Source: an uncultured Clostridia bacterium (lineage in GTDB: Bacteria > Bacillota > Clostridia > Oscillospirales > Ruminococcaceae). Taken from it: a stretch of 58,206 nucleotides of DNA. A model generated the notes under the pieces. It ran no database searches. It was not told where the DNA came from and saw only the letters and a program-made list of their open reading frames with translations. The position numbers and the translations under genes are program-made. Location of the stretch: NCBI GenBank assembly GCA_947588775.1, contig CANPZQ010000001.1:1-58206 (forward strand), written 5' to 3'. Numbering within the stretch: the stretch's first letter is position 1; each line of letters opens with the position of its first letter. Positions 1 to 58,206 of the stretch are shown one piece after another.

Positions 1-5
1 CGGCG

Positions 6-512
6 GTGCTCGATTATTTAGACATGCTCGACAAGGATTTAAAAACCGTCGACACCGTTATTAAAACCGGAAACCCGATGACCGACGCGATTTTAAATTC
101 AAAAATAACGCTCGCGCGGGATAAAAAAATCGAGGTCAGGGCAGACGCGAATATCTCCTGCGTTCTCGGGATTTCGGAGCTCGAGCTCTGCTCTATTATC
201 GGAAACCTCTTCGACAACGCCATAGAGGCAAGTCTTCGGCTCCCCGAGGAAAAGCGGCTTATCCGCGTTTATATGGAGGTCAAGAAGGCGGAGCAGCTCT
301 ATATTTCGTTCACAAACTTCACCGCCTCCCCAAAGCTCAAAAAACGCCTCGGGCGGTATGAGAGCACAAAGGGCCGCGACCACGGCCTCGGGCTCGAACG
401 CGTGGATACCATAGTTTCGCGCCTCGGCGGATATATAAGCAGAAACTCGGAGGACGGCGCGTTCACGACGGAGATTTTGGTGCCGGTCGCTCCGAAAAAA
501 GCCGGAAAATGA
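6..512 (+). CDS. sensor histidine kinase, C-terminal GHKL ATPase domain (5' end cut by window edge; AgrC/LytS-like)
   Basis: ORF open to window edge; N-box-like IGNLFDNAIEA and G-box GRDHGLGLERV motifs. Confidence 0.7.
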   Translation: MLDYLDMLDKDLKTVDTVIKTGNPMTDAILNSKITLARDKKIEVRADANISCVLGISELELCSIIGNLFDNAIEASLRLPEEKRLIRVYMEVKKAEQLYISFTNFTASPKLKKRLGRYESTKGRDHGLGLERVDTIVSRLGGYISRNSEDGAFTTEILVPVAPKKAGK

Positions 513-538
513 CAATTTGTCCCTAAAATACCCCATTT

Positions 539-569
539 CGTCCCGGATTTTACACTCGGGACGATTTTT
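539..569 (+). terminator. intrinsic terminator after the kinase gene
   Basis: cgtcccg (539-545) / cgggacg (557-563) stem followed by TTTTT 565-569. Confidence 0.6.
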
Positions 570-602
570 ATGCTATGATAGCATCAAGAGGTGATAACAT
601 AT

Positions 603-2459
603 ATGCAAACAAAAGAAAAAAAGACAAAGGAAAAGCCGACCTACGGCGTTCCGCGGTGCCTTTTATTCGTCTGCGGGAGGGTTCTGAGGTACTCCAAGGC
701 GTATTTCGCCTTTACGCTTCTCGGCCTTGCGGTTAATATCCTGTGTCAGGTAATGCAATTTTACCTCGCGCCGACGCTCATAGGAACCCTTGAACGCGGC
801 GAGGGAATTTTGGCGTTCATGCTCGCGCTTCTGCTCCTCGGCGGAGGGCAGGCCTTTATGATGGGGCTAAGGAGCTACGTCGACCGCAACCGATACCCGA
901 TGAAAATGGTTCTTAACTCGCGGCTCACCGAGGAAGTAACCGGGAAAATCGCGGCGACCTCCTATCCGAATTTTCTCACAGAAAAATTCAAGAACCGCAC
1001 GTCGCAGGCGTTCGAAGGGGTCGAGAGCGGCGTAATCAACGGCTTCAACAACCTCGTCAACTACCACCTTCGAACGGTTATAATGTTCGCTTTCTACCTT
1101 TACTTTTTAAGCGACCTTCACCCGCTTTTGGGCGTTGTGACCGGGATTCTGGCGGGGATAATGTTCTTCTACAACCGCTGGGCTTACGCTTGGGGACAGC
1201 GGCACCGCGACGAGGAATCGGAGGTCTGGCGAAAGTGGGACTATGTCCGCGACAACATGGTGAAGCTGCCGCTGATTAAGGAGCTGAAGCTCTTCGGAAT
1301 GACGGGCTGGATAGAGGACATCTTCCGGGACGTCTGGCTTATTTCGTCCCACCTTTCCGTAAAGCGCGAGAGATTCTTCGCATGGCGCGGGGTGGTGAAC
1401 CTTGTCACCGACGTTTTAAGGGACGGTTTCGCGCTCTATATCCTCATTTCGGCGGCTATACGCGGCGAAATTTCGGCGGCAAGATTCGTTCTTCTGAGCG
1501 CGGCCGTCAACAACTTCTCGTCGCAGGTCGGCGGGGTGTTCGATTCTATTAACCACGTCCGCGAGGACTGCCTGAAGGTCAACAACCTGATGGAGTTCAT
1601 CAACTACCCCGAGCCGTTCAGGTTTGAGGACGGACTGAGCGTCCCGCGGGCGGAGAGCTACGAGATAACGCTTGAAAACGTAAGCTACACCTATCCCGGC
1701 GCGCCGGAAAAGACGCTCGACGGCTTTAACCTCACGGTCCACAGAGGCGAAAAGCTCGCGATGGTCGGCCTCAACGGCGCGGGAAAGACTACGGTTGTGA
1801 AGCTTATCTGCGGATTTTTGGACCCCGACGAGGGAAGGGTCCTCTTTAACGGCGCAGACGTCCGCGAATTTAATCGGCGCGACTACTACAGCCTCTTTTC
1901 GGCGGTATTTCAGCAGTTTTCGATTCTCGATTCAACTATAGCGCAGAATATCGCGCAGTCGGTTGAAAATATCGACTATGAAAAGCTGGACGAATGCCTT
2001 GAAAAGGCGGGGCTCAAAAAAATGATTGAAAACCTGCCGAAGGGGCTTGAAACCCACCTCGGACGGGACATCTACGACGACGGGATTATGCTCTCGGGCG
2101 GCCAGACGCAGAGAATGCTCCTCGCGCGGGCTCTATATAAAAACGCGCCGATACTCATTCTTGACGAGCCGACGGCGGCCCTCGACCCGCTCGCCGAAAA
2201 CGACATCTATATGAAGTACAACGCCATGTGCTCGGGGAAAACCTCGGTATTTATCTCCCACCGCTTCGCGTCCACCCGCTTCTGCGACAGGGTGGTATAT
2301 GTCGCGGACGGAAAGGCCGCCGAGGTCGGCACCCATGACGAGCTTATAAGGCTCGGCGGGGGATATGCGAAGCTATTCGAGGTCCAGGCGAGGTACTACC
2401 GCGACGGCGACGTTCGCGAAATGATGAGAAAGGAGGCGGAGGACAATGCTTCGGAATAA
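603..2459 (+). CDS. ABC exporter, fused permease/ATPase half-transporter
   Basis: N-terminal multi-TM region, Walker A GLNGAGKTT, signature LSGGQTQR, Walker B ILILDEPTAALD, H-loop ISHR; ATG 603 follows AGAGGTGA (track ORF starts at 591). Confidence 0.85.
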   Translation: MQTKEKKTKEKPTYGVPRCLLFVCGRVLRYSKAYFAFTLLGLAVNILCQVMQFYLAPTLIGTLERGEGILAFMLALLLLGGGQAFMMGLRSYVDRNRYPMKMVLNSRLTEEVTGKIAATSYPNFLTEKFKNRTSQAFEGVESGVINGFNNLVNYHLRTVIMFAFYLYFLSDLHPLLGVVTGILAGIMFFYNRWAYAWGQRHRDEESEVWRKWDYVRDNMVKLPLIKELKLFGMTGWIEDIFRDVWLISSHLSVKRERFFAWRGVVNLVTDVLRDGFALYILISAAIRGEISAARFVLLSAAVNNFSSQVGGVFDSINHVREDCLKVNNLMEFINYPEPFRFEDGLSVPRAESYEITLENVSYTYPGAPEKTLDGFNLTVHRGEKLAMVGLNGAGKTTVVKLICGFLDPDEGRVLFNGADVREFNRRDYYSLFSAVFQQFSILDSTIAQNIAQSVENIDYEKLDECLEKAGLKKMIENLPKGLETHLGRDIYDDGIMLSGGQTQRMLLARALYKNAPILILDEPTAALDPLAENDIYMKYNAMCSGKTSVFISHRFASTRFCDRVVYVADGKAAEVGTHDELIRLGGGYAKLFEVQARYYRDGDVREMMRKEAEDNASE

Positions 2460-4341
2460 AAATAAAGAGAAAAAATACGAAATGTCCGTCAAGGAGTCGC
2501 TCTTTTGGACGGTTAAGGCGATAAAGCTTTTACATACGCTCGCTCCCGGCGAGATGGAGCTTGAATACGCGGGCGACATAAGCCAAACGGTATTCATCTT
2601 TATAAATGTATTTCTGACGGCGCGGCTCGTCGACGAGCTGGCAACCGAGATGAGGCCCGAAAAGCTTATACTGTTCGCGGCGTTGATTATTGCATTCACA
2701 ATCCTCAGTCAGATTCTTCACTACGTATTCTTCCACATAAAGCAGTACAAGGGCATTTTCCGAGGCGAAAAGAAGCAGTATATGCTCAACAAAAAGCTCA
2801 CGAGCCTCGATTTTTCCGACGCGGAGGGACAGGAAATCCGCGACCGGTTCTTTAAAATAAAACAGGACGAGGACTGGCTGAACATGGGCATAAATCCCGC
2901 GTACGCCTTGCTGGAGAACTTTATATGGGCCGCGTCGAATATAACCGGCGGAATCGCGCTTTCGGTGAGCTTTCTCTTCGTAAGGGTTCCCGACGGAACG
3001 CCGGGGGCGTGGTTCCTGAATTCGCCGCTTTTAATTCTTGCGGTAATCGCCGTTATCGCTCTTAACACAAAGCTCTCGACGGCGAGCGGCATATTGGCCT
3101 TTAAGAAAGAATCGGGCTTAAACGACGCTTCCCAAAAAATGAACCGTATGAAGCGGCACACCGAGGACATTCAGAAGGACGAAAACCGCGCCCTCGACAT
3201 GAGGCTTTACAACCAGAGCTCGCAAATCAACGCGATGAGGCTTGAGGCCGTCGACAACGGCTACGCGGCGGCGAATAAGAAGCTCAGCCGCGGCTCGGCG
3301 GGGCTTTTAAGAATGGCGCAGAGCTTCTTGTTATGGGTCCCCGACTCGGTTATGTTTTTGGCGGTCGGCTTAAAGGCACTCGCCGGGGCGTTCTCAATCG
3401 GCACGGTGACGCAGTATGTTACCGCACTCACATTGGCCTCGGACAGCATTTCCGGCATTATCTACAACATCGCCGATATGCGGCTCAACGCGCCGTTTAT
3501 AAAAAAGTTCTTTGATTTCATGGAGCTCCCGAACAATATGTATCAGGGAACCCTTACGACCGAAAAGCGTTCCGACCGCCAGTACGACATCGAATTCCGC
3601 GACGTCGGCTTCAAATATCCGACGGCGGAAACATGGGCCCTGCGGCACGTCAACATAAAGTTCAGGGTAGGAACCCGCCTTGCGGTAGTCGGCGAAAACG
3701 GCTCGGGAAAGACGACGTTTATAAAGCTGCTATGCCGCCTCTACGACCCGCAGGAGGGGGAAATCCTCCTAAACGGCATCGACATAAAAAAATACAACCC
3801 GCGCGACTACATGGGCGTATTCTCGGTTGTTTTCCAGGATTATTTCCTGCTTTCGCAGCCGTTGGGGGAAAATGTCGCCTGCGCGAGGAATTATAACCGC
3901 GAAAAGGCGGAAAGATGCCTGCGCGAGGCCGGGTTCGGCGAGCGGCTCGACAGCCTTCCCGACGGCTTGGATACATATATTAACAAAGAATTCGAGCCGA
4001 AGGGCGTTCAGTTCTCGGGCGGCGAAATGCAGAAAATCGCGATTGCGAGAGCACTTTACAAGAACGCGCCGTTCATTGTCCTCGACGAGCCGACGGCGGC
4101 CCTCGACCCAATCGCCGAGGCGGAAATCTACAGGCAGTTTGACGACATCACCGGCGACCGCACCGCGATTTACATAAGCCACCGGCTTTCAAGCTGCCGC
4201 TTCTGCGACGAAATCGCGGTATTCGACGGCGGCAAGGTCGTCGAACGCGGAACCCACGAAGGTCTGATTGCCGAAGGCGGGAAGTATCGGGAGCTCTGGG
4301 AGGCTCAGGCGGGGTATTATGTGGGGGAAGGGGAAAAGTAG
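2446..4341 (+). CDS. ABC exporter, fused permease/ATPase half-transporter (probable heterodimer partner)
   Basis: Walker A GENGSGKTT, FSGGEMQK, FIVLDEPTAALD, ISHRLSS; 14-nt overlap with the upstream exporter gene. Confidence 0.85.
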   Translation: MLRNKNKEKKYEMSVKESLFWTVKAIKLLHTLAPGEMELEYAGDISQTVFIFINVFLTARLVDELATEMRPEKLILFAALIIAFTILSQILHYVFFHIKQYKGIFRGEKKQYMLNKKLTSLDFSDAEGQEIRDRFFKIKQDEDWLNMGINPAYALLENFIWAASNITGGIALSVSFLFVRVPDGTPGAWFLNSPLLILAVIAVIALNTKLSTASGILAFKKESGLNDASQKMNRMKRHTEDIQKDENRALDMRLYNQSSQINAMRLEAVDNGYAAANKKLSRGSAGLLRMAQSFLLWVPDSVMFLAVGLKALAGAFSIGTVTQYVTALTLASDSISGIIYNIADMRLNAPFIKKFFDFMELPNNMYQGTLTTEKRSDRQYDIEFRDVGFKYPTAETWALRHVNIKFRVGTRLAVVGENGSGKTTFIKLLCRLYDPQEGEILLNGIDIKKYNPRDYMGVFSVVFQDYFLLSQPLGENVACARNYNREKAERCLREAGFGERLDSLPDGLDTYINKEFEPKGVQFSGGEMQKIAIARALYKNAPFIVLDEPTAALDPIAEAEIYRQFDDITGDRTAIYISHRLSSCRFCDEIAVFDGGKVVERGTHEGLIAEGGKYRELWEAQAGYYVGEGEK

Positions 4342-4524
4342 TTGGAAATCAATGGGGAATGTCCTATCCACCCACATTTAAGCAAAAAGTATGAGGCGGA
4401 AAACGGTTAGTAACGCCGAACCGTCAGGCAAAGAATTTTTATGATGTGTGCGGAATGTACTCTCTCAACTCCCCGGGAGCGTACAACCCCCACAATATGC
4501 TACAATATCCCCGAGGTGATAAAA

Positions 4525-5294
4525 ATGTCGCGATTAGCAAAAATTGACGAAAACACACATTGCCCAATCTGCGGAAAGCACGAGCATTAGGTCAGACATG
4601 GCAAAAAAAGTCCGGCTCACAGAAATACCGTTGCAACGACTGCAATATAGACTACACACCAGAGCCGCGCCCATGGCAGTACAGCGAGGAAGTCCGCGAG
4701 CAGGCAATCAAGACATACTATTCCGGAGTAAGCGGAAGAAAGGTAGGGCTTTTGAATAATTTCAGCAAATCCAATGTCTATAATTGAATAAAAAACGAAA
4801 TAAATAATCAACAAAGTGTTGAAAATGCGTCGAAAGTTTCTGAGTTCTTCAGGAAATTTAATATTAAGCCAAAATTCTATGAACTTGACGAGCTTTATTG
4901 GTTCATAGGTAAAAAGCCGAAAACCGAAACGAAAGAAAATGTTTATTTGATGTCAATGGTTTCCCGCAAGCCGCATATTATAGCGAGTTTACAGATCGCT
5001 GAGGATAAGTCTGCTCATAGGATTCAGGAGATAGTCGACAGTGCTCCGTATGCCGATTACTACTGCACCGACGGGTATTTCGGCTATCTGAATGTCATCT
5101 ACCCCGGAAAACATATTTACAACTGTCATGACAAAAGCGATACATTTACGGTGGAAAGTGTTAACGCTGACTTACGCGACTATATACCGTTGCTTCGTCG
5201 AAGAAGCGGATGTTTTGCGAGGAGTATTGAAACCCTGAGAGCTGTCGTTAAGTTTTTGTTGACGCTTATAATAAATTCGGAATTGCAAAATTGA
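4525..5294 (+). mobile_element. IS1-family transposase, degenerate (frame change in the zinc finger plus one in-frame TGA)
   Basis: CPICGK.. (frame of ATG 4525, stops at 4588) continues in another frame as ..SGSQKYRCNDCN. After TGA 4785-4787 the same frame reads on without stops into ELDELYWFIGKK ... YCTDGYFGY ... GKH ... TVESVNADLRDYIPLLRRRSGCFARSIETL, the IS1 InsB/DDE pattern. Confidence 0.75.
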
Positions 5295-5389
5295 TGTATC
5301 GTGAACGCTATCCTAAAGGGGACCTGCCTTTCAGGTTGGTTAATTTTCTTTAATTTTCGCGGAATGGCACTCGTTGGGAACGAAAGGCA

Positions 5390-5471
5390 GCGCGGCGAAG
5401 GGGGCGGGGGGGGGGGGTGGGTGGCGGGCAGTGGCTTTGGCGGCCGCAGAGAGCAGCCCCCTTCGCCGCGC
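5390..5471 (+). repeat. hairpin/G-core repeat unit U1
   Basis: 16-nt arms gcgcggcgaagggggc / gcccccttcgccgcgc are exact reverse complements; G-rich interior with a G12 run (5406-5417) and GGGTGGGTGGCGGGC. Confidence 0.85.
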
Positions 5472-5596
5472 GGCGGACAGCGCAAGACTTAGATGGAAGC
5501 AGGAGCTTGAGTAAAAAGGCGAAAATTTTTGCAAAGCTCCGTTATGTGCACTTCTATCCTCTAACCCTCTAACGCTCCAACCTCTAAAAGCCCAAC

Positions 5597-5644
5597 CCTC
5601 ACCCGTCCCCGCTCAGCCCCGCAAAGGGGGCTTCGGGGGACGGG
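5597..5644 (+). repeat. nested-hairpin module B, copy 1
   Basis: cctcacccgtccccgctcagccccgcaaagggggcttcgggggacggg; near-identical to the reverse complement of 14403-14445. Confidence 0.8.
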
Positions 5645-5702
5645 ATTCGGCTTGGGCCGGGGGGTTGGGCGCGCGGAGTGTTCGGGTTTCCTGCGCAACC
5701 CC

Positions 5703-5787
5703 GGCGCGGCGAATGGGGCTAATTTCCTGCGCCCACCCACCCGCCCTCCAAGGCTTCCATCTTTTTTCCCGCCCCATTCGCCGCGCC
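5703..5787 (-). repeat. hairpin/G-core repeat unit U2
   Basis: arms ggcgcggcgaatgggg / ccccattcgccgcgcc exact complements; interior tttcctgcgcccacccacccgccc (G-core on minus strand). Confidence 0.85.
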
Positions 5788-5808
5788 TTCACCATTATCA
5801 GCCGGCCA

Positions 5809-5891
5809 GCGCGGCGGAAAAAGCGGTCAAAACTCACGAAACCCTCGTGGGCGGGCGGGTGGGACCAACGCACCAGCTTTTTCCGCCGCGC
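5809..5891 (+). repeat. hairpin/G-core repeat unit U3
   Basis: arms gcgcggcggaaaaagc / gctttttccgccgcgc exact complements; interior gtgggcgggcgggtggg. Confidence 0.85.
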
Positions 5892-6101
5892 GGTCCTCAA
5901 CACTCCCAAAAAATCACCCCGACTCCCACAAAGCCTCCACATATTACTATACTTTCCGTATAACACATCCAAAATATTACTCTTAGTCCCACCGCTCCCA
6001 TATACAAATAGTAATATCGCTCCCAACTATTCCCCATCGTCAACTTCCTCCACACACAAAATCCCCCGGCCGCGCCTCATCGCACGCCCGGGGAAACAAA
6101 A

Positions 6102-7532
6102 TCAATCCTTCGCCCTTTTAATCTCAAACCAGAACGTCGAGCCCTTGCCGACCTCGCTCTGAACGCCGAAGCGGCGGCCGTGGAGCCTCAGAATTTCCTT
6201 GACAATCGATAGCCCGAGGCCGGTTCCGACAACGTCGCGCTTTGTCCGCTCGTCGCGGTAGTAGCGGTCGAATATCAGCGGAAGCTTGTCCCGCTCGATT
6301 CCTACGCCGAAGTCGACAACCTCAATCCTCACAACCGTATCGAAATTCCGCTGGCGGATAATAATTTTCCGCGAATCGCCGGAATAGTTCACCGCGTTGT
6401 TGATGAAGTTGTAAAGAACCTGCGCAAGACGCGCCTCGTCGCCCTCGCAGATTACGTCGCCGTCCGACTCGACCGAAAATTCATATCCCTGCTGCTCCGC
6501 AAGGAGCTGATACCTCGAAAGCGCGTCGCGTATGAATTCCCCGACCGAAAACTGCCTGCAATCGAGCTGAATGCTGCCGTTCTGAAGCTTTGAAAGCTCC
6601 AAAAGGTTTGAAACAAGCTCCGAAAGCCTGTCCGCCTCGTCGATTATTACGCCAAGGTGCTCCGCCCGCTTTTCGGGATTGTCCCCCGAAAGGTCGCGAA
6701 TCATCTCGGCATACGCCTTAATCATCGTCAGCGGCGTTCTTAGGTCGTGGGAAACGTTCGCGATAAGGTCGTTTCGGAGGCTGTCGACCTTTGATATTTC
6801 GGAAGCGGCATAGTTCAGCGCGTCGGAGAGCTCGTCTATTTCGGCATATCCCCCGCCCTCGAAGCGGGTGGTATAATCCCCCGAGGCGAGCCTGTCCGCC
6901 GATTCGGTGATGTGCTTGAAGGGCCGCGAGAGCCTGTTTGAAAGCATCAGCGAAATCAGAAGAGCCATAAAGAATGTCATCAGCGAGATAAATATAAGCT
7001 GCTCCTTAATTACCTCGACCGCGGGGCCGATAGGCTCCATCGATGCGTTTATAAACAGGTAGCAGTCGCCGTCGAGCAGCCCTCCGTAGAGGTACTCGGT
7101 GGTATGAAATCTCGGATTCGTCGTAACAGAGAGGAATCTGTGGTCCTCGCTGGTCTGAACCTCGTTCCGGTAGCCGAAAAGCCGTATTCCGCCCTCCTGC
7201 GTAAGGGCCGAGTATCCGCCCATGAAATCCGCACTCATAATCGGGTCGCCGTTCGCGCGGGTGATGACAATCGTCATCGTGTTGTTATAGGCCAAATCCT
7301 CGATAAGCGTGCGGCTGTCCAGGGGGCTGTCGCCGTCGAAGTCGGAGGAAATCGCCGCGACGATTTTTATTATCTTCGCGCGGGTCGACGCCTCATAGTA
7401 TTTATCGAGGGTGAAAACCTGAAAGAACCACACAAGAAAGAGTATCGCCCCGGTAAAGACGGCGAAATACACCCAGATGGTGGAGCGCACCGAGAGTGTG
7501 CGTTTTTTCTTTTCGCTATTTGATGTTGTCAA
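6102..7532 (-). CDS. two-component sensor histidine kinase (2 TM, HAMP, HisKA, HATPase)
   Basis: H-box SHDLRTPLT, N-box NFINNAVNY, G-boxes DFGVGI and GTGLGLSIV; 17-nt overlap with the regulator gene. Confidence 0.9.
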   Translation of the reverse strand: MTTSNSEKKKRTLSVRSTIWVYFAVFTGAILFLVWFFQVFTLDKYYEASTRAKIIKIVAAISSDFDGDSPLDSRTLIEDLAYNNTMTIVITRANGDPIMSADFMGGYSALTQEGGIRLFGYRNEVQTSEDHRFLSVTTNPRFHTTEYLYGGLLDGDCYLFINASMEPIGPAVEVIKEQLIFISLMTFFMALLISLMLSNRLSRPFKHITESADRLASGDYTTRFEGGGYAEIDELSDALNYAASEISKVDSLRNDLIANVSHDLRTPLTMIKAYAEMIRDLSGDNPEKRAEHLGVIIDEADRLSELVSNLLELSKLQNGSIQLDCRQFSVGEFIRDALSRYQLLAEQQGYEFSVESDGDVICEGDEARLAQVLYNFINNAVNYSGDSRKIIIRQRNFDTVVRIEVVDFGVGIERDKLPLIFDRYYRDERTKRDVVGTGLGLSIVKEILRLHGRRFGVQSEVGKGSTFWFEIKRAKD

Positions 7533-8190
7533 ACTTATATCCCATTCCTCTCAGGGTGACAATCAGGTCGCGGTAGGGGCCGAGGCTGTTTCGTAGCATT
7601 TTAATGTGCGTGTCGACGGTTCTGTCGTCGCCGTAGAAGTCGAATCCCCAGACTTCCTCGAGAAGCTTTTCGCGCGACATGGCTATGTTCATGTTTTTCG
7701 CGAGGAAGAACAAAATATCGTACTCCTTCGGGGTCATCTGCGCGCGCTTTCCGTCGATTATAACGTCGCGGGCGGCGAAGTTGATTACGAGGCCCTTGTA
7801 GGTGATTATGTCCTCGGCGTCCTCGCGGGTCGAACGCTTTATTACGACCTTTATTCTCGCCATGAGCTCCTTCGGGGAGAAGGGCTTAACGACGTAGTCG
7901 TCGATTCCGACCTCGAAGCCGAAGAGCTTATCGTACTCCTCGCCCCTCGCCGAGAGCATGATAACCGGGATATTCTTGATTTTCTTGATTTCCTTGCAGG
8001 CGGAATATCCGTCCAGCTTCGGCATCATGATGTCCAGAATTACGCAGTCGAAATCGGGGTTCTGCCTCACCTTTTCAACCGCCTCCATGCCGTCGGCCGC
8101 CTCGACTACGTCGTAGCCCTCGAAAGCGGCGTACTCCTTAACCACGGCGCGGATTTTCGCCTCGTCGTCAACAATCAAAATTTTTGGCAC
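7516..8190 (-). CDS. OmpR-family response regulator
   Basis: KILIVDDE ... LDIMMPKLDG receiver, winged-helix C-terminus (RGMGYKF); GTG 8190 follows AGGGAGGT (track ORF extends to 8232). Confidence 0.9.
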   Translation of the reverse strand: MPKILIVDDEAKIRAVVKEYAAFEGYDVVEAADGMEAVEKVRQNPDFDCVILDIMMPKLDGYSACKEIKKIKNIPVIMLSARGEEYDKLFGFEVGIDDYVVKPFSPKELMARIKVVIKRSTREDAEDIITYKGLVINFAARDVIIDGKRAQMTPKEYDILFFLAKNMNIAMSREKLLEEVWGFDFYGDDRTVDTHIKMLRNSLGPYRDLIVTLRGMGYKFDNIK

Positions 8191-8350
8191 GGTATTACCT
8201 CCCTGTGATTTTATAGCTACAGTATATAACATTTTTAGGGGATAAGTGTGAATAAGCTGTGAAATTTTCGGAGAAATTATGCATTTACTAAAATTTCAGC
8301 CGGAGCCGCATGCTTTTTCGGCGCGGCGTCCGGCTGAACGGTTATTCGGC

Positions 8351-11170
8351 TTAGTCCTCGCCGAGCTTGAGGGCCTTGTTGATGTTAATCTGCTTAATCA
8401 GCCTCGCGATAACGATGAAACCGACGACAAGCATTACAAGGACTATTACATAGAGCTTGATATAGTCGCTTCTCTGGGAAACAACCTTGAAGGGCGGCAC
8501 CTGGTCGGTGACGTTGTAGAGGACCTGGAAGAGCGGGACGAATATATCCGAAGCGATTCCGCCGATTATAATCGAGAGGAAGATTGAAACCCCCGAAACC
8601 AGCAGCTGCTCGTATACAATCATCGAGATGATTTCCCTGAAGGACATACCCATCGCCCTTAAGATACCGAACTGAAGGGTTCTGCCCTTGATTGAGAGTA
8701 TCCAGTAAATAAGGAAGCCGATGAAGCACATCGCCATAATCGTTATGAACCCGAGGGTGAGCGCGCCGTTTACGCCCTGTAAGACGGCGTCGGTTTTCGA
8801 CGCAATAATAAGCTGGGAGGCGACGTCCATTCTCGTCGCGACGATTCCGTTGTCGGTCGCGGCCTGGTAGAACTCGGCGACGTCAGCTTTATCCTCCATC
8901 GAGAGCCAAACCTGATACGGCTCGGTAATCGTCATTATGCTGACGTAGTCGTAGTTTAGGATAATGAAGTCCTGGTAGTCGCCCTGAGAGTTCTTCTCGT
9001 AGGGGTTCATGCTCGGCCAGTAGTCGACAATCGCGACGACGGTCGTTTCAAACCAGTTGTTTCTCGCCCACTTTACCTCAACGACGTCGCCGAGGTTTAC
9101 GCCCTTCTTATCGGCGTAGGAGCGGGAGATAATCGCGCCGTCCTGACATTCGCCGAGAGCGTTGATGTAGTAGTTTATATGGACCGGCAGAAGGTCGGAG
9201 CGGAACCATGCGACCTGGGCGAACTGGTCGGGAATAATCGCCATCGCCACGCAGTCGGTCTGGTTGGAGTCGTTATAGCGCATCTGCACCATGTCGCGCT
9301 TGAATACCGGAGTCGCGAGCTTTACGCCGGGGAGCGTCGAATAACGCTCAAATTCCGGCTCGGTATACTGGGTGGTCGAGGTTTCCTCCCCGGCCTCCTC
9401 GTCGTATACCTTTACCCTGCTTGTTTTCCACGCCTCCTCGATAACCGCGTCCGCGCCGAGGTTATAGCGGATTCTCTCCTCGGTGTTGCGGTTGATGGCG
9501 CGGGCGGTGTTCGCCGAGAAAATTCCGAGAGCGACGGTTAAAATCAGGAATATCATTATGAACTTTTCCCGTCCCGTCGAGGAGCGGCCGATATTGTTTA
9601 AGGAAATATACGCCGCCGGCGACCAGTGCTTTCGGCCGATGTTGTAGACAAGCCTTATGAAGTAGGGGTAGATTCTTACGCATAAAAGTGCCGCGCCGAG
9701 AATAAATACCGTAGAAGCCGCGAACATCAGCGGGTTCATCGTCGAGGAAGTGTCGACGATTCCCTGACGAATAAGGTTGTCGTTGGTGCGGTTATACCAC
9801 CAGAGCCAGAGCACCGGCAGAACGATGCAGATAACGTCGAGGAAGGAGCGCTGCCAGAAGGGCTTTTTCTGCATATGCGCCTTCGACTGCTTATGCGCGA
9901 CGATTGAAACCCGCGAGGCGGGGATAATAGGCACAAGGGTAGTTATGAAGAATACCCCGACCGCCGCAACCGCGTAGCCGAACGCCGTAAGCGAGAGCTT
10001 CGCGTGAAGAGCGGGGCGGTTTACAAATTCCAAAAATCCGTTTGAAACGCCCAAGACGTTGCATAGCCCGAGCCCCACGAACGGCCCGACGAGTGCCGAA
10101 ACCGCGCCGAGAATAAGTGTTTCGTAGGCGTAGATTCTTAGTATCTGCCAAGCCGACGCGCCGCGCGATTTAAGCATCGCGATTTCGTTTCTCTCGGATT
10201 CGATATTGAGCTGAGATACCATAAACAGGTAGAATATCAGCATCAGAATAACCGGAATGTCGAGCATCAGCATTATATACTTGAGCGAAGCCGCTTTCGA
10301 GGCGTATTCCTCAAGGACCTCCTGCGCGGGGACCTCGAAGGTCGTCGCCTCTTCCTTATACTGCTCGAGCTGCGAGGCGAACTGGTTGCGGACATGCTCA
10401 ATAACGTTCATGTCCATGTGCTGATAGTCGATTATGAAGCGGCAGTCGACCTGGTTGAGGTTTACGATGCCGGTGAAGATGATTTCGTCGGTGAGGGTTA
10501 TGAAGTCGGTGAAGAAGGTGTTGTCATAGTTAGAAAGCCCCTCCGACCAGTAGGTGTCGGTTTCGGACGAGGGCTCGAAAACGCCGACAATCTTTATTTT
10601 CAGGGTATCCTCGGTAACTCTGTCGAGAATGTTCTTTACCTCGTAAACCTGATTGGTGACGAGCTGGGTGAGCTGCAAGGCCTTCTCGGTGCAGATTACC
10701 TCGTAAACGCCGTCGGCGTCCTTCTCGGAGCTGAACATTCTTCCCTGAATGATATTGATGTGGTCGCCTATATCCGTCATTCCGCCCAGCTTCACCATCG
10801 CGGGGTCGCCCTCGGTTTCAAAGTTCGTGACGTAAAGGTACGAATCCGAGGTGAACGCCTTATAGGTTTCATAAGGCACGAACAGGTCGTTGAAACGGTT
10901 CGCCGCGCGGGCGTAGACGTTGTTTACGTTGGCACGCTGGTTTTTCGCGCTCGTGCCGCTTACGAGCGTCTTGGAAACGGCGTAAACGCCGGGATATACC
11001 CCTTTTTCCTCCTGATACGCCTGCATATCCTTAATCAGCATTCGCTGTAAGGACGCGTGCATATATATCGGGATTGTACTCGTCATGGCGGTGGCCATGA
11101 TAAATCCGATAAGAAGACAGATTACCATCCATTTGGTATTGCGCATCTTTCGGAGTAGAAGTGTCAACAT
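8351..11170 (-). CDS. ABC transporter permease with two FtsX-type domains and two large extracytoplasmic domains (MacB-type, 939 aa)
   Basis: TM1, ~270-aa loop, 3 TM, further TMs, second large loop, 3 C-terminal TM; GGAGGA RBS before ATG 11170. Confidence 0.8.
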   Translation of the reverse strand: MLTLLLRKMRNTKWMVICLLIGFIMATAMTSTIPIYMHASLQRMLIKDMQAYQEEKGVYPGVYAVSKTLVSGTSAKNQRANVNNVYARAANRFNDLFVPYETYKAFTSDSYLYVTNFETEGDPAMVKLGGMTDIGDHINIIQGRMFSSEKDADGVYEVICTEKALQLTQLVTNQVYEVKNILDRVTEDTLKIKIVGVFEPSSETDTYWSEGLSNYDNTFFTDFITLTDEIIFTGIVNLNQVDCRFIIDYQHMDMNVIEHVRNQFASQLEQYKEEATTFEVPAQEVLEEYASKAASLKYIMLMLDIPVILMLIFYLFMVSQLNIESERNEIAMLKSRGASAWQILRIYAYETLILGAVSALVGPFVGLGLCNVLGVSNGFLEFVNRPALHAKLSLTAFGYAVAAVGVFFITTLVPIIPASRVSIVAHKQSKAHMQKKPFWQRSFLDVICIVLPVLWLWWYNRTNDNLIRQGIVDTSSTMNPLMFAASTVFILGAALLCVRIYPYFIRLVYNIGRKHWSPAAYISLNNIGRSSTGREKFIMIFLILTVALGIFSANTARAINRNTEERIRYNLGADAVIEEAWKTSRVKVYDEEAGEETSTTQYTEPEFERYSTLPGVKLATPVFKRDMVQMRYNDSNQTDCVAMAIIPDQFAQVAWFRSDLLPVHINYYINALGECQDGAIISRSYADKKGVNLGDVVEVKWARNNWFETTVVAIVDYWPSMNPYEKNSQGDYQDFIILNYDYVSIMTITEPYQVWLSMEDKADVAEFYQAATDNGIVATRMDVASQLIIASKTDAVLQGVNGALTLGFITIMAMCFIGFLIYWILSIKGRTLQFGILRAMGMSFREIISMIVYEQLLVSGVSIFLSIIIGGIASDIFVPLFQVLYNVTDQVPPFKVVSQRSDYIKLYVIVLVMLVVGFIVIARLIKQININKALKLGED

Positions 11171-11210
11171 CGTGATTCCTCCATGCTGTTAAATTCCGCA
11201 AAACGCGCTT

Positions 11211-12260
11211 CTATCTGATTATTACCTCGTCGCCGGGTTCAAGTCCCGAGGTTATCTCGACGAGCGAGCCGCTCTGAAGTCCCAAAGAAACGTTTACCGG
11301 CACGCGCTCGTTGTCTTTGAACACATATACGCAGTCCACGCCGTTGACCTTCTTAACGAGGTTCGCCGAAATAACGATTACGTTTTCGCGCTTGTCAAGA
11401 ACGAGTATAGTATCGGCGATATTTCCGACCGCCGAGCTCTCGGGAATCAGGTCGTTGAACTTAACGATAATATCCTCCGACTGCTCGCCCAAAACCTCCT
11501 CGCCGTTCGCGTCAACCTTTGCGGCCTCGGTGGCTTCGTCCCACTGAAGTCCCGACTTGTTGCGGACGATTGTTCCGTCGTAGTATTCGCCCTCGTAGCG
11601 AATAGAAATCGGGCGGCCGATCATGAACTGGTCGTTGTCGTTAGACGGGTCGATTTTTATATACAAATCGGTGATGTCGATAATCGTGACGATTGTTTCG
11701 CCGGCGTTAATCCAGTCGCCGGGGGAGCAGGTTCTTACATAGGAAACCGTTCCGCCGACCTCGGCGTAAATCTTCGCGGCCTCCTTGTCGGCATAGAGCT
11801 TATCCAAATCGTTCTGCATAAGCTGAACGTCCAAAAGCTCCTTTTGCTTGACGGTTTCGGACTCGTGCTTTTCGACTGCGATGTCGTATTCGAGCTGCTC
11901 GCGCAAAAGCTCAAGCTCGCCACGCTCAAGCTGCTTGTCGAGCTCGTAGGTGTCGTATTCGGCCAAAAGCTGGCCCTGCTCCACAACGTCGCCCGCGGAA
12001 ACGTATACCGCCTTGATGTTTCCGCCGACGTCGGAGAACCTCGCGTTGTACTCGGTTCCCGAGGCGATGTTGCCGGGGGTGAGAATCTGCTTCGTGATGT
12101 CCTTAAGCTCCGCTGTCGTCGTCGTATAGGATACCTCGCTCGCCTTTACTACCGGAGGCTCTAAAAGCTCCTCCTCCTTCGGCAGGAAATAGCACCCCGT
12201 TAGCGACGACATCGCTAAAATTGCCGCGCTTAGTATGGATATTGTCTTTGACGGTTTCAT
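11211..12260 (-). CDS. HlyD/MacA-type periplasmic adaptor lipoprotein
   Basis: lipobox LTGC; lipoyl-like GDVVEQGQLLAEYD, long coiled coil, beta-barrel C-terminus. Confidence 0.8.
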   Translation of the reverse strand: MKPSKTISILSAAILAMSSLTGCYFLPKEEELLEPPVVKASEVSYTTTTAELKDITKQILTPGNIASGTEYNARFSDVGGNIKAVYVSAGDVVEQGQLLAEYDTYELDKQLERGELELLREQLEYDIAVEKHESETVKQKELLDVQLMQNDLDKLYADKEAAKIYAEVGGTVSYVRTCSPGDWINAGETIVTIIDITDLYIKIDPSNDNDQFMIGRPISIRYEGEYYDGTIVRNKSGLQWDEATEAAKVDANGEEVLGEQSEDIIVKFNDLIPESSAVGNIADTILVLDKRENVIVISANLVKKVNGVDCVYVFKDNERVPVNVSLGLQSGSLVEITSGLEPGDEVIIR

Positions 12261-12371
12261 AATGTTCCTCCTGATGGGTTTTTATTGCAATCAGACCTCG
12301 CCCCGAAGCCGCGGCTTAGTCAGAGGTGTATGCGAAAATATATAAACGGCAAGTAATACCCTTCGGATATA

Positions 12372-13961
12372 TTACCGATTGTATTCGATTTTATCCTTTG
12401 TGACGACAAAGGAGTTGTTGTAAAAGCTCACCCAGAGCGTCGCGGGGGTATAGCTCCCCGATGCGGAATATTCGCCCGTCCATGCCGAGCAAAAGCTCCA
12501 TGCCGCTCCGTCGCGCGCCGCCAAAAGGGGCTGCGGGAGGGTCGAAGCCTCGCTAAGGGCAATCGGCTTGCTTTCGGAAATCTCCCGCGCGGCCGCCATA
12601 AGGCTTATGCCGCTGCCGAGGGATTCGCCCTCGTTAAGATATACGTCGAGGGAAATTATGTCGCACATTTCGTCGCCGACGTACCATTCGGGGCTCTGGC
12701 CGTTCCATATCCAAATCAGATTGTCGAGGCCGTGGTAGAGGGTCATCCTCTCAAAAATCAACTTGTATATCCAAAGATAGCTTTCCGCGCTCTTCGACCA
12801 CCAGAACTGACCGCCCGAGGCTTCGGGGAGGGGCCGGAAAAGAACCGGGATTCCCTCGTCCCTAAGACGCTTTAAAGCGTCGGCAGCTCTGTCGATTCCG
12901 TCAATCAGCGCGAGGGTTTCCGCCCCGATTGCGCCGTCGCCGTAGCGGAGCGCGAGGGCCTCGCCCTCCATAGTCGCGATGTCGAGGCTTGTTACCGCTT
13001 TTTCGGCGTCGAAGGCGGTTTTTTCGGCGTATACCGAGCCGTTTTGCGTCCAGTTCCAGACGTAGCCGACGATTCCGCCCGACTTCGCCCACTCGATTGC
13101 AAGCTCGACGTCGCCGCTGTCCGCGCCGGCCGAGTAGCCCATCAGCTCCCCGAACCGAATCGCGGGATATTTCCCCGTTAAATAATAAATTTCGTCAAGC
13201 TCGGCGTTTGTTCCCTGCGAGGCTTGCTGCCCGCTGAGAATTTTTTTGCCGTAATTGCTTAAAATATATTCGTAAAGCTCCCGTGCCTCCAAAGACGGCT
13301 CCTTTGTGCAGAGAGCCGCGTCCTCGGGGAGCGCGAAATCCGCATGCGGCTCGCCGTCCTCGATTAAAACGCAGTCGAGGTCGACCGGCGCAGTCATGTC
13401 CGAAAAGCCAAGCTCGCATGTCCCCGCCGGGAGAAAAACGTTTTCAAACCGAAGGCTCTCAAAGCCCTGCCCCGAAAGGGCAAAGCACCCGTATTCGAGG
13501 CCGCCGATGTAAAGCTTCCCCGAAGCGGGCTCGTCGGAGGCCGCCCGAAGGGTCAGCGAATAGTGCTGCGGCGACGGAACGTCAAGAACGAAGGATACGC
13601 CCGAATCGCCGTATGCGCCCGAAATGTACCCCGCGCCGGAATAACCCTCGCGGAGGTCGGCCGCCTGCCCGCCGGCGGCGGTATGCTCGAGCTCAATCAG
13701 AAGCTCAAAATCCTCGGAAACGCACTCGGGGAGCGAAATTTCCTGTTCGGAATATTTCGGCGGCTCGGGCGTCGGCGGAGGCGGAGGCGTTGTTTCGGGC
13801 GGAAGCGTTTCGGGAAGGCTCTGGGTAAAGAACGAAATCCCCTGCGTTTGGCCCGGCTGCGGCTCCGGTGCGGCCTGAGAGCAAGCCGCGAGGAGAATCG
13901 CCGCGCCGATCAGCATAGCGGTCAGTCTGTACATGATTTTCTCCGTTGTTGATTTATTCAA
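12372..13961 (-). CDS. lipoprotein with N-terminal CBM-like module and GH26-like (beta-mannanase family) catalytic domain
   Basis: lipobox LAAC; ILSGQQ, FRPLPEASGGQFWW (cf. GH26 RPxHExxGxWFWW), LDNLIWIWN, CDIISLDVY, PIALSEAS. Confidence 0.7.
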   Translation of the reverse strand: MNKSTTEKIMYRLTAMLIGAAILLAACSQAAPEPQPGQTQGISFFTQSLPETLPPETTPPPPPTPEPPKYSEQEISLPECVSEDFELLIELEHTAAGGQAADLREGYSGAGYISGAYGDSGVSFVLDVPSPQHYSLTLRAASDEPASGKLYIGGLEYGCFALSGQGFESLRFENVFLPAGTCELGFSDMTAPVDLDCVLIEDGEPHADFALPEDAALCTKEPSLEARELYEYILSNYGKKILSGQQASQGTNAELDEIYYLTGKYPAIRFGELMGYSAGADSGDVELAIEWAKSGGIVGYVWNWTQNGSVYAEKTAFDAEKAVTSLDIATMEGEALALRYGDGAIGAETLALIDGIDRAADALKRLRDEGIPVLFRPLPEASGGQFWWSKSAESYLWIYKLIFERMTLYHGLDNLIWIWNGQSPEWYVGDEMCDIISLDVYLNEGESLGSGISLMAAAREISESKPIALSEASTLPQPLLAARDGAAWSFCSAWTGEYSASGSYTPATLWVSFYNNSFVVTKDKIEYNR

Positions 13962-14302
13962 GGTGCGGAAAAGAAAAATTCAAAAGTTTTCGTCAACCTT
14001 TTTTCAAAAGGTTGCGGGGTCAAGGGGCGGAGCCCCTTGTCGCGGCCCGCAGGCCGCGAAATCTCTCATACTCCCCAAAGCGCAGGAGGGGGAGCCAAGA
14101 AATCAGTCCGGCGGACTGTTTTTGCGGGGGAACCCTCGCCTACGACAGCGGAACAAAACTCTTTGAGGACGAGCGGTCGGTCATTTATGACCGCGAAGTC
14201 CGAAAAGCAAGTTTTGTCGCCGGCGTTGGTTTCCACAACAAAGAAGGCTCTTTTACCCATGCTTGTTCGTTTTGCGAAGCCCGGGTTGAGGCACTTTGTC
14301 AG

Positions 14303-14389
14303 GGGGCGCGGGGACGGAGCGGGAACAAATCGCTAAGGTGGGAGGGCGGGCGGGTGGGGCCAACCCAACCAGCGCAGTCCCCGCGCCCC
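14303..14389 (+). repeat. hairpin/G-core repeat unit U4
   Basis: arms ggggcgcggggac / gtccccgcgcccc exact complements; interior gggagggcgggcgggtgggg. Confidence 0.8.
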
Positions 14390-14402
14390 CATTCGCGACG
14401 AA

Positions 14403-14445
14403 CCCGTCCCCCGAAGCCCAACGGGCTGAGCGGGGATGGGTGAGG
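14403..14445 (-). repeat. nested-hairpin module B, copy 2 (inverted relative to 5597-5644)
   Basis: reverse complement reads cctcacccatccccgctcagcccgttgggcttcgggggacggg. Confidence 0.8.
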
Positions 14446-14672
14446 AACGAATCCGGTAAGAGCCGCAGAGTTCAGAAGTCAGAAAACAGACGGAAAGAGC
14501 CCGAAAATACCCGAAATTCGGTACCCGCCCCGCCATCTCCCCTCATTCATCCCAAATCCCCCATTCCCCGATTTACTCTCAACAGCCCGCCGCCCGATTT
14601 TGCAGGCGGCAGGCCGTGAGCGTTGATTTTTTGCCGAATTCCGGCTCAAATACAAAACTTTCGGATTTCAGA

Positions 14673-15809
14673 TTACATACCTGTAAGTCCGGAACGCGCA
14701 AGACCCTCGGTGAAGTATTTCTGCAAGAATATGTACATCACGAGTATCGGCGCAATCGTCAGCAAGCACCCGGATTCGAGCCAGACTATCTTCTTTCTCG
14801 TGCCGACCTGAGCACCCGCGAACAGCTGCTGGTCGAGGTTGCCCGAAAGCTTCTGCAGCGCGAGCGAAACCGTGTTGTTGTTGAGGAAGAAGGTCGAGGA
14901 AATGTAGTAGTCGTTCCAGTACCAGACTATCGCGAAGAGGAATACGGTGAGGAAGGACGACGAAGCGTTCGGCACCATAATCCTGATGAACGTCTTGAGC
15001 GGACCGCAGCCGTCGAGATAGGCGGCGTCCTCAAGCTCAATCGGAAGTCCGCGGAAGAACTGGCGGAAGATGAAGATGAACAGTCCCGATTTGATGCCGT
15101 TCGCAAAGAGCGCGGGCCAGTACATTACTATCGGGTTGTCAATCAGGGAGGCGTACAGAGCCCCGGTCGGGGTGCCGTTCGCGTCGGTAATCGCCTTGAT
15201 GTTCGCTCCGAGGAAGGTCGTCATTCCGAGCTTGGAGCAGAGCTTTACAATTCCGGCTCCCTGGAAGAACGCCCACTGGAGATAGAGCGGGATAACCGTA
15301 ATCTGCGGCGGAACGATAATCTGCATGATTACCACCGCGAAGCAGATGCCCTTGCCCTTGAAGTTGAATCTCGCAAGGCCGTAGCCGGTGAGGGCGCAGG
15401 TTATAACCGAGAACAGCGAGCAGACGAGGTTGATTTTCAGCGTGTTGATTAACGCCTCGTCGAATTTCATGATTCCCCATACGTCCGCCATGTTTGAAAT
15501 CGTAAGGCTCTTCGGAATCCAGATAATCGACGGGTCGGTCATCTGGACGTTCGGCCTGAAGGCCGTCGAGAACATGTAGATGAGCGGATAGAGTATGACG
15601 AAGCAGAGCCCGAAGAGAATCAGGAACCTGAAGAAGGGCCAAACCTTCGAGAGAATCGCCTTTCTTCTCAAATAGGCGGTGTGCTCGGGGGATATTATGC
15701 GCTCGTCGAGGGTTCCCGCCTTTTTCGCGGCCTTATAGGCCTTGGCGCGCTCCTTTAAAGCCTTCTGGCGTTCGCGTTCAAATTGCTTTTCTTCTTTTGC
15801 AGTTGCCAT
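14673..15809 (-). CDS. carbohydrate ABC transporter permease (MalG-type) with Lys-rich N-terminal tail
   Basis: 6 TM, type I importer permease layout; GGGAGGGA RBS; 14-nt gap to the upstream permease gene. Confidence 0.8.
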   Translation of the reverse strand: MATAKEEKQFERERQKALKERAKAYKAAKKAGTLDERIISPEHTAYLRRKAILSKVWPFFRFLILFGLCFVILYPLIYMFSTAFRPNVQMTDPSIIWIPKSLTISNMADVWGIMKFDEALINTLKINLVCSLFSVITCALTGYGLARFNFKGKGICFAVVIMQIIVPPQITVIPLYLQWAFFQGAGIVKLCSKLGMTTFLGANIKAITDANGTPTGALYASLIDNPIVMYWPALFANGIKSGLFIFIFRQFFRGLPIELEDAAYLDGCGPLKTFIRIMVPNASSSFLTVFLFAIVWYWNDYYISSTFFLNNNTVSLALQKLSGNLDQQLFAGAQVGTRKKIVWLESGCLLTIAPILVMYIFLQKYFTEGLARSGLTGM

Positions 15810-15823
15810 TCAATATCCCTCCC

Positions 15824-16816
15824 TTACACTTCGTAGTAAACGAATTTGTTGAGTATCGGCAAGACGATTGCGAGCGCGGCGATTACTATGATGAAGTAGG
15901 ACCACGCCATGGCTGCCGAATAGCCGTGCTCCCAGCCCGACGCCTTCTGTAAAACGAGCGTCATAACTCCGTTGGCGGGGTCGATGAAGGAGTCAACGAT
16001 GGTGTAGATGAGGTTGGTGACTATCATCGGGGAGATGTAGGGAATCGTAATCTTCCAGAAGAACTCCCACGCCGTTGCTCCCTCAATCGAGGCGGCCTCC
16101 TTTGCGGAATAGGGGATATTCTGCAGGGCCGAGAGGAAGATTATAATCTGGATACCGGAATCCCATACGAGGTTGAATACGTTCGACGTAATCGTCGAGA
16201 GCATGTCTGTTACCTTGTCGCTGATGTTGTAAACGCCGAGGAAGTTCATAAGTGCTCCCGTCATATCCGTTTCAAACATCGTCGAGAATTGCTCCGCGCC
16301 TCCCGAGTAGCCCGAGGTGTCCATATCGCCGTTTATAATCGAGATAACCGGACCGGTGGCGATTATAACCGGGAGGAAGAATACCGCGCGGGCGAAGGTT
16401 CTGCCCTTGAACTTCTGGTTTAAGATTACCGCGATGAAGATTGAGAATACGATAATCAGCGGGGTCTGCCAGAGGGTGTCCCTTAGAACCGCAAGAAGGG
16501 CTTCGGTATACTCGGTGTCCTCTCTGAACGCGCGAATGTAGTTGTTGATGCCGACAAACTTTGTTCCCATATAGCCGAGGTTTACCTGGGTTTCGTTTAA
16601 CGAATACCAGAGGGAAACGGCGAGCGGCCTCAGGAAGAAGTAAATCGTACCGATAATCCAGATGGCAAGGAAGCCGTAGGCGTAAAGTGCCTTGCGCTTT
16701 TCATAGGCAATCCTCAGACCCTTGGGCTGCTTTTGTTTTGGAGCCTTCGGCGTCTTGGGAGCCTTTTCGGGCTTTACCTTTACCTCCTTGACGGCGGTGT
16801 TAGTTGAATCTGCCAT
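15824..16816 (-). CDS. sugar ABC transporter permease (MalF-type) with Lys/Pro-rich N-terminal tail
   Basis: multi-TM permease; start ATG overlaps the upstream stop (TAATG). Confidence 0.8.
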   Translation of the reverse strand: MADSTNTAVKEVKVKPEKAPKTPKAPKQKQPKGLRIAYEKRKALYAYGFLAIWIIGTIYFFLRPLAVSLWYSLNETQVNLGYMGTKFVGINNYIRAFREDTEYTEALLAVLRDTLWQTPLIIVFSIFIAVILNQKFKGRTFARAVFFLPVIIATGPVISIINGDMDTSGYSGGAEQFSTMFETDMTGALMNFLGVYNISDKVTDMLSTITSNVFNLVWDSGIQIIIFLSALQNIPYSAKEAASIEGATAWEFFWKITIPYISPMIVTNLIYTIVDSFIDPANGVMTLVLQKASGWEHGYSAAMAWSYFIIVIAALAIVLPILNKFVYYEV

Positions 16817-19371
16817 TAGTCCGAACCTCCTTTAACGTAATCTGTGTAGTTATAGGTCTTGCCGCCGGCCTTTATGTCGCCCGTCGAGAGGTCGACAACG
16901 GTCTGATAGCCGTTGGAGTAGTCGGTGGTAAGAACGCTGCCGTCTACCTTGTAATCGGAGATTGTCGCGCCCTTTGCGGGGGTCAGGACTTCGTTTACAA
17001 GCTGATAGGCCTTCGACGCCTCTTCAACCCAGCCCTCGTAGCAGCAGTAGAACTTATCCACATAGTCGGTGTTGACAAGCTCGCTTGCCTCCTCGTGCAT
17101 GAACTCGAAGTTGAGGTTCGAGCCCGCGGCGATTGCCTTAAGGACCGCCGCCGTGGTATCGGGAGTGCCGTTAATCGGCTCGGAGGCGTAGTCGACATAT
17201 CCGTGAATAACCATCTGATAGAACGGGATGTCGTAGTCCGAGAGCTTGAACTGGCTCGACTGGAGGGTGAGGTTGTTGATTCTCGAAACGTATGGGATGA
17301 TGTAGGCGTTCGGAGCGTCCGCAATAACCTTTCCGTTCGATTCCTTGGCGGCCTTATAGTAGTCGATGAGGTATTCGGCGGTAGTGCAGCGGTTGGTGCG
17401 GTACTTGTTCGAGAAGTCGCTCCAAAGGGTGTTGGAAACGATTCCGAGGCCTGCGCCCTGGTCGTATTTTCCGAGGTTCTTTGTTACCTTCTTAGAGAGC
17501 TTCTCAATCGAACGCGGGCTCATCAGCGCGGCGGCAACGCCGGAATCGGGGGTGCCGTAGGCGATGTTGTAGGTATACTGTCTTGAATAGGACTTAGATA
17601 CGCGGTAAGCGGTATTGAAGAGCGTCCAGAAGCCGTTGCCGTTGGACTTGAAGGTGTTGCCCGAAACTGTTGCGTAGTAGTCTACGCCCATCTCTGCAAA
17701 TTCCTTAAGCATCTTCTTATACTGGCTCTTTCCGCCGAGGCAGGACGCCGGGCTGTCGCCGGTATCGATCTTCGAGGACATCGAATCCTCGGTCCAGTCG
17801 TGATAGTTTACGACAAGGTTTCCGACTCCCTCGTCCTTGAGGGCGGAGATGATTTCGGTCGCCTGCTTGAAGGTGGTGTAGGCGGTCTTTAACTTAATCG
17901 GGAAGCCGAGAATCGACTTCGATTTAAGGGTTCCGCCGTCGAGGTCGACGTAAAGAGCGGGCTCAGTCGCGTCGGCGGTTTTTTCAAGGCCCTTTTCCTC
18001 GATGAGATAGTTGCGGTAGATTTCGGCTATCTCGGCAGGGGTAACGGTTTCGTTATCGCTGGTGTAGGGGATATATCTTACTCCGACGCGCGGAACAAGA
18101 ATCTGGCCGTTGCCCTTTTCAAATACCATGATGGCGGAGGAGTCGCCGGTCATGTAGTAGTTATCCGTAGAACGGAGCGTAAACGAGAAGTAGCAGTCGT
18201 TATACCACGAGTTCTCGTTTTTGGAGTAGGAAACGTTCGCGTTTACGTTCGCGAAGGTGTCGCCGTCGGTCGCAATCATGACGAGGGCCTTGTTGCCCTT
18301 TACCATCGCCATGACGGGCAGATAAGCCTGCTCAACCATATCCGGCTCGACTTCCTTTACCGTAGTGATGTCGCGGCCGTAGAGGGGCTGGCTGTAGTCG
18401 GAGTAGTTGCCTCTGCCGTTATTGAGATTGATAATCGCGCCGGAGCCGTCGGGAATAAGCATATATCCCTCGTCCTCGGTTGTTGCGGCGTCCATGTAGG
18501 GGAACATCGCGAGCTCGGTGAGGACGATCGTATCTCTGTCCTCGGCGTCCTGGTCGTTTTTGACCTCTTCGCGGTAGCCGTTGTTCTCCTTGATTTCGGA
18601 GGTTTCGACGTAGCAGTAGAAGCTGTCGTCCTCAAGGACAATATGAACCGGGATATTCGCCGAAGCGGTTCTTACGCCGTAGCGAATGATGATTTCGTTG
18701 TCCTTGACCTCATATTTCATGTTTCCGCGGCTCGTCGATTCCCTGTAGGAGAACAGGAACGCCGACGAGGCGATAAGGTCGGTAGCGTTGCCGTACTTAT
18801 AGGCGATATTGGAGAGGCGGTTCTGCTTCAGGCTGTTCTTGTTGGTCGAGGTATCGGCGAGGGCGTTAATCGGGTTGGTCCAGATTATATTCCCGTCGGC
18901 CTTTTCGACGAACGCTATACGCTCAAGCTCGGCGTCCTCAACTCCGAAGTCGGCGTAAACCTCGAACTTGTCGTTTTCAAGGATTTTTTCGCAGTTCGCG
19001 AGGGCTTCCTCGTCGGTAATCATCTCGACGGGAGCTTCCTCTTCCTCCTCGCCTTCGCCCGACTCGGAATCCTCGCCCTCGGCGGGCGCGGGGTCGGTGT
19101 CGTCGGGAGTTTCAACCGCTTCGGGCTCTTCGTCCTCGGCGGGGGCCTCTTCTGCGGGAGCTTCCTCTTCGGGAGCCTCCTCGGCGGGGGCTTCCACGGC
19201 GGGTTCGTCGGTCGGGGCTACAAGCTCCTCGCCCTCGGGTGCGACCGCTTCATCGGCAAGCTCGGTTTCGTCGGCCTCGCCGCCCTCGGCAACGAGCGCG
19301 ACCGCGCTTGTTGTAATCAGGATTGCCGCTGACAGCAGGCAAGCCAGTAATCTTAGAAATGTGTTTTTCAT
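16816..19371 (-). CDS. large secreted or anchored protein of unknown function (851 aa); from memory resembles DUF5696-type proteins, unverified
   Basis: N-terminal signal/anchor, ~90-aa acidic AEEAPEEE linker, then ~700-aa globular region; embedded between transporter genes. Confidence 0.5.
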   Translation of the reverse strand: MKNTFLRLLACLLSAAILITTSAVALVAEGGEADETELADEAVAPEGEELVAPTDEPAVEAPAEEAPEEEAPAEEAPAEDEEPEAVETPDDTDPAPAEGEDSESGEGEEEEEAPVEMITDEEALANCEKILENDKFEVYADFGVEDAELERIAFVEKADGNIIWTNPINALADTSTNKNSLKQNRLSNIAYKYGNATDLIASSAFLFSYRESTSRGNMKYEVKDNEIIIRYGVRTASANIPVHIVLEDDSFYCYVETSEIKENNGYREEVKNDQDAEDRDTIVLTELAMFPYMDAATTEDEGYMLIPDGSGAIINLNNGRGNYSDYSQPLYGRDITTVKEVEPDMVEQAYLPVMAMVKGNKALVMIATDGDTFANVNANVSYSKNENSWYNDCYFSFTLRSTDNYYMTGDSSAIMVFEKGNGQILVPRVGVRYIPYTSDNETVTPAEIAEIYRNYLIEEKGLEKTADATEPALYVDLDGGTLKSKSILGFPIKLKTAYTTFKQATEIISALKDEGVGNLVVNYHDWTEDSMSSKIDTGDSPASCLGGKSQYKKMLKEFAEMGVDYYATVSGNTFKSNGNGFWTLFNTAYRVSKSYSRQYTYNIAYGTPDSGVAAALMSPRSIEKLSKKVTKNLGKYDQGAGLGIVSNTLWSDFSNKYRTNRCTTAEYLIDYYKAAKESNGKVIADAPNAYIIPYVSRINNLTLQSSQFKLSDYDIPFYQMVIHGYVDYASEPINGTPDTTAAVLKAIAAGSNLNFEFMHEEASELVNTDYVDKFYCCYEGWVEEASKAYQLVNEVLTPAKGATISDYKVDGSVLTTDYSNGYQTVVDLSTGDIKAGGKTYNYTDYVKGGSD

Positions 19372-19393
19372 AATTTACTCACTTTCTGCTTTC

Positions 19394-20029
19394 TCAGCTT
19401 CTGAATCTGTAGAGAATTTCGGTGTAGATTGTTGCGAAGAATACGTATACCTGCTGGAAGAGCGACATTATAAGCGCGAGCAGGCAGAGAATCAGGACCA
19501 TGCCGGCGACGGTTGAAATCATACTTACAAACGTCATCGTGAAGCTGTACTGGTGGCACGCCTTCATCGCGAATACCATCAGGATTACCGACCACCAGAG
19601 GCCGATCATGCTTATGGCGTTGTACCAAATCGACTCGTCGAGGGTGAGGAAGTAAGAGAGCGCGGTCGAGAGGGTATTGCCGATGATGAACGGAACCAGA
19701 GAGTAGGCGGTGTAAATCGCAACTCTGCGCATATTTCCCTCGCCGTCGAACAGGGTGCAGATACTCCAGTTTGAAACCACCCATGTGCCGTAGTAGGCGA
19801 CGGACTGAACGAGAATCGGCATGATGTTGAATACGTCGGAATAGGCCCTTGTGTTATAGGCGAAGCCGCCGTAGCGTGTGGAAAATACCTGAGAGGCAAA
19901 GAGCAGGAACACTATAAAGAAGGAAATTTTAAGCGAGCCGGCTTTTTTCCATCTCATATCCTCAAACCCCTCGGTGGGGTGGAAGATGACGTGCGTAACC
20001 CATTGCCAAGGCTTCATGTCATAAATCAT
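19394..20029 (-). CDS. Yip1-like polytopic membrane protein
   Basis: N-terminal HPTEGFEDMRWKKAGSL followed by ~5 TM; ATGA overlap with the upstream gene. Confidence 0.6.
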   Translation of the reverse strand: MIYDMKPWQWVTHVIFHPTEGFEDMRWKKAGSLKISFFIVFLLFASQVFSTRYGGFAYNTRAYSDVFNIMPILVQSVAYYGTWVVSNWSICTLFDGEGNMRRVAIYTAYSLVPFIIGNTLSTALSYFLTLDESIWYNAISMIGLWWSVILMVFAMKACHQYSFTMTFVSMISTVAGMVLILCLLALIMSLFQQVYVFFATIYTEILYRFRS

Positions 20030-21696
20030 TTACCCTTGCCCCCTTTCTTGATTTTGTCAACGACGCTGACTGCCGCGTTCTTGCAGGCGTCAACAACCTT
20101 TCCGCAGGCGGTCGCAATCAGCTTCTTCGGGATTTTGCCCTTCTTCTGGAGGTACTTAACGACGAAGTAAAGGATTACGAGCAGGAAGATGATTATAACG
20201 TAGAGCGTGAAGTTGTCGCGCAGCGTTTCCTGGCGCGAGGCCTCGAACGCCTTGTCGTATTCGTCGGCGTAGAAGCTCAGCTTCGAGTATTTCATCGCTC
20301 CCTCGTAGTCGTCCTGATTGTAGAGGGCCTTCGCGGTTCCGACGAGAGCCATATAGTAGCCGCCGTCGCGCTTCAGAACCTCCTGCCAGAGGTCGTAGGC
20401 TTCCTCATAGAAGCCGCGGTTGTGAAGCTGAATCGCGTCGTGAACGTACTGTCCGAATTCGGTGAGGCCGAAGGTCGTTATGTCGTTGTTTCTGCCGTCG
20501 AGAACATATACGTTGTTGCCGTAGGTTTCGAGGGCGTTGGGGTTGTTGAATCCGCCGCGCTGCTCCTCCTGGTCGAAGCCGAAGATAAGAAGCAGGTTGC
20601 AGCGTTCGTCATACTGGAATACGCGGCCGGTGGTGTAGTCGAGGATATTGATGAAGCCGTCGTCCGAAACCGCGATGTCGGTAAGTCTTGTGGCATAGGT
20701 GGTGCCGTTGTAGGTAGCGGAAACCTGGTCGCCGAACTCGTTGTTGTCGGCGGTTCTCTCTAAGATGTTGTAGCCCGCCGGGTTCATCTTCTTAACCGCG
20801 TCGGTGGAGGCGTTCGCAACCTCGGTGACGGTGTAGATGAAGCCTTCCTTGTCGATGTCGAAGTTCGCGTACTCGACAGGGGTGGACTTTGTAAGAGATG
20901 CAATCTGCTGCTCGGAGGCAATCTTTCTCCAGAGCTTGTTGCGGATAACCTCGGCCGTTACCTCAACTCTGTTCGCGCCGTAGTATCCGACGAAGGAGCC
21001 CGAGTCGGAGAACATTATAGCTCCCTTGTTTACGGCGGGGCAGATAACGTAGACGTTCTTCGCCGCGTCGACGACTACCTTTGTGCAGTAGAAGGAAACG
21101 GACTCATAGAGCGGGGTTTCGGGGCGGTAATACTCGTTAAGTATTCTCGCGGAGGTCTTTGTTTCCTCGACGCACTTTACGACGCGCTGGTTATCGCGGT
21201 CGGCTATGTAGATTACGTCGTCCTCGTCGACGAATACCCCGTAGGGGGACTTGAGCTCGTCGGCGTCGACCTCGATTTCGTTGCCGCTTTCATCGACGAC
21301 GGTGTGCTTTGAGGTGCTTCCCGGGAAATACTTATAGCAGGCGAGAAGGTTAAAGTCGAGGTCGGTCTTTACGATTCTGTTGTTGCCGGTGTCGGCAATA
21401 TAGAACTCTTTGTTGGGCGAAAGGAAGAAGTCCTTAGAGTCGCTCAGAGTCGAGGGCTCGTTTTCGCTGATGTAGAACTCGCTGGTGGGGTCGCTTAGCT
21501 GCCAAAGGCCGATGTCGTCGCCGTTGACGGTATTTATGACCTCATAGCCCGCCTGCGAGGGCAGGGCGTTGTCCCATGCGTCATAGCTGTATGTCGTATA
21601 CGGGTCGACCGCGAGGGCGGGAACAATCATTACGCTGACCGCCATAAGCGCGACGAGCAGTACACTCAAAATTTTTCTGAATTTCATACTATTCAC
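20026..21696 (-). CDS. signal-peptide NHL-repeat beta-propeller / TPR-like protein with C-terminal TM anchor and basic tail
   Basis: repeated FYIADTGNNRIVK / IYIADRDNQRVVK / VYVLDGRNNDITTF motifs; C-terminal TM LYVIIIFLLVILYFVV; GTG 21696 is 8 nt after AAGGTGA (alternatives 21687, 21714). Confidence 0.65.
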   Translation of the reverse strand: MNSMKFRKILSVLLVALMAVSVMIVPALAVDPYTTYSYDAWDNALPSQAGYEVINTVNGDDIGLWQLSDPTSEFYISENEPSTLSDSKDFFLSPNKEFYIADTGNNRIVKTDLDFNLLACYKYFPGSTSKHTVVDESGNEIEVDADELKSPYGVFVDEDDVIYIADRDNQRVVKCVEETKTSARILNEYYRPETPLYESVSFYCTKVVVDAAKNVYVICPAVNKGAIMFSDSGSFVGYYGANRVEVTAEVIRNKLWRKIASEQQIASLTKSTPVEYANFDIDKEGFIYTVTEVANASTDAVKKMNPAGYNILERTADNNEFGDQVSATYNGTTYATRLTDIAVSDDGFINILDYTTGRVFQYDERCNLLLIFGFDQEEQRGGFNNPNALETYGNNVYVLDGRNNDITTFGLTEFGQYVHDAIQLHNRGFYEEAYDLWQEVLKRDGGYYMALVGTAKALYNQDDYEGAMKYSKLSFYADEYDKAFEASRQETLRDNFTLYVIIIFLLVILYFVVKYLQKKGKIPKKLIATACGKVVDACKNAAVSVVDKIKKGGKGK

Positions 21697-21735
21697 CGCT
21701 TTATCACCTTTCATTTTATTTTTAATTACTCTGAA

Positions 21736-22710
21736 TCAATCCTTCATACCGGAGTTGGCCATGGTTTCCATAACGTTACTCTGGGCGATGAGGAAGATGA
21801 CAAGCGGAGGAATCATCAGGACGACAGCCGAGGCGTAGATGATGCCCTGACGCGCGATACCCGAGGCGGCTATCTGCGTCATAATGGTCGGCAGCGTCTT
21901 GAGGTCTTCACGGTATACCAGCGCGCCGCCCTGGATATTCCACGCGCCCTGGAATACGAATATGATAAGGGTCGCGATGGCGGGCTTCTGGTTGGGGATT
22001 ACGACCTGCCAGCAGGTGCGGAAGGCACCCGCGCCGTCGACCTTCGCGGCGTCGATAACCGCGTCGTTGATGGTCGACATATTCTGACGCATCAGGTAAA
22101 GGCCCATCGAGGTGGCGACGTTCGGCAGAATCATCGCCCAGTATGTGTTGATCATACCCATCTTGGCCATTACGACAAACTGCATAATCCATGTGGCGGT
22201 CGAGGTGAAGAGCATCGAGGTTACAATCAGCTGGTTCGCGAATTTATAGCCCGGAATCTTGGGGCATTTAGCCAAAACATACGCGCAGCAACATACCACG
22301 AAAACGTGCATTACGGTGATTACGATAGTGATGAATACCGAGTTGAACACGTAGCGGGAGAACGGCACCCAAAGGTTGCCGGCAACCTTGAAGAGGTTCG
22401 AGAAGTTCTCGCCGGTAGGCTGTAAAACATAGAGCTTAGGCGGGAATACGAACAGCTCGCTTATCGGCTTGAAGGACTGTACGATTGAGTAATAGAGTGG
22501 GAATATCATGAATAATCCCAGAAGGCAGAGAAGAACGAATATGCAGATGTCACCGCCCAAGGAGCCGTTTATATGCTTGCCTTTGGACTTTTTGACCTTT
22601 GCCTTTTCGATGTCGCCTCTTTTTTTCTGACGTTTTCTGAGTTTTTTCAGTGCCTTTTCGTTTGCGGATTCAAGCGAATCCATAATCGGTGTCTGTACGG
22701 CGTCTGCCAT
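21736..22710 (-). CDS. carbohydrate ABC transporter permease (MalG-type) with Lys-rich N-terminal tail
   Basis: 6 TM permease; AAAGGAGGGG RBS. Confidence 0.8.
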   Translation of the reverse strand: MADAVQTPIMDSLESANEKALKKLRKRQKKRGDIEKAKVKKSKGKHINGSLGGDICIFVLLCLLGLFMIFPLYYSIVQSFKPISELFVFPPKLYVLQPTGENFSNLFKVAGNLWVPFSRYVFNSVFITIVITVMHVFVVCCCAYVLAKCPKIPGYKFANQLIVTSMLFTSTATWIMQFVVMAKMGMINTYWAMILPNVATSMGLYLMRQNMSTINDAVIDAAKVDGAGAFRTCWQVVIPNQKPAIATLIIFVFQGAWNIQGGALVYREDLKTLPTIMTQIAASGIARQGIIYASAVVLMIPPLVIFLIAQSNVMETMANSGMKD

Positions 22711-22725
22711 TTATGTTCCCCTCCT

Positions 22726-23679
22726 TTAATCTGTATATTTGCTGAGCACGCTTCTGATGACGTGGTTGCATATAAGCATTACCGCGAACAAAACGAAGCA
22801 TATTGCCGAGGCGTAGCCCATTTCGTAACGGATAGAGCCGTAGTCCTGAGCGTGGTTCATAATCGTATGAACCGCGTAAGCGGTCGAGGGCAGGCCGCAG
22901 AGCGACGCTCCTACCGAGCCAACGGTAAAGGCTCCCGAAATCGCGAGAACGGCTGCGAACAGAAGCGACGGTCCCATCGCGGGGATTGTGATGGTGAAGA
23001 GCTCCTGGAAGCGGTTCTGGATTCCTTCGATGGCTCCCGCCTCATAGAGGGCGGTATCTATACCCTGGAAGCCGGCGCGAAGGGCTAAGAAGCCCGCGCC
23101 CATCGACATCCAGAGCTGGACGATAATTACGACGGTCATCATGTATGTGACGTCGGTGAGCCACTGTTTCGCGGAATTGATAATTCCGAAGTCCATAAGA
23201 ACCGAGTTTAAGTATCCGTAGGAGTCGCCCGAGAATACGAGCTGCCAGATTACGAACGCCGAGGGCGTCATGGACGGGGCGTAGAACACGAATGTGAAGA
23301 AAACCTTCAAAAACGGGTTCATTTCGTTAATCAACCACGCGAGCAAAAAGCTCAGCACATATGAGAACGGGCCGGTGAACACCGCGAAAATAAGGGTGTT
23401 CTTAATTGCGAGGAGGAAGATGTCGTCGTTTACGAACAGCGAGTAGAAGTTCTGTAAACCTATGAACCGCGGGAACTGAACGAGGTTGAAGCTCGTAAGT
23501 CCCAGAGGCAGCGACATTACAACCGGGATAATCGTGAAGATTGCGAACAGCGCGAAGAACGGGAGCATCATCCAGTAGCACGCCTGATTCATCTTCATGA
23601 GGTGCAGGGTATACGCCGATTTGCTTTCGGTGTTGAGAGGCTTTACCTTTTTGACTTCCTCTTTTTCTTTTTTAGCCAT
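22726..23679 (-). CDS. sugar ABC transporter permease (MalF-type) with Lys-rich N-terminal tail
   Basis: 6 TM permease; AAGGAGGGAGG RBS. Confidence 0.8.
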   Translation of the reverse strand: MAKKEKEEVKKVKPLNTESKSAYTLHLMKMNQACYWMMLPFFALFAIFTIIPVVMSLPLGLTSFNLVQFPRFIGLQNFYSLFVNDDIFLLAIKNTLIFAVFTGPFSYVLSFLLAWLINEMNPFLKVFFTFVFYAPSMTPSAFVIWQLVFSGDSYGYLNSVLMDFGIINSAKQWLTDVTYMMTVVIIVQLWMSMGAGFLALRAGFQGIDTALYEAGAIEGIQNRFQELFTITIPAMGPSLLFAAVLAISGAFTVGSVGASLCGLPSTAYAVHTIMNHAQDYGSIRYEMGYASAICFVLFAVMLICNHVIRSVLSKYTD

Positions 23680-23695
23680 TTAAATTCCTCCCTCC

Positions 23696-26620
23696 TTAAT
23701 CCTTGGGAACTTCGATGCCGAGTTCCTCATATTTACGGATAATCTCGTCGTTGATGTCCCTGTTGTACCAGACGAGCGTATCGCGCGGGTTTGTTGCCTG
23801 GTTTACCGTTTCACGGAAGGCGTTTGTGATGTTACGGGTTACGATGTAGGTTGCGGGAATGATGTCTATATCGACGGTGTTGTCCATCTGAGCCCTAATC
23901 TTATCGAGCTCGGTCTGGTTCCACGCAAGCTGTCCCAGAGCCTCGCGGTTAGCGGTTTCAAATCTGCCCATCGGGCCGAGGAGGGCTTCAATCGAGCGTC
24001 CGTACTCGGACTGTACCTCGGCGGAGGTGAACCACTTGATGAGCTCCCAAGCGTCGGAACGCTGTTTTTCGTTGAGCTTCGAGAAGATAATCGCGCCGGC
24101 GGAGGAAGAAGTGGTCGAGCGGTTTATAGTGCCGTCGGCTGCCGCGGTGCCGGGGATAGCGTCGAACTGCCAGAGTCCGCGGATTTCGGGGGCGGCCATA
24201 TAGAGCTGGTTGTAGAAGGTGTAGCCGGTGATGACAATCGGATATTCACCGGTTCTGAAACGTGTGAACTGGTCGAAGGTCTGCTCGAAGGAGTAGGTCG
24301 AGTAGAACTTGCACCACATCTCGAACGCTTCAACGGCGTCCTGCTGCTCGAAGATGGTCTTGGTCTTGCTTTCGTTGTAGTAACCGAGGCCGCGCTGTAC
24401 CATGAACGTACCGTAGACGTCGAAGTTGAAGCCTACGCCCATGTAGCTTCTCTGAAGAGTAGGAAGCATGTCTATGAGCTCAAGCCATGTGTCGGGGCCT
24501 TTGTCGAAGCCGAAGCCCGCCAGAACGTCGTTGCGGCAGAACATCATCGAGAAGGTCTGGGAAATCGGGAGCCCGTAAACGCCGTCTTGGTAGGTGTAGA
24601 GCGTCATTACGTTGGGCGCGAATCTCTTTGTCACTTCTTCGTAGTCGGGGAACTGCGAAACGTCGACGAGGCAGTCGCGCGCCGCCAGCTGAATCGGGAG
24701 GTCGCCGCCGACGAAGAGAACTACGTCCGGTCCCTTACCCGCGAGGGTGGATTCAAGAATACCGCCCTGAACGAGGTTGATGTTTACCGGGATTCCGGTG
24801 TCCTCGACGAAGTAGGAGTCGACAAGCTCTTTTACTATCTGCGCCTGGTCGCGTCCGAGGGATACCCAGACGTTGAGGGCGGCCTTGTTGTCCTCGGAAA
24901 GGACGTTATAGTCCTCGAAGAAGGAGCCTAAGAAGGAGCGGAAGCTGAAGGAAAGCTGCTTGAAGAAGTTTTCCTTAATCGGACTGAACTGCTTTTCGGC
25001 GGAGGCGATTTCGATTATATCGACCTCGAGAGCCTGAGAGCGGTAGTCCGCCATCCACTGGGAGAGCGAGGAGATGTTATCCTTAATCTGTCCGAGGCAC
25101 CCCGGAATGTCGTCCGGCTTCTTTACAAGCCTGTCGAGGAGCTTAGCCATCGTTTCCAGAGAAACCGCCTCGGTGCCGGAGGTTCCGGCGAGGGTTTCGA
25201 TTTCGGACTTGATGGTTCTGAGCTGCTGCGCGTAGGTCGCGAAGTCGTCGAGAATTCCGTCAATCTGATTCTGAATCATGTAGGTGTTGTATTCGTCGGG
25301 CGACGGGCCGGTAATCTGGAGAATCTGGCGATAGTAGCTGTTGAGGTAGTAGACAACGTCGTCAAGCTGCCGCATTATTCCGCCGATTTCGCCCGGCATC
25401 GCTTCGAGGCGAATGGTGTGTTCGCCCGCGTCGAGGTAGAAGTAGAGGGTGTTGCCGTCGGCGTCGGACGGGGTGACGCAGTCCCATGTCGTAGAATAGT
25501 AGAACTTAATCTGCTCCGCTTCCTCGCAGGGGACCTTGTCGTCTATGTAGAGCGTTCTGTTCGAGTAAAGTCCGCGCATCTGGTCCTGCTTCGCGCGGAT
25601 GCCGATTTTGTAGTATCCCGCCGTCGGAACCTCGAACGTCCAGCCGATATACTGGCCGGAGGTTTTCCAGTTCTCCTTGCCGATGGTGTTGTAAATCATC
25701 TTAGTCGGGTCGGAGGGGGAGGTAAGATAGGTGGAACGGTCGTACGTCGGATAGAGAGTAATATCGGACGCGATTGTCGGGTTCTCGCCCTCGATTGTGA
25801 TTAAGACGTCCTTGGTCGCGCCGGCCTTGGAAGCGTCGGTGGTGACGTTATCCTGCATTGCTGCGGGAAGCGGCACGTCCTCCTGAGTGAGGGTGATTTT
25901 GGAGATAGCGAATCTCGCCTTGTCCGAGATAAGGGTAACGGTGTGCTCGCCCTGCTCGAAATAGAATCCGAGCGCGCCGCTGAACAGGCCGTCCGAGTCC
26001 TTTAAGAAGGCCGTCTGCCAGCCCGTCGATTCCTCAAGGGTCGGGCGAATCTGGTTCCCGTGAACGTCGGTGCGGAAGCTTCTGTTTCCCGCGTCGTCGT
26101 AGACGAAGGATTTCTCCGCGCTTACCCAAATTTTCGGAAGCGAAATCTGCTCCGCGGTGTCGAACGGCGACTCGCCGTCGATTCTGAACGCGAATTCAAT
26201 GCTGTTCGCGGCACTCGCCAGCGCGTAGTAGTCCATCTTAACCGCATAAACGCCGGTTGCCGGGACGTTTATGTCAAAAGAAACCTCGCCGCTCGCGCCT
26301 TCCCAGACTAAAGCTTCAACGCCGTCGAGGGTATCGACGCGCGCTTCGGCCTCTTCCGACGCGTCGATGAAGTCGGCTCCGTTTACGGTGACTTCCTGAT
26401 TCGGACGCGGGTCGCCTGCGTGCTTGTCATAGTAAGTGCTGTAAGTGCGGGCTCTGTTTTCGTCGTCGAGCGACTGGGCGGACGTTTCCTTCGCCTCAAC
26501 CGGGGCTGCGGCGTCGGCGTCCGCGGCGTTGCCGTCGGCGTATACATAAGCCAATGTCGGCACTGTCATCACTAAAGCCAGTACAAGCGAGGTCAGACGC
26601 CTGAACATTTTGTCTTTCAC
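23696..26620 (-). CDS. giant extracellular solute-binding protein: signal peptide, two CBM-like beta-sandwich modules, helical linker, family-1 SBP domain
   Basis: two related modules ending GEHTVTLIS / GEHTIRLEA; C-terminal ~400 aa reads like a sugar SBP (NVWVSLG.., YGLPISQTFSMMF..); GTG 26620 after AAAGGTGGA (alternatives 26608, 26638). Confidence 0.7.
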   Translation of the reverse strand: MKDKMFRRLTSLVLALVMTVPTLAYVYADGNAADADAAAPVEAKETSAQSLDDENRARTYSTYYDKHAGDPRPNQEVTVNGADFIDASEEAEARVDTLDGVEALVWEGASGEVSFDINVPATGVYAVKMDYYALASAANSIEFAFRIDGESPFDTAEQISLPKIWVSAEKSFVYDDAGNRSFRTDVHGNQIRPTLEESTGWQTAFLKDSDGLFSGALGFYFEQGEHTVTLISDKARFAISKITLTQEDVPLPAAMQDNVTTDASKAGATKDVLITIEGENPTIASDITLYPTYDRSTYLTSPSDPTKMIYNTIGKENWKTSGQYIGWTFEVPTAGYYKIGIRAKQDQMRGLYSNRTLYIDDKVPCEEAEQIKFYYSTTWDCVTPSDADGNTLYFYLDAGEHTIRLEAMPGEIGGIMRQLDDVVYYLNSYYRQILQITGPSPDEYNTYMIQNQIDGILDDFATYAQQLRTIKSEIETLAGTSGTEAVSLETMAKLLDRLVKKPDDIPGCLGQIKDNISSLSQWMADYRSQALEVDIIEIASAEKQFSPIKENFFKQLSFSFRSFLGSFFEDYNVLSEDNKAALNVWVSLGRDQAQIVKELVDSYFVEDTGIPVNINLVQGGILESTLAGKGPDVVLFVGGDLPIQLAARDCLVDVSQFPDYEEVTKRFAPNVMTLYTYQDGVYGLPISQTFSMMFCRNDVLAGFGFDKGPDTWLELIDMLPTLQRSYMGVGFNFDVYGTFMVQRGLGYYNESKTKTIFEQQDAVEAFEMWCKFYSTYSFEQTFDQFTRFRTGEYPIVITGYTFYNQLYMAAPEIRGLWQFDAIPGTAAADGTINRSTTSSSAGAIIFSKLNEKQRSDAWELIKWFTSAEVQSEYGRSIEALLGPMGRFETANREALGQLAWNQTELDKIRAQMDNTVDIDIIPATYIVTRNITNAFRETVNQATNPRDTLVWYNRDINDEIIRKYEELGIEVPKD

Positions 26621-26683
26621 TTTAAATCCACCTTTCATCTTGTTTTGAATGATTTATATTCTCCGTTTGGGTTATAAAGAAGT

Positions 26684-27601
26684 TTATTGAGCCTTGTGGA
26701 TATAGATGCGCTCGTTTTCAAGGTCCAAATCCGCCTTGACCTTCGATCCGCCCTTGATTTCAAGGGCTTCGAGGTAATCCTTCGGAATCTGGAGCCGCCC
26801 GGTTCTGTCGAGAACAACGAGCTCCTCCGAAACCTCCTCGGGAGCGGCCTCGCCGGCGTCCCCGGTGTCCCAGCCCTTCGATTCGTTCATAATCTCGGCG
26901 TGGGATTTTTTGATTATCTCGCTCGAGGTCCGGCCGTCGCGAATCGCAACGACGCGGTCGATTTGCTTTGCAAGCCTAAGGTCGTGGGTTACGATTACGA
27001 CCGTTACGCCTCTCGTGCGGTTTATATCCTTAAACACCCCAAGAAGCTGGTCGGAGGTCTTTGTATCGACCGAGCCCGTGGGTTCGTCCGCAAGCAGAAT
27101 CGCGGGGTTATTCGCGAGCGAAATCGCTATCGCGACTCTCTGCTGCTCGCCGCCCGACATCTGGTCGAGGCGGGAATTTATCCTGTTTGAAAGCCCGACG
27201 GCTTCTAAAAGCTCAAGAGCCCTTTCTCTGCGCTGTTTCTGCCCCTGAAGGAGCATCGGCAGCTCGACGTTCTGTACGGCGGTGAGATACGGCACCAAAT
27301 TTCGCGCGTTGTTCTGCCAGACGAAGCCGACGGTGTTGCGCTTATATACCATATAGTCCTCTTCGGTGAATTTAAGAAGATTCCTGCCGTTTACGGTAAG
27401 GCTTCCCGCCGATGGCTTATCGAGGCCGCCGAGCATATTCAGAAGCGTGGATTTGCCGCTTCCCGAGGTGCCGACAATCGCGACAAGCTCGCCTTTTTTG
27501 ACCTGTAAATCGAGCCCCTGGAGCGCGACGACCTCTATTTGGTCAGTCTTGTAGATTTTAACAAGGTTCTCGCACTCGATTGCGTACTCGCTTTCGGCCA
27601 T
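26684..27601 (-). CDS. MacB/LolD-type ABC ATPase with ~80-aa C-terminal extension (AbrB/SpoVT-like by eye)
   Basis: GTSGSGKSTLLNMLGGLD, MSGGEQQRVAIA, ILLADEPTGSVD; tail ..VLDRTGRLQIPKDYLEALEIKGGSKVKADLDLENERIYI; start ATG 27601 uncertain (short RBS spacing). Confidence 0.75.
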   Translation of the reverse strand: MAESEYAIECENLVKIYKTDQIEVVALQGLDLQVKKGELVAIVGTSGSGKSTLLNMLGGLDKPSAGSLTVNGRNLLKFTEEDYMVYKRNTVGFVWQNNARNLVPYLTAVQNVELPMLLQGQKQRRERALELLEAVGLSNRINSRLDQMSGGEQQRVAIAISLANNPAILLADEPTGSVDTKTSDQLLGVFKDINRTRGVTVVIVTHDLRLAKQIDRVVAIRDGRTSSEIIKKSHAEIMNESKGWDTGDAGEAAPEEVSEELVVLDRTGRLQIPKDYLEALEIKGGSKVKADLDLENERIYIHKAQ

Positions 27602-27638
27602 CAGCTCCTGCTCATGCTCGAGCTTTTTCTTTTTCTTT

Positions 27639-28316
27639 TTAGTCAACAATCTCACCGTCCTCAAGCGTATAAACCCTGTCCGCGATTTCAAGAAGGCTGA
27701 CGTCGTGGGTCGTCATTACAATCGTCATGTGCTCGTCTAAGACAAGCGTCTTAAACAGCTCCACGATGTGGTGGCTGGTGCCGGAATCAAGCTCCGCGGT
27801 CGGCTCGTCGGCGAAAATTATTTTCGGCTCATGCGCAAGAGCCCGCGCAATCGCAACTCTTTGCTGTTCGCCGCCCGAGAGCTCGCCGGGGCGGTGATGC
27901 ATTCTCTTCGCGAGGCCGACCTCTTCGAGGCACTTTGTCACCCGTTCCTGACGCTTTTCAAGCGGGAAGCCCGCAAGCCGAAGGCCGAAGTCGACGTTTT
28001 CGTAAGCCGTCATCGAGCTCATCAGCGCGACGCTCTGGAAAACGAACGCCATCTGGTAGCGGCGGAGCTCATCACGCTTTAAATCGCTGAGTTTAGTAAT
28101 GTCCTGCCCGTCGAAGATAACCTCGCCGCTTGTGGGGCGGTCGAGCGCGCCGAGCATGTTAATCAGCGTAGTTTTTCCGGAACCGGAGCGGCCCTTTAAT
28201 ATTGTAAGCTTGCCCTCGGCGACCTGAATATTTACGCCCTTGAGCGCGTGGACGACGGAGCCGTCGCCGATGACAAAATCGCGCGTGACGTTAGTTGCTG
28301 TCAAAAGTTCTGCCAT
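27639..28316 (-). CDS. MacB/LolD-type ABC ATPase (225 aa)
   Basis: GRSGSGKTTLINMLGALD, LSGGEQQRVAIA, IIFADEPTAELD; ATG 28316 follows GGAGG. Confidence 0.85.
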   Translation of the reverse strand: MAELLTATNVTRDFVIGDGSVVHALKGVNIQVAEGKLTILKGRSGSGKTTLINMLGALDRPTSGEVIFDGQDITKLSDLKRDELRRYQMAFVFQSVALMSSMTAYENVDFGLRLAGFPLEKRQERVTKCLEEVGLAKRMHHRPGELSGGEQQRVAIARALAHEPKIIFADEPTAELDSGTSHHIVELFKTLVLDEHMTIVMTTHDVSLLEIADRVYTLEDGEIVD

Positions 28317-28480
28317 TGTTCCTCCATAATCGCTTCGGGCGTTTTTGTGCATAATGCACAATCCGGCCCTGTAACAGTCCAAAACGACTTTAAGCAAATA
28401 CAGCTTTCACAAAAGGAGTGAACCCGTATTTGCTTTCTAACTAAAAATTTTTGATTGCGAATCGCTTTTCTTGTGCTATT

Positions 28481-28509
28481 ATTATAGCAAAGTGTAAAGC
28501 CGGTGTCAA
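28481..28509 (-). promoter_or_regulatory. sigma-A type promoter for the ATPase genes
   Basis: minus strand TTGACA (28509-28504), 17 nt, TATAAT (28486-28481). Confidence 0.6.
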
Positions 28510-28611
28510 GAGAAATCACGCAATTTCCACAAAAAAAATTTTGCCCGCAACAGGTAGCGAGCTGCGGCGCGGGGATTGTCTATATATAGTGTCCCGGGGC
28601 GGAGCGGGGGC

Positions 28612-28648
28612 AAAAAAATCGCCCCCGCCTGTCTGCATCAGGCGGGGG
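28612..28648 (-). terminator. intrinsic terminator of the 654-aa surface protein gene
   Basis: cccccgcctg / caggcggggg stem (28622-28648); T-run on the minus strand (A-run 28612-28618 on plus). Confidence 0.75.
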
Positions 28649-28691
28649 TATTTACCGTCATCTGACGGTTATCCTCATTTTTTCGGAGGAA

Positions 28692-30656
28692 TTAGTGCTT
28701 CTTGGAAGCAACGGCAGCAGCCGCAGCTACGAGCATCGGGAGAACGGCGAGAGCAACGCCGGTCTTCGGATTCTCTTCCTTAGCAGGCTCTTCGGTGTCG
28801 CCGAGGTTGACGGTGTCGTCGCCTTCGTCGTCGCCCTGCTGCTCAGTGGTGTCGGTAGGAGTATCGATGGTCTCGCCGCCAACTTCTTCAGCAGCCTCGG
28901 GGGTCTTGATTACGAGCTTAACGCCGGCAGTAGCCTGAACGGTAGCCTGAGCGTAACGAGTGCCGTTGATGTTACCCATGTCAGCACCGGTGTAAGCAGC
29001 TTCGCCGCAGCCGGTGAGGTCGGCAGAAGAATCGAAGAGGTAGGTCTTGATAGTAGTGCCGGCAGGGATAGCAGTGTTGTACTGTACGATGTGAGCCCAA
29101 GCTCCACCGGCAGCAGCGAGGTAATCCTTACCGCTGATGATGAGCGAGCCGTCGCTGGTCTGAGTGCAGTTAGTGCCGGGGATAAGCTCAACGCGTCCCT
29201 CGACGCCGGCACCCTGAAGGGAGAGTTTTACGCCACTCGGAACACCGGTAACAACGATTCTGTCGGTTTCGGCAATGCCGTCGATACCAACGCCGAATCC
29301 GCCGGATTCAAAGACAGCAGTCCAATCCCAAACGCCGGTAGCGACATCAAAGGTCTTGGTAGCAACCTTGGTGGCGTTGCCATTAGCGTCCTTCTTTACA
29401 TTGGCTTCCGGGAACGGAACGGAGCCGGAAACAAGTCCTCTACCGGCCTTACCGGAACGAGCGTAGTTGACCTTAGCGTTATCGAAGTAAGCAGGGGTCG
29501 GGTCAGCGTTGTAGCCGTGCTCGGGCCAGCTAAGTCTGCCAAGGGAGCCGGAACCGCCGGGAACCTTAGAGCCGTCGACGGTGAGGTAGTCCTTCATAAC
29601 GGTGGAGTTGAAGAGGGTGATGTCCTCGAAGATAACGAATTCATAGTTGAAGGTGCCATAGAGCTTATCGTAGAGAAGAGTTGCAGGAACATCGAAAACG
29701 AGTTCACTTGCAGTGCCGTCGAGCGGATAATCGTCTACGAAGGTTCTCTGGTCCTTATACTGCCACCAGTTGCCGAGGTTGTACTGGAAAGTAGAATCGG
29801 CGTAGTAGGTGGAGTTGTTGCGGTTAGCGTAAAGGGTGTAGGTAGCCTGACCAACGAGGTTGGTGGTAAGCGGAACTACGAGCTGTACGGTGTAGCCGTT
29901 CTCAGCAGCTTCTCTGATGTTCTTGCGGTTCTCAAGGGTGTGATCCCAAGTGAACGGAACGCGAGAAGAGTTAGAAGCGTCGGTGGACCACTCGTCAGTT
30001 ACGAAGTCGTAAGCGGCAGGAACAGGATTGGTGTCCTTGTTGGCGTTGATAATCCAGTTGCAAGCGTAGGAAACGGAGCCGTCAAGAGGCTTATCCTCGC
30101 CCTGCTTGTACCAACGGGCCTGCATCTCGGTGTCGTAGTAGTTGCCGCCGTTCTTAGCAGCAAAGATTCCTACAGGAATATCCTTGTCGCCGTCCATAGC
30201 CATCTCGCAGACGAGGTGGATGCTGGACCACTGGTTGAAGCTGGTGCTCTGCGGAATAGCAGTGTCGGTGCCGTTGAAGCTATGCGGCAGGTAAGAGAAG
30301 TAGATTACAGCAGTCTGAACTTCGCTGCCGTTAGTGTTCTTAACGGGGGTGCTGTTGAGGGAATAGAGCATACCGTCAACGCTGATGCTCCACTTCGCGC
30401 TGGTTGCGCTTACATCGGGGCCCCAGTTAATAGGAAGGTCGATTTCGATGCGGTCGCCCGCGTTAAGGTAGCCGTACATACCGTATACAGGAATGTCGAA
30501 GGTTACCTGGTAAGACGACTTCTTTGAACCGCCTCTGTTAGACCAATCGCTCGCGCTGGAGAACAGCGGAACTTCATAGTCGGCGAAAGCGGTAATCGCC
30601 ATTGCAGAAAGGGCGATTGTGACTGCCAGAACGACAGCCAAAATTTTCTTTGCCAT
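28692..30656 (-). CDS. secreted cell-surface protein with C-terminal NPKTG sorting signal, no recognisable catalytic domain
   Basis: signal peptide ..AITAFA/DYEV; C-terminus EENPKTG + hydrophobic stretch + KKH; strong RBS AAGGAGG; visibly different synonymous codon choice from neighbouring genes. Confidence 0.7.
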   Translation of the reverse strand: MAKKILAVVLAVTIALSAMAITAFADYEVPLFSSASDWSNRGGSKKSSYQVTFDIPVYGMYGYLNAGDRIEIDLPINWGPDVSATSAKWSISVDGMLYSLNSTPVKNTNGSEVQTAVIYFSYLPHSFNGTDTAIPQSTSFNQWSSIHLVCEMAMDGDKDIPVGIFAAKNGGNYYDTEMQARWYKQGEDKPLDGSVSYACNWIINANKDTNPVPAAYDFVTDEWSTDASNSSRVPFTWDHTLENRKNIREAAENGYTVQLVVPLTTNLVGQATYTLYANRNNSTYYADSTFQYNLGNWWQYKDQRTFVDDYPLDGTASELVFDVPATLLYDKLYGTFNYEFVIFEDITLFNSTVMKDYLTVDGSKVPGGSGSLGRLSWPEHGYNADPTPAYFDNAKVNYARSGKAGRGLVSGSVPFPEANVKKDANGNATKVATKTFDVATGVWDWTAVFESGGFGVGIDGIAETDRIVVTGVPSGVKLSLQGAGVEGRVELIPGTNCTQTSDGSLIISGKDYLAAAGGAWAHIVQYNTAIPAGTTIKTYLFDSSADLTGCGEAAYTGADMGNINGTRYAQATVQATAGVKLVIKTPEAAEEVGGETIDTPTDTTEQQGDDEGDDTVNLGDTEEPAKEENPKTGVALAVLPMLVAAAAAVASKKH

Positions 30657-30747
30657 AGTAGTTTTTCCTCCTTAAAAAATTTGGATAGGTTTTAATCCCT
30701 ATAAAGGATATAGGAATCTGTTTTGTCCGGGGTACCAGACGATAGAA

Positions 30748-30776
30748 AGTATATCACCGTTTTTGAGATTTGTCAA
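30748..30776 (-). promoter_or_regulatory. sigma-A type promoter of the surface protein gene
   Basis: minus strand TTGACA (30776-30771), 17 nt, TATACT (30753-30748). Confidence 0.6.
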
Positions 30777-30960
30777 CCCTTTTCCAATTTATTTTCTTGA
30801 AATCGGTAAATCCCGCGGCGAATTTCTCATCTTCGGCTCCCGCTGTGTAATAAGTGTCGGTTGCCCGCGGAATTGTTGCAGAAACTTTTGAAATTTTTTT
30901 CTTTTGTGAAAAATAGACAAGCGGCGAGGCTTTTGACCGCGCCGCCGTTGTTGATTTTGT

Positions 30961-32532
30961 TTATTTTGCATAGTCAACCGCGCGGGATTCGCGTATAAGG
31001 TTGACCTTAATCTGGCCGGGGTACTCCATTTCCTGCTCGATTTTCTGTGAAATTTCGCGGGCGACGATAACCATCTTTTCGTCCGAAACTTTTTCGGGAA
31101 TAACGAGAATTCTTACCTCGCGGCCCGCCTGAATCGCGAAGGATTTCTCTACGCCGTCGAATCCGGAGCAGATTTCCTCGAGCTTTTCAAGGCGTTTGAT
31201 GTAGCTTTCAAAGTTTTCGGAGCGCGCCGCGGGCCTTGCCGCCGAAACGGCGTCCGCCGCCTGAACGAGCGCGGCGATTACGCTGTGGCACTCGACGTCG
31301 CCGTGGTGAGCCTCAATCGCGTGGATAATATCGGGCGACTCCTTATATTTTTTGCAGACGTCGACGCCGATTTGGACGTGGGAGCCCTCGATTTCGTGGC
31401 TGAGGGCCTTGCCGATGTCGTGCAAAAGTCCCGCCCTTCGCGCGAGCGTCGGGTCGACGCCGAGCTCCGACGCCATCATTCCCGCGAGGTGAGCGACCTC
31501 GATGGAGTGGTTGAGGACGTTCTGGCGGTAGCTTGTGCGGTAGTGAAGTCTGCCGATTAGCTTGATGAGCTCGTGGTTAAGCCCGTGAATGTTTGCTTCA
31601 AGCACGGCGCGCTCGCCCTCGGACTTGATGACCTGCTCGACCTCGCGGCGGGCCTTGTCGACCATCTCTTCTATGCGGGTCGGGTGGATTCTGCCGTCCT
31701 GAATAAGCTTTTCAAGCGCGATTCGCGCGACCTCCCTGCGGACCGGGTCGAAGCAGGAAAGCGTAATCGTTTCGGGGGTGTCGTCTATAATAAGGTCTAC
31801 TCCCGTGAGCTGTTCGAGAGCGCGGATATTGCGGCCCTCGCGGCCGATTATGCGGCCCTTCATCTCGTCGTTGGGAAGCGGAACTACGCTTACCGCGGAC
31901 TCGGATACCTGGTCTGCGGCGCAGCGGGCGATTGCGAGGGAGATATACTGTCTTGCCTTAGCCTCGCATTCCTCCTTAATCTGCGCCTCGTAATTCATAA
32001 TTTTTACGGCTTTTTCGTGTACAAGCTCGTCGTCCAGCTGCTTTAAAAGGTATTCCTTCGCCTGATCGACGGTGAACTGGGAAATTCTCTCGAGCATTTC
32101 AAGCTGCCCGCGACGAACTCCCTCGGCTTCCTCAAGCTTTGCGTCGGCCTGCTGAAGCTTCTGCTGGACGAGGTCGTTTTTGCGGTCGAGGTTGTCGAGC
32201 TTTTTGTCGAGGGTTTCCTCTTTCTGCTGAACGCGTCTTTCCTGCCTTGAAATCTCCGAGCGGCGTTCCTTTATTTCGCGCTCGGCTTCCTGACGGGCCT
32301 TGTAAATTTCGTCCTTAGTTTCAATCAGCTTTTCTTTTTTAAGTGAATCGGCGGTCTTTTTGGCCTCGTCGACAATTCTTTCGGCCTCCTGCTCCGCCGA
32401 GCCTATCTGTGCTTCTGCTTTTGTCTTTCTATCATTATAGCCGCGCTTATAGAAGATTATCCCGCACACAACTCCGGCAGCGACGGCCGCGGCGACAGCT
32501 AAAAGCAGTGCAATCCATGGACTCATTGGCAT
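30961..32532 (-). CDS. rny: ribonuclease Y
   Basis: N-terminal TM, long coiled coil, KH domain ([15 protein letters not shown]), HD domain ([17 protein letters not shown]). Confidence 0.95.
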
Positions 32533-32626
32533 TGCTCCTTTCTTGGAAATTTTACTTTGGTTTTGCTCTATAGTCAGTAGATAAGCATAGAATCATATAA
32601 GCATAATAATGCAATATACAGATTAT

Positions 32627-32655
32627 ATTTTATACTCATTTCAACCGGATGTCAA
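32627..32655 (-). promoter_or_regulatory. candidate rny promoter
   Basis: minus strand TTGACA (32655-32650), 17 nt, TAAAAT (32632-32627). Confidence 0.5.
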
Positions 32656-32725
32656 GAGTTTTTTCAATTCTTTTTATACAGAATGTAAATTGCGGGAAAA
32701 TTTTGACGAAAGCGCGGTTTGGCTC

Positions 32726-32754
32726 TTGACAATTGCGGATTTTGGGTGTATTAT
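32726..32754 (+). promoter_or_regulatory. sigma-A type promoter of the T-box leader
   Basis: TTGACA 32726-32731, 17 nt, TATTAT 32749-32754. Confidence 0.6.
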
Positions 32755-32761
32755 CGGTTAT

Positions 32762-32976
32762 AATAAAGCTGTGAAGGAAAAAGCCCGTCTGCGGGCGGCC
32801 GAAAGAGAGCGCGGCAGAAGCTGAGAGCCGCGCGCCGCGCAACGACATAAGGGACACCGTTTCCCGAGCGCGCCCAATCCGCGCCGGCCCCGCCGTTATC
32901 CGGGATATTAGAGTTACAAATATGGGTGGAACCGCGGTTATTGCCGCCCCATGAGCAAGTGCTTGTGGGGCGTTTT
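32762..32976 (+). promoter_or_regulatory. T-box leader (tRNA-sensing riboswitch) with terminator
   Basis: AGAGA bay plus gcgcggc/gccgcgc distal stem; T-box sequence aTATGGGTGGAACCGCGG (core 32924-32937); terminator cccca..tgggg 32947-32970 followed by cgTTTTTg. Confidence 0.75.
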
Positions 32977-33010
32977 TGTTTCCCGCCGTCATCAAGAAGG
33001 AAGTTATACG

Positions 33011-33820
33011 ATGAACGATTTATTTCGCGGCTTATTCAGCCGTCAGCCCGAAAAAGTGATTTGCGGCGACTACTACTACGGCGCCGACGCCGACGGCGAC
33101 CAATTTGATGAAGAGGATCGCGATTATTGGCTCGGCGGCCGCTTCGGTGACAACTGGCAGTATAAGCAGCACGAAAACCCCGTCCACGCGGAGGTTTTCA
33201 AAGAAGTCCGCAGACTGTTTTCCGATGTGTCCGCGCCGTTTTTGGAAATCGCCTGCGGCCCGGGAATGGGGCTTGCTCCGATAATTTTAGGCAGCAACCC
33301 GAAGCTCGGCTGTCTGGCGACCGACGCCTGCTCGATACTTATCAGGTCATGGCGCGAGTATATAGACAAGAATCTGCGAGATTTTAACATCGGTCTTGCT
33401 CAGTTCAGCGTTCTGGATATTCCGCTTGCCGACGGTTCTTTTGAAAACGTCACAAGCTACATCGGAGTTTCTTCGACGAGAGCGGGCAGAGAGGGCCAAA
33501 TAAAAGCACTGAAAGAAATCCACCGCGTTTTAAAGGACGGCGGAAGGTTCGTCGCAATTGAAAGCGACGGCTGGGCGGATGTTGAAGCGGTCAAAAAGGT
33601 CTACGCTTCGTGGGACCCGCCGCTGTGGAAGCCCTACGGCGACGAGCCCGGCGAAACCTGGAAAGAGATGTTTACAAAGTGCGGATTTGAAATCGAGTCC
33701 TGCGATAAGTCGTACTATCACAAATGGGATAAAAGCGACAACGAGTTCGGCGAACAGTCCGAGCGCGTAGGTATCGAAATAGGGGACATCACCACGCTGT
33801 ATGTTCTGAGAAAAATTTAA
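33011..33820 (+). CDS. class I SAM-dependent methyltransferase
   Basis: motif I LEIACGPGMG, later LKDGGRFVAIE; ATG 33011 chosen because track start 32951 lies inside the T-box terminator. Confidence 0.7.
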   Translation: MNDLFRGLFSRQPEKVICGDYYYGADADGDQFDEEDRDYWLGGRFGDNWQYKQHENPVHAEVFKEVRRLFSDVSAPFLEIACGPGMGLAPIILGSNPKLGCLATDACSILIRSWREYIDKNLRDFNIGLAQFSVLDIPLADGSFENVTSYIGVSSTRAGREGQIKALKEIHRVLKDGGRFVAIESDGWADVEAVKKVYASWDPPLWKPYGDEPGETWKEMFTKCGFEIESCDKSYYHKWDKSDNEFGEQSERVGIEIGDITTLYVLRKI

Positions 33821-33846
33821 TACTATATAAATTAGGAGGATACACC

Positions 33847-35613
33847 ATGAAAGTAATCTATTCAAACGGCACCGTCGGCGAATGCGCACCCGAGGAGGAG
33901 CTGCATATTCTTCGGCACTCCGCCGCCCACATCATGGCGCAGGCGATTTCTCGCCTCTGGCCGGAGGCAAAGTTCGCCTACGGTCCCGCCAACGAGCAGG
34001 GCTTCTACTACGACGTCGACCTCGGCGATAAAACCGTCGGCGAGGAGGATTTGGCAAAAATCGAAGCGGAGATGCAGAAAATCGTCAAGGAAAATCTCCC
34101 GATTCGACCCTTTATTCTTCCCCGCGAGGAGGCCGTGGCGTTCATGCAGGAGCGCGGCGAAAAGTACAAGGTCGAGCATATCGCCGACCTGCCGGAGGAC
34201 GCGGTAATAAGCTTCTACAAGCAGGGCGACTATGTCGACATGTGCGTAGGGCCGCACCTCACCTATACGAAGGGGCTTAAGTCGTTTTTCAAGCTCACCG
34301 CCGTTTCTGGGGCGTACTGGAAAAACAACAAGGACAACAAGATGCTCACCCGAATCAAGGGAATCGCCTTCCGCACCCGCGAGGAGCTTGACAACTATCT
34401 CAAACTCATGGAAGAGGCCGAAAAGCGCGACCACCGCAAAATCGGCAAGGAGATGCGGCTGTTTATGCTCGCCGACGAGGCACCGGGCTTCCCGTTCTTC
34501 CTCCCGAAGGGAATGGTTATAAAGAACGCGCTGATTGACTACTGGCGCGAAATCCACACCCGCGAGCACTATGTAGAGGTTCAGACGCCGATGATTATGA
34601 ACCGCCATCTCTGGGAAACCTCGGGACACTGGGACCACTACAAGGACAACATGTACTCGACGATAATCGACGACGAAACGTACTGCATAAAGCCGATGAA
34701 CTGCCCCGGCGGAGTTATGGTTTACCGCTCGCAGCCCCATTCCTACCGCGACCTGCCGATGCGCGTCGGCGAGCTCGGGCTTGTTCACCGCCATGAGCTT
34801 AAGGGAACGCTTCACGGGCTCTTCCGCGTAAGATGCTTTACGCAGGACGACGCGCATATCTTCATGACGCGCGAGCAGATTACCGACGAAATCATCGGGG
34901 TAGTTAATCTCATCGACGAGGTGTATAAAAAATTCGGCTTCAAGTATACGGTTGAGCTCTCCACCCGCCCGGAGGATTCTATGGGCTCGGACGAGGACTG
35001 GGAGGCCGCGACCAACGGCCTTAAGCTCGCGCTTGAAAAGCTCGGTCTGCCCTATACGGTAAACGAGGGCGACGGGGCGTTCTACGGGCCGAAGATCGAC
35101 TTCCACATCGAGGACTGCCTCGGAAGGTCGTGGCAGTGCGGAACGATTCAGCTCGACTTCCAGATGCCGCTGAACTTCAATCTCGAATACGTCGACCAGA
35201 ACGGCGAAAAGAAGCGTCCGATAATGATTCACCGCGTCGTTTTCGGCTCGATTGAGCGGTTTATCGGAAACCTCATAGAGCAGTTTGCCGGAAAGTTCCC
35301 GACATGGCTCGCGCCGGTTCAGGCAAAGGTGCTTTTGGTTTCGGAAAAATGCGCCGACTACGGCAACAAGGTCTATGAAACTCTTAGAGCCGCTAAGGTT
35401 AGAACCGAGCTCGACGACCGCAACGAGAAAATCGGCTACATGATTCGCGAGGCGCAGGTTCTCGACAGGGTTCCGTATATGGTAATCGTCGGCCAGAAGG
35501 AGGCCGAGGAAGGCACCGTTTCAATCCGCAGGCTCGACACCACCGAAAACGTGACGATGAAGCTTGAGGAGTTTGTAGAGAAGATTACAGCGGAGATTCG
35601 GGATAGGGTTTGA
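33847..35613 (+). CDS. thrS: threonine--tRNA ligase (short N-terminus, apparently lacking a full TGS domain)
   Basis: RHSAAHIMAQA, class II motifs (YCIKPMNCPGG, FRVRCFTQDDAHIF, GAFYGPKIDF), anticodon-binding C-terminus. Confidence 0.9.
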   Translation: MKVIYSNGTVGECAPEEELHILRHSAAHIMAQAISRLWPEAKFAYGPANEQGFYYDVDLGDKTVGEEDLAKIEAEMQKIVKENLPIRPFILPREEAVAFMQERGEKYKVEHIADLPEDAVISFYKQGDYVDMCVGPHLTYTKGLKSFFKLTAVSGAYWKNNKDNKMLTRIKGIAFRTREELDNYLKLMEEAEKRDHRKIGKEMRLFMLADEAPGFPFFLPKGMVIKNALIDYWREIHTREHYVEVQTPMIMNRHLWETSGHWDHYKDNMYSTIIDDETYCIKPMNCPGGVMVYRSQPHSYRDLPMRVGELGLVHRHELKGTLHGLFRVRCFTQDDAHIFMTREQITDEIIGVVNLIDEVYKKFGFKYTVELSTRPEDSMGSDEDWEAATNGLKLALEKLGLPYTVNEGDGAFYGPKIDFHIEDCLGRSWQCGTIQLDFQMPLNFNLEYVDQNGEKKRPIMIHRVVFGSIERFIGNLIEQFAGKFPTWLAPVQAKVLLVSEKCADYGNKVYETLRAAKVRTELDDRNEKIGYMIREAQVLDRVPYMVIVGQKEAEEGTVSIRRLDTTENVTMKLEEFVEKITAEIRDRV

Positions 35614-35626
35614 CTGTTATTATGTG

Positions 35627-35660
35627 AAAAAGGCCGCCTTCGGAGTGAGGGCGGCTTTTT
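35627..35660 (+). terminator. intrinsic terminator after thrS
   Basis: aaaaaggccgcc .. ggcggcttttt, T-run 35656-35660. Confidence 0.8.
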
Positions 35661-36008
35661 GGTGAGGGCTCCCTCCCTTGGGGGAGGGGGTTCCCCACAC
35701 TTAAAGACCCGCACCCATTCCCACGCTTACAATACACTAAACCTATTCCGCTCTCGTTCTCCAAAAAGTAACAACACGCCTTCACTGAAACAAAAAATTC
35801 TCCTCCCTCGCCTACCGTCCAACTCCAAAACAAATCTCTCAACTGCGGCCCAATCATTATCCTCAGAAGTAACAGTGCCTTTGGCAGCAAGCAACTTTAT
35901 AATAACAGCTTCCAAATCGTACCTCTATACCTTAATTTGCTGAGACTTGATTTGTCAAGGGTGTTTTCTGCAAAATTTTCATATGTTTTATAATACGGTT
36001 ATTTGGAG

Positions 36009-36179
36009 ATGACAGAACTGACGCCTGTGATACTTAACGATTTAGTCAAGACGGTATACGTTCACAAGCCTAAAAAAGTCGATGGCAAGCGTGTTGTGGA
36101 CATAGATGTTTCCTATAATTTCGTGGGAATCTTGCCGAAAAGCCTGTTTGAGGACATAAAAAACGAACCGATGGAATAA
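36009..36179 (+). pseudogene. orphan C-terminal fragment of a large serine recombinase (DUF4368-like tail)
   Basis: 56-aa ORF MTELTPVILNDLVKTVYVHKPKKVDGKRVVDIDVSYNFVGILP.. matches my memory of clostridial TndX-type recombinase C-termini; no catalytic domain upstream; lies in an AT-richer patch. Confidence 0.5.
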
Positions 36180-36259
36180 CACATCGGTTCGGAAAACAAT
36201 CAAAAGTTGTTTTATTAAGAACTACCTTCGGCGTACCTTTTTATATTCCCAAAAATCTC

Positions 36260-37204
36260 TTACTTCGCGGCCTTCGCGGCGTGCTTTTTGTCGAGCGCGC
36301 CCTGCCATACGGTCCAGAGGGTCGGGGCGATGCAGTTGGAGCTGTAAACGCCGGCCAGAAGCCCGATTACAAGCGGGAACGCGAAGCTTAGAATCGACTC
36401 GACGCCCGCAACAAGCGAAACGATGCAAATCGTCGCCATCGCGATAACGGTCGTGGCAGTTGTGTGGACAGAACGCCCGAACGACTGCGTAACGCTCATG
36501 TTCACAAGCTCGGCAAGCGATTTCTCGGTGCCGTAGAGGCGGCGGTTTTCACGGATTCTGTCGTAGATGATGATGGTCGCGTTAATCGAGTAGCCCAAAA
36601 TCGTGAGCAGAACCGCCATGAAGTTGGAATCGATGTCGAAGCGGCAAATCAGGCAGCAAGCGTATACGAAGCACATGTCGTGGACAAGCGCGACGACCGC
36701 GCAGCAGCCAGCAACCCAGCCGCCGATTCTGCGGAAGCGGAAGCCGATGTAGATAATCATCACAACCGCCGAGAAGATAACCGCGACGATACACTTTCCG
36801 AAGAAGCCGGAGCCGGTCGACGGGTCGACGTCCTGCGAGCTGTAAAGCTCAAGGTTCGCGGAGGCGAATTGCTCCTGGAGCGTTTCGGTAAGCTCGGACT
36901 GCGCGTCGGCGGTAAGTCCCTCGGAGGAGGGGAAGCTGAGCGCGACGGTCGTTTCGCCGTCGGCAAGGCTCTCGCCCAACGTCGCGTTGCACTGCTGTCC
37001 GGTGGCGGACTGTGCGGCGGCGGCGACGGCGTTTTCGTCGACGGTTCCGTCGTAGGAATAGGTGATAATCGTGCCGCCCTTGAATTCAATGGCGACGTTC
37101 ATGCCGAAAACGGCGGTGAAAACGAAGGAAAGAATTATTACCGCAAGCGAAACGATATAGAAAATCTTTCTCTTTCCCACAACGTCAAAGGTTTTATTCT
37201 TCAT
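36260..37204 (-). CDS. secF: protein translocase subunit SecF
   Basis: FDVVGKRKIFYIVS.., IEFKGGT, 6 TM; ATG 37204 after GGAGGTG; 11-nt overlap with secD. Confidence 0.9.
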   Translation of the reverse strand: MKNKTFDVVGKRKIFYIVSLAVIILSFVFTAVFGMNVAIEFKGGTIITYSYDGTVDENAVAAAAQSATGQQCNATLGESLADGETTVALSFPSSEGLTADAQSELTETLQEQFASANLELYSSQDVDPSTGSGFFGKCIVAVIFSAVVMIIYIGFRFRRIGGWVAGCCAVVALVHDMCFVYACCLICRFDIDSNFMAVLLTILGYSINATIIIYDRIRENRRLYGTEKSLAELVNMSVTQSFGRSVHTTATTVIAMATICIVSLVAGVESILSFAFPLVIGLLAGVYSSNCIAPTLWTVWQGALDKKHAAKAAK

Positions 37205-38606
37205 TTGCGACACCTCCGTACAGCTTGGGATTGCGGAGCGACTTGAACTTCGCAAGCGACGCGAGCATAAGCCTCGTCGCGCCTACTCCGAATACGAAGT
37301 TAAGGATAACGCCGACGAGAAGCGTATAGCCGAAGGAATAGACGGTGCCTTCAATGGTGGTCGGGAAGAGGAAGTAGAGCCACTTCATGACAATCGCGAA
37401 GGCGGAATCCGGCGGGCCGAACGCGCCCATGAGTATAATGGCGACAAAGACGATGGTGATGTTTCCGTCGAAGATGGCGGCCCACGCCCTTGAATAGCCC
37501 TGCTCAAGAGCACTGTAGAGGCCCTTGCCGTTCCGGAGCTCTTCCTTTACGCGCTCAAAGGTGACGACGTTCGCGTCGACGCCCATACCTACCGCAAGGA
37601 TAATACCCGCGATACCGGGGAGCGTAAGGGTGAAGCTCGGAATGTTCCCGAAGAAGCCCGTGATGCAGGCAATAGTGCCGACGACCTGTCCGAAGAGGGC
37701 AATCGAGGCGACAATTCCGGGAAGTCTGTAGACAATAATCATGTAGATGCAGATGACGACGAAGGCGATAACTCCCGCGAGAACCATCGCGTTTCTCGCG
37801 CCCGCGCCGAGGGTCGGCGAAATGGTGGAGAAGTTCGACGTTACCATCTTATAAGGCAGCGCGCCGGCGGAAATCTTATCGGCGAGGGCCTTCGCGGAGT
37901 CGTAGTCGAACGCCTCCGAGGTAATCTGCGCCTGTCCGTCGGTGATTGCCGTTTCGACGGTCGGATAGCTTATGCAGGTGTCGTCCATCCAGATAGAAAT
38001 AGTGCCGTTCGTTTCGGCAAGGCGGGCGGTCGCCTCGGCGAAGTCGGCGGTGCCGGTTTCGTCAAATTCGAGAGAAACGGCAAACTTATACTCGCCGTCC
38101 TCCTCCCACCAGACAGCCTGCGCGCTGTTTACATGCTCGCCGGTGACGATTACGTTTTCGGCGGTAATTCCGGTCGGTAGACCGTATTCGTCGACCTCGT
38201 GGCCCTCGCGGAACGTAAGCTCGGCGGTTTCGCCAAGCTCGCGGACGGCGGCTTCGGGGTCAAAGTTCTCCTCGCCCGCCTGCCACGGGAATCTGACGAT
38301 GATGTCATAGTTTGAATAGTCGACGTAAAGCTCGTAGTCGGTAATGCCGAGGTTTACAAGTCTTACCTCGATGGCGGCCTTTGCGGCGTCCATCTGCGCC
38401 TCGGTGGCGGTAACGCCCTCCGGCGGTGCGAACGTGACGTCAACGCCGCCGCTGATGTCGATGCCCCAGCGGATTTCATCGACGCCCTTGATGTGGCTCG
38501 TTTTAATATCGCCGTAGTAGGTGCTCACGCCGTTGAAGGTCAGAAACGCGAACACGGCTATCAGCACGACAACGATAAAGAACACGGGTTTTTTAATGCG
38601 TCGCAC
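37194..38606 (-). CDS. secD: protein translocase subunit SecD
   Basis: TM1, periplasmic domain (GIDISGGVDV), C-terminal 5 TM; GTG 38606 after GAAGGAGGA. Confidence 0.9.
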   Translation of the reverse strand: MRRIKKPVFFIVVVLIAVFAFLTFNGVSTYYGDIKTSHIKGVDEIRWGIDISGGVDVTFAPPEGVTATEAQMDAAKAAIEVRLVNLGITDYELYVDYSNYDIIVRFPWQAGEENFDPEAAVRELGETAELTFREGHEVDEYGLPTGITAENVIVTGEHVNSAQAVWWEEDGEYKFAVSLEFDETGTADFAEATARLAETNGTISIWMDDTCISYPTVETAITDGQAQITSEAFDYDSAKALADKISAGALPYKMVTSNFSTISPTLGAGARNAMVLAGVIAFVVICIYMIIVYRLPGIVASIALFGQVVGTIACITGFFGNIPSFTLTLPGIAGIILAVGMGVDANVVTFERVKEELRNGKGLYSALEQGYSRAWAAIFDGNITIVFVAIILMGAFGPPDSAFAIVMKWLYFLFPTTIEGTVYSFGYTLLVGVILNFVFGVGATRLMLASLAKFKSLRNPKLYGGVANEE

Positions 38607-38965
38607 TTTATATCCTCCTTCTGATAGATTGCGGACTCGGGGCGCAGCCGCCTTTTGTCCGTAAATAAAAAGCACAGTAAGGCCGAAACGGCGGTTCCGG
38701 CCTTTAGGTCAGCGCATTCCTATATATTATAGTCTTGTCCGCAAAAAAAGTCAATAGAAAAACCAAAAAAATCCGGGGATTGGGGAATTTTTTGGGGGCG
38801 CAGGGTTATGAAGCGGGGAGAGAGGGGGCGAAGCCCGGCCGGCCCGGAGGGACGGCCCCCGCGGCCGGAGGCCGCGGGCGTCGGCCGCGTATGCGGCCGA
38901 CAGGGGCTTCGCCCTAAGCCCCCGCATTTTGCCGAGGCCGGGTAAGAGCCGCCGCCAAAGCCCGC

Positions 38966-39610
38966 TCAGAAGCCGTTTACGAGGCGGTCGCGTACGACCT
39001 CAATCCAGCGGTATTCACGGGTATACCAGTAGTTTTCCGCGAGTGCGTCGAGGTACTGCGAAACGGTGTCGGCGTTGATTCCCGCCTCGGTGTATTCGGT
39101 GGCGTTGTGGCTCGAAAGCCAGCTTACGTCGTATTCCGCGTCGTCAACGGTGATAGAGGGCGTTCCCGCGAAGCCCTCGGCCGACGGCGTAAGCATCATA
39201 AGCATCGTGAAGTCGGAAATCTTCTGCTTGAACTTCGCGAGCGCGTCCTCGGGGAAGGAAAGTGCGAGATAGGAATCCGTCTTTTCGCTGATTTGGTCGT
39301 AGGTGATTCCCGCCTGCCGCCAGTCGTAGATGTTGTGCTCGTAGAGCCAGCCGAGGTTGAAGGCGCGGTCGCCGACGTAAATCGCGTATTCGTCAGCTTC
39401 AAACTCCGCAAGGTCGGCCTCCGGCATATCCTCGGGGTCGCAGAACTCGGAAACCTCGATAGGCGGCTCAACAGGCGGCTCGGTTACGACGGGAGCCTCG
39501 GTTTCGGGGGCGTCGGTGCCTCCGCCTTCCTCGACGGGGGCCGCATCCCCGCATGCCGCAAGCGTCAGAGCCATCGCGGCGGCAAGAATAAGTGAAAGAA
39601 ATTTTTTCAT
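38966..39610 (-). CDS. lipoprotein of unknown function with an internal two-fold repeat
   Basis: lipobox LAAC; repeated ..Y.V.WL..HN......AGI..D..S motif. Confidence 0.6.
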   Translation of the reverse strand: MKKFLSLILAAAMALTLAACGDAAPVEEGGGTDAPETEAPVVTEPPVEPPIEVSEFCDPEDMPEADLAEFEADEYAIYVGDRAFNLGWLYEHNIYDWRQAGITYDQISEKTDSYLALSFPEDALAKFKQKISDFTMLMMLTPSAEGFAGTPSITVDDAEYDVSWLSSHNATEYTEAGINADTVSQYLDALAENYWYTREYRWIEVVRDRLVNGF

Positions 39611-39647
39611 TGCAAATACCTCCTGAATATATACGTTATAAATAGGG

Positions 39648-41027
39648 TCAGAAGTTGATTTTCCCGCCGATATAGCCTTCGACCTCGGAAATCGGCATTC
39701 TTACCTGCTCCATTGTGTCGCGGTCGCGGACGGTTACGCAGCCGTCGGTTTCGGAATCGAAGTCGTAGGTAACGCACCACGGGGTGCCGATTTCGTCCTC
39801 GCGCCTGTAGCGTTTGCCGATTGAGCCGGTTTCGTCGAAATCCGTCATGAACGCGCGGGAGAGCCGTTCATACACCTTGAGCGCGCCATCGGAGAGCTTT
39901 TTGGAGAGCGGGAGCACCGCGCACTTGTAGGGCGCGACGGCGGGACTAAGGTGCAAAACGGTGCGGACGTCGTTCTTCTCCGCGTCGATGACCTCCTCGT
40001 CGTAGGCTTCGCACAGAAGCGCGAGAACCGTTCTGTCGAGGCCGTAGGTGGATTCGATGATATAGGGGATATATCTCTCGTTGGTTTCGGGGTCGAGATA
40101 GGTGAGGTTCGTCCCGGAGTATTCCTGATGGCGGGTGAGGTCGAAGTTTGTGCGGTTGTGGGTGCCGTTGATTTCCCCCCAGCCGAACGGGAACAGGAAC
40201 TCGATGTCGCAGGCGGCCTTCGCGTAGTGCGCAAGCTTTTCATGGTCGTGGAATCTCAGATGCTCCGCCGGAAGTCCCAAATCCTCGAAATACTTTTTGC
40301 CGTACTCCTTGAAATATTCATAGAGCTCGCCGTCGGTTCCCTCTTTGCAGAAGGTCTGGAATTCCATCTGCTCGAACTCAATCGTTCTGAAGGTGAAGTT
40401 TCCGGGGGTGATCTCGTTGCGGAAGGCCTTTCCTATCTGACCGATGGAGAACGGAAGCTTTGCGCGCATGGTGCGCTGGACGTTCAGGAAGTTTACATAT
40501 TCTCCCTGCGCGTTTTCGGGGCGGAGGTAGATTACGCTCTTTGAATCGTTCGTAACGCCGCGGAAGGTCTGGAACATCAGGTTGAACTCGCGGATGTCGG
40601 TAAAGTTGTGCTTGCCGCACTTCGGGCAGGGGATATGATGGTCCTTGATATATTGGAACATCTCTTCCTTGGTCATTCCGTCGGCGTGGGCGTCGGGGTC
40701 GAAGTCGTCAATCAGGTTGTCGGCGCGGTGGCGGGTCTTGCATTCGCGGCAGTCCAAAAGCGGGTCGGAAAAGCTCGCGACGTGGCCCGACGCCTCCCAT
40801 ACGCGGGGGTGCATAAGAATATCCGCGTCGACCTCATAGGAATTTTTGCGCTCCTGAATGAAGCGTTTGCGCCATGTGTCTTTGACGTTGTTTTTGAGGC
40901 GGGAGCCGAGGGGGCCGTAGTCCCATGTGTTGGCGAGGCCGCCGTAGATGTCGCTTCCGGGGAAGATGAAGCCGCGGCCCTTGCAAAGCTCGACGATTTT
41001 AGACATGTTTTTTTCTGTATTTTCCAT
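39648..41027 (-). CDS. glyQS: glycine--tRNA ligase (alpha2 type)
   Basis: IVELCKGRGFIFPGSDIYGG.., FRNEITPGNFTFRTIEFEQME, class II core and anticodon-binding domain; ATG 41027 after GAGGAGA. Confidence 0.9.
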   Translation of the reverse strand: MENTEKNMSKIVELCKGRGFIFPGSDIYGGLANTWDYGPLGSRLKNNVKDTWRKRFIQERKNSYEVDADILMHPRVWEASGHVASFSDPLLDCRECKTRHRADNLIDDFDPDAHADGMTKEEMFQYIKDHHIPCPKCGKHNFTDIREFNLMFQTFRGVTNDSKSVIYLRPENAQGEYVNFLNVQRTMRAKLPFSIGQIGKAFRNEITPGNFTFRTIEFEQMEFQTFCKEGTDGELYEYFKEYGKKYFEDLGLPAEHLRFHDHEKLAHYAKAACDIEFLFPFGWGEINGTHNRTNFDLTRHQEYSGTNLTYLDPETNERYIPYIIESTYGLDRTVLALLCEAYDEEVIDAEKNDVRTVLHLSPAVAPYKCAVLPLSKKLSDGALKVYERLSRAFMTDFDETGSIGKRYRREDEIGTPWCVTYDFDSETDGCVTVRDRDTMEQVRMPISEVEGYIGGKINF

Positions 41028-41061
41028 ATTTATCTCCTCGTTTCGGATAATATTCACTGAC

Positions 41062-41090
41062 ATTTTACCCCCGAAACGGCGGTATGTCAA
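41062..41090 (-). promoter_or_regulatory. candidate glyQS promoter (short leader, no T-box seen)
   Basis: minus strand TTGACA (41090-41085), 17 nt, TAAAAT (41067-41062). Confidence 0.55.
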
Positions 41091-41182
41091 TAGCAACGGC
41101 GGCATTTCGGGAGGATTTTTTCGTCATAATCAATAAAAGCGGGCAAATCTTAAGAAATTTTTCACAAATTTTCAAAAATTAC

Positions 41183-41211
41183 TTGACAAGTGCGGCGTTA
41201 TGTGCTATTAT
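41183..41211 (+). promoter_or_regulatory. sigma-A type promoter divergent from glyQS
   Basis: TTGACA 41183-41188, 17 nt, TATTAT 41206-41211. Confidence 0.55.
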
Positions 41212-41217
41212 AATTTC

Positions 41218-41335
41218 GCGGAAAGGAAAACCGGCCGAATTGCGCCGCCTTTCGCGTATGATTCACGCCATCTCCTAATTGTATAAACCACTTCTTGCAG
41301 CAAGAGCGTCCGGAAGGACGCTCTTGCTGTTTTTT
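41218..41335 (+). ncRNA. candidate ~118-nt small RNA (promoter-to-terminator unit with no ORF)
   Basis: 5' stem cgcggaaagg (41217-41226) / cctttcgcg (41248-41256); single-stranded aTCTCCTaa; terminator gcagcaagagcgtcc-ggaa-ggacgctcttgctg (41297-41329) plus TTTTTT 41330-41335. Confidence 0.45.
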
Positions 41336-41650
41336 GTTGGGGGTGGGGGGATGTGAGGGAGGATTTATAGGGAGTGGCCGAAACGGACACATTTAAGTGA
41401 ATAACGTCTTGCGAAAAGTAGCAAGTATCGGTATATAATCAGACGTATAGCTTCTATAATGCGTTTGGCTTGGACACTCATGATTGTATACAAGCCGCTG
41501 TACAAATGGGGGAGGCCTGAACCGAATCCCACCCTCTCTCCGCCTGCGGAGTTTTAGCGAGGTTAAGGTTTGGGGAGCCCCCTCTCCCCAAGGGGAGGGG
41601 GAGCATAGCCTTGCCAAATATCGCCCTCCCCAACCTCTCCGCTGACCCCC

Positions 41651-41735
41651 GCGCGGCGGGAAAAGCTGCCTCTCTGCGCCCCACCCACCCACCCCCCCGC
41701 CATTTCCCGCCCTTCCCCCGCTTTTCCCGCCGCGC
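41651..41735 (-). repeat. hairpin/G-core repeat unit U5
   Basis: arms gcgcggcgggaaaagc / gcttttcccgccgcgc exact complements; interior ctctgcgccccacccacccaccccccc. Confidence 0.85.
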
Positions 41736-41754
41736 TCCCCTCCCCAAATATCCA

Positions 41755-41790
41755 CAAAAAAGCAGCCGCCCCATCAGCGACTGCCCTTTT
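41755..41790. terminator. bidirectional intrinsic terminator (end of the anti-sigma gene)
   Basis: gcagccgc (41762-41769) / gcgactgc (41777-41784) stem flanked by an A-run (41756-41761) and cccTTTTTT. Confidence 0.65.
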
Positions 41791-41813
41791 TTATTCAATT
41801 AACAATTCACATC

Positions 41814-44012
41814 TCAGCTATGCGCACTGTGCGCGCCTTCGATTATATCCGCCGAGCCGATAACGGCGAGCGAATTCCCGACGACCGCCGCGCTAACCCT
41901 GCCGTCGGACATGATATAGAGCACGCCGCCGTTCAAAACCGCCTTGCCGTATTCAAACGCCTCGTCGGTTTCGTGAATTTCGGTTTCGCCGACAAGCGCG
42001 AAGCCCTCTGCGCCGTCCCTGTAAACCGCGTATCTGTAGCAATAGTCAAGCCCGTCGAAGAAGCCGTAAGGCACCCCGACGATGTCCCCGCTCACAAACA
42101 TAATACCGTTGTTTCTGAGAGCCTTTGAATCCGCGCCGTTTTCCCTGCACACGAGCGTCTTGTGTTCAAGCTTCAGGCCGCCCGCGCCGTCGTCCGAGAG
42201 CTTTGAAAGCTCAAGCTGGCCCGAGGCGTTCTTGGTGAGGGTGACGTAGCCGCCGTTGAAGTTCAGCAGTCCCTCAGCGGGATTCGCCGCCGGAACATTC
42301 TCCAAAAGCACTGGAACGTTTATATTGGTCAGGTCGATAATATGCTTTTCCTTCGCGCCCTTGAGGATAAGGGTGCTGCCGGCTCTTTCGGCCTCGGTCA
42401 AAGCCGCCGGGAAGTTTATACCCGAGATATAAACCATCGTCGCGTCATATATCCCGAACGACGTCACATATGCTCCGTCGACCTTTTTAATCGCCGTAAC
42501 CGCGAGGTAGTCCCCAATCGGGGAAATCCCGTCGCCGCCGAGGGCTACTCCCTCGATGTCGGTGAAGCCGTTGTAGATAACGCTGCCGCCCGCGAGGCTG
42601 AACACTCTCACCGAGGTGAGGTCGGTTCCCGCAGCGTTGTCGTAGGAGAAGAGGTAAACCGCGCCGTTGCAGAGCACAGCTCTTCCCTCATACCCGACGA
42701 CCGCCTTCACCGAAACCGCGCCGTCGACCGTAATTCCGGAGATAACGGTATAGTCGGTGTTTGAAACATAGTCGGGAATCATTATATCCGGGGCGGAAAC
42801 ATAGAATTTCTCGCCGTTTACGGTATACGCGGGGACGTAGTTTTCAAGGTCGTCAACCCCCGCAATCGGCGAACCGCGATAGTCGTCGTATGCGGTGACA
42901 AGGTAAACCGCGCCGTTTGAATAGTTCATGTCGATAAGCGTTCCGCTCTGGACCGTGTCGTTGGTGAGATATGCCTTGCCGTCAAGAATGTCGTATACGC
43001 ACACCTCGACCTCGTTTTTCTTAACGCCGACCGCGCTCTCAGCTGGTCCGTAGAGGCTGTCGAGAAGCTCGCCCACAACTCCGTCGCGGGGTTCGTCCTG
43101 TGCGGGAGCGGTTCCCGCCGTCGTTTCAACGGTATAAACCGCAACGACCTTTGTGCCGTCCGCATAGAAGCCCGCAAGGGTCTTTGAAGAGAATCCGTCA
43201 TAGGACGGGAAGATGTTGTCGGTATAGCTAAGCGCGCCGTTCACCGATGTGACGATTCTTAAAATATTGCCGTCGCGGCGAAGCAGGAAGCCGTTTCCGA
43301 AGGCGGCGTCGGAGTTATCGACGACCGCGGGGTTTTCGGGAAGGGGCAGGCTGTCGCTGATGACCGCCGGGTCGTCCCTCTCGTCAACCGTTTCGCCCGG
43401 GTCTGCGGCGGGAGTTTCCCTGTCGGGAGCGTCGGTCTGCGCGGGCTCCTCGGTTGTCGCGGGAGCAGTCTGCGTGGGAGTGGTCTGGGTCGGTGAAGGC
43501 TCTGTTCCGGCGGGTTCGGTCGTTTCGGCGGGAGGATTTACCGCCGTCGCGGCGTCGTTGTCGTTGTCGTTATAGGAATGCTCAATATCAGAAATAGCGT
43601 CGTCGAGAGTGCGCTTATCGCCGTCGTCGACATAGTATTTCGCGAAGGTCTTATGAACGTCGCCGTAGTCGTTCGCATACGCTCCGCCGGGGTTCTTAGG
43701 CTCCTCGGGGAGGGTTGCGGTGTCGGTTCTCGAATATGTGACAACGCCGAGGACGAGTGCCGCGCAGGCCGCTACGGAGGCAATGGAGCGGAAGGCGGCA
43801 GACGTCTTTCTTCCGGCAGGTACAGCTGATATATCTATACGGTTGGAGTCTGATTTAATCTTTTTTGCGGAAATGTCGGTATGGCGGGAACCGAGGGCGT
43901 TTTCGGCCATCTTCTCGTCGAGCATGGCTGCGATGCTGCGCGGCTCAAGTCTTTCGGGTATCGGAAGCTGGTCGAACAGCTCGTTATAGATGCTCTGTCC
44001 GCGCTTTGCCAT
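41814..44012 (-). CDS. membrane-anchored anti-sigma-like protein with large extracytoplasmic beta-propeller-like domain
   Basis: cytoplasmic N-terminus, single TM (AFRSIASVAACAALVLGVV), Pro/Thr/Glu linker, repeated NGAVYL-type strands; directly downstream of the ECF sigma gene. Confidence 0.55.
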   Translation of the reverse strand: MAKRGQSIYNELFDQLPIPERLEPRSIAAMLDEKMAENALGSRHTDISAKKIKSDSNRIDISAVPAGRKTSAAFRSIASVAACAALVLGVVTYSRTDTATLPEEPKNPGGAYANDYGDVHKTFAKYYVDDGDKRTLDDAISDIEHSYNDNDNDAATAVNPPAETTEPAGTEPSPTQTTPTQTAPATTEEPAQTDAPDRETPAADPGETVDERDDPAVISDSLPLPENPAVVDNSDAAFGNGFLLRRDGNILRIVTSVNGALSYTDNIFPSYDGFSSKTLAGFYADGTKVVAVYTVETTAGTAPAQDEPRDGVVGELLDSLYGPAESAVGVKKNEVEVCVYDILDGKAYLTNDTVQSGTLIDMNYSNGAVYLVTAYDDYRGSPIAGVDDLENYVPAYTVNGEKFYVSAPDIMIPDYVSNTDYTVISGITVDGAVSVKAVVGYEGRAVLCNGAVYLFSYDNAAGTDLTSVRVFSLAGGSVIYNGFTDIEGVALGGDGISPIGDYLAVTAIKKVDGAYVTSFGIYDATMVYISGINFPAALTEAERAGSTLILKGAKEKHIIDLTNINVPVLLENVPAANPAEGLLNFNGGYVTLTKNASGQLELSKLSDDGAGGLKLEHKTLVCRENGADSKALRNNGIMFVSGDIVGVPYGFFDGLDYCYRYAVYRDGAEGFALVGETEIHETDEAFEYGKAVLNGGVLYIMSDGRVSAAVVGNSLAVIGSADIIEGAHSAHS

Positions 44013-44047
44013 CGGATTTCCTCCTTTCAGTCAATAACTTAAATAAC

Positions 44048-44608
44048 TCAGGTTTCCTCAAGAAGCCGCCGCAGCTTGGTTTTTCCTCTTGCGAGATGGG
44101 TTCTTACGGTCGCGGCGTTGATTCCGGTTATCTTCGATATTTCGTCGCTCGTATAGCCGTAGATGGCGTTGAGCGAGAAGCAGATTTTTTCATTTTCGGA
44201 GAGGCTTTCTATATGCTCCAAAAGCTCGATTCCGCCGTACTTTGATTCTCGGTCGGGGATTTCGACCTCTCTGCCGTCGTCGGAAGCGTCGTCGCGGATT
44301 GCCTCGATATAGCTGAGGTTTTCGCGGGCGGAAACGTATTCCGCCTGCTTCCGTTTTATTTTGGCGGTGAGGATTCTTATCATCCAGCCCTTGAAGGCGT
44401 CTTCGTTTTTGATGTTCTTTATACCCACGAAGGCGTCCAGAACCGCGTCCTGCACCGCGTCGGCGGCGTCGTCGGGAGAATTGAGGTTGCACAGGGCATA
44501 ATAGTAAAGCTCTTTATATATTGCCGAATAAAGCTCTGCAAAGGCGTTGCTGTCGCCCTTTGCGGCCTTTTTCACAAGCTCCGGGAAGCCGGATTTCAAG
44601 TATCTCAC
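44048..44608 (-). CDS. ECF-type sigma-70 family RNA polymerase sigma factor
   Basis: region 2 (DAVQDAVLDAF) and region 4 HTH (YGYTSDEISKITGINAATVRTHLARGKTKL); start GTG 44608 or TTG 44599. Confidence 0.85.
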   Translation of the reverse strand: MRYLKSGFPELVKKAAKGDSNAFAELYSAIYKELYYYALCNLNSPDDAADAVQDAVLDAFVGIKNIKNEDAFKGWMIRILTAKIKRKQAEYVSARENLSYIEAIRDDASDDGREVEIPDRESKYGGIELLEHIESLSENEKICFSLNAIYGYTSDEISKITGINAATVRTHLARGKTKLRRLLEET

Positions 44609-44896
44609 CTCGCTTTGCGGCTATACAGAGCCGCCCGCGGGGCTTCTGTATAGTAAGTGTCAAAAAAATGCGTTTTTGTTGCATCGCCGAAAAAATATTT
44701 TTTGTATAATACGCGGTAAATATTACCTTTTGTAATACGCAGGCGCATAATTCGCTACAATAGCTTATTATACACTATTCTCTCCGAGATTACAAGACAA
44801 AACGGGAAATTTTTTTGAAGCGCGGCCGACGGTTTTACCACGAAAACGCGAACGCCGCCGGCCGGAACCGACGGACGCCAAGACTTTCGCGGATAC

Positions 44897-44925
44897 GGAA
44901 AAAGGGGGACGAGGCCCCTTTTTCC
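44897..44925. terminator. symmetric intrinsic terminator downstream of the feo operon and repeats U6/U7
   Basis: ggaaaaagggg (44897-44907) / cccctttttcc (44915-44925). Confidence 0.55.
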
Positions 44926-44970
44926 CGAGGTATATAAAAATGAAAAAAAGAATAAGGCTTAGCGAAGGGA

Positions 44971-45051
44971 GCGCGGGGAAGGAGCGGGGGGAGGAGGGAA
45001 GGGTGGGGTGGGCGGGCGGGTGGGCGCAGGAAAGGAGCTCCTTCCCCGCGC
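44971..45051 (+). repeat. hairpin/G-core repeat unit U6
   Basis: arms gcgcggggaaggagc / gctccttccccgcgc exact complements; interior gggtggggtgggcgggcgggtgggcgcagg. Confidence 0.85.
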
Positions 45052-45117
45052 GGGGATTTAGCGGGAGCCCTTGTAGAGAGGAGCCTGCGAAGCCCGGGGC
45101 TTTGCGGCCCGTTGACC

Positions 45118-45200
45118 GGCGCGGGAGGCCTGCTCCCTTCGCGGCTTCCATGGGCTCCCGCGCCCCACCCTCCCACCCCTCCCCGCAGTCCTCCCGCGCC
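45118..45200 (-). repeat. hairpin/G-core repeat unit U7
   Basis: arms ggcgcgggaggcctgc / gcagtcctcccgcgcc (15 of 16 paired); interior ccccaccctcccacccctcccc. Confidence 0.8.
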
Positions 45201-45203
45201 TCC

Positions 45204-45386
45204 CTACCTCGCCTTCCCCGCCGCGCCCCCGCACTTTCCGTGCAGAGCGCAGCTCTCGCAGCCGCACCCGCAACCGCCCTTGCCGGATTTTTTATCCCGG
45301 CGGAGCGAAACAACTATCCAGACGACCGCCGCGATTAAAAGCACGGCCGCCACAATCGTCCCGAGGTTCTGAATAAGCCAATCCAT
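45204..45386 (-). CDS. FeoB-associated Cys-rich small membrane protein
   Basis: one TM then ..KKSGKGGCGCGCESCALHGKC; directly downstream of feoB. Confidence 0.7.
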   Translation of the reverse strand: MDWLIQNLGTIVAAVLLIAAVVWIVVSLRRDKKSGKGGCGCGCESCALHGKCGGAAGKAR

Positions 45387-45398
45387 TTCGTTTCCTCC

Positions 45399-47861
45399 TT
45401 ACTTCACCGCCGCCTTTGCCTTTTTGACGACGCCGCTGCTTTCCTTATAGGGTCTGAAGAGCATGTATACCCCGAACGCGATTATAACCGCCGAAACCGC
45501 GAGCCCCAAAATATTCGCCGAGCCGGCAAAGAGCATTCCGATTTGGTTCACGCAGAGCGCGACGGCGTAGGCGAAGAGGCACTGATACGCGATTGCGAAC
45601 CATGTCCACTTCGCGCTGTTCATCTCCCTGCGAATCGCGCCGATAGCCGCGAAGCAGGGCGCGCAGAGCAGGTTGAACACCAAAAACGCAAGTCCTCCCG
45701 ACTGTGTGAACGCCGCGGCCATCGCCGCATAGGCCGAGCCCTCGCCGCCGTAGAGAATCCCCATCGTCCCGACGATGTTTTCTTTTGCGACAAGCCCCGT
45801 GATGGAGGCGACGGCGGCCTGCCAGTTTCCCCAGCCGAGCGGCGCGAATATCCAAGCAATCGCCCCGCCGACCGTAGCGAGTATAGAACGGTCGACCTGC
45901 TCGTCGGTGAGCATTCCGAAACGCCCGTCTACGAAGCCGAAGTATGTCGTGAACCAGATAACGATGGTCGAAAGAAGAATAATCGTTCCCGCCTTCTTGA
46001 TGAAGCTCCAGCCGCGCTCCCACATCGAGCGAAGGACGTTTGAAACGGTAGGCCAGTGGTATGCGGGAAGCTCCATTACAAACGGCGCAGGGTCGCCCGA
46101 GAACATCTTCGTCTTTTTAAGTATAATTCCCGAAACGATAATCGCGCATACGCCGAGGAGGTAGGCAAAGGGTGCCACCCACCATGCTCCGCCGAAGATC
46201 GCGCCCGCAATCATCGCGATAAAGGGAAGCTTCGCGCCGCAGGGGATAAACGTCGTCGTCATAACGGTCATTCGCCTGTCGCGCTCGTTTTCGATGGTTC
46301 TTGAAGCCATGATTCCCGGAACGCCGCAGCCCGAGCCGATGAGCATAGGAATAAAGGACTTGCCCGAGAGGCCGAATTTTCGGAAGATTCTGTCCATTAC
46401 GAACGCGATTCTCGCCATATATCCGCAGCTCTCCAAGAACGCAAGGAAGATAAAGAGTATGAGCATCTGCGGGACGAACCCGAGCACCGCTCCGACGCCC
46501 GCGACGATTCCGTCGAGGATTACCCCCCTGAGCCAGTCGGCGCAGTTAATAGCGTCGAGCGCGGATTCGAAAAGCGGCGGAATACCGGGTATCCAGACGC
46601 CGTAGTCGGCGGGGTCGGGCTCCGAGAAGGAATATTTTTCAAGGGTGCTCCCCGCAAGCGCGAGGTCCTCTCCCGAATACACAACCTCGTCCTCGGCGAG
46701 GGTTTCCTCGTCGACAACGGTCAGAACCGCCGTATCTCCCGCCGAAAACCGCGCCGCAAATTCATCGACAGCGGCCCTGTCGGCGGTTTCAAGGTCGGGG
46801 GCTTCGACCCCGTACTGTCCCGAAAACGCGTCGATAGCGTTTACCGCCTCGCCGTATTCCTCGGCGGCTTCCTCGTAGGCACCCGTTCCGATTCCGAAGA
46901 GATGCCAGCCGTCGCCGAAAACGCCGTCGTTCGCCCAGTCGGTCGCAATTGTTCCGACCGTCGTCACCGACACATAGTAGACGATAATCATAACCGCCGC
47001 GAAAATCGGCAGCGCGAGCCAGCGGTTTGTTACGACCTTGTCGATTTTATCCGAAACCGAGAGGCTTCCCGCGCCCTTCTTGCGGCAGCAGCCCTTAATC
47101 AGCTCGGCTATGTATATATATCTTTCGTTCGTTATAATCGATTCCGCGTCGTCGTCAAGCTCGGCTTCGGCGGACTGAATATCCTCCTCGATGTGCTTTA
47201 AAACGCTGTCGGGAATGCTTAAGGCCTCCATCGCCTTTGAATCGCGCTCGAAAATCTTGATGGCGTACCATCTCTGCTGTTCGGCGGGGAGGTCGTGGAC
47301 TGCCGCCTCCTCGATATGCGCGAGAGCGTGCTCCACAACGCCGGAGAAGGTGTGGTGCGGCACAGGCTTCTTTTCCTCGGCGGCTTCTATCGCGGCCTCG
47401 GCCGCCTCCATGATTCCGTCGCCCTTTAAGGCGGAGATTTCGACGATTTTACAGCCGAGCCGCTTTGCGAGCTCAGACGTGTTGATTTTATCGCCGTTCT
47501 TTCTCACAACATCCATCATGTTGACGGCCGCCACGACAGGGATACCAAGCTCAATCAGCTGTGTTGTCAGATAAAGGTTTCTCTCAAGGTTAGTCCCGTC
47601 GATGATGTTTAAAATCGCGTCGGGGCGTTCGTTGATTAAATAATTCCTCGCGACGACCTCTTCAAGCGTATAGGGCGAGAGGGAATAGATGCCGGGCAGG
47701 TCGGTGACGGTTACGCCGTCATGCTTTTTAAGCTTTCCCTCTTTTTTCTCGACGGTTACGCCCGGCCAGTTTCCGACAAACTGGTTAGAGCCCGTGAGCG
47801 CGTTGAAAAGCGTAGTCTTGCCGCTGTTGGGGTTGCCCGCGAGGGCTATCGTGATTGCCAT
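45399..47861 (-). CDS. feoB: ferrous iron transporter FeoB
   Basis: G-domain GNPNSGKTTLFNALTG, DLPG, NMMD; multi-TM gate domains. Confidence 0.95.
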   Translation of the reverse strand: MAITIALAGNPNSGKTTLFNALTGSNQFVGNWPGVTVEKKEGKLKKHDGVTVTDLPGIYSLSPYTLEEVVARNYLINERPDAILNIIDGTNLERNLYLTTQLIELGIPVVAAVNMMDVVRKNGDKINTSELAKRLGCKIVEISALKGDGIMEAAEAAIEAAEEKKPVPHHTFSGVVEHALAHIEEAAVHDLPAEQQRWYAIKIFERDSKAMEALSIPDSVLKHIEEDIQSAEAELDDDAESIITNERYIYIAELIKGCCRKKGAGSLSVSDKIDKVVTNRWLALPIFAAVMIIVYYVSVTTVGTIATDWANDGVFGDGWHLFGIGTGAYEEAAEEYGEAVNAIDAFSGQYGVEAPDLETADRAAVDEFAARFSAGDTAVLTVVDEETLAEDEVVYSGEDLALAGSTLEKYSFSEPDPADYGVWIPGIPPLFESALDAINCADWLRGVILDGIVAGVGAVLGFVPQMLILFIFLAFLESCGYMARIAFVMDRIFRKFGLSGKSFIPMLIGSGCGVPGIMASRTIENERDRRMTVMTTTFIPCGAKLPFIAMIAGAIFGGAWWVAPFAYLLGVCAIIVSGIILKKTKMFSGDPAPFVMELPAYHWPTVSNVLRSMWERGWSFIKKAGTIILLSTIVIWFTTYFGFVDGRFGMLTDEQVDRSILATVGGAIAWIFAPLGWGNWQAAVASITGLVAKENIVGTMGILYGGEGSAYAAMAAAFTQSGGLAFLVFNLLCAPCFAAIGAIRREMNSAKWTWFAIAYQCLFAYAVALCVNQIGMLFAGSANILGLAVSAVIIAFGVYMLFRPYKESSGVVKKAKAAVK

Positions 47862-47881
47862 TGTTTGACCTTCTTTCGTTC

Positions 47882-48103
47882 TTATTCTACTTCAATCATT
47901 TCGGCGTCGGCCTTTCTCAGGCTAAGCTCATATCCGCGCACATTCACCTCGAACGGGTCGCCGAGCGGGGCGACCTTGCGGACGTATACTTCGACGCCCT
48001 TTGTGATTCCCATGTCCATTATTCTTCGCTTTACGGCTCCCTCGCCGTGCAGCCGGACCACCCTTGCGGTTTCGCCGACCTTAACTTCGCTGAGTGTTTT
48101 CAT
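47882..48103 (-). CDS. feoA: FeoA family protein
   Basis: 73 aa, SH3-like FeoA pattern (GETARVVRL..RRIMDMGITKG..V.V). Confidence 0.85.
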   Translation of the reverse strand: MKTLSEVKVGETARVVRLHGEGAVKRRIMDMGITKGVEVYVRKVAPLGDPFEVNVRGYELSLRKADAEMIEVE

Positions 48104-48239
48104 TCAGCTTCCTCCTTTACGGTAAACTATATTCGCCGGAGGACAAAAACATCCTCCGAAAAAAGACAAACTCGGTTAGTGGCCGCTAACTTAGCGGCTT
48201 TTTTGCGGGAAGCCGCCGAAAACGGGCTTCCCGAAGAGC

Positions 48240-48452
48240 TTAAACCATAATTTTCTGCGCCATTTCCTTTGAAAGGGCGACGCGGGATTCCTTTACCTTT
48301 ATAATCAAATTGCCGCTTATTTCGGAAATCGGCGTTACGCCGCCGCCCACGTTGAAGCCGAGGTCGGCGAGGTGTTTTTTGACGTCGGGCGAGCCGCCGA
48401 TTTTCTTGATAATCTGTTCGCGGCCGACGTCGGCATATGTCAGAGGAATCAT
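48240..48452 (-). CDS. feoA: FeoA family protein (second copy)
   Basis: 70 aa; ATG 48452 after AAAGGAGG; the track ORF N-terminal extension runs through repeats and was discarded. Confidence 0.8.
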   Translation of the reverse strand: MIPLTYADVGREQIIKKIGGSPDVKKHLADLGFNVGGGVTPISEISGNLIIKVKESRVALSKEMAQKIMV

Positions 48453-48486
48453 AAAACAAGCCTCCTTTTGGGGTTTTGGCGGGGCA

Positions 48487-48583
48487 GCGCGGGGAAGGAG
48501 CGGGGGGGAGAGAGAAAGGTGGGTGGGCGGGCGGGTGGGGGGGGGGGGGGGGGGGGCGCAGGAAAAGAGCTCCTTCCCCGCGC
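48487..48583 (+). repeat. hairpin/G-core repeat unit U8 (contains G20)
   Basis: arms gcgcggggaaggagc / gctccttccccgcgc exact complements; interior ggtgggtgggcgggcgggtG(20)cgcagg. Confidence 0.85.
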
Positions 48584-48650
48584 GGGGGCTTGCGCGGAAA
48601 ATTTCGTTCCGGCAGCCTGCGAAAGCCCGGGGCTTTGCGGCACTTTGACC

Positions 48651-48732
48651 GGCGCGGGAGGCCTGCTCCTTTCGCGGCTGCCGTAGGCTCCCGCGTCCCA
48701 CCCTCCCACCCCTCCCGCAGTCCTCCCGCGCC
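48651..48732 (-). repeat. hairpin/G-core repeat unit U9
   Basis: arms ggcgcgggaggcctgc / gcagtcctcccgcgcc (15 of 16 paired); near-copy of U7. Confidence 0.8.
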
Positions 48733-48752
48733 TTGTCTGTGCGCAGAAATCA

Positions 48753-48832
48753 GCGCGGCGGCGGAGCGTGGGGAAAGCGCGAAGCTTGGGCGGGCGGGTG
48801 GGTGGGCGCAGGGAGCAGCTCCTTCGCCGCGC
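48753..48832 (+). repeat. hairpin/G-core repeat unit U10 (arms imperfect)
   Basis: arms gcgcggcggcggagc / gctccttcgccgcgc (13 of 15 paired); interior gggcgggcgggtgggtgggcgcagg. Confidence 0.7.
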
Positions 48833-48872
48833 GTCCTCGGCGCACCCTTCGCGGGCTTTCAGCTGAGCCCCC

Positions 48873-48953
48873 GCGCGGCGCGGGGAGCTCCTTTCGCGGC
48901 TTTCATCGGCGCCCGGGTCCCACCCGCCCGCCCCACCGCTCCCCGCGCCGCGC
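48873..48953 (-). repeat. hairpin/G-core repeat unit U11
   Basis: arms gcgcggcgcggggagc / gctccccgcgccgcgc exact complements; interior cccacccgcccgcccc. Confidence 0.85.
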
Positions 48954-49028
48954 TTCTCCCCTGCCCCTTTTCTCCTCATACCTCTCTCCTCACACCCCAC
49001 CCGGTTAGCCCCTGCTAACTACAATTCT

Positions 49029-49056
49029 ATTTTATTCGATTTTATGCGTTTGTCAA
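49029..49056 (-). promoter_or_regulatory. candidate feo operon promoter
   Basis: minus strand TTGACA (49056-49051), 16 nt, TAAAAT (49034-49029); I saw no other promoter-like sequence between it and feoA. Confidence 0.4.
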
Positions 49057-49223
49057 TAGCTTTTATTCGCATTCCGGCAAATTCGGAAGTGTGTACAAAA
49101 ACAGTTAGCCGCAGCTAACTTCAATTGGGTAAAAAGACAATGTGAATCCGGCGGCACTGCATACATTGTTATAACTGTCATATTCTCGCCTTTTTTGGCA
49201 GTATCAAATTTTTGTATCAAAAC

Positions 49224-49249
49224 GCCGGAGCACACCCGCATGCTCCGGC
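49224..49249 (-). terminator. hairpin terminator after the CNNM/CorC gene
   Basis: gccggagca / tgctccggc stem; short T-tract (gTTTTg) on the minus strand. Confidence 0.5.
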
Positions 49250-49274
49250 TAAATTTATCCGTCCCGCCAAAAAA

Positions 49275-50546
49275 TTATTTTTCCTTTTCCCCGTCGTCAT
49301 CGTCGCCGCCGTCCTCCTTCGGGTTGACGGTTATCCGAACGCGCTCGATGCGCTGCTCGTCGACGGAAACGACCTTGATGTGGAACCGCCCGCAGTCGAC
49401 CTCCTCGTCGGGTTCGGGAATGTGGTCGAGGTTCTCCATGACAAGCCCGCCGATTGAGTTGCAGTCGGTTTCGATTTCATCGGGGTCAAGGCCGATATTG
49501 TCAAGAAAATCGCGGATTGAGAGGTCGGCGGAAACCTCGTATTCGTCCTCCGAAAGCTTTACGAAAGAGGTGTCCTCCTCGTCGGTTTCGTCGTAGATTT
49601 CGCCGACAAGCTCCTCAATTATGTCCTCCATCGTGACGATTCCCTGGGTGCCGCCGTACTGGTCGACGACGACCGCCATATGGGTCTTGGCGCGTTGCAT
49701 CTGCTGCATAATATCCGAGATTGGCGTAAGCTCGAATATGTAGAGCGGCTTCTGGATTATTTCGTTGATGTCGCGGCGGCCGTTGAGATACATATCGAAG
49801 AAGTTTTTCTCATGGATTATCCCGACTATCGAGTCGATTGTTTTTTCATAAACGGGAAGCCGGGAGAAATGCGACGTAATAAACGCGTCCTTGATTTCCT
49901 CGGGGCTCTGGTCGATTTCCACCGCGGAGATATTCACGCGTGGAATTAAAATTTCGCTGATGGTTATGTCTGAAAACTCAAGCGCGGATTTGACGAGGTC
50001 GCTTTCGTTTTCGTCGAGGACACCCTCGTCCTCGATTTCGTCGATGATATATTTCAGCTCTTCTTCCGTCATCGTCGGGGAATCGTTCGAGCCCCCGCAG
50101 AGCTTTATAACGATGTTTTTAAGCCCGGTAAGCAGCCATACAAGCGGCGTTAAAAGCGTTTTGAGGCCGTAGAGCGGGTATGAAATCCACATTGTAACGG
50201 TTTCCGAAAATTCGTTCGCAATATTTTTCGGGATAATTTCGCCGAAGATGATTACCAAAACCGTCATAACCGCCGTGGATACGGGGACATAGCGCGCGCC
50301 CAAGCGCGATGAAATCATTACCGTCGCGACGGTAGTCGACGCGAGGTTTACGACGTTGTTGCCGATAAGAATCGTTGTGAGCGTTCTGTCGAAGCTGTCG
50401 GTGAGTTTAATAGCCATTCTTGCGCGTTTGCTTCCCTCGTCCGCGTAGCTCCGAAGGCGCACCTTGTTCACGGACGACAGAGCCGTTTCCGACGCGGAAA
50501 AGAGTGCGGAAAGTATCAGCAGTATGACTATTATGAAAACGTCCAT
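49275..50546 (-). CDS. CNNM/CorC-type hemolysin-family protein (DUF21 TM domain, CBS pair, CorC_HlyC)
   Basis: N-terminal 4 TM with SASETAL, CBS region, C-terminal transporter-associated domain. Confidence 0.85.
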   Translation of the reverse strand: MDVFIIVILLILSALFSASETALSSVNKVRLRSYADEGSKRARMAIKLTDSFDRTLTTILIGNNVVNLASTTVATVMISSRLGARYVPVSTAVMTVLVIIFGEIIPKNIANEFSETVTMWISYPLYGLKTLLTPLVWLLTGLKNIVIKLCGGSNDSPTMTEEELKYIIDEIEDEGVLDENESDLVKSALEFSDITISEILIPRVNISAVEIDQSPEEIKDAFITSHFSRLPVYEKTIDSIVGIIHEKNFFDMYLNGRRDINEIIQKPLYIFELTPISDIMQQMQRAKTHMAVVVDQYGGTQGIVTMEDIIEELVGEIYDETDEEDTSFVKLSEDEYEVSADLSIRDFLDNIGLDPDEIETDCNSIGGLVMENLDHIPEPDEEVDCGRFHIKVVSVDEQRIERVRITVNPKEDGGDDDDGEKEK

Positions 50547-50628
50547 TAAAGAGTATCAAACCTTTCTGTGTATAAGCGGAATTTCGCGCACACCCGTTTT
50601 TCGCCTGCGCACAATTATACACGATGAC

Positions 50629-50657
50629 AGTATAGCACAAGAATAGAGGGATGTCAA
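50629..50657 (-). promoter_or_regulatory. candidate promoter of the CNNM/CorC gene
   Basis: minus strand TTGACA (50657-50652), 17 nt, TATACT (50634-50629). Confidence 0.55.
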
Positions 50658-50811
50658 GGGGTGGGGAGGGGGGCGGTGCGTCCATTCCGCCCGCAATATC
50701 CCAGTATTTAAATCTGCCACCAAAGTGACGCCTTGTAATTCTGATTTCCGACTTCTGACTTCTGCCCTCTTGATGTGGCCGCTTCGGCCACATCTTAATC
50801 CTCCCCTCCCC

Positions 50812-50840
50812 TTGACTATTCCCCTCCAAAATGGTACAAT
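50812..50840 (+). promoter_or_regulatory. candidate promoter of the PHP-GT2-YfhO genes
   Basis: TTGACT 50812-50817, 17 nt ending in TGg, TACAAT 50835-50840. Confidence 0.55.
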
Positions 50841-50871
50841 ACTGTATATATCCAAAAAAGAAGGGCGAGTT

Positions 50872-51621
50872 ATGTTATTCAAATACGAAACGCACATGCA
50901 TACGTCGCAGGGGTCGGCTTGCTCCTCCTGCTCGGGGGCGAAGATGGTGGAGCGGCTTTATGAGCTCGGGTATTCGGGGTGCTTTATTACCGACCACTTC
51001 TTCGGGGGGAATACCGCCGTCGACCGGTCGCTTCCCTGGGAAACAAAGGTCCGGCTCTTCTGTCAGGGCTACGAGGACGCGAAGCGGCGGGGCGATGAGC
51101 TTGGGCTCGACGTTTTCTTCGGGCTCGAATACGGCTGGTTCTCCACAGAATTTCTGACATACGGAATTGACATGGAATTTTTGCTCGCGCATCCCGAAAT
51201 CGACAACATGCCGCTCGACCGGTTTGCCGCGCTTGTTCATGAAAACGGCGGATTTTTGGTTCATGCGCACCCGTTCCGCGAGGCGGATTATATCTCCGTC
51301 ATCAGGCTCTATCCCCATGCCGTCGACGCGGTTGAGGCCGTGAACGCGAGCCATGTGAATCCCGCCTTCGACGCACGCGCAAGGTTCTACGCCGAATCCT
51401 ACGGACTGCCGGCGACAGGCGGCTCCGACGCGCATCATATCTGGAACCACCCCGGCGGAGGAATCGCCCTCGACGAAAAGCTGAGCTCCCCCGCCGACTA
51501 TCTCGAAAGGCTGAAAAGCGGGCGGATAACGAAAATTCTCGAACGCGACGAGAGCGTCGCGCTCCCATGGCCCGCGGACATGTGGAAGGACGCCGTGCGC
51601 CCCGACATGAGCCTGCTGTAA
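50872..51621 (+). CDS. PHP-domain (histidinol-phosphatase-like) metal-dependent phosphoesterase
   Basis: N-terminal YETHMHT, later HAHPFRE and GGSDAHH motifs; ATG 50872 (the track ORF N-terminus covers promoter and repeats). Confidence 0.7.
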   Translation: MLFKYETHMHTSQGSACSSCSGAKMVERLYELGYSGCFITDHFFGGNTAVDRSLPWETKVRLFCQGYEDAKRRGDELGLDVFFGLEYGWFSTEFLTYGIDMEFLLAHPEIDNMPLDRFAALVHENGGFLVHAHPFREADYISVIRLYPHAVDAVEAVNASHVNPAFDARARFYAESYGLPATGGSDAHHIWNHPGGGIALDEKLSSPADYLERLKSGRITKILERDESVALPWPADMWKDAVRPDMSLL

Positions 51622-51631
51622 AGGAGTAAGA

Positions 51632-52543
51632 ATGATTTCTGTGATTATTCCCTCCTACAACGAGGAGGAAAACATCGCCGCAGCCGCTTCGGAGATTTCC
51701 GGGGTGATGGAAAAGACCGGCGAGGACTACGAAATCGTCTTTGTCGACGACGGTTCAAAGGATAAAACCTGGGAAAAAATTCTCGCCGTTTCGGGGGAGA
51801 AAATCCGCGGGCTTCGGTTTTCGCGGAATTTCGGCAAGGAGGCCGCCATCCGCGCGGGGCTCGATTCCGCGCTCGGCGACGCGGTCGTCGTAATCGACTG
51901 CGATTTGCAGCACCCGCCCGAAGCTATCCCCGAAATGCTCGAAAAATGGCGCGGCGGCGCGGACGTAGTCGAGGGAAAGAAGTCCTTTCGCGGGCGCGAG
52001 GCGAAAAGCTACGGCTTTTTGGCGAATATCTTCAATTCGATGATGAGCCGCGCGACGGGATTCGATATGTCCAACGCCTCCGATTTCATGCTCCTCGACC
52101 GCAAGGCGGTGGAGGCGGTGAGGCTCTACGGCGAGGGCGGAAGCTTTTTCCGCGCGCTCGCGCAGTTCGTCGGCTTTAATACCGAAACGGTGGAATACGA
52201 GGTGTCGGCCCGCGAACGCGGCAAGGGAAAGTTTACGTTCGGCAGCCTTTTTTCCTGCGCCGTGAAAACAATAGCCTCGTTCACCGATTTTCCGCTCTAT
52301 ATCGGGCTGTTCGCGGGGGCGGGGACATGTATAGCCGCCGCGGTGCTGTTTGTTTTGAAGCTTTTTAAGGTGCAGCTCGGGTCGTTCGACGGCGCAGAAA
52401 TCGCGATTATCTTTCTCGGCGGGCTGATTCTCTGCGCGACGGGCGCGCTCGGCTTCTACCTTTCGAGAATTTATGAGGAAGTAAAAAAACGCCCGAAATA
52501 TATTATTTTCGGGGATACCCGCGACAGGGAGGTTAAAAAGTGA
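51632..52543 (+). CDS. GT2 glycosyltransferase of the GtrB/CsbB (polyprenyl-phosphate sugar synthase) type
   Basis: VIIPSYNEEENI, FVDDGSKD, DCDLQHPP, two C-terminal TM helices. Confidence 0.8.
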   Translation: MISVIIPSYNEEENIAAAASEISGVMEKTGEDYEIVFVDDGSKDKTWEKILAVSGEKIRGLRFSRNFGKEAAIRAGLDSALGDAVVVIDCDLQHPPEAIPEMLEKWRGGADVVEGKKSFRGREAKSYGFLANIFNSMMSRATGFDMSNASDFMLLDRKAVEAVRLYGEGGSFFRALAQFVGFNTETVEYEVSARERGKGKFTFGSLFSCAVKTIASFTDFPLYIGLFAGAGTCIAAAVLFVLKLFKVQLGSFDGAEIAIIFLGGLILCATGALGFYLSRIYEEVKKRPKYIIFGDTRDREVKK

Positions 52544-55392
52544 CAGAAAACGAATTCAATGAGATAAATCCCGCGCAGACGGCCGAGGCCGAAAACGCCG
52601 GGGAGGAAGCCGGCGAAGCCGTCGCCGAAAAAAAGTCCCTCGGGGAGCGGATTTCCGGCTTCTTCGGGGAAAACCCGGTCGGAAAATGGGTTTATAAGCA
52701 CCGCGTCGGGCTTTCGGCGTTTTTCCTGCCGGTTCTGATAATGTATCTCGTATACGCCTGCTTCGGGGTTCACCCGTTCGGGGACATGTCCGTTCTTGTT
52801 CTCGACCTCAACGGACAGTACGTCAGCTACTACGAGGCGTTCCGCGACGCAATATGGGGCGACGGGAGCCTTACCTACAGCTGGTCGAGGAACCTCTCGG
52901 GCGAAACTATGGGAATGTTCGGCTACTATCTCGCGAGCCCGTTTATGTGGATAGTGGTGCTTCTGCCGCGCACAATGATTCTGGGCGCGCTTGAAATAAT
53001 GGAGCTTGCAAAGGTCGGCTGCTGCGGGCTTTCGATGGCGTATTACCTAAGAAGAAGCAAGGGCGCGAAGCCGTCATCTCAGGTGATTTTCTCGGTTTCC
53101 TACGCGCTTATGACCTATATCGTCGTGGAGCTTATGAACCCGATGTGGATAGACGGTATGATTTGGCTGCCGATAATTCTTCTCGGGATTGAGCGGCTTG
53201 TAGACGAGGGCAAAATGCTCCCGTTCATACTTCCGCTTACCGTGATGTTCATCTCCCACTTCTACATCGGCTACATGATAGGCTTTTTCTGCGCGCTTTA
53301 CTTTATCTACTATATCTTCTCCCGACCGGGACATATTATCGCCCCGCGCTGGCTTTCGGGAGGGGCTAAGTTTGCCGGCTCGGCGGTTATTTCGGTTCTC
53401 GCCTCGGCGATTGTGCTTATACCCGTCTACAACTCCCTGAGCCTCGGAAAGCTCGAATTTTCCACCCCCGACTTCACCCCGAAGCACCAGTTCGACATTT
53501 TCCAGTTCCTCTCAAAGCTCTATACAAACAGCTACGACAACGTCCGCCCCGAGGGGCTGCCGATGATTGCCTGCGGGACGATTGTGATGATGCTTCTGCC
53601 GCTGTTTTTCCTCAATTCAAAGATAAAGGCGAAGGAAAAGATTGCGAACGCGCTTTTGATGCTCGCCGTTTTCGGGAGCATGTACGTTTCCACCGTCGAC
53701 ATCGCGTGGCACGGCTTCCAGGTGCCGAACTGGCTTCCGTACAGGTATTCCTTCACGTTCTCGTTTATGATGATAATCTGCGCGTTCCGGGCATTTGAAA
53801 ACCTCGACGGCGTTTCCGAAAAGGACGTCGGGCTTACGGCGTTCGGGTGGATTGCGCTTCTGGCGTTCATTAACCATCAGCAGTATCTTCACATGTATCT
53901 CTTTGAAACGGTGTGGTTCTGCGTTTTGGCGTTATGCGTATTCGCGGGGCTTCTTTGCGTCTGCAAAAAATATCCCCGCAGCGTTTCGGTTTTCGTAACG
54001 GGAGCGGCGGTTTGCGTTGAAATATTCATAAACAGCCTCTGGACGGTTTATTCAATCGACTACGACGTCGTATACAGCACCTATTCGTCCTATGTTCCCT
54101 ACTTCAAGAACGGCCGTGAAATCGTCCGCCAGCTCGAAGAGCGCGACGACGGGCTCTACCGCGTCGAAAAGACCTTCCACCGGACCGTAAACGACCCCAT
54201 CGGAATGGGCTACGCGGGGATTTCACACTCGAGCTCAACGATGAACACCCCGGTTCTTACGATGCTTAAATCCCTCGGCTACGGAATGCAGGGGCATTTC
54301 ACGAAATATACCGGACAGACCCCGCTTACCGACATGCTATTCGGCATCAAGTACCTTATGTATAAGGAAAACCGCGCCGAAGCAAGCGACGAGGGCGTTC
54401 CCCCGAGCGAGGACGATATAAAGCGCATAAGCTATGAAAACGAGATAAAACGCCCGTGGGACGGCTACAGCCTTATTATGTCCCCCGAAACGACCGGGGT
54501 TGACGATATAGAGGTTTACGAAAACCCCTACGCCCTCGCAGTCGGATATATGGCCGACCCGGATATTTTAGACGTTAAGCTTGATTCCGTCGACCCGTTC
54601 CGGAATCAGGAAAACCTCCTCGGGGCGATTATCGGCGACAGGTCGGGGCGGATTTTCCGCCAGATTTATCCGCGCTTTACCGATACCACCAACTGCACCA
54701 CTGCGACGACGGGCGACCATATCATGTATACCACCGCGGTGGAGGGGAAGGACAGCTACGTCGAATTTACCGTCGACGTTGAAACCGACCAGCCGGTGTT
54801 CGCGTTCTTCCCGACGATTTACCAGCGTCAGTGCAATATGTGGCTCAAGGCGGATTCATGGGACATCGACAACTACGCGTTCGTCGACTACTTCTTCAAG
54901 GGCGAAAACTACAGCATCTTAAACCTCGGCTCCTTCGAGCCGGGAGAGAGCTTCAAGCTCAGAATGACGCTCGCAAACGGCGAGGCGATTTTCTCCGACG
55001 TTCTGTTCTACTCCCTTAACGCGGACGCGCTCGAAGAGGCGTATAACAAAATCAAGGGCGGAAACTGGAACATCACAGAGCACACCGACACCCATCTTAA
55101 AGGAAACGTAACCGCCGCGAAGGACGGATACCTTATGACGACGATTCCCGAGGAGCCGGGCTGGACGGTTTGGGTCGACGGAGAAAAGGTTGAAACGGTA
55201 ACTCTTCTGGATTCGCTGATAGGGATTCCCCTTGACGCCGGAGAGCACGAAATCGAGATGAAATTCCTTCCGGACTATCTTATTCTCGCGATAATCGTCG
55301 AGCTAATCGGGCTGTCGTTTATCGGCATTGTCGCCGTATTCGAGGTCAAAAACGGCGCGCTTTTAAAAAAGATTATCCGCAAAACTGCTTGA
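52540..55392 (+). CDS. YfhO-family polytopic membrane protein (putative glycopolymer glycosyltransferase)
   Basis: 950 aa, ~13 N-terminal TM, ~400-aa extracytoplasmic domain, terminal TM; 4-nt overlap with the GtrB-like gene. Confidence 0.7.
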   Translation: MTENEFNEINPAQTAEAENAGEEAGEAVAEKKSLGERISGFFGENPVGKWVYKHRVGLSAFFLPVLIMYLVYACFGVHPFGDMSVLVLDLNGQYVSYYEAFRDAIWGDGSLTYSWSRNLSGETMGMFGYYLASPFMWIVVLLPRTMILGALEIMELAKVGCCGLSMAYYLRRSKGAKPSSQVIFSVSYALMTYIVVELMNPMWIDGMIWLPIILLGIERLVDEGKMLPFILPLTVMFISHFYIGYMIGFFCALYFIYYIFSRPGHIIAPRWLSGGAKFAGSAVISVLASAIVLIPVYNSLSLGKLEFSTPDFTPKHQFDIFQFLSKLYTNSYDNVRPEGLPMIACGTIVMMLLPLFFLNSKIKAKEKIANALLMLAVFGSMYVSTVDIAWHGFQVPNWLPYRYSFTFSFMMIICAFRAFENLDGVSEKDVGLTAFGWIALLAFINHQQYLHMYLFETVWFCVLALCVFAGLLCVCKKYPRSVSVFVTGAAVCVEIFINSLWTVYSIDYDVVYSTYSSYVPYFKNGREIVRQLEERDDGLYRVEKTFHRTVNDPIGMGYAGISHSSSTMNTPVLTMLKSLGYGMQGHFTKYTGQTPLTDMLFGIKYLMYKENRAEASDEGVPPSEDDIKRISYENEIKRPWDGYSLIMSPETTGVDDIEVYENPYALAVGYMADPDILDVKLDSVDPFRNQENLLGAIIGDRSGRIFRQIYPRFTDTTNCTTATTGDHIMYTTAVEGKDSYVEFTVDVETDQPVFAFFPTIYQRQCNMWLKADSWDIDNYAFVDYFFKGENYSILNLGSFEPGESFKLRMTLANGEAIFSDVLFYSLNADALEEAYNKIKGGNWNITEHTDTHLKGNVTAAKDGYLMTTIPEEPGWTVWVDGEKVETVTLLDSLIGIPLDAGEHEIEMKFLPDYLILAIIVELIGLSFIGIVAVFEVKNGALLKKIIRKTA

Positions 55393-55459
55393 CGGCGGCG
55401 AGGATTTGTGGTATCATTGTCTATGAAAAATTTTCCCGAAAAAAAGGAGATATTGCGTT

Positions 55460-56032
55460 ATGAAATTCATCGTTGAAACATCCGCGAGGCACGTTCACGT
55501 TACCGAGGAGGATTTAAAGGTTCTCTTCGGCGAAAACGCAACGCTTACCAAGAAAAAAGACCTTTCCCAGCCCGGGCAGTTCGCCTGTGAGGAGCGCGTT
55601 ACCGTCGTCGGCCCGAAGAAGGAGCTCGCCAACGTTTCTATCCTCGGCCCCTGCCGCAAGGCTACGCAGGTCGAGCTTTCCGCCACCGACGCGCGTTCCG
55701 TCGGAATTACCGCCCCCGTCCGCGAATCGGGCGACCTCGCCGGCTCGGGAGCCTGCAAGCTTGTCGGCCCCTGCGGCGAAATTGAGCTCAAAGAGGGCGT
55801 AATCATCGCAAAACGCCACATTCATCTCACCCCCGAGGACGCCGCCTCGCTCGGCGTTAAGGATAAGGACATCGTCTGGGTAAGATGCGACACCCCCGAG
55901 AGAAGCGCGATTCTGGGCGACGTAGTATGCCGCGTAAGCTCTTCCTACGCCACCGCGATGCACATCGACACCGACGAATCCAACGCCATCGGCTCCGCAA
56001 GAGAGCAGTGGGGCGAAATCGTCAGAATCTGA
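55460..56032 (+). CDS. pduL: phosphate propanoyltransferase PduL
   Basis: duplicated SARHVHVTEEDLKVLFG / AKRHIHLTPEDAASLG motifs, 190 aa. Confidence 0.85.
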   Translation: MKFIVETSARHVHVTEEDLKVLFGENATLTKKKDLSQPGQFACEERVTVVGPKKELANVSILGPCRKATQVELSATDARSVGITAPVRESGDLAGSGACKLVGPCGEIELKEGVIIAKRHIHLTPEDAASLGVKDKDIVWVRCDTPERSAILGDVVCRVSSSYATAMHIDTDESNAIGSAREQWGEIVRI

Positions 56033-56053
56033 TTGGAAAAATAAGGATAAATC

Positions 56054-56084
56054 AAAGGCCGCGCCGAAAAAGCACGGCCTTTTT
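56054..56084 (+). terminator. intrinsic terminator after pduL
   Basis: aaaggccg .. cggccttt stem, T-run 56080-56084. Confidence 0.75.
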
Positions 56085-56217
56085 GATTTTGCGAAAGCTT
56101 TATATGAGCATTTGTCAAATAAGCGGTAAGTTTACGCCATTGTTTTTTCGGGGGAATTGTTGTACAATGTACTCAGGTAAAAATTTACCCAATCAAAGTT
56201 TTTTGGAGGAATTAACA

Positions 56218-56904
56218 ATGAAGAAAATTTTTGCAATCGCCCTCGCGGCAATGCTCGCAGTCGCGCTCTGCGTAAACGTATTCGCGGCTGAGGCTACCGT
56301 AAGCGGCTCATTCACCGTTACCTTCACCGATAACGATTTCGACAGCGCGATTACTCCCGGAACCTACACTTCCGACAAAATCGCTTCCATCGACGGCTAC
56401 GGCACCCAGTTCGCCGAGCTCGCTTCCATCATCGAAACCGTTGCTCCCATGGACAAGGTAACCCATGTAGACGTAACCGTTAAGGCCAGCAACACCGACC
56501 CCTGCTGGAACGGCGCGGGTCAGAAGGTTGAGCTTATCCAGAACGAGAGAACCGGCACCCAGCTCGCCGTTGCAGACTTCGCCGACGGCGTTGCCACCGT
56601 TTCCGCCGACATTCCCGCCGGCACCACCAAGCTTGTTCTCAACCCCTTCGCCTTCTCCTCCACCGCCGGTGAAATCACCTTCGACGTTGAGGTTAAGGTA
56701 ACCGGCGACTTCGAGGCTGCCGCCGCTCCCGCCGAGGAAGCCCCCGCCGACACCACCGAGGAAGCCCCTGCCGACACCACTGCTGAGGCTCCCGCCACTA
56801 CCGAAGCTCCCGCTGCCACCGAGGCTCCTAAGACCGGCCTCGCCTTTGCGGTTGTTCCCGCCGTCATGGCTCTCGCCGCCGTTGCGGTTGCCAAGAAGCA
56901 CTGA
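56218..56904 (+). CDS. small secreted surface protein with C-terminal APKTG sorting signal
   Basis: signal peptide ..NVFA/AEA; acidic Ala/Pro/Thr/Glu linker; C-terminus EAPKTG + hydrophobic stretch + KKH; ATG 56218 after GGAGG. Confidence 0.7.
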   Translation: MKKIFAIALAAMLAVALCVNVFAAEATVSGSFTVTFTDNDFDSAITPGTYTSDKIASIDGYGTQFAELASIIETVAPMDKVTHVDVTVKASNTDPCWNGAGQKVELIQNERTGTQLAVADFADGVATVSADIPAGTTKLVLNPFAFSSTAGEITFDVEVKVTGDFEAAAAPAEEAPADTTEEAPADTTAEAPATTEAPAATEAPKTGLAFAVVPAVMALAAVAVAKKH

Positions 56905-56937
56905 TTCGGGGAAGCTGTGGGAAAATGATAAAGAAAG

Positions 56938-56963
56938 GCACCTCCGTTTGGGGGTGCTTTTTT
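56938..56963 (+). terminator. intrinsic terminator after the APKTG protein gene
   Basis: gcacc (56938-56942) / ggtgc (56953-56957) plus TTTTTT 56958-56963. Confidence 0.75.
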
Positions 56964-57004
56964 GTGGGGGTGGGCGATGGGGGTGTTTTGGGTGCGATTT
57001 GACC

Positions 57005-57087
57005 GCGCGGCGGAAAAAGCTGCTTTCTGCGCCCCACCCGCCCGCCCATGAAGATTTCGCGCTATTTCCCCGCTTTTTCCGCCGCGC
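57005..57087 (-). repeat. hairpin/G-core repeat unit U12
   Basis: arms gcgcggcggaaaaagc / gctttttccgccgcgc (identical to the U3 arms); interior tttctgcgccccacccgcccgccc. Confidence 0.85.
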
Positions 57088-57109
57088 TTCTCTCGTTACT
57101 GCCATCGCA

Positions 57110-57193
57110 GGCGCGGCAAATGGGGCGGGAGGTCAGCGGGAAACCTTAGCGGGCGGGCGGGTGGGCGCAGGCACCAGCCCCATTTGCCGCGCC
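57110..57193 (+). repeat. hairpin/G-core repeat unit U13
   Basis: arms ggcgcggcaaatgggg / ccccatttgccgcgcc exact complements; interior gcgggcgggcgggtgggcgcagg. Confidence 0.85.
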
Positions 57194-57301
57194 GTCCTCA
57201 CCCGCAAAGCCCCGCCCCTCCATCAACCACCCCCGCGCCCTGCCATACAAAAAATCCCCCCGCCGGCTCCGCTGCCGACGGGGGACGCTTTTGCGAATCC
57301 C

Positions 57302-57874
57302 TTAAATCTGCTTTGCAAGCACTCTCGTGCGGTAGTAGGGGACCGCGGCGAAGGTGCCGAGGATAATCAGGTCGATTATCATTACGGCGATTACGAGAAT
57401 GCCGTTCAGGAACATCGACCAGAGCCATTCGTCGGAAATCGGGAGGCCAATCATCGCGGACATGCCGGAAAATTCTGCGGGCATGTACTCGCCCCAGAGG
57501 AGGCCGCCCGAGAGGGTGAGCGAAACCCATCTTCCGAACGAGCCGAGCATCGTTCCCCAGAGCCAGCCGAGCTTCTTTCCGGCCGCAAAGCCGCAGAGGA
57601 AGATGAGGGTGTAGGCGACGACGTAGTCAAGAAGCATTGACTGCCAGCTGATTGAGATGCCGCCGCCGAGGACATACTGCAAAACGCCGTTCACGAAGCA
57701 GCAGAGCAGGCTGTACTTCGGTCCCCAGCGCAGGCAGTAGATTAGAATCGGAACCAGCGCGAAGTCGATTGAGCCGCCGAGCGGGAAGCGGTAGAGGCGG
57801 ATGTAGCCGAGGACGGTCGCAATCGCAATCATGATTGCGCCCTCGACGAGTGCCAGAAGCTTTTTGTTTTTCAC
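57302..57874 (-). CDS. thiT: ECF-transporter S component, thiamine-specific (ThiT-like)
   Basis: 190 aa, 6 TM, GTG start; directly downstream of a TPP riboswitch. Confidence 0.75.
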   Translation of the reverse strand: MKNKKLLALVEGAIMIAIATVLGYIRLYRFPLGGSIDFALVPILIYCLRWGPKYSLLCCFVNGVLQYVLGGGISISWQSMLLDYVVAYTLIFLCGFAAGKKLGWLWGTMLGSFGRWVSLTLSGGLLWGEYMPAEFSGMSAMIGLPISDEWLWSMFLNGILVIAVMIIDLIILGTFAAVPYYRTRVLAKQI

Positions 57875-57963
57875 GGAAATAACCGTCCTTTCTTAATTCG
57901 GGCATAAAAAACGCCCTGAAATGGTGTCATTCCTGAGCGAAATTAACGGTAATGAAGCAAAAA

Positions 57964-58048
57964 CTCCCTACGTCGGTATTAACCGCATCAGGTCATAGGG
58001 TCAAAGAGAACATCTTTATCTCAACACGTCGCTGCGTGTCCCCCTGTT
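57964..58048 (-). promoter_or_regulatory. TPP (THI-box) riboswitch
   Basis: minus strand cagggggacacg..gtgttGAGAtaa..ACCCtatgACCTGATgcGGTTAATACCgaCGTAGGGAg matches the THI element consensus. Confidence 0.85.
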
Positions 58049-58060
58049 TTGACGAGGAAT

Positions 58061-58089
58061 AATATAGCACAAAGGGGCGGGTTTGTCAA
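58061..58089 (-). promoter_or_regulatory. promoter of the TPP riboswitch-thiT unit
   Basis: minus strand TTGACA (58089-58084), 17 nt, TATATT (58066-58061). Confidence 0.6.
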
Positions 58090-58206
58090 GTGCTTTTTTC
58101 GGAACGTGGCGCGGGTCGTTTGGAATTTTTGCGCGTATAACAGAAATCCGGCGGCGGTATTCTGGACTCTGTCCTCTGTTTTCTGTTATCTGATGGGGTC
58201 GGCGCG

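Follow-up and report, generated by a model that had tools for sequence, protein, structure and literature searches.

The window, by which we mean the whole stretch of DNA that was analysed (58,206 nucleotides), was found to carry a family of short repeat units whose inverted arms differ from copy to copy but change in pairs, such that complementarity is kept and the sequence of the inner stem is not. On balance, we favour as the explanation selection on a single-stranded DNA hairpin, the units being a lineage-specific family of non-autonomous elements similar to the REP, BIME and REPIN repeats. Hairpin repeats of these types are best known from Proteobacteria and the way in which they spread is debated.

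Number, position and anatomy of the repeat units

The window is part of the chromosome of an uncultured member of the Oscillospiraceae, with a G+C content of 51–59%, and encodes housekeeping and transport genes. The window was scanned exhaustively for perfect inverted repeats 40–120 nt apart and the region between 4800 bp and 6500 bp was read, which revealed 13 repeat units of 80–97 nt each, designated U1 to U13 (Table 1). The sample described here is these 13 copies on a single contig. The pattern GCGCGG-N55-85-CCGCGC was matched 18 times in the window compared to an expected 1.3, which rules out chance. All of the units were intergenic, lying outside every Pfam-supported gene in the 58 kb.

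The arms quoted in a preliminary description of this DNA, made by reading alone, were all reproduced base for base. Where that description had given the right arm as the exact reverse complement of the left, the inverted repeat scan agreed, as arms of 14–17 nt were perfectly complementary in 10 of the 13 units. The three units it had listed as imperfect were also recovered; U7 and U9 each have one mismatch (A.G in both), and the two mismatches of U10 (G.T and C.T) are adjacent. The conserved GCGCGG end was likewise confirmed: stem positions 1–6, counted from the outer end, never vary and are part of an outer clamp, GCGCGG(CG), with variation found at positions 7–15. The stem is 15–17 bp long; purines predominate in the 5′ arm of its variable inner 7–9 bp, and the GC closest to the loop is conserved.

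In every unit the arms enclose a G/A-rich loop of ~50 nt that contains a quadruplex motif, and this motif gives each unit an orientation. Along the contig seven units are on the plus strand and six on the minus strand, which is no bias. The flanking nucleotides are usually A or AG on the 5′ side and GG(TC/GGG) on the 3′ side. Type A units have the layout arm, G/A-rich stretch, ..GCGNGAAA.CTT.., G4, CGCAG.., arm; type B units (U7, U9 and U11) have the layout arm, G4, ..GAAAGCCGCGAAAGGA, arm, with a conserved 3′ extension. In the loop of U8 the quadruplex motif is followed by a G20 run (48537–48556).

As to individual sites, U4 has an ABC permease gene on one side and a GH26 gene on the other. 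U6 is in the 3′ UTR of the feoB operon, upstream of a terminator at 44918–44906, and U7 starts 4 nt past the stop codon of a gene encoding a 60-aa FeoB-associated protein (45386–45204, minus strand). The units themselves are not intrinsic terminators, as these require a loop of 3–8 nt rather than ~50 nt and no T run is present 3′ to the stem; real terminators adjoin units. A CRISPR reading was ruled out on anatomy. The purine-rich arm and loop also prompted consideration of an intrastrand triplex, a class with loops of 1–6 nt (PMC4666352), which was set aside because no consistent mirror repeat was seen.

Table 1. Repeat units and associated features of the window.
Feature	Position (bp)	Strand	Description
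U1	5390–5471	+	Arms GCGCGGCGAAGGGGGC / GCCCCCTTCGCCGCGC, 16 nt, perfect
U1 loop	within 5390–5471	+	G12 run and degenerate G-tract motif
U2	5703–5787	−	Arms 17 nt, perfect (GGCGCGGCGAATGGGGC); quadruplex motif on minus strand; paralogue of U13
U3	5809–5891	+	Arms GCGCGGCGGAAAAAGC, 16 nt, perfect, same as those of U12; loop contains GGGCGGGCGGGTGGG
U4	14302–14390	+	Arms GGGGGCGCGGGGAC, perfect over 14 nt, divergent beyond; quadruplex motif in loop
U5	41651–41735	−	Arms GCGCGGCGGGAAAAGC, 16 nt, perfect; directly past terminator of 732-aa gene
U6, type A	44971–45051	+	Arms GCGCGGGGAAGGAGC, 15 nt, perfect
U6–U7 tail-to-tail linker	45052–45117		U7-side half conserved in U8–U9 composite (48584–48650)
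U7, type B	45118–45200	−	Arms GCGCGGGAGG(A/C)CTGC, one A.G mismatch
U8, type A	48487–48583	+	Arms same as those of U6; ends 28 nt upstream of feoA start codon
U9, type B	48651–48732	−	Paralogue of U7; A.G mismatch as in U7
U10, type A	48753–48832	+	Arms 15 nt, two adjacent mismatches (G.T, C.T)
U11, type B	48873–48953	−	Arms GCGCGGCGCGGGGAGC, 16 nt, perfect; quadruplex motif immediately past 5′ arm
Conserved feoA promoter region	49004–49118	−	TTGACA-16-TAAAAT at 49056–49029; two TTAGCnnnnGCTAAC palindromes
U12	57005–57087	−	Arms 16 nt, perfect, same as those of U3; loop 69% identical to U3 loop
U13	57110–57193	+	Arms GGCGCGGCAAATGGGGC, 17 nt, perfect; one compensated pair (G-C to A-T) relative to U2

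Covariation of the stem

The arms were aligned alone, indexed from the outer end, to give 150 stem cells, and the null was 500 shuffles of the arm partners. In this arms-only alignment 97.3% of the cells were paired compared to 77.6 ± 2.2% in the shuffled sets, none of which (0/500) was as high, and cells in which both sides had changed numbered 32 against an expected 9.5. Sliding the partner columns by 1–3 positions brought pairing down to 41–65%. Both sides had changed at all nine of the variable positions (7–15), and a G-T pair occupied only one of the 150 cells. The proposal in the preliminary description that base pairing rather than sequence is maintained is therefore borne out by the pairing excess over the shuffled arms and by the two-sided change at each variable position.

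That description had also named the competing origin of the arm variants, namely a few recent duplications. Ten distinct arm pairs were present, and the sum over positions of the number of pair types minus one, a parsimony lower bound that is sensitive to how the 15-nt and 16-nt arms are aligned, was at least ~13–14 paired events, one of which was a paired indel (15-nt versus 16-nt arms). The arm variants are thus not reducible to a few duplications. On the G-strand arm, 59 of the 73 positions in the variable part (81%) were purines; this bias of the 5′ arm is not accounted for by selection on pairing alone.

Quadruplex motif and predicted fold

A search of the window for GGGNGGGNGGGNGGG gave 27 matches where 0.03 were expected. 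All 27 were inside the 13 units, with at least one in each. At the level of the motif, four G3 tracts with short loops were present in all 13 units; the motif has the form (G3N1)3G3, lies in the loop, and has GGGCGGGCGGGTGGG as its commonest version. A literature search for this exact motif returned aptamer papers only. The quadruplex motif is invariant while the remainder of the loop drifts.

When quadruplex energies were allowed, each of the 13 units was predicted to fold as an outer stem closing a loop with a three-layer quadruplex. Of the 11 units that were folded with DNA parameters, 10 had a z-score of −2.5 to −5.8. The outer stem was the sole robust helix in these folds, and no conserved inner helix was seen in the loops beyond a weak GCGC...GCGC pairing. 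These predictions suggest that the hairpin and the quadruplex would form in the DNA.

Clusters, linkers and composites

Clustered units were arranged in the orientations + − + (U1–U3), + − (U6–U7), + − + − (U8–U11) and − + (U12–U13). The linkers between head-to-head units were 21–23 nt long and those between tail-to-tail units 40–68 nt, the exception being the 232 nt between U1 and U2. An alignment of the U6-linker-U7 composite with U8-linker-U9 showed that the two match and that the limits of homology fall exactly at the outer arms. The U2–U3 composite matched the reverse complement of U12–U13. As these composites are duplicates, the units represent ~9 independent arm lineages and not 13. A palindrome, AAGCCCGGGGCTT, is present at 45090–45102, in the conserved U7-side half of the U6–U7 linker. 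The arms of U3 and U12 are the same, yet the identity between the two loops is 69%, no higher than for units paired at random, and simple descent with selection is an incomplete explanation of this pattern.

Constraint on the arms

Four paralogous pairs of units were used to compare the arms with the rest of the element. The arms differed at 2 of 124 positions, and these two differences form one compensated pair (G-C to A-T, U2 versus U13), whereas differences were present at 42 of the 202 positions aligned in the loops and at 34 of the 89 in the linkers (arms versus loops, Fisher p = 7e-8; arms versus linkers, 4e-13). The arms have therefore evolved more than 10 times slower than the loops, a contrast that may be inflated by hypermutability of the loops (G runs, slippage). 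This difference indicates that the stem is under purifying constraint and is not just being rewritten neutrally. Additionally, neither U7 nor U9 has had its A.G mismatch corrected since their duplication which, together with the invariant clamp and inner GC, argues for the same constraint.

Two causes had been put forward in the preliminary description, selection on a DNA or RNA hairpin and a fold-back mechanism that regenerates one arm from the other. A neutral fold-back process predicts that the arms drift at approximately the rate of the loops. This was not seen, so selection on the hairpin is favoured and fold-back as a neutral process is disfavoured; template switching or fold-back may still be the mutational source of the paired changes.

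Insertions in the feoAB operon and occurrence in other genomes

The histidine kinase encoded at 6102–7532 had 86% identity to its best non-self match, and the named relatives were Oscillospiraceae and Ruminococcus MAGs. Relatives were collected as 15 loci via homologues of this histidine kinase and of FeoB (~120 kb, seven related contigs), with amino acid identities of 82–91% for FeoB and 78–86% for the histidine kinase. The feoA-feoA-feoB-small gene-ECF sigma neighbourhood was syntenic in the relatives.

The feoA promoter of the window has 11/12 matches and, together with the two TTAGCnnnnGCTAAC palindromes, is conserved in the relatives. This region forms the upstream edge of the U8–U11 insertion in the 5′ UTR. 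The distance from the second palindrome to the feoA start codon is ~20–25 nt in three aligned relatives, and the window has ~545 nt extra, which contain U8–U11. At the other end of the operon, the stop codon of the FeoB-associated gene is followed after 9–22 nt by a conserved TTTTATATACC and the terminator in the two relatives read, in which the site is empty; in the window this gap is occupied by the U7–U6 composite. The feoAB transcript consequently holds six units, four between the promoter and the ribosome-binding site and two past the last stop codon, ahead of the terminator. By sequence comparison with these relatives, the two clusters are lineage-specific insertions in the feoAB 5′ and 3′ UTRs. 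Such elements can occupy the 5′ UTR of an iron-uptake operon and leave its promoter and ribosome-binding site intact.

No unit was found in the ~120 kb of relatives by nhmmer, a hairpin scan or a G4 scan, where ~27 would be expected at the density of the window, and a covariance model (R1) found none in eight relative loci. The one-base-loop G4 motif of the window's type was also absent from this ~120 kb; a looser search allowing one- or two-base loops revealed a single unrelated G-tract (L110). Two rabbit-gut Oscillospiraceae MAGs, L067 and L078, each contained a single loosely related element, and these were the only two among the genome-contig matches listed. In both, a quadruplex lies beside arms of 8–15 nt that differ between the two elements yet are paired, and an inner mini-hairpin co-varies (GCGGC-GAA-GCCGC versus GCGCC-GCA-GGCGC). 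The L067 element was matched by the covariance model with E = 0.09.

A pattern scan of metagenomes returned two spurious high-GC contigs only, and a pattern scan of viral sequences and a blastn search of plasmid and phage collections gave no match. Exact look-up of the window's proteins found no contig of the same species, and there was no match on other contigs when the translated repeat cluster was searched for as spurious ORFs.

Proposed selection on a folded strand and the alternatives

Under the favoured explanation, the family would have multiplied within its lineage and entered intergenic sites, among them the UTRs of an expressed operon, with copies occurring singly and as composites of alternating orientation, the composites themselves being copied. 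The functional form would be single-stranded DNA folded into a hairpin or cruciform, with a quadruplex on the G strand probably locking it. A loss of pairing would be disadvantageous, either for further copying by a structure-specific enzyme or for a use made of the unit by the host, so that single changes in an arm would be purged and only paired changes would survive. Both changes of a pair could be produced at once if the polymerase switches template within the strand at the hairpin, and a quadruplex that blocks the polymerase would favour such switching. Stems can be both made and mended by a single template-switch event (doi 10.1101/2021.04.15.439925), and in the GC-rich RRS repeat of E. 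coli a quadruplex blocks the polymerase and leaves gaps in the lagging strand (PMC10592627). The mode of spread and the role of template switching are inferred. No mobilising enzyme, including any Y1/HUH transposase, was found when 40 ORFs of the 58 kb, one contig of the genome, were compared with Pfam, and the unit ends had neither a target-site duplication nor a conserved cleavage tetranucleotide.

A palindrome that perfects itself neutrally, with template switching or mismatch correction in an extruded hairpin copying one arm onto the other and no selection on structure, is a possible but unlikely account. It is in agreement with pairing that is strictly Watson-Crick but for one cell, with the adjacent mismatches of U10, as multi-base events predict, and with the large arm diversity of a young-looking family that is absent from the relatives. 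The mechanism is documented (doi 10.1101/2021.04.15.439925; quasipalindrome literature), and polymerases are stalled by structures such as a quadruplex with a long stem (PMC10592627). However, neutral conversion predicts arms that drift at a rate close to that of the loops, which the paralogous pairs do not show (changes at 2/124 positions in the arms, 42/202 in the loops and 34/89 in the linkers), the A.G mismatch persists in U7 and U9, and the invariance of the outer 6–8 bp and inner GC needs a sequence constraint in addition. A more speculative and still less probable proposal joins this mechanism to mobility. In such a self-renewing hairpin-quadruplex element, the quadruplex in the loop would trap the extruded hairpin on the G strand and stall the polymerase, intrastrand template switching would rewrite one arm from the other, and the same structure would be mobilised by a non-RAYT activity in Clostridia. 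If true, the stem would be hypervariable without ever losing complementarity, and this coupling of structure, mutagenesis and spread would define a new class of mobile DNA in bacteria.

REP elements affect mRNA stability, which is a precedent for reading the units as structured RNA, that is, as UTR hairpins such as mRNA stabilisers, RNase III sites or RNA-quadruplex regulators, and the presence of six units inside the feoAB transcript fits with this. We nevertheless regard an RNA role as improbable. Both orientations occur in one transcript, so half of the copies would show the C-rich strand; G-U pairs are nearly absent; U5 is past a terminator; and the relatives compared at each feoAB site have no units there. 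Rfam covariance models identified no relevant family at gathering score or at E ≤ 1, sub-threshold generic hairpins aside. Due to the single G-T pair, the two orientations within the feoAB transcript and the lack of an Rfam match, the hairpin looks like a DNA-level rather than an RNA-level structure, and selection would act on the DNA form. A DNA structure kept by the host for a role in replication, topology or recombination, and spread by recombination, is more improbable again; BIMEs, to which gyrase and IHF bind, and the gap-creating RRS elements would be its models. The BIME-like alternating arrays with regular linkers, the invariant quadruplex in a drifting loop and the RRS precedent (PMC10592627) point towards it, but the units are absent from the nearest relatives, so the clade does not need them, the way in which they have entered an iron-uptake operon at its 5′ UTR appears opportunistic, and they show no orientation bias along the contig. 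We give least credence to an ordinary MITE, in which a DDE transposase, such as that of the adjoining IS1-family element, would bind the arms in duplex form as terminal inverted repeats. The units resemble a MITE in their inverted ends, their small size, their spread between genes and their insertion polymorphism relative to the relatives, and an IS1-family gene is 96 nt from U1. The IS1 copy noted earlier beside the U1–U3 cluster is indeed present, as transposase matches split over two frames (4560–4787 and 4803–5294). Its link to the cluster is positional only: it is the only IS of the window, adjoins one cluster only, and lacks GCGCGG-type ends, being unrelated to the GCGCGGCG arms, and its MITE was rejected as a candidate on these unrelated ends and the lack of a target duplication at any unit. 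Furthermore, a transposase reads sequence and predicts one end consensus, whereas 9 of the 15 stem positions vary.

Comparison with known systems

Among known systems the units most resemble REPINs and BIMEs. The REPINs of Pseudomonas fluorescens SBW25 (PMC3116915) have two conserved inverted ends of ~16 nt and a less conserved spacer, total ~80–110 nt, are strictly extragenic and occur in many copies and in clusters. Two-sided compensatory changes that keep the hairpin are described as common in REPINs (PMC3116915), and the covariation of the units is of this type, so the phenomenon is not new in kind. The units differ from REPINs in having no GTAG-type tetranucleotide at the foot of the stem (GTAG is near one unit only) and no small palindrome inside each end. 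The co-varying part is inside the arm and not in the spacer, the loop is unpaired and has a quadruplex motif, and the host is a gut bacterium of the class Clostridia. A RAYT was not found in the 58-kb contig (40 ORFs compared with Pfam). As the GTAG-type motif is absent and a RAYT was not found in the window, membership of the REP-RAYT system is not established.

The BIMEs of enterobacteria similarly have two subtypes, equivalent to A and B here, that alternate, and two classes of linker (21–23 nt and 40–68 nt in the units). Their REPs, in contrast, are imperfect palindromes of ~35 nt with short loops and have no sequence similarity to the units. The functional form of integron attC sites is a folded single strand, and these sites resemble the units in having a conserved outer core, a variable but complementary inner stem and a variable central region. 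The attC core is RYYYAAC/GTTRRRY and there are extrahelical bases; the units have GCGCGG/CCGCGC and perfect stems without bulges, abut in alternating orientation without cassettes, and no integrase was found in the window. An attC identity was rejected on these differences.

The E. coli RRS and the Neisseria pilE quadruplex (PMC10592627) are likewise GC-rich, with a quadruplex on one strand that can block the polymerase and leave gaps; by analogy, gaps induced by a quadruplex could plausibly lead the hairpin to extrude and the polymerase to switch template in the units. The RRS consists of two fixed 222-bp copies at conserved positions, whereas the units are numerous, lineage-specific, closed by a stem and known from sequence alone. 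Quasipalindrome template switching (Ripley/Lovett; doi 10.1101/2021.04.15.439925) perfects inverted repeats and yields compensatory-looking changes in one event, but it is a mutational mechanism and not an element family, and by itself leaves the more than 10-fold slower evolution of the arms unexplained.

Elements of this kind in a gut Clostridia lineage were undocumented in the literature searched. The units are of the REP, BIME and REPIN kind and are distinguished by a stem segment that is hypervariable but always paired and by a long loop whose quadruplex motif is invariant. At ~80 nt, with an invariant clamp in addition to these two features, the unit is a compact natural test of whether selection on a folded strand or template-switch mutagenesis is the keeper of complementarity. 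If a mobilising enzyme were found, miniature elements that transpose by way of their structure would become known from a new bacterial class.

Composition of the repeat units

Read on the quadruplex strand, the variable segment of the 5′ arms was 81% purine across all units (59/73 positions, p = 1e-7); the stems of these intergenic hairpin repeats are therefore homopurine-homopyrimidine tracts, with a polarity that is fixed relative to the quadruplex motif of the loop. The loop of U8, the unit located within the feoA 5′ UTR, contained a run of 20 G residues (G20) and that of U1 a run of 12 (G12). Replication slippage is likely at both, and both are hard to assemble, so their lengths are possibly unreliable or variable. 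The conserved 3′ extension of the type B units U7 and U9 included AAGCCCGGGGCTT, a near-perfect palindrome, and a related sequence, CCGCAAAGCCCCG, came after U13.

Positions of the repeats, palindromes and genes associated with the units
Feature	Position	Strand
TTAGCnnnnGCTAAC copies	window 49118-49104, 49018-49004, 48189-48175	minus
TTAGCnnnnGCTAAC region, related genome	L102 9300-9420	
Gene for FeoB-associated protein	window 45386-45204	minus
AAGCCCGGGGCTT palindrome	window 45090-45102, 48620-48635	
G20 run (U8)	window 48537-48556	
G12 run (U1)	window 5406-5417	
Second GC-rich repeat	window 38826-38914; L102 2788-2882	
Unit-adjoining palindromes	window 5597-5688, 14367-14445, 41530-41620	
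TPP riboswitch	window 57948-58055	minus
ThiT-type transporter gene	window 57302-57874	
IS1-family transposase	window 4560-4787, 4803-5294	plus
L067 element	6086-6159	minus
L078 element	5850-5925	

Genes and elements neighbouring the units

The palindrome TTAGCnnnnGCTAAC was present in three copies across the feoA-feoA-feoB region, where it probably serves as operator for a metal-dependent repressor. Two copies, both kept in three related genomes, bracketed a TTGACA-16-TAAAAT promoter; the third, between the two feoA genes, was seen only in the window. A FeoB-associated Cys-rich protein of 60 amino acids was encoded at the edge of U7, its stop codon lying 4 nt ahead of the unit. In relatives this protein ended in ..RGKCHGAK, whereas here the final codons differed (C-terminus ..HGKCGGAAGKAR) and appear to have been contributed by the G-rich sequence flanking the inserted U7.

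U12-U13 lay directly downstream of a gene encoding a ThiT-type thiamine transporter; upstream of this gene was a riboswitch of the TPP class (RF00059 in Rfam, 68.6 bits). An IS1-family transposase was encoded in two frames, the halves of which matched NCBIfam NF033558 (E 2.5e-8 and 4.6e-8), each under the full-length cut-off. This split may reflect either decay or programmed frameshifting; terminal inverted repeats were not clearly recognisable at the element.

Other GC-rich repeats and related elements

A second GC-rich repeat had arms GGGCGAAGCCC / GGGCTTCGCCC around several nested hairpins and, unlike the quadruplex family, was also found in a related genome (L102). Further short G/C-rich palindromes adjoined the units, examples being CCCGTCCCCG..AGCCCCGCAAAGGGGGCT..CGGGGGACGGG and CCCCCTCCCCTTGGGGAGAGGGGG; the motif GGGATTCGG.T..GGCC occurred twice among them, and 5597-5688 showed a 72% match to 14445-14367.

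Two rabbit-gut Oscillospiraceae MAGs (L067 and L078) each encoded one element in which the quadruplex motif of the units lay beside short GC arms. The inner mini-hairpin co-varied between the two genomes, with GCGGC-GAA-GCCGC in one and GCGCC-GCA-GGCGC in the other.

Follow-up and report, generated by a model that had tools for sequence, protein, structure and literature searches.

The window analysed here, a 58,206-nucleotide stretch of DNA from an uncultured Clostridia bacterium, carries a conserved gene cassette that somewhat favours interpretation as a cell-surface system for harvesting and importing oligosaccharides, composed of two anciently joined modules and located here within an operon of the MacB-type ABC class. 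The evidence fits a function in capturing and trimming glycans and in dual import, because the cassette encodes a DUF5696 protein with a glycosidase fold and a binding protein with a sugar-type domain, and genes for GH26, GH130 and GH95 enzymes recur in its neighborhood. The original prediction of a surface-coupled glycan capture, processing and import machine is in line with these three observations, whereas its statements about the ATPase and about an insertion of genes needed revision.

Organization of the cassette and its operon

All eight predicted open reading frames are present on the minus strand (14673-26638) in the order giant binding protein (SBP), F1, G1, NHL/TPR, Yip1, DUF5696, F2 and G2. 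None is separated from the next by more than 22 nt, the successive gaps being 16, 15, 21, -4 (ATGA), 22, -1 (TAATG) and 14 nt, in agreement with the tight spacing and the two start/stop overlaps described before. The proposed start of the unit at position 26620 did not hold, as the operon begins further upstream with two ATPase genes (26684-28316) and a promoter. This sigma-70 promoter (28481..28509, minus strand; TTGACA-17-TATAAT with an extended -10 TG) lies upstream of the first ATPase gene and is the sole 12/12 match within positions 11000-30900; both ATPase genes are predicted to be co-transcribed with the cassette from it. An intrinsic terminator on the same strand (28622..28648; 10-bp stem with 9 GC pairs, then a T run) closes the upstream surface-protein gene and delimits the operon on that side. 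At the other end, G2 is followed by a non-coding GC-rich spacer of 738 nt (13935..14672, minus strand), which contains one copy of a dispersed repeat and measures only about 100 nt in close relatives (loci L001 and L004).

The giant SBP (23696..26638, minus strand; 980 aa from the first ATG; SBP_bac_8 2.6e-19 at aa 625-879) has a signal peptide, two weak beta regions resembling CBM35/Golvesin and a long helical stretch; its family-1 sugar SBP domain (aa ~560-880) matches sugar-binding proteins (Lin1841, 2e-19). No lipobox or other lipid anchor was found in its signal peptide, which counts against a cell-surface harvesting system. The four permeases are also encoded on the minus strand: F1 (22726..23679; UgpA 5e-13), G1 (21736..22710; UgpE 4e-24), F2 (15824..16816; start overlapping the DUF5696 stop) and G2 (14673..15809; long basic N-terminal tail and inserted loop). 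All of them match UgpA/UgpE/MalF/MalG-type models and have canonical EAA loops. Their Pfam BPD_transp_1 scores were weak, at or below threshold, and F1 gave no match in the Pfam search. The Lys-rich cytoplasmic tails noticed earlier are real (8-12 Lys each) and stay K/R-rich in orthologues (K+R fraction 0.24-0.33).

Between the two permease pairs, the NHL/TPR gene (20026..21714, minus strand; NHL 2.9e-12 plus TPR) encodes a single-pass membrane protein whose NHL beta-propeller and TPR region are extracellular and whose C-terminus carries the TM helix and a basic tail; it matches the PknD sensor 1rwi at 5e-18. The multi-pass Yip1-domain protein (19394..20029, minus strand; PF04893, 3.7e-16) showed three strong TM segments by a crude hydropathy scan, five being seen in fused relatives, and its length is constant in 78 loci (209-211 aa). 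Its gene overlaps the NHL gene (ATGA), with a median NHL-to-Yip1 spacing of 1 nt across loci, and is apparently translationally coupled to it. In 80 distant metagenome loci the two proteins are fused in 33 and separate in 38; Yip1 was absent from none of the 71 distant loci reaching far enough upstream, the remaining nine being cut by the contig end. The frequency of fusion indicates that the two act as one unit, presumably a membrane scaffold pair in which Yip1 would anchor the propeller/TPR ectodomain and the latter would serve as a scaffold or glycan-binding subunit.

Conservation and two-module structure

More than 150 loci from gut and environmental sources, mostly named as Clostridia, keep the gene order of the cassette. 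Among 79 species-representative genomes (Oscillospiraceae/Ruminococcus), each locus of sufficient length shows the identical order, and the cassette recurs in the 80 distant metagenome loci, whose DUF5696 proteins are just 28% identical. Preservation of the gene order across both sets places the arrangement far beyond chance. The recurrent neighborhood of Yip1, DUF5696 and permease genes named in the original prediction does exist, with very deep conservation, and the three non-transporter genes are co-conserved with the permeases in the same order throughout both sets.

The locus divides into module A (giant SBP-F1-G1) and module B (NHL/TPR+Yip1-DUF5696-F2-G2). DUF5696 adjoins F2-G2 wherever the contig continues in either set, with a median spacing to F2 of -1 nt. 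Module B also occurs alone or preceding module A, in most cases together with an additional SBP of ordinary type (present in 53 of the 80 distant loci). The three genes therefore are not an insertion between two permease pairs, as had been proposed, but parts of a module that elsewhere is permuted or stands alone. Module B would be the universal core of the system, and module A may be a second importer, in which the extra carbohydrate-binding-like domains of the giant SBP would serve capture.

That two ordinary sugar ABC loci merely lie side by side with three unrelated genes, with no functional integration, is very improbable. It is true that the modules are separable or found in reversed order and that each transporter part comes from a known superfamily. 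However, synteny that stays strict over about 150 loci at identities as low as 28%, the NHL/TPR-Yip1 fusion in many loci, the start/stop codon overlaps and the constant adjacency of DUF5696 to F2-G2 all argue against it. A recent fusion of two sugar-transporter loci can be ruled out, because F1 and F2, like G1 and G2, share only 22-23% identity; the two modules appear to have been joined anciently.

Among known systems, the CUT1 sugar ABC importers of Firmicutes (MalEFG type) likewise have a family-1 SBP, EAA-loop MalF/MalG permeases and no MalK-type gene. The cassette differs from them in its two anciently diverged permease pairs, its permeases scoring at or below the Pfam threshold, its 980-aa SBP lacking a lipobox and having about 550 extra N-terminal residues, and its three obligatory added genes. 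The Sus-like utilisomes of Bacteroidota, which are TonB-dependent, unite surface glycan binding, trimming and import in one cassette. This conserved bind-trim-import concept is shared as a functional analogy only, whereas the two differ completely in their proteins, in membrane architecture (Gram-positive and ABC-based here) and in evolutionary origin.

DUF5696 as a candidate glycosidase and the glycan substrate

The DUF5696 protein (16816..19371, minus strand; DUF5696 1.2e-139) has a signal or anchor peptide and an acidic linker of ~100 aa followed by a (beta/alpha)8 glycosidase-like fold (AF2 model, pTM 0.79). A Foldseek search with this model retrieved GH129 (E=1e-25, TM 0.68) and GH101 (E=1e-15) enzymes (PDB 5opq, 5wzn, 2zxq and 5a55), with which it has in common an N-terminal beta-sandwich, the (beta/alpha)8 barrel and a C-terminal beta domain. 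Sequence identity to them is only 9-14%, and no sequence match was obtained against the GH families of Pfam or against PDB, even at E=10. D308, D334, R661 and D712 are 94-100% conserved in 111 sequences, and Y452 is also conserved. A GH129/GH101-like fold with no sequence match makes this 851-aa protein a candidate for a new family of glycoside hydrolases. Held near the membrane on its long acidic linker, the putative glycosidase would trim glycan extracellularly, and F2G2 would import the products. A full-text literature search returned no paper naming DUF5696/PF18952, none uniting 'Yip1 domain', 'glycoside hydrolase' and 'permease', and no published biochemistry or expression study of any cassette component.

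The GH26 (mannanase-family) lipoprotein predicted just downstream is present (12372..13934, minus strand; PF02156 1.8e-41; lipobox LLAAC), but its adjacency is not universal. GH26 genes were found near the cassette in 19 loci, including 12 related and 6 distant ones; within the Oscillospiraceae set they are almost confined to the clade of the window, and they reappear in distant relatives. GH26 is thus an accessory neighbor outside the universal core. GH95 and GH130 genes lie near the cassette in 16 and 15 loci, respectively, and 19 loci have a LacI or AraC regulator nearby. A plant hemicellulose, for example beta-mannan, is the probable substrate, a tentative assignment since the neighboring glycosidases vary. 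In the beta-mannan loci of the gut Firmicutes Roseburia intestinalis (PMC6385246) and Faecalibacterium prausnitzii (PMC8262883), as in this Clostridia bacterium, an ABC importer and SBP are found beside GH26 and/or GH130; these enzymes are variable neighbors of our cassette and not core genes.

LolD-type ATPases and energization of the permeases

The two genes heading the operon encode ATP_A (27639..28316, minus strand; 225 aa, ATG at 28316; ABC_tran 4e-35; 207.7 bits against LolD TIGR02211) and ATP_B (26684..27601, minus strand; 305 aa from ATG 27601), which gains a Lys-rich tail if one of the alternative in-frame starts, located up to 27655, is used. ATP_B has a weak AbrB/MazE-like C-terminal domain (MazE_antitoxin E=0.0012), and one homologue carries PF04014 in precomputed annotation. 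Both proteins scored best with LolD, MacB, FtsE and DevA models, bearing out the MacB/LolD type assigned earlier, and no MalK, UgpC or MsmX model was among their top 25 profile matches. The original statement that an importer-type ATPase is lacking is correct in that no MalK/MsmX-type ATPase was found in the window, but is misleading given the two LolD-type genes at the head of the operon. In 29 loci such genes immediately precede the cassette; none adjoined it in 34 related loci, each showing 1.9 kb or more of sequence upstream of SBP, or in the 80 distant loci.

Downstream of the cassette, just beyond GH26, lie genes for a membrane-fusion (HlyD/YknX-like) adaptor protein (MFP; 11211..12260, minus strand; weak YknX_C matches in orthologues) and a fused double FtsX-type permease of 939 aa (8351..11170, minus strand; PF02687 5.5e-21), in which a TM scan indicated 10 TM segments and two large extracellular domains. 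Five look-ups of orthologous MFP-FtsX pairs revealed no ATPase in the surrounding 10 kb or, where a 6-kb flank was retrieved, in that flank; such pairs therefore need one in trans. At the family level, FtsX and MFP are likely partners of ATP_A/ATP_B, which would most probably drive this machine, and the machine may cooperate with the cassette. Sugar ABC operons of Firmicutes commonly lack their own MalK-type ATPase and share one such as MsmX. By parallel with lineages whose cassette has no local ATPase, the four permeases are most likely energized by a shared MsmX/MalK-type ATPase encoded elsewhere.

An alternative that we regard as unlikely, though deserving attention, is that ATP_A through G2, ten genes in all, encode a hybrid importer complete in itself, in which a LolD-like ATPase heterodimer directly powers one or both MalF/G-type pairs; if true, such a pairing of NBD and TMD would be previously undescribed. 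In 18 of the 29 loci in which the ATPases adjoin and are predicted to be co-transcribed with the cassette, no FtsX or MFP gene is within reach, which would be explained most simply if the ATPases directly served these pairs. The operon in the same 18 loci is flanked by opposite-strand housekeeping genes and not by CAZymes. Both facts count against an oligosaccharide-harvesting system within a MacB-type operon. Moreover, the best PDB matches of ATP_B include the importer ATPases OppD and DppD, with an E-value equal to that of LolD, and many importer ATPases carry an extra C-terminal domain, as ATP_B does. However, the profile groupings of ATP_A and ATP_B, the 114 related and distant loci with no adjoining ATPase, and the ATPase-less MFP-FtsX pairs all speak against a hybrid importer, as do the EAA coupling loops, which are essentially identical between lineages with and without local LolD-type ATPases.

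Less probable still is that the system remodels or recycles an envelope glycopolymer of the cell itself, with the MacB-type machine (ATP_A/B, FtsX and MFP) controlling DUF5696 mechanically from the cell interior (compare FtsEX and wall hydrolases) and the SBP and permeases recovering the sugars. The linkage of the cassette to LolD-type ATPases, and to MFP-FtsX in the clade of the window, is consistent with this, as are the broad and uniform conservation in Oscillospiraceae among housekeeping neighbors (RNase Y, ThrRS, AdhE and ArgRS), the many loci with no regulator adjoining the operon and the extracytoplasmic mechanical work known for MacB-type transporters (PMC5985334). On the other hand, the FtsX/ATPase link is missing from the 34 related and 80 distant loci, which carry LacI/AraC regulators and plant-glycan enzymes (GH26, GH130, GH95 and apiosidase-like) typical of nutrient loci, and the SBP domain resembles oligosaccharide-binding proteins. 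Oligosaccharide harvest and import thus remains the reading we prefer.

All four types of part of the YknWXYZ/MacAB-type systems (Yip1, YknX-like MFP, LolD-type ATPases and FtsX) occur in the window, and the assembly of YknXYZ is modulated by YknW, a member of the Yip1 family (PMC4887032). In contrast to these systems, the genes of the window are split by the 12-kb cassette, the two ATPases are different and FtsX is a fused 10-TM protein. The Yip1 of the cassette also persists in 114 loci with no such ATPases or FtsX nearby, and its conserved partner, as the fusions show, is the NHL/TPR protein.

Gene layout and boundaries of the operon

The cassette consists of eight minus-strand genes, which encode, in order, a giant substrate-binding protein (SBP; 23696-26638, 980 aa), a first MalF/MalG-type permease pair (F1, 22726-23679, 317 aa; G1, 21736-22710, 324 aa), an NHL/TPR protein (20026-21714, 562 aa), a Yip1 protein (19394-20029, 211 aa), a DUF5696 protein (16816-19371, 851 aa) and a second MalF/MalG-type pair (F2, 15824-16816, 330 aa; G2, 14673-15809, 378 aa). 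The successive intergenic gaps from SBP through G2 were 16, 15, 21, -4, 22, -1 and 14 nt. The eight-gene cluster of the original prediction was borne out by these ORF coordinates and spacings, and each of the families named at that time was matched by Pfam and NCBIfam.

The operon begins beyond the SBP gene. Two minus-strand ABC ATPase genes, ATP_A (27639-28316) and ATP_B (26684-27601, or with a start as far upstream as 27655), immediately precede the cassette, ATP_B lying just 5' of the SBP gene. Upstream of both is a minus-strand sigma-70 promoter (TTGACA-17-TATAAT with an extended -10 TG; 28509-28481), which was the sole 12/12 sigma-70 match in 20 kb, and this promoter is itself preceded by a strong terminator (28648-28622, minus strand) that ends the upstream surface-protein gene. 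No convincing terminator could be found within the cassette. On the 3' side of G2, a 738-nt GC-rich spacer is followed by genes for a GH26 lipoprotein, a membrane-fusion protein (MFP) and an FtsX permease of 939 aa and 10 TM helices.

Several additional features were observed around these boundaries. Copies of a dispersed, GC-rich repeat (core CCCACCCGCCCGCCCACCC...CCCCGCTCC.TCCCCGCGC) occupy intergenic sites at 14290-14460, 5597-5649, 5849-5877, 44966-45024, 48487-48540 and 48753-48802; one of them is located inside the G2-GH26 spacer, which is ~100 nt long in close relatives. A 654-aa secreted protein (28692-30656, minus strand) without a Pfam or NCBIfam match has, at its C-terminus, an NPKTG motif, a hydrophobic segment and the tail KKH, which together resemble a sortase signal, and its gene has a separate 11/12 promoter (30776-30748). 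Proteins weakly related to it are found at the equivalent upstream site in the closest relatives, and the same site in one subset of loci (group 3) is held by a different family of ~540-610 aa, also without Pfam matches.

Conservation and modular anatomy of the cassette

A scan of species-representative genomes, one per species, identified at least 587 loci with DUF5696. The best 79 of these loci, hereafter the related loci, all came from organisms named Oscillospiraceae, Ruminococcus or uncultured Clostridia, including R. albus AR67 and R. callidus ATCC 27760, and the order SBP-F1-G1-NHL-Yip1-DUF5696-F2-G2 was unchanged in each locus of sufficient length. Protein sizes were also stable in this set (Yip1 invariably 209-211 aa, SBP invariably 950-1020 aa), as was the tight spacing from NHL to Yip1 (median 1 nt, maximum 14) and from DUF5696 to F2 (median -1 nt). 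The DUF5696 family comprises 5,196 clusters at 50% identity (E<=1e-3). We fetched 80 metagenome loci whose DUF5696 members are 28% identical to that of the window (distant loci) and scanned them using HMMs built from the Oscillospiraceae orthologues. The same cassette could be identified in this set, with three informative variations that involve module order, Yip1 fusion and a second SBP. Co-conservation of the cassette genes is very strong.

The first variation concerns the arrangement of the locus. A set of genes with the order NHL~Yip1-DUF5696-F2-G2-SBP2 (module B; SBP2, the second binding protein) was also found without the giant SBP, F1 and G1, and in some distant loci the latter three genes (module A) lie downstream of module B. 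Since module B may stand alone or ahead of giant SBP-F1-G1, the locus is composed of two modules of variable order, and the picture of two permease pairs flanking three inserted genes does not hold. A recent duplication of one permease pair was ruled out as well, because F1 and F2, like G1 and G2, share an identity of just 22-23%, which implies that the duplication is ancient. One locus, L080, was considered as a variant architecture and set aside as a probably frameshifted assembly. In some distant loci, four tandem copies of the small SBP follow G2, and one has a second NHL gene that opens a second cassette copy (L144, 14629-20500; L121, 14028-15299).

The second variation concerns Yip1, which is a separate gene in 38 of the 80 distant loci, fused in 33 and affected by contig-end truncation in the remaining 9. 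The fused product (~730 aa) carries Yip1 at the C-terminus of the NHL/TPR protein, and this part matches the Yip1 HMM over the full model length (E<=1e-38). None of the distant loci that were not truncated at contig ends lacked Yip1; loss from some loci, considered at first, could be ruled out, since these encode Yip1 as a fusion with NHL. The partner conserved with Yip1 is the NHL/TPR protein, and the gene fusion indicates that both proteins act as one unit. The NHL domain resembles the sensor propeller of PknD, and the NHL/TPR-Yip1 unit is a candidate tether for the giant SBP, which is itself unanchored. A Yip1-domain protein, YknW, is also part of the YknWXYZ system, as an assembly factor of the pump, and the Yip1 protein of the window may have a comparable role; however, Yip1 is fused to NHL/TPR in those 33 loci and is conserved without FtsX or an ATPase nearby. 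With the cassette, a first functional context for bacterial Yip1 outside YknW, its partner named by gene fusion, would become open to direct testing, and NHL/TPR-Yip1 represents an uncharacterised, fusion-linked subunit.

The third variation concerns the binding proteins. The C-terminal half of the giant SBP is a sugar-type binding domain (SBP_bac_8, 2.6e-19; profile match to Lin1841, 2e-19), and its N-terminal ~550 residues gave weak CBM35/Golvesin-like matches. A single-sequence AF2 model of the N-terminal 541 aa was unusable (pLDDT 41.5) apart from a suggestive beta-beta-helical order of secondary structure. A lipobox was absent from 61 of 70 close and 32 of 34 distant orthologues. In 53 of the 80 distant loci, a family-1 binding protein of ordinary size (~446 aa), frequently a lipoprotein, was present immediately 3' of G2 or immediately 5' of the giant SBP; this second SBP is missing in the window and in nearly all Oscillospiraceae loci. 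The combination of two permease pairs with a giant, unanchored binding protein is an ABC-importer layout that would likewise become open to direct testing.

A putative glycosidase and its glycan context

The structure of the DUF5696 protein was predicted with AF2 from a 36-sequence alignment (pLDDT 76.5, pTM 0.79). In this model, the N-terminus forms a signal or anchor helix, which a disordered acidic linker (~100 aa) joins to a beta-sandwich, a (beta/alpha)8 barrel and, at the C-terminus, a beta domain. Foldseek comparison with the PDB retrieved GH129 3,6-anhydro-D-galactosidase (5opq; 1.2e-25, TM 0.68), GH129 alpha-N-acetylgalactosaminidase (5wzn; 3e-21) and several GH101 entries (~1e-15), followed by GH36, GH31 and GH97. 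The predicted fold is like that of GH129 and GH101, whereas the sequence was assigned to neither: a Pfam scan to E=10 gave the DUF5696 model alone and no GH101 or GH129, the single sequence had no match in the PDB, and the profile produced merely spurious PPR-repeat and low-complexity matches there. An exact look-up of the protein returned no record.

Among 111 DUF5696 sequences from both subfamilies, D308 (within the motif GYxxxPDGSG), D334, D712, R661 and Y452 were conserved at 94-100%. D652 of the LWSDF motif was rejected as a catalytic candidate because it is invariant in close relatives and not family-wide. On the basis of the predicted fold, we infer that DUF5696 is a putative glycosidase of an undescribed family. 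Full-text searches gave no paper for DUF5696 or PF18952, nor for Yip1, glycoside hydrolase and permease together, and a 2026 beta-mannan paper contained no mention of the cassette genes. A probable new glycoside hydrolase family would become open to direct testing.

Gram-positive polysaccharide utilisation loci combine CAZyme, transporter and regulator genes. The window is similar in placing enzyme and transporter together, with GH26 and the GH-fold DUF5696 adjoining ABC components. Neighbouring enzymes varied among loci: GH95 was found just 3' of G2 in 16 loci, GH26 in the window and in 12 related and 6 distant loci, and GH130 in 4 related and 11 distant loci. Regulators of the LacI or AraC type were present in 19 loci, some of them distant, and no regulator was seen in many others; in the window, genes for an OmpR-type response regulator and a histidine kinase lie 3' of FtsX. 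A GH130 gene also adjoins one lineage of orphan MFP-FtsX pairs. This pattern of enzymes and regulators weakly suggests plant hemicellulose as substrate, with a beta-mannan theme.

Importer class, ATPases and the MFP-FtsX machine

All transporter components fall in known superfamilies. The permeases are divergent, F1 having zero Pfam matches and G1 and F2 scoring at or under the Pfam threshold; they matched the UgpA, UgpE, MalF and MalG models at 5e-13 to 4e-24, and canonical EAA coupling loops are conserved in all four. The basic tails of the original prediction are present, and orthologues retain K/R-rich segments, in which we recognise no more than an extended positive-inside pattern. The cassette shares with the CUT1/MalFGK2-E type I importer the MalF/MalG fold, the EAA loop and a family-1 sugar-binding protein. 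However, that importer has one permease pair per binding protein and a MalK/MsmX-type ATPase, whereas the window contains two pairs for one SBP and, across its 58 kb, no MalK/MsmX-type ATPase. The earlier statement that an importer-type ATPase is absent, made with mention of MacB/LolD-type ATPases nearby, is correct for the MalK/MsmX type; it needs revision in that the LolD/MacB-type ATP_A and ATP_B, directly upstream of SBP, belong to the same operon.

The top NCBIfam models for ATP_A and ATP_B were LolD, MacB, DevA and FtsE (183-228 bits, all under the equivalog cut-offs), and the importer ATPases OppD and DppD matched equally well in the PDB. ATP_B has a ~70-aa C-terminal extension (26684-26920, minus strand) that bears the weak signature of an AbrB/MazE (SpoVT-AbrB) swapped hairpin, an unusual feature in a LolD-type ATPase. 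Downstream of the cassette, the FtsX permease (PF02687, 5.5e-21) has two ~250-aa loops between its TM helices, and the MFP adaptor matched HlyD_3 and HlyD_D23. MacB/YknWXYZ-type ABC systems likewise combine an FtsX protein with a large extracytoplasmic domain, an MFP and a LolD/MacB-family ATPase, and all four part types of YknWXYZ are present in the window.

Either transport system could in principle be the one served by these ATPases. In 29 loci, ATP_A/ATP_B lie immediately 5' of the SBP gene; 18 of these loci have no MFP, FtsX or GH26 nearby and are flanked by housekeeping genes; such persistent co-transcription of ATPases and cassette hints at functional coupling. On the other hand, these ATPases did not adjoin the cassette in 34 related loci or in any of the 80 distant loci, and their presence further upstream in group 3 was ruled out within the visible range. 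The EAA loops of the four permeases are essentially the same with or without local ATPases. FtsX orthologues in other Ruminococcus genomes (51-58% identical) form two-gene MFP-FtsX units, and no ATPase was found near these within 10 kb or, in one case, a 6-kb flank, in five instances that represent ~4 distinct arrangements. The most economical reading, which orphan MFP-FtsX pairs and orphan ATPases indirectly suggest, is that ATP_A/ATP_B belong with the MFP-FtsX machine. They would then act as the two-ATPase partner of an asymmetric fused FtsX permease, the cassette and GH26 would in this clade be nested between the two halves of an ATPase/MFP-FtsX operon, and the MalF/G-type pairs would share an ATPase whose gene lies elsewhere.

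Ruminococcus and other Oscillospiraceae are major gut and rumen fibre degraders, and glycan capture and import in Oscillospiraceae are far less understood than in Bacteroidota. The proposal of glycan capture, processing and import is reasonable and in part supported; its claims on the missing ATPase and on inserted genes need revision. It is conceivable, but we consider it improbable, that the cassette is joined with the MacB-type system in a single surface machine of the Gram-positive cell, in which an NHL/TPR-Yip1 scaffold would hold the new-family glycosidase and the giant non-lipidated SBP over two importers, while a mechanotransmitting FtsX/MFP driven by ATP_A/ATP_B would work extracellularly on the glycan or the enzyme. 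If true, such a machine would give Firmicutes a counterpart to the utilisome of Bacteroidota, one in which capture is energised.

Some further features deserve mention. In a related Ruminococcus contig (L086, 20881-22267), a Thoeris-like ThsA (Macro)/ThsB (TIR) defence pair lies near an orphan MFP-FtsX unit. Across the window, a single Rfam match exceeded the gathering score, a TPP riboswitch (RF00059, 57948-58055, minus strand, 68.6 bits). A 732-aa ORF without a Pfam match (41814-44012, minus strand) lies directly 3' of an ECF-type sigma factor gene (44048-44608, minus strand), and its product may be an anti-sigma factor or a protein of the envelope. Finally, a GT2 glycosyltransferase gene followed by a gene for a 950-aa YfhO-family membrane protein (51632-55392, plus strand) is likely to constitute an envelope-glycosylation module.

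What the first reader, a model, noticed from the sequence alone, without database searches (positions are those of the whole stretch)
44970..48733. The feo operon is bracketed by same-orientation composite repeat copies
44970-45201 (232 bp, downstream of the feo genes) and 48486-48733 (248 bp, upstream of feoA) are direct copies of the same two-unit composite, U6+U7 versus U8+U9. The arms of U6 and U8 are identical. The second block (45084-45201 versus 48616-48733, about 118 nt each) differs at roughly nine positions in my manual alignment. The ~45 nt between the blocks is poorly conserved. Direct repeats of this length flanking a 3.3 kb iron-uptake cassette are a ready substrate for RecA-mediated deletion, tandem amplification or cassette exchange. 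The left copy lies between the last feo ORF stop (45204) and the terminator at 44897-44925, so it would be part of the 3' UTR.
Basis: partly seen in the sequence, partly recalled or inferred. Interest (0 to 1): 0.6.

Follow-up and report, generated by a model that had tools for sequence, protein, structure and literature searches.

The report
Repeat copies flanking the feo operon
The iron-uptake (feo) operon of this uncultured gut bacterium really is flanked by two same-orientation copies of a 230-base repeat, but they are ordinary members of a genome-wide repeat family that landed in the operon's untranslated ends, and nothing suggests that feo is a movable or deletable cassette.

Summary
Window 44970-45201 (L) and 48486-48733 (R) are direct copies of a two-unit composite with sharp borders. 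All four hairpin arms are identical, block 2 differs at 9 of 119 columns, and the spacer is unrelated.

The similarity exceeds family background. U7 and U9 are reciprocal best matches among 489 units. The full composite has only four copies in the genome.

The cassette reading is not supported:
- Six congeners lacking the repeats keep feoA-feoA-feoB-feoX next to the same ECF sigma gene.
- They keep the same promoter, operators and terminator. G000's repeats are therefore insertions into the 5' leader (between operator 2 and the RBS) and the 3' UTR of an ancestral operon.
- The family has about 530 units in 1.94 Mb, and 121 gene blocks are bracketed by same-strand units.
- Thirteen local sister pairs flank ordinary genes such as tpiA, serS and alaS.
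- L and R are about 80% identical, with at most 25 identical bases in a row, so they are a poor RecA substrate.

One congener has the feo unit inverted between inverted copies of a different repeat family, so repeat-mediated rearrangement here is possible.

The parts
44897..44925 (-). Intrinsic terminator of the feo operon (GGGAAAAAGGGGCC...GTCCCCCTTTTTCC), preceded by the conserved TTTTATATACCT
   Evidence: Terminator scan and RNA fold. Its position and the TTTTATATACCT motif are conserved in 5 congeners.
44970..45201 (+). Left composite L. It comprises unit U6 (44971-45051, G-rich core on the + strand), a spacer (45052-45083), a linker with the AAGCCCGGGGCTT mini-palindrome (45084-45117) and unit U7 (45118-45200, G-rich core on the - strand). 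It lies in the feo 3' UTR.
   Evidence: It is absent from the same intergenic region of G024, G017, G007, G005 and G023. As RNA it folds into one long hairpin, z = -5.0.
45204..45386 (-). FeoB-associated Cys-rich membrane protein (60 aa). Its last ~8 codons (45204-45232) are repeat-arm-like sequence that replaces the congeners' C-terminus (...ALHGQCRKAKQ* becomes ...ALHGKCGGAAGKAR*).
   Evidence: Pfam PF12669, E = 8e-12. Comparison of translations with congeners. Arm-like match D6.
45399..47861 (-). feoB, 820 aa, the only full-length FeoB in the genome
   Evidence: Pfam FeoB_N, Gate, FeoB_C and FeoB_Cyto. Whole-genome search.
47882..48103 (-). feoA (second copy), 73 aa
   Evidence: Pfam PF04023, E = 1e-24.
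48240..48452 (-). feoA (first copy), 70 aa
   Evidence: Pfam PF04023, E = 7e-13.
48486..48733 (+). Right composite R. It comprises unit U8 (48487-48583, includes a G20 run at 48537-48556), a spacer/linker and unit U9 (48651-48732). It lies in the feo 5' leader and ends 33 nt before the feoA ATG.
   Evidence: It is a G000-only block in the alignment with 7 congeners.
48753..48953 (+). Second doublet R2 (U10 48753-48832, U11 48873-48953). Together with R it forms a four-unit cluster collinear with own-genome contig C40:7541-7090; R2 is 89% identical over 216 nt to its C40 counterpart.
   Evidence: blastn, unit table.
49004..49119 (-). Conserved feo control region: GTTAGC-N4-GCTAAC palindromes at 49004-49019 and 49104-49119 flanking the promoter TTGACA-16-TAAAAT (49056-49029)
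   Evidence: Promoter scan, 11/12 match. Pattern count. Conserved in all 7 congeners, where palindrome 2 lies 20-40 nt from the ATG instead of about 540 nt.

Best explanation
L and R are sister copies of one lineage of a rare 'G-first' doublet. Each doublet is two ~82-nt hairpin units with a (GGGN)3GGG core, placed head to head. They belong to a species-specific interspersed repeat family of about 530 units.

The copies were inserted into an ancestral, syntenic feoA-feoA-feoB-feoX transcription unit. R, together with a second doublet R2, sits between the promoter-proximal operator and the ribosome-binding site. L sits between the last stop codon and the conserved terminator.

The bracketing is a by-product of two properties of the family. 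It is very dense. New or converted copies also tend to resemble copies 0.3-10 kb away, through local copying or local gene conversion (this step is inferred).

The pair does not mark a mobile cassette. At about 80% identity it can recombine only rarely. Its likeliest present effect is on the feo mRNA: a ~570-nt structured leader and a long 3' hairpin. That effect is inferred, not shown.
For: Shown:
1. Congeners G024, G017, G007, G005 and G023 have feoA-feoA-feoB-feoX followed by the same ECF sigma and 732-aa genes. G015 has the same neighbours with feo inverted. None carries the G-rich motif at the locus.
2. The promoter, both palindromes, the RBS and the terminator are conserved. G000 has about 513 extra nt between palindrome 2 and the RBS, and about 270 extra nt between the FeoX C-terminus and TTTTATATACCT.
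3. GGGCGGGCGGGTGGG occurs 283 times in G000 and 0 times in 54 of 55 other genomes searched (40 congeners, 15 same-order genomes). There are 531 core clusters and 489 units with a stem score of at least 10, mostly 16-17.
4. 220 consecutive repeat clusters lie no more than 4 kb apart, and 121 of these pairs share a strand.
5. 37 units have their best genome-wide match 0.3-10 kb away, against 3.9 +/- 2.3 in 1000 permutations.
6. 13 local reciprocal-best pairs flank tpiA, serS, alaS, a pheA-like gene and others.
7. L and R share a compensatory G/C state in both U6/U8 arms that the two C40 copies lack.
8. The longest exact L/R match is 25 nt.
9. No transposase lies between or beside the copies.
Against: - No read-level or strain-level data could be examined, so rare deletion or duplication variants cannot be excluded.
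- The L/R identity is mosaic: arms 100%, spacer 44%, while the R spacer is 78% like the C40 copy. This hints at recombination among copies.
- The only four copies of this composite form two direct pairs, each bracketing one transcription unit (C1 feo; C40 pheA-like). That is more order than simple random insertion predicts.
- In G015 flanking repeats did rearrange the feo unit.
- Gene calls used for the genome-wide statistics are crude ORF calls.
Confidence: 0.75

Rival explanations
1. L and R act as a working recombination substrate, so that RecA-mediated crossover deletes, tandemly amplifies or exchanges the 3.3-kb feo segment often enough to create standing variation in iron uptake.
For: - Direct orientation, 232-248 nt, sister copies above family background.
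- Block 2 alone is 92-93% identical over 118 nt.
- In congener G015 the feo unit is inverted exactly between 138-nt, 83% identical inverted repeats of another family.
- REP elements are known join points of tandem duplications in Salmonella (my own knowledge, not checked here).
Against: - Overall identity is 79-81% and the longest perfect match is 25 nt. This is below the >40-bp MEPS, and the divergence is in the range that lowers Bacillus recombination by 10^2 to 10^4-fold (PMC4824099).
- feo is ancestral here and is the only full-length feoB.
- A crossover would leave the promoter, one composite and the terminator with no iron transporter.
- Comparable or better direct pairs flank serS and alaS, where deletion would be lethal.
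- No variant contig was found.
Confidence: 0.08
2. L and R did not arise by one copying event. Ongoing gene conversion between neighbouring family members (concerted evolution) keeps them alike, so they interact by recombination without crossover.
For: - Mosaic identity: all four arms and both cores are identical, but the spacer is unrelated, while R's spacer matches the C40 copies.
- Genome-wide, similarity is enriched for pairs 1-3 kb apart: 9% of such pairs score above 0.75, against 1.2% across contigs.
Against: - Similarity ends exactly at the element borders.
- Identical stretches are 25 nt or shorter.
- Selection on stems could also keep the arms identical.
- R2 is closer (89%) to a copy on another contig than L is to R, so proximity is not required for high similarity.
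Confidence: 0.2
3. The doublets have been co-opted as cis-acting RNA or DNA elements of feo. The G-quadruplex/hairpin leader would tune transcription or translation, and the 3' hairpin would protect the mRNA. The pairing of copies at both ends would then be functional.
For: - Both lie inside the transcription unit.
- The 3' UTR doublet folds into a long hairpin, z = -5.0, and the leader folds with z = -2.8.
- The RBS and operators are left intact.
- REP/BIME hairpins in 3' UTRs stabilise upstream mRNA in E. coli (my own knowledge).
Against: - Seven congeners run the same operon without any such element.
- Units occupy convergent, divergent and tandem intergenic regions alike (27%, 20% and 15%), with no strand preference relative to transcription (114 vs 89).
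- No Rfam family matches.
- No expression data are available.
Confidence: 0.1
4. The flanking similarity is only what any two units of the family share by chance.
For: U6-U8 score only 0.52 (83rd percentile), and U6 has 32 better partners elsewhere.
Against: - U7-U9 are reciprocal best matches at the 99.8th percentile.
- The full two-unit composite with its linker has only four copies in the genome.
- The G-first doublet type is rare: about 9, against 70 of the C-first type.
- L and R share a compensatory arm state unique to them.
Confidence: 0.02

Closest known systems
REP/REPIN elements and BIME clusters of Proteobacteria (Bertels & Rainey 2011, PMC3116915; PMC3337134)
   Same: - Extragenic, hairpin-forming, hundreds of copies, lineage-specific.
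- Occur as inverted doublets and as alternating-orientation clusters.
- Sit in 3' UTRs.
- Stems differ between copies but stay complementary.
   Different: - Units are 80-90 nt with a ~50-nt loop carrying a G-quadruplex motif, rather than 20-40-nt palindromes.
- 298 of 390 clusters are singletons.
- No RAYT was found. The only Y1 transposase is an IS200-type fragment, and Y1 transposase (Pfam Y1_Tnp) genes also occur in 10 repeat-free congeners.
- The host is an uncultured Clostridia-like gut bacterium.
Correia elements (CREE) of Neisseria
   Same: Small non-autonomous repeats that insert into transcribed leaders and 3' regions of ordinary genes, so that they become part of mRNAs. Sister copies can flank genes.
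   Different: Correia elements have defined terminal inverted repeats, a TA target duplication, and known promoter and RNase III functions. None of these was demonstrated here, and there is no sequence relationship.
Repeat-flanked chromosomal rearrangement (deletion or duplication between direct repeats, inversion between inverted repeats)
   Same: The geometry of L/R fits the deletion/duplication case. Congener G015 shows the inversion case at the same operon, with another repeat family at both breakpoints.
   Different: Classical substrates (IS copies, rrn operons) are longer than 1 kb and nearly identical. L/R are 232-248 nt, about 80% identical, with 25 nt or less of uninterrupted identity. 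No rearrangement product was observed in this species.
Composite transposons
   Same: Two copies of one element bracket cargo genes.
   Different: The flanking elements encode no transposase. The cargo is ancestral, with its native promoter outside and its native terminator outside the bracket. The repeats lie inside the transcription unit.

Membership tests
REPIN / REP-RAYT system | Short extragenic palindromic units present in many copies | tested here: met
   489 units have a stem score of at least 10 (mostly 16-17) and lie in intergenic DNA. The units are much longer (80-90 nt) than classical REPs.
REPIN / REP-RAYT system | Inverted doublet is the predominant replicating form | tested here: inconclusive
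   70 C-first doublets and about 9 G-first doublets, against 298 singletons. L, R, R2 and the C40 copies were evidently copied as whole doublets.
REPIN / REP-RAYT system | A cognate single-copy RAYT (REP-associated tyrosine transposase) flanked by the repeats | tested here: not met
   The only PF01797 hit is a truncated IS200-type TnpA (NF033573) at a contig end. Y1 transposases occur in 10 of 40 congeners that lack the repeats. The genome is 96% complete in 193 contigs, so absence is not proven.
Composite transposon | Flanking elements are insertion sequences encoding or bound by a transposase | tested here: not met
   No ORF with transposase similarity lies in or next to L or R.
Composite transposon | Bracketed genes are acquired cargo, absent from the site in relatives | tested here: not met
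   feo is present at the same site, with the same control region and the same downstream neighbours, in 6 congeners.
MITE | Terminal inverted repeats plus target-site duplication, derived from a resident IS | tested here: inconclusive
   The stems could serve as terminal inverted repeats. No target duplication is visible at L or R. Flanks show only a conserved A before and GG after the stem. No parent IS was found.
Direct-repeat-bounded deletable/amplifiable unit | Uninterrupted identity above the minimal processing segment (>40 bp in B. subtilis, PMC4824099) | tested here: not met
   The longest exact match is 25 nt. The next longest are 22, 21, 20, 20, 19 and 19 nt.
Direct-repeat-bounded deletable/amplifiable unit | Observed deletion or amplification variants with junctions in the repeats | not testable with these tools
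Only two contigs under 0.9 kb from other samples exist, 99.6-99.8% identical and ending before the repeat. The best metagenome locus has 76% FeoB identity.

The most novel reading that the evidence does not exclude
The doublets may spread preferentially between the two ends of one transcription unit. All four copies of this composite form two direct pairs, each bracketing a single transcription unit. Genome-wide, a unit's best match is about 9 times more often within 10 kb than expected, with a direct-orientation excess (27 direct vs 12 inverted). This could reflect a transcription-coupled, R-loop/G-quadruplex-dependent or RNA-templated copying mechanism rather than classical transposition.
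Probability: 0.06. Interest if true: 0.7.

Novelty: new member of a known kind. Interest (0 to 1): 0.3.

Why it matters
By itself the bracketing is ordinary. In a genome where every fifth intergenic region holds a repeat, many operons are flanked by same-strand copies.

The useful results are three.
1. A dated natural experiment. The sole ferrous-iron importer of this species acquired a ~510-nt block of four G-quadruplex hairpins between its operator and its RBS, and a 230-nt hairpin in its 3' UTR. Seven congeners keep the compact form. This gives a clean pair of constructs for testing what such repeats do to expression.
2. Statistical evidence that this family spreads or homogenises locally.
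3. A concrete case in a sister species (G015) where a different repeat family sits at both breakpoints of an inversion of the same operon. This shows that lineage-specific repeats reshape this locus.

Tried and rejected
- Same-species contigs by exact protein look-up:
  - ECF sigma: none.
  - FeoA proteins: only two contigs of 888 and 817 nt. They are 99.6-99.8% identical and stop 22 nt or more short of R.
- Metagenome scan with FeoB: 80 loci, best 76% identity, none of this species and none with the motif.
- Rfam scan of 44000-50000 at E <= 1: no match.
- RAYT hypothesis: rejected. The hit is only an IS200-type fragment, and Y1 transposases show no correlation with the repeats across the genus.
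- Transposase or cargo idea for genes between local sister pairs: rejected. They are housekeeping genes.
- Replication-strand bias of singleton orientation: none (chi-square p = 0.999; no correlation with GC skew).
- Target-site motif: only A at -1 and GG after the stem, which are probably part of the element.
- Literature search for a G-quadruplex-bearing REP-like family: nothing matching.
- Synteny break at R/R2: rejected. The break with congeners lies upstream of the conserved promoter, not at the repeats.
Full report
OBSERVATION

The stretch holds, on the minus strand:
- feoA (48240-48452)
- a second feoA (47882-48103)
- feoB (45399-47861)
- a FeoB-associated Cys-rich membrane protein (45204-45386)

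These are called from ORFs and Pfam. The flanking genes are an ECF sigma gene (44048-44608) and a CNNM/CorC gene (49275-50546).

The two composites align from AGCGCGGGG to CGCGCCT, with unrelated sequence outside. Segment by segment:
- All four hairpin arms are identical.
- The unit-2 loop matches at 45/51.
- The unit-1 loop matches at 45/51 apart from a 17-nt poly-G insertion in R.
- The spacer matches at only 14/32.

Block 2 differs by 7 substitutions and 2 one-base indels in 119 columns.

THE REPEAT FAMILY

The units belong to a family built as a 16-17-bp stem closing a ~50-nt loop with a (GGGN)3GGG core, 80-90 nt in all.
- The window has 22 matches to GGGCGGGCGGGTGGG at up to 2 mismatches, against 0.21 expected.
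- The 1.94-Mb genome has 531 core clusters. Of these, 489 have a clear enclosing stem.
- The exact 15-mer occurs 283 times in this genome. It occurs zero times in 54 of 55 other genomes searched (40 congeners, 15 same-order genomes), and twice in G013.
- It is absent from all 101 other loci fetched.

This agrees with an earlier follow-up note on the family. I re-derived it independently.

IS THE L/R SIMILARITY MORE THAN FAMILY BACKGROUND?

Yes.
- In an all-against-all global alignment of the 489 units, U7 (45118-45200) and U9 (48651-48732) are reciprocal best matches at the 99.8th percentile. U6-U8 score lower only because of the poly-G insert.
- The full two-unit composite with its linker has just four copies in the genome: L, R, and two on own contig C40 (7541-7313 and 5920-5690).
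- L and R share a compensatory G...C state in the U6/U8 stem that the C40 copies lack.
- The 'G-first' doublet architecture is rare: about 9 doublets, against 70 'C-first' doublets and 298 singletons.

L/R is not uniquely close, however. R2 (48741-48965) is 89% identical to C40:7305-7090. R is as similar to C40:7539-7306 (80.8%) as it is to L (81.1%).

IS FEO A CASSETTE?

No.

Synteny. Congeners whose FeoB is 82-89% identical were fetched.
- In G024, G017, G007, G005 and G023 the order feoA-feoA-feoB-feoX, ECF sigma, 732-aa protein is the same as in the window.
- G015 has the same neighbours with feo inverted.
- None has the G-rich motif at the locus.

Downstream side.
- All congeners show the FeoX stop, then TTTTATATACCT, then a terminator hairpin, then the sigma promoter region.
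- G000 has the same frame with about 270 extra bases, namely L plus an arm-like remnant.
- That remnant rewrites the FeoX C-terminus. Congeners read ...ALHGQCRKAKQ*; G000 reads ...ALHGKCGGAAGKAR*.

Upstream side.
- All seven congeners show GTTAGC-N4-GCTAAC, then TTGACA-17-TAAAAT, then a second GTTAGC-N4-GCTAAC, then 20-40 nt, then the RBS and ATG.
- G000 keeps this promoter (TTGACA-16-TAAAAT, 49056-49029, 11/12) and both palindromes (49004, 49104).
- G000 carries about 513 G000-only bases (R2 + R) between palindrome 2 and the RBS.

Both composites therefore lie inside an ancestral transcription unit, in a ~570-nt leader and in the 3' UTR.

The break in synteny on the upstream side lies beyond the promoter, not at the repeats. 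The CNNM gene is not the neighbour in any congener, and the congeners differ among themselves.

IS BRACKETING SPECIAL?

No.
- With crude ORF calls, 18% of intergenic regions hold units: 27% of convergent, 20% of divergent and 15% of tandem regions. There is no strand preference relative to transcription.
- 220 consecutive repeat clusters lie no more than 4 kb apart, and 121 of those pairs share at least one same-strand unit.
- The family shows local relatedness. 37 units have their genome-wide best match 0.3-10 kb away on the same contig, against 3.9 +/- 2.3 (maximum 14) in 1000 permutations.
- 13 local reciprocal-best pairs bracket one to five genes. These include triose-phosphate isomerase, seryl- and alanyl-tRNA synthetases, and a chorismate mutase/prephenate dehydratase-like gene.
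- Several of these pairs are closer to each other (0.88-0.98) than U7-U9.

Pairs around essential genes cannot be deletion devices. The feo pair is one instance of local copying or local gene conversion.

The mosaic identity leaves conversion open: L's spacer is unrelated, while R's spacer is 78% like C40a.

RECOMBINATION POTENTIAL

The longest exact L/R matches are 25, 22, 21, 20, 20, 19 and 19 nt. Overall identity is 79-81%.

For Bacillus subtilis, PMC4824099 reports:
- a minimal efficient processing segment of more than 40 bp;
- a 200-400-fold drop in recombination at about 8% divergence;
- up to about 45,000-fold at about 21% divergence.

Crossover between L and R is therefore possible but should be rare.

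A crossover would delete the only full-length feoB of the genome. It would leave the promoter, one hybrid composite and the terminator.

A RELEVANT PRECEDENT IN A CONGENER

In G015 the whole feo transcription unit, promoter to terminator, is inverted relative to G024, with collinear flanks. L016 8842-12161 matches L021 12473-9155.

Both breakpoint intervals contain arms of a ~138-nt inverted repeat, 83-84% complementary: L021 8978-9115 and 12494-12629.

That repeat belongs to a different family:
- at least 40 full-length copies in G015;
- a shorter relative in G024;
- no copy in G000.

So lineage-specific repeats have landed on both sides of feo independently in two species. In one species they coincide with a rearrangement.

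MECHANISM OF SPREAD

- No RAYT was found. The only Y1 transposase is a truncated IS200-type TnpA at the end of contig C35.
- Y1 transposases occur in 10 congeners without the repeats.
- There is no orientation bias by contig or GC skew.
- No target-site duplication is visible.

The mobilising activity remains unknown.

RNA FOLDING

- The 3' UTR doublet folds as one long hairpin in which the G-rich unit pairs with the C-rich unit: -181 kcal/mol, z = -5.0.
- The leader folds with z = -2.8.
- No Rfam family matches.

CAVEATS

- The genome is a 193-contig, 96%-complete assembly.
- 37 poly-G/C runs of 10 nt or more (up to 54 nt) exist, against none of poly-A/T. Almost all sit exactly at the core position of a unit, and at least nine are at contig ends. 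The G20 run in R may therefore be a sequencing or assembly artefact rather than a real tract.
No same-species contig spans the locus. Structural variation within the species is therefore untested.

VERDICT

- Observation: confirmed.
- Interpretation: partly supported. The 3' UTR position and the real sister relationship hold; the 'ready substrate' and 'cassette' readings do not.
- Classification: a new member of a known kind, namely REP/REPIN-like dispersed repeats flanking genes.
- Interest: modest.

Noticed in passing
L021 (G015:C4) 8978-9115 and 12494-12629; compare L016 (G024:C14) 8842-12161: In congener G015 the whole feo transcription unit is inverted relative to six other genomes. Both breakpoints carry inverted copies (83-84%) of a ~138-nt G015-specific repeat family. 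That family has at least 40 full copies in G015, a shorter GCCCCCGCCCCTCRAGGGGCGGGGGC relative in G024, and none in G000.
   Followed up: yes
window 48537-48556 and 5406-5417; own genome contigs C10, C30, C48, C90, C112, C121, C127, C155 and others: There are 37 poly-G/C runs of 10-54 nt and no poly-A/T run of 10 nt or more. Nearly all sit exactly where a unit's G-quadruplex core should be, and at least nine end a contig. This looks like a sequencing or assembly artefact at G4 motifs (dark-cycle G calls), although real hypermutable tracts are not excluded.
   Followed up: partly
window 49004-49019, 49104-49119 and a degenerate copy near 48175-48190; own genome C22:7269 and C22:7701: The GTTAGC-N4-GCTAAC palindrome occurs only four times in the genome. 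Two copies flank the feo promoter and are conserved in all 7 congeners. Two lie next to an 81-aa heavy-metal-associated (GMxCxxC, CopZ-like) gene. It is a likely operator of a metal-responsive repressor.
   Followed up: partly
window 45204-45232: The last ~8 codons of the FeoB-associated small protein are repeat-arm-like sequence (GCGCGGCGGGGAAGGC). They give a C-terminus (GGAAGKAR) unlike that of all congeners (RKAKQ). The repeat insertion has therefore rewritten a coding 3' end.
   Followed up: partly
own genome C40:5690-7541 (with C35 end); L021 1821-4601: The other two copies of the composite bracket a chorismate mutase/prephenate dehydratase-like gene in direct orientation. The four-unit cluster downstream of it is collinear with R+R2. 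In G015 the orthologous genes are contiguous (a 47-nt gap and an overlapping stop/start). In G000 the upstream neighbour lies on another contig.
   Followed up: partly
own genome C35:15042-15224: A truncated IS200-type TnpA (NF033573) sits at a contig end, with a repeat unit about 180 nt beyond its stop. Y1 transposases also occur in 10 repeat-free congeners, so no link to the repeats is indicated.
   Followed up: yes
whole own genome: The dominant multi-unit form is a 'C-first' doublet with a ~22-nt gap (70 cases). The 'G-first' doublet with a 66-105-nt gap, as found around feo, is rare (about 9).
   Followed up: partly
window 49121-49275 and congener loci L016-L022: The gene upstream of the feo promoter differs in nearly every congener. 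It is CNNM in G000 and orthologues of own contigs C6, C47 or C13 elsewhere. The region upstream of feo is therefore a recurrent synteny breakpoint in the genus.
   Followed up: partly

Follow-up and report, generated by a model that had tools for sequence, protein, structure and literature searches.

The stretch of DNA analyzed here (the window, 58,206 nt in full, or 58 kb) comes from an uncultured Clostridia bacterium and contains 13 G-rich hairpin units of 80 to 97 nt in six intergenic regions. The window has a GC content of ~54% and encodes ordinary chromosomal functions (ABC transporters, two-component systems, RNase Y, SecDF, ProRS, and ThrRS), together with FeoAB and a thiamine transporter preceded by a TPP riboswitch. 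An earlier note on this DNA had placed 13 units on it by position and strand, and all of them were borne out, with agreement to 1 to 3 nt. The units are listed below with the bit scores of a covariance model that was built from the ten units of one loop layout (type A; the other is type B) and run with filters off. The terms head and tail apply to the G-rich strand, read from a 5' head to a 3' tail.

u1, 5390 to 5471, plus strand: type A; stem of 16 bp (GCGCGGCGAAGGGGGC); G12 run and degenerate core in the loop; 59 bits.
u2, 5703 to 5787, minus strand: type A; closed by G...C; head-to-head with u3; 95.5 bits.
u3, 5809 to 5891, plus strand: type A; closed by A...G; same subtype as u12; 84.4 bits.
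u4, 14303 to 14389, plus strand: type A; 10-bp foot stem with an outward GGGG/CCCC extension; 53.2 bits.
u5, 41651 to 41735, minus strand: type A; ~15 nt downstream of the hairpin and T-run that end a 732-aa gene (this terminator was read by eye and is absent from the terminator scan list); 72.4 bits.
u6, 44971 to 45051, plus strand: type A; in the feo 3'UTR; tail-to-tail with u7; 69.4 bits.
u7, 45118 to 45200, minus strand: type B; starts 4 nt past the stop codon of the FeoB-associated gene; 17.7 bits.
u8, 48487 to 48583, plus strand: type A; G22 run; ~20 nt 5' of the feoA ribosome-binding site; 36.7 bits.
u9, 48651 to 48732, minus strand: type B; 93% identity to the u7 region.
u10, 48753 to 48832, plus strand: type A; head-to-head with u9 across a 21-nt spacer; 73.4 bits.
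u11, 48873 to 48953, minus strand: type B; perfect 16-bp stem; 32.8 bits.
u12, 57005 to 57087, minus strand: type A; same subtype as u3; 88.6 bits.
u13, 57110 to 57193, plus strand: type A; closed by G...C; same subtype as u2; 85.9 bits.

The existence of an extragenic hairpin repeat family, as first described, was shown by sequence detectors, stem covariation, the covariance model, and a test of gene overlap. Matches to GGGNGGGNGGGNGGG with at most one mismatch numbered 46 in the window (overlapping matches counted), compared to 0.42 expected from shuffles; all exact matches were within the 13 units, and the sole match outside them, at 50659, had one mismatch. A detector based on GCGCGG...CCGCGC plus at least 11 paired bases found 12 of the 13 units and no other site in the window. 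When perfect inverted repeats (at least 12 bp, with a spacer of 30 to 90 nt) were searched for without reference to any motif, 10 matches were returned, all of them units, versus 0.2 in shuffles. The earlier note had suggested a scan with a covariance model; with filters off, the model recovered the 13 units and zero extra copies in the window. The main uncertainty is that the family rests on 13 copies within one 58-kb window, or one unit per 4.5 kb. Copies diverged from each other by 10 to 20%, and thus the burst that gave rise to them does not date from very recent times. The units do not encode any protein themselves, and the AGGWAQE- and PPTRPP-like pseudo-proteins that had been attributed to them are genuine translations of open reading frames (GRAGGWAQG and RPPTRPP).

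Each unit is bounded by arms that pair into a stem. The 6-bp foot (GCGCGG/CCGCGC) and, at the stem top, GC/GC are invariant, whereas the eight intervening pairs vary. Complementary arms were found in every unit, as originally reported (with an arm length of 13 to 16 nt). Uninterrupted stems span 8 to 16 bp, and stems with one mismatch or bulge, or with an outward GGGG/CCCC extension, span 14 to 18 bp. Across the ten type-A units, 96.1% of the cells of the 16-pair stem were paired, and changes on both sides had occurred at 8 of the 16 pairs (20 cells). This level of pairing and covariation was reached by none of 500 shuffles, and slid-partner controls gave pairing of only 40 to 57%. G-U pairs accounted for a single one of 153 cells, so complementarity appears to be kept on both strands, as expected of a constraint that acts at the DNA level or independently of strand. 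The stem structure thus appears to be under selection, and the fixed foot and top with a variable middle fit recognition of shape plus a few bases rather than of a terminal inverted repeat read as sequence. The predicted folds of the units all included the terminal stem and had minimum free energies of -37 to -59.5 kcal/mol. Eight units are closed by A...G and five by G...C. GGTC, CGTC, or GTCC is located 0 to 5 nt past the 3' foot in seven of the 13 units (u3, u5, u7, u9, u10, u12, and u13), several of which are related by descent, and the GTAG tag is absent from all 13.

The stem encloses a loop of 49 to 53 nt, extended to 67 nt in u8 by its G22 run. The single layout given in the earlier note describes the ten type-A units (u1 to u6, u8, u10, u12, and u13), in which ~22 nt are followed by the G-core, usually CGCAG, and ~7 nt. 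It does not describe u7, u9, and u11 (type B), in which the core is directly 3' of the 5' arm and is followed by ~30 nt with a CGCGG..CCGCG mini-helix. Total length is 80 to 83 nt in both layouts. Of the CGCAGG that had been given as the usual sequel to the core, CGCAG follows the core in seven of the ten type-A units.

The core is a short (GGGN)n tract of four to six runs with C, T, or A as linkers. The pattern (G3+N1)x3 G3+ was matched by 12 of the 13 units, all with single-base linkers; the exception, u1, has runs of G5, G12, G3, GG, and G3, of which the last two are weaker. G4Hunter, an analysis that had also been proposed, gave maximum scores of 1.2 to 3.5 across the units. With the G-quadruplex model of ViennaRNA, which uses RNA parameters so that energies are approximate, the minimum-free-energy fold placed a three-layer quadruplex inside the stem of all 13 units. 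The claim of a canonical quadruplex (G4) motif in the loop is correct at the sequence level (13/13), and a quadruplex is predicted in every unit. The G-runs are the sole loop feature common to both layouts and the linkers drift, which fits selection for a quadruplex or for a G3/C3-periodic binding site; that each copy, in either layout, retains four or more G3 runs, usually with free single-base linkers, inside a covarying stem suggests that selection acts on the quadruplex and not on the sequence. Doubt concerns only how long the homopolymers G22 at 48536 to 48557 (u8) and G12 at 5405 to 5416 (u1) are.

The proposal that the units are confined to noncoding DNA was confirmed: none of their 1,079 bases (0/1079) is inside an accepted gene. 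Intergenic DNA makes up 14% of the window, and the probability that all six clusters would be intergenic by chance is about 4-8e-6. Neither of the two divergent intergenic regions in the window contains a unit, and the same has been reported for REPs (PMC3733652). A Pfam scan of about 40 genes of the window yielded no transposase or RAYT gene. Intrinsic terminators were called by a scan at 44906 to 44918, 49224 to 49249, and 57256 to 57285, and further terminators were read by eye near 41760 to 41790 and 56935 to 56962. The units themselves were rejected as intrinsic terminators because the scan called none of them and none has a following T-run. Units u12 and u13 are located between two convergent terminators (one from the scan and one read by eye) and outside both transcripts.

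In the feo operon, the following features define the boundaries.

feoA, 48240 to 48452, minus strand: its ribosome-binding site, at 48460 to 48468, is the downstream edge of the u8-to-u11 insertion.
feo promoter region, 49004 to 49119, minus strand: TTGACA-16-TAAAAT at 49056 to 49029; the upstream edge of the u8-to-u11 insertion.
feo operon intrinsic terminator, 44906 to 44918, minus strand: conserved in the related locus L031.

The promoter is flanked by two GTTAGC-N4-GCTAAC palindromes (49104 to 49119 and 49004 to 49019) that are conserved in relatives, and the gene order feoA, feoA, feoB, feoB-associated gene, sigma factor is common to relatives as well. Two related loci, L031 and L032, align with the window at the feo promoter and palindromes and again from the feoA start codon onward. 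Positions 48453 to 49003 (~550 bp, u8 to u11) stand where L032 and L031 have ~27 bp, and the location of these four units between the conserved promoter and the feoA start puts them in the predicted feoA 5'UTR. At the other end of the operon, u7 and u6 are located between the last stop codon (45204) and the conserved terminator, with the end of u6 ~50 nt before that terminator, and the intervening segment is missing in L031. Comparison with these relatives indicates that u8 to u11 are an insertion into the putative feoA 5'UTR and that u7 and u6 are an insertion into the feo 3'UTR. For the full feoA leader, the predicted fold was more stable than that of shuffles (z = -2.5) and paired G-rich units with C-rich ones, and such whole-leader pairing could compete with the local hairpins and quadruplexes.

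The arrangement of neighboring units followed a regular pattern. All seven adjacent pairs are inverted, in agreement with the alternating orientation that had been noticed earlier; two of the seven pairs are duplicates, so that alternation is documented by ~5 independent cases (P of about 0.03). In six of the seven neighboring pairs, a unit closed by A..G is joined to one closed by G..C. The three head-to-head pairs have spacers of 21 to 23 nt whose length is kept although their sequences are unrelated, and the tail-to-tail spacers measure 40, 67, 68, and 232 nt. The constant length of the head-to-head spacer is explained by independent adjacent insertions, but might have arisen by other processes too.

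Whole pairs also resemble one another. The dimer u6-u7 (44971 to 45200) resembles u8-u9 (48487 to 48732), with 93% identity over 94 nt between the stretches of spacer plus type-B unit at 45090 to 45183 and 48623 to 48716. The dimer u2-u3 (5703 to 5891) matches the reverse complement of u12-u13 (57005 to 57193). What was duplicated is the whole inverted dimer, as a block, rather than the single unit. Accessory modules accompany some of the units:

Palindrome GCAAAGCCCCGGGCTT, 45087 to 45105, no strand assigned: within the 67-nt tail-to-tail spacer of u6 and u7.
Palindrome GCAAAGCCCCGGGCTT, 48620 to 48638, no strand assigned: within the 68-nt tail-to-tail spacer of u8 and u9.
Hairpin module H2 (CCCGTCCCCCGAAGCCC..GGGCTGAGCGGGGAYGGGTGAGG), 5597 to 5644, minus strand: flanks u2 on its 3' side.
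Hairpin module H2, second copy, 14403 to 14445, plus strand: on the 3' side of u4.

Both occurrences of H2 are 3' of a unit closed by G..C. Conserved inverted repeats in the G- or C-rich flanks outside the head-to-head dimers were also considered, and the alignment was unconvincing.

The FeoB protein of the window was at most 91 to 93% identical to proteins of uncultured Clostridia (ENA assemblies), and farther matches, at ~75%, are named Ruminococcus sp. or Clostridiales. In 12 related loci (FeoB 81 to 93% identical; 191 kb, about 143 kb of it nonredundant), zero units were detected with the covariance model and a G4 regular expression, compared to about 30 that the density of the window would predict. 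Two short FeoB contigs of 3 to 5 kb (L043 and L044), which might have ended at repeat-induced breaks, contained no unit. Long hairpins are present in the relatives, yet the covariance model found them to be unrelated to the family. With 13 units in 58 kb here and none in the loci of relatives, the burst appears to be specific to this lineage.

Two specific patterns, which found six and five units in the window as a positive control, gave 0 matches in JGI metagenomes and 0 in IMG/VR. A blastn search with a dimer returned nothing from PLSDB or INPHARED, and the six-frame pseudo-proteins of the units had no match among 5.8 billion proteins, even at an E value of 10 or less. At the Rfam gathering threshold, the sole match in the window was the TPP riboswitch and no unit was matched, so no Rfam family was accepted as the identity of the units; in E-value mode, the units gave generic hairpin matches of at most 27 bits, far below threshold. 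A search of a genome collection for GCGCGG..core..CCGCGC with wide gaps returned 30 loci that were rejected as chance matches, because the pattern was loose and the loci came from genomes of 64 to 76% GC with only six to eight complementary terminal bases. No description of an intramolecular (G3N1)3G3 motif caged in a covarying hairpin loop, in every copy and in two layouts, was found in the papers located. The view that this is not a described family is uncontradicted by Rfam, PLSDB, INPHARED, IMG/VR, JGI metagenomes, or the literature searched. Integron attC sites, which had been named as a possible identity, do not fit either, as the foot GCGCGG/CCGCGC does not correspond to the R''/R' boxes (RYYYAAC/GTTRRRY), the units alternate in orientation, and there are no cassette ORFs. 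CRISPR repeats were considered and rejected.

The best explanation, to which we assign a probability of roughly 0.6, is that the 13 units are lineage-specific, nonautonomous mobile DNA that is recognized by structure, analogous to REP, BIME, and REPIN elements. The element would be recognized and copied as a folded single strand; a fixed foot with a freely covarying stem argues for such recognition and against terminal repeats read as sequence. The enzyme responsible would be specific for hairpins and encoded elsewhere in the genome, with a Y1/HUH transposase (RAYT or IS200/IS605 type) as the most plausible candidate. RAYT and IS200/IS605 Y1 transposases recognize folded single strands. New copies would land preferentially beside existing ones, which would explain the inverted heterodimers, the head-to-head spacing of 21 to 23 nt, and the block-duplicated dimers. 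The quadruplex of the G strand probably stabilizes the extruded hairpin or forms part of the recognition surface, and for some REPs there is an earlier proposal that G-tetraplexes serve RAYTs as recognition elements (PMC4690160). Insertions would survive only outside genes, with the result that many are in UTRs and cotranscribed. Very stable hairpins in UTRs would be expected to influence how mRNA decays, is read through, and is translated, the feo operon being one example. With several units cotranscribed, it is likely that mRNA stability, readthrough, or translation is altered as a secondary effect.

Several observations count against this explanation. Intrastrand template switching, and not selection, could be what keeps the arms perfect. 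The divergence of 10 to 20% between copies and the head-to-head spacers, alike in length but not in sequence, belong here as well. The units are far longer than REPs, lack GTAG, and have GTC 3' of the foot in only seven of 13 cases. The window encodes no transposase or RAYT, and the searched collections hold no copy elsewhere.

It is possible, although unlikely, that the units are not selfish DNA at all and are cis-acting structures selected by the host and spread by duplication or recombination. Such structures might be stabilizers or processing barriers at mRNA 3' ends, bidirectional terminators of the Rho or roadblock type in which the C-rich loops serve for Rho loading, or sites bound by a nucleoid protein or a G4-binding protein. 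The presence of units in UTRs (u7 and u6 between stop codon and terminator; u8 to u11 in the feoA leader), the hairpin and T-run read in the sequence next to u5, and the G-runs kept in every unit are consistent with this explanation, as are the alternating orientation, which gives any transcript both a G-rich and a C-rich loop, and the stability of the leader fold relative to shuffles (z = -2.5). However, close relatives run identical operons without units, u12 and u13 are outside both convergent transcripts, and both orientations relative to transcription occur. No unit has a T-run, and the true terminators adjoin units. Furthermore, block-copied dimers at unrelated loci would still require a mechanism of mobility. 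A host function could be secondary to mobility, which for REPs is the accepted view.

Somewhat more doubtful is the suggestion that the hairpin-caged quadruplex, far from being a passenger, is the functional heart of a new kind of element, either a mobile one that needs a quadruplex-duplex junction as the structure recognized during excision or integration, or a domesticated RNA/DNA module that determines the fate of transcripts. A domesticated module might, for example, control the feo operon, whose leader has four units and whose trailer has two.

Classical MITEs, that is, deletion derivatives of an IS whose 15- to 17-bp arms are terminal inverted repeats bound as duplex by a DDE transposase, are an improbable source. 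MITEs would account for the size of 80 to 97 bp, the inverted terminal arms, the extragenic and noncoding character, and the lineage-specific abundance. However, no direct repeat or target-site duplication is present at any unit, and the flanks, A...G or G...C, are otherwise unrelated. The middles of the arms differ between copies with compensating changes, which a sequence-reading DDE transposase would not select. In addition, no IS with matching ends is present in the window, and PLSDB and INPHARED gave no match. That the pattern is an artifact, whether from misassembly, from poly-G noise in sequencing, or from G-rich low-complexity DNA arising by chance, is very hard to credit. The G22 and G12 runs are of a kind that two-color sequencing chemistry or slippage yields, but the 13 separate units have different, individually complementary arms in a conserved single-copy context and shuffles produce about zero.

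To our knowledge, nearly everything known of extragenic palindromic repeats and of the transposases that go with them comes from Proteobacteria, and few natural, repeated, and evolutionarily constrained examples underlie the biology of G-quadruplexes in bacteria. If the element is mobile, REP/REPIN-type biology would be extended to uncultured gut Clostridia, and the 13 natural variants would provide a test system for the role of a quadruplex in the action of a hairpin-specific enzyme or in mRNA fate. On the practical side, units of this sort break up short-read assemblies and give rise to spurious G/P/R-rich ORFs during annotation.

Comparison with known systems begins with REP/BIME elements, to which the units had been likened. 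The likeness of organization holds for alternation, heterodimers, block-copied dimers, and mosaic modules; it is an analogy and not proven membership. According to Di Nocera et al. (PMC3733652), REP families include heterodimers, spacers that are conserved or variable, and accessory motifs of a mosaic kind. Both REP/BIME elements (PMC3733652) and the units are extragenic and palindromic, mostly between convergent or codirectional genes, and form inverted head-to-head or tail-to-tail dimers and larger clusters, including two-type heterodimers, with spacers of 20 to 100 bp; both have extra mosaic motifs and are often cotranscribed in 3'UTRs. In contrast, the REPs of Escherichia coli and other Proteobacteria are imperfect palindromes of 20 to 40 bp with GTAG or CGTC tags (PMC3733652), whereas the units are 80 to 97 nt long, have a stem of 14 to 18 bp and a loop of 49 to 67 nt, are without GTAG, and have GTC close to the 3' foot in only seven cases out of 13. 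The units are two to four times as long as REPs, and their host is a Firmicute (Clostridia), a group in which REP/BIME-type families have hardly been described. By analogy, then, the family would work like REP/BIME elements yet fails on REP size and form and on the GTAG tag.

REPINs, at about 70 to 110 nt, are similar in size to the units. The RAYT-mobilized REPINs of Pseudomonas (PMC3116915) share with the units inverted ends around a spacer, a single long hairpin, a nonautonomous character, and populations within a genome. Each arm of a REPIN is itself a REP, short and palindromic, and part of the spacer is paired, whereas the units have plain complementary arms and an unpaired G4 loop. RUP and Correia elements have defined terminal repeats and target duplications, and BOX elements are modular (boxA-B-C). 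We know of no BOX, RUP, SPRITE, or Correia element with a G4 core or with covarying arms and a fixed foot. Like the units, pneumococcal BOX, RUP, and SPRITE elements (PMC3049150) and Correia elements are ~100 bp long, extragenic, cotranscribed, and modular, occur in bacteria of low or moderate GC, and are able, as is predicted for the units, to alter the expression of neighboring genes.

With regard to the quadruplex, the closest parallel is provided by the G-tract REPs of Cardiobacterium hominis and Haemophilus parasuis (PMC4690160), which, like the units, are REP-type repeats whose G-tracts may form a tetraplex beside or instead of the hairpin. In those REPs, the tetraplex is bimolecular and antiparallel, is built from two G4-tracts within the stem, and competes with the hairpin (PMC4690160), whereas the units have a complete intramolecular (G3N1)3G3 motif in the loop that is compatible with the stem. 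The G4 simple sequence repeats of Xanthomonas and Nostoc (PMC4692102) are also repeated G4-capable bacterial motifs, yet they are tandem heptamer arrays, in contrast to the dispersed, discrete, hairpin-caged single motifs described here. REP-type organization was already known, and what appears to be new is a complete intramolecular G4 motif that a covarying hairpin encloses in its loop.

Two GTTAGC-N4-GCTAAC palindromes lie on either side of the feo promoter (49004-49019 and 49104-49119 in the window), and the downstream one overlaps the predicted feo transcription start. The pair is kept upstream of feoA in every relative examined (L031, L032, L037, and L043, feo loci of related genomes in which no hairpin unit was found). 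The palindromes are probably operators of a repressor, which might conceivably be metal-responsive. In the same operon, the C-terminus of the FeoB-associated protein (..CGGAAGKAR*; 45204-45230, minus strand) is longer than, and different from, that encoded in L032. Because the sequence encoding it, GCGCGGCGGGGAAGG, looks like a unit arm, the final codons and the stop codon of this gene may have been supplied by a unit fragment.

The G-core, the G-quadruplex motif in the loop of the units, is replaced or lengthened in unit u8 by a run of 22 G (48536-48557), which precedes the start codon of feoA by ∼85 nt, and in unit u1 by a run of 12 G (5405-5416). These runs reflect either slippage within a (GGGN)n tract or an artefact of sequencing or assembly. 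At a G4Hunter cutoff of ≥1.5, intergenic G-run/C-run tracts were also detected beyond the units (5585-5679, 14518-14582, 38772-38833, 41324-41370, 50641-50687, 56946-56996, and 57192-57245). Several directly adjoin units, with one side G-rich and the other C-rich; alignment of the flanks to each other revealed no convincing likeness.

The relatives carry other intergenic repeats (L035, 2953-3056; L043, 1050-1075, 1160-1270, and 1520-1630), for which the covariance model, built from ten units, indicated no kinship to the units. In one repeat of the relatives, GTCACCCCACCCCC arms on either side of a CCCCCGCCCCTCGAGGGGCGGGGG palindrome form a long hairpin, and L043 has a ∼110-bp direct repeat upstream of feo. 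The window contains a palindrome of similar kind, CCCCCTCTCCCCAAGGGGAGGGGG, at 41577-41601.

A candidate small transcription unit (41183-41340, plus strand) is located between proS and unit u5. It has a near-consensus extended -10 promoter (TTGACA-17-TG-TATTAT, 11/12) and, ∼85 nt past the promoter, a terminator with a 15-bp stem and a T6 run; Rfam gave no match. A TPP riboswitch (57948-58055, minus strand) scored 68.6 bits, exceeding the gathering score, and is followed by these features:

57302-57874, minus strand: ThiT-type ECF thiamine transporter gene, immediately 3' of the riboswitch
57256-57285: terminator of the transporter gene

An ORF of 654 amino acids (28692-30656, minus strand), without a Pfam match, is overlapped over nearly its entire length by a 610-amino-acid ORF on the opposite strand (28695-30527); either one is a candidate gene.

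A second repeat, a hairpin of ∼45 nt (CCCGTCCCCCGAAGCCC..GGGCTGAGCGGGGAYGGGTGAGG), is present at 5597-5644 (minus strand) and 14403-14445 (plus strand). Since both copies are 3' of a unit of the G..C-closed subtype (u2 and u4), their placement suggests that these hairpins are mosaic accessory modules like those of BIMEs.
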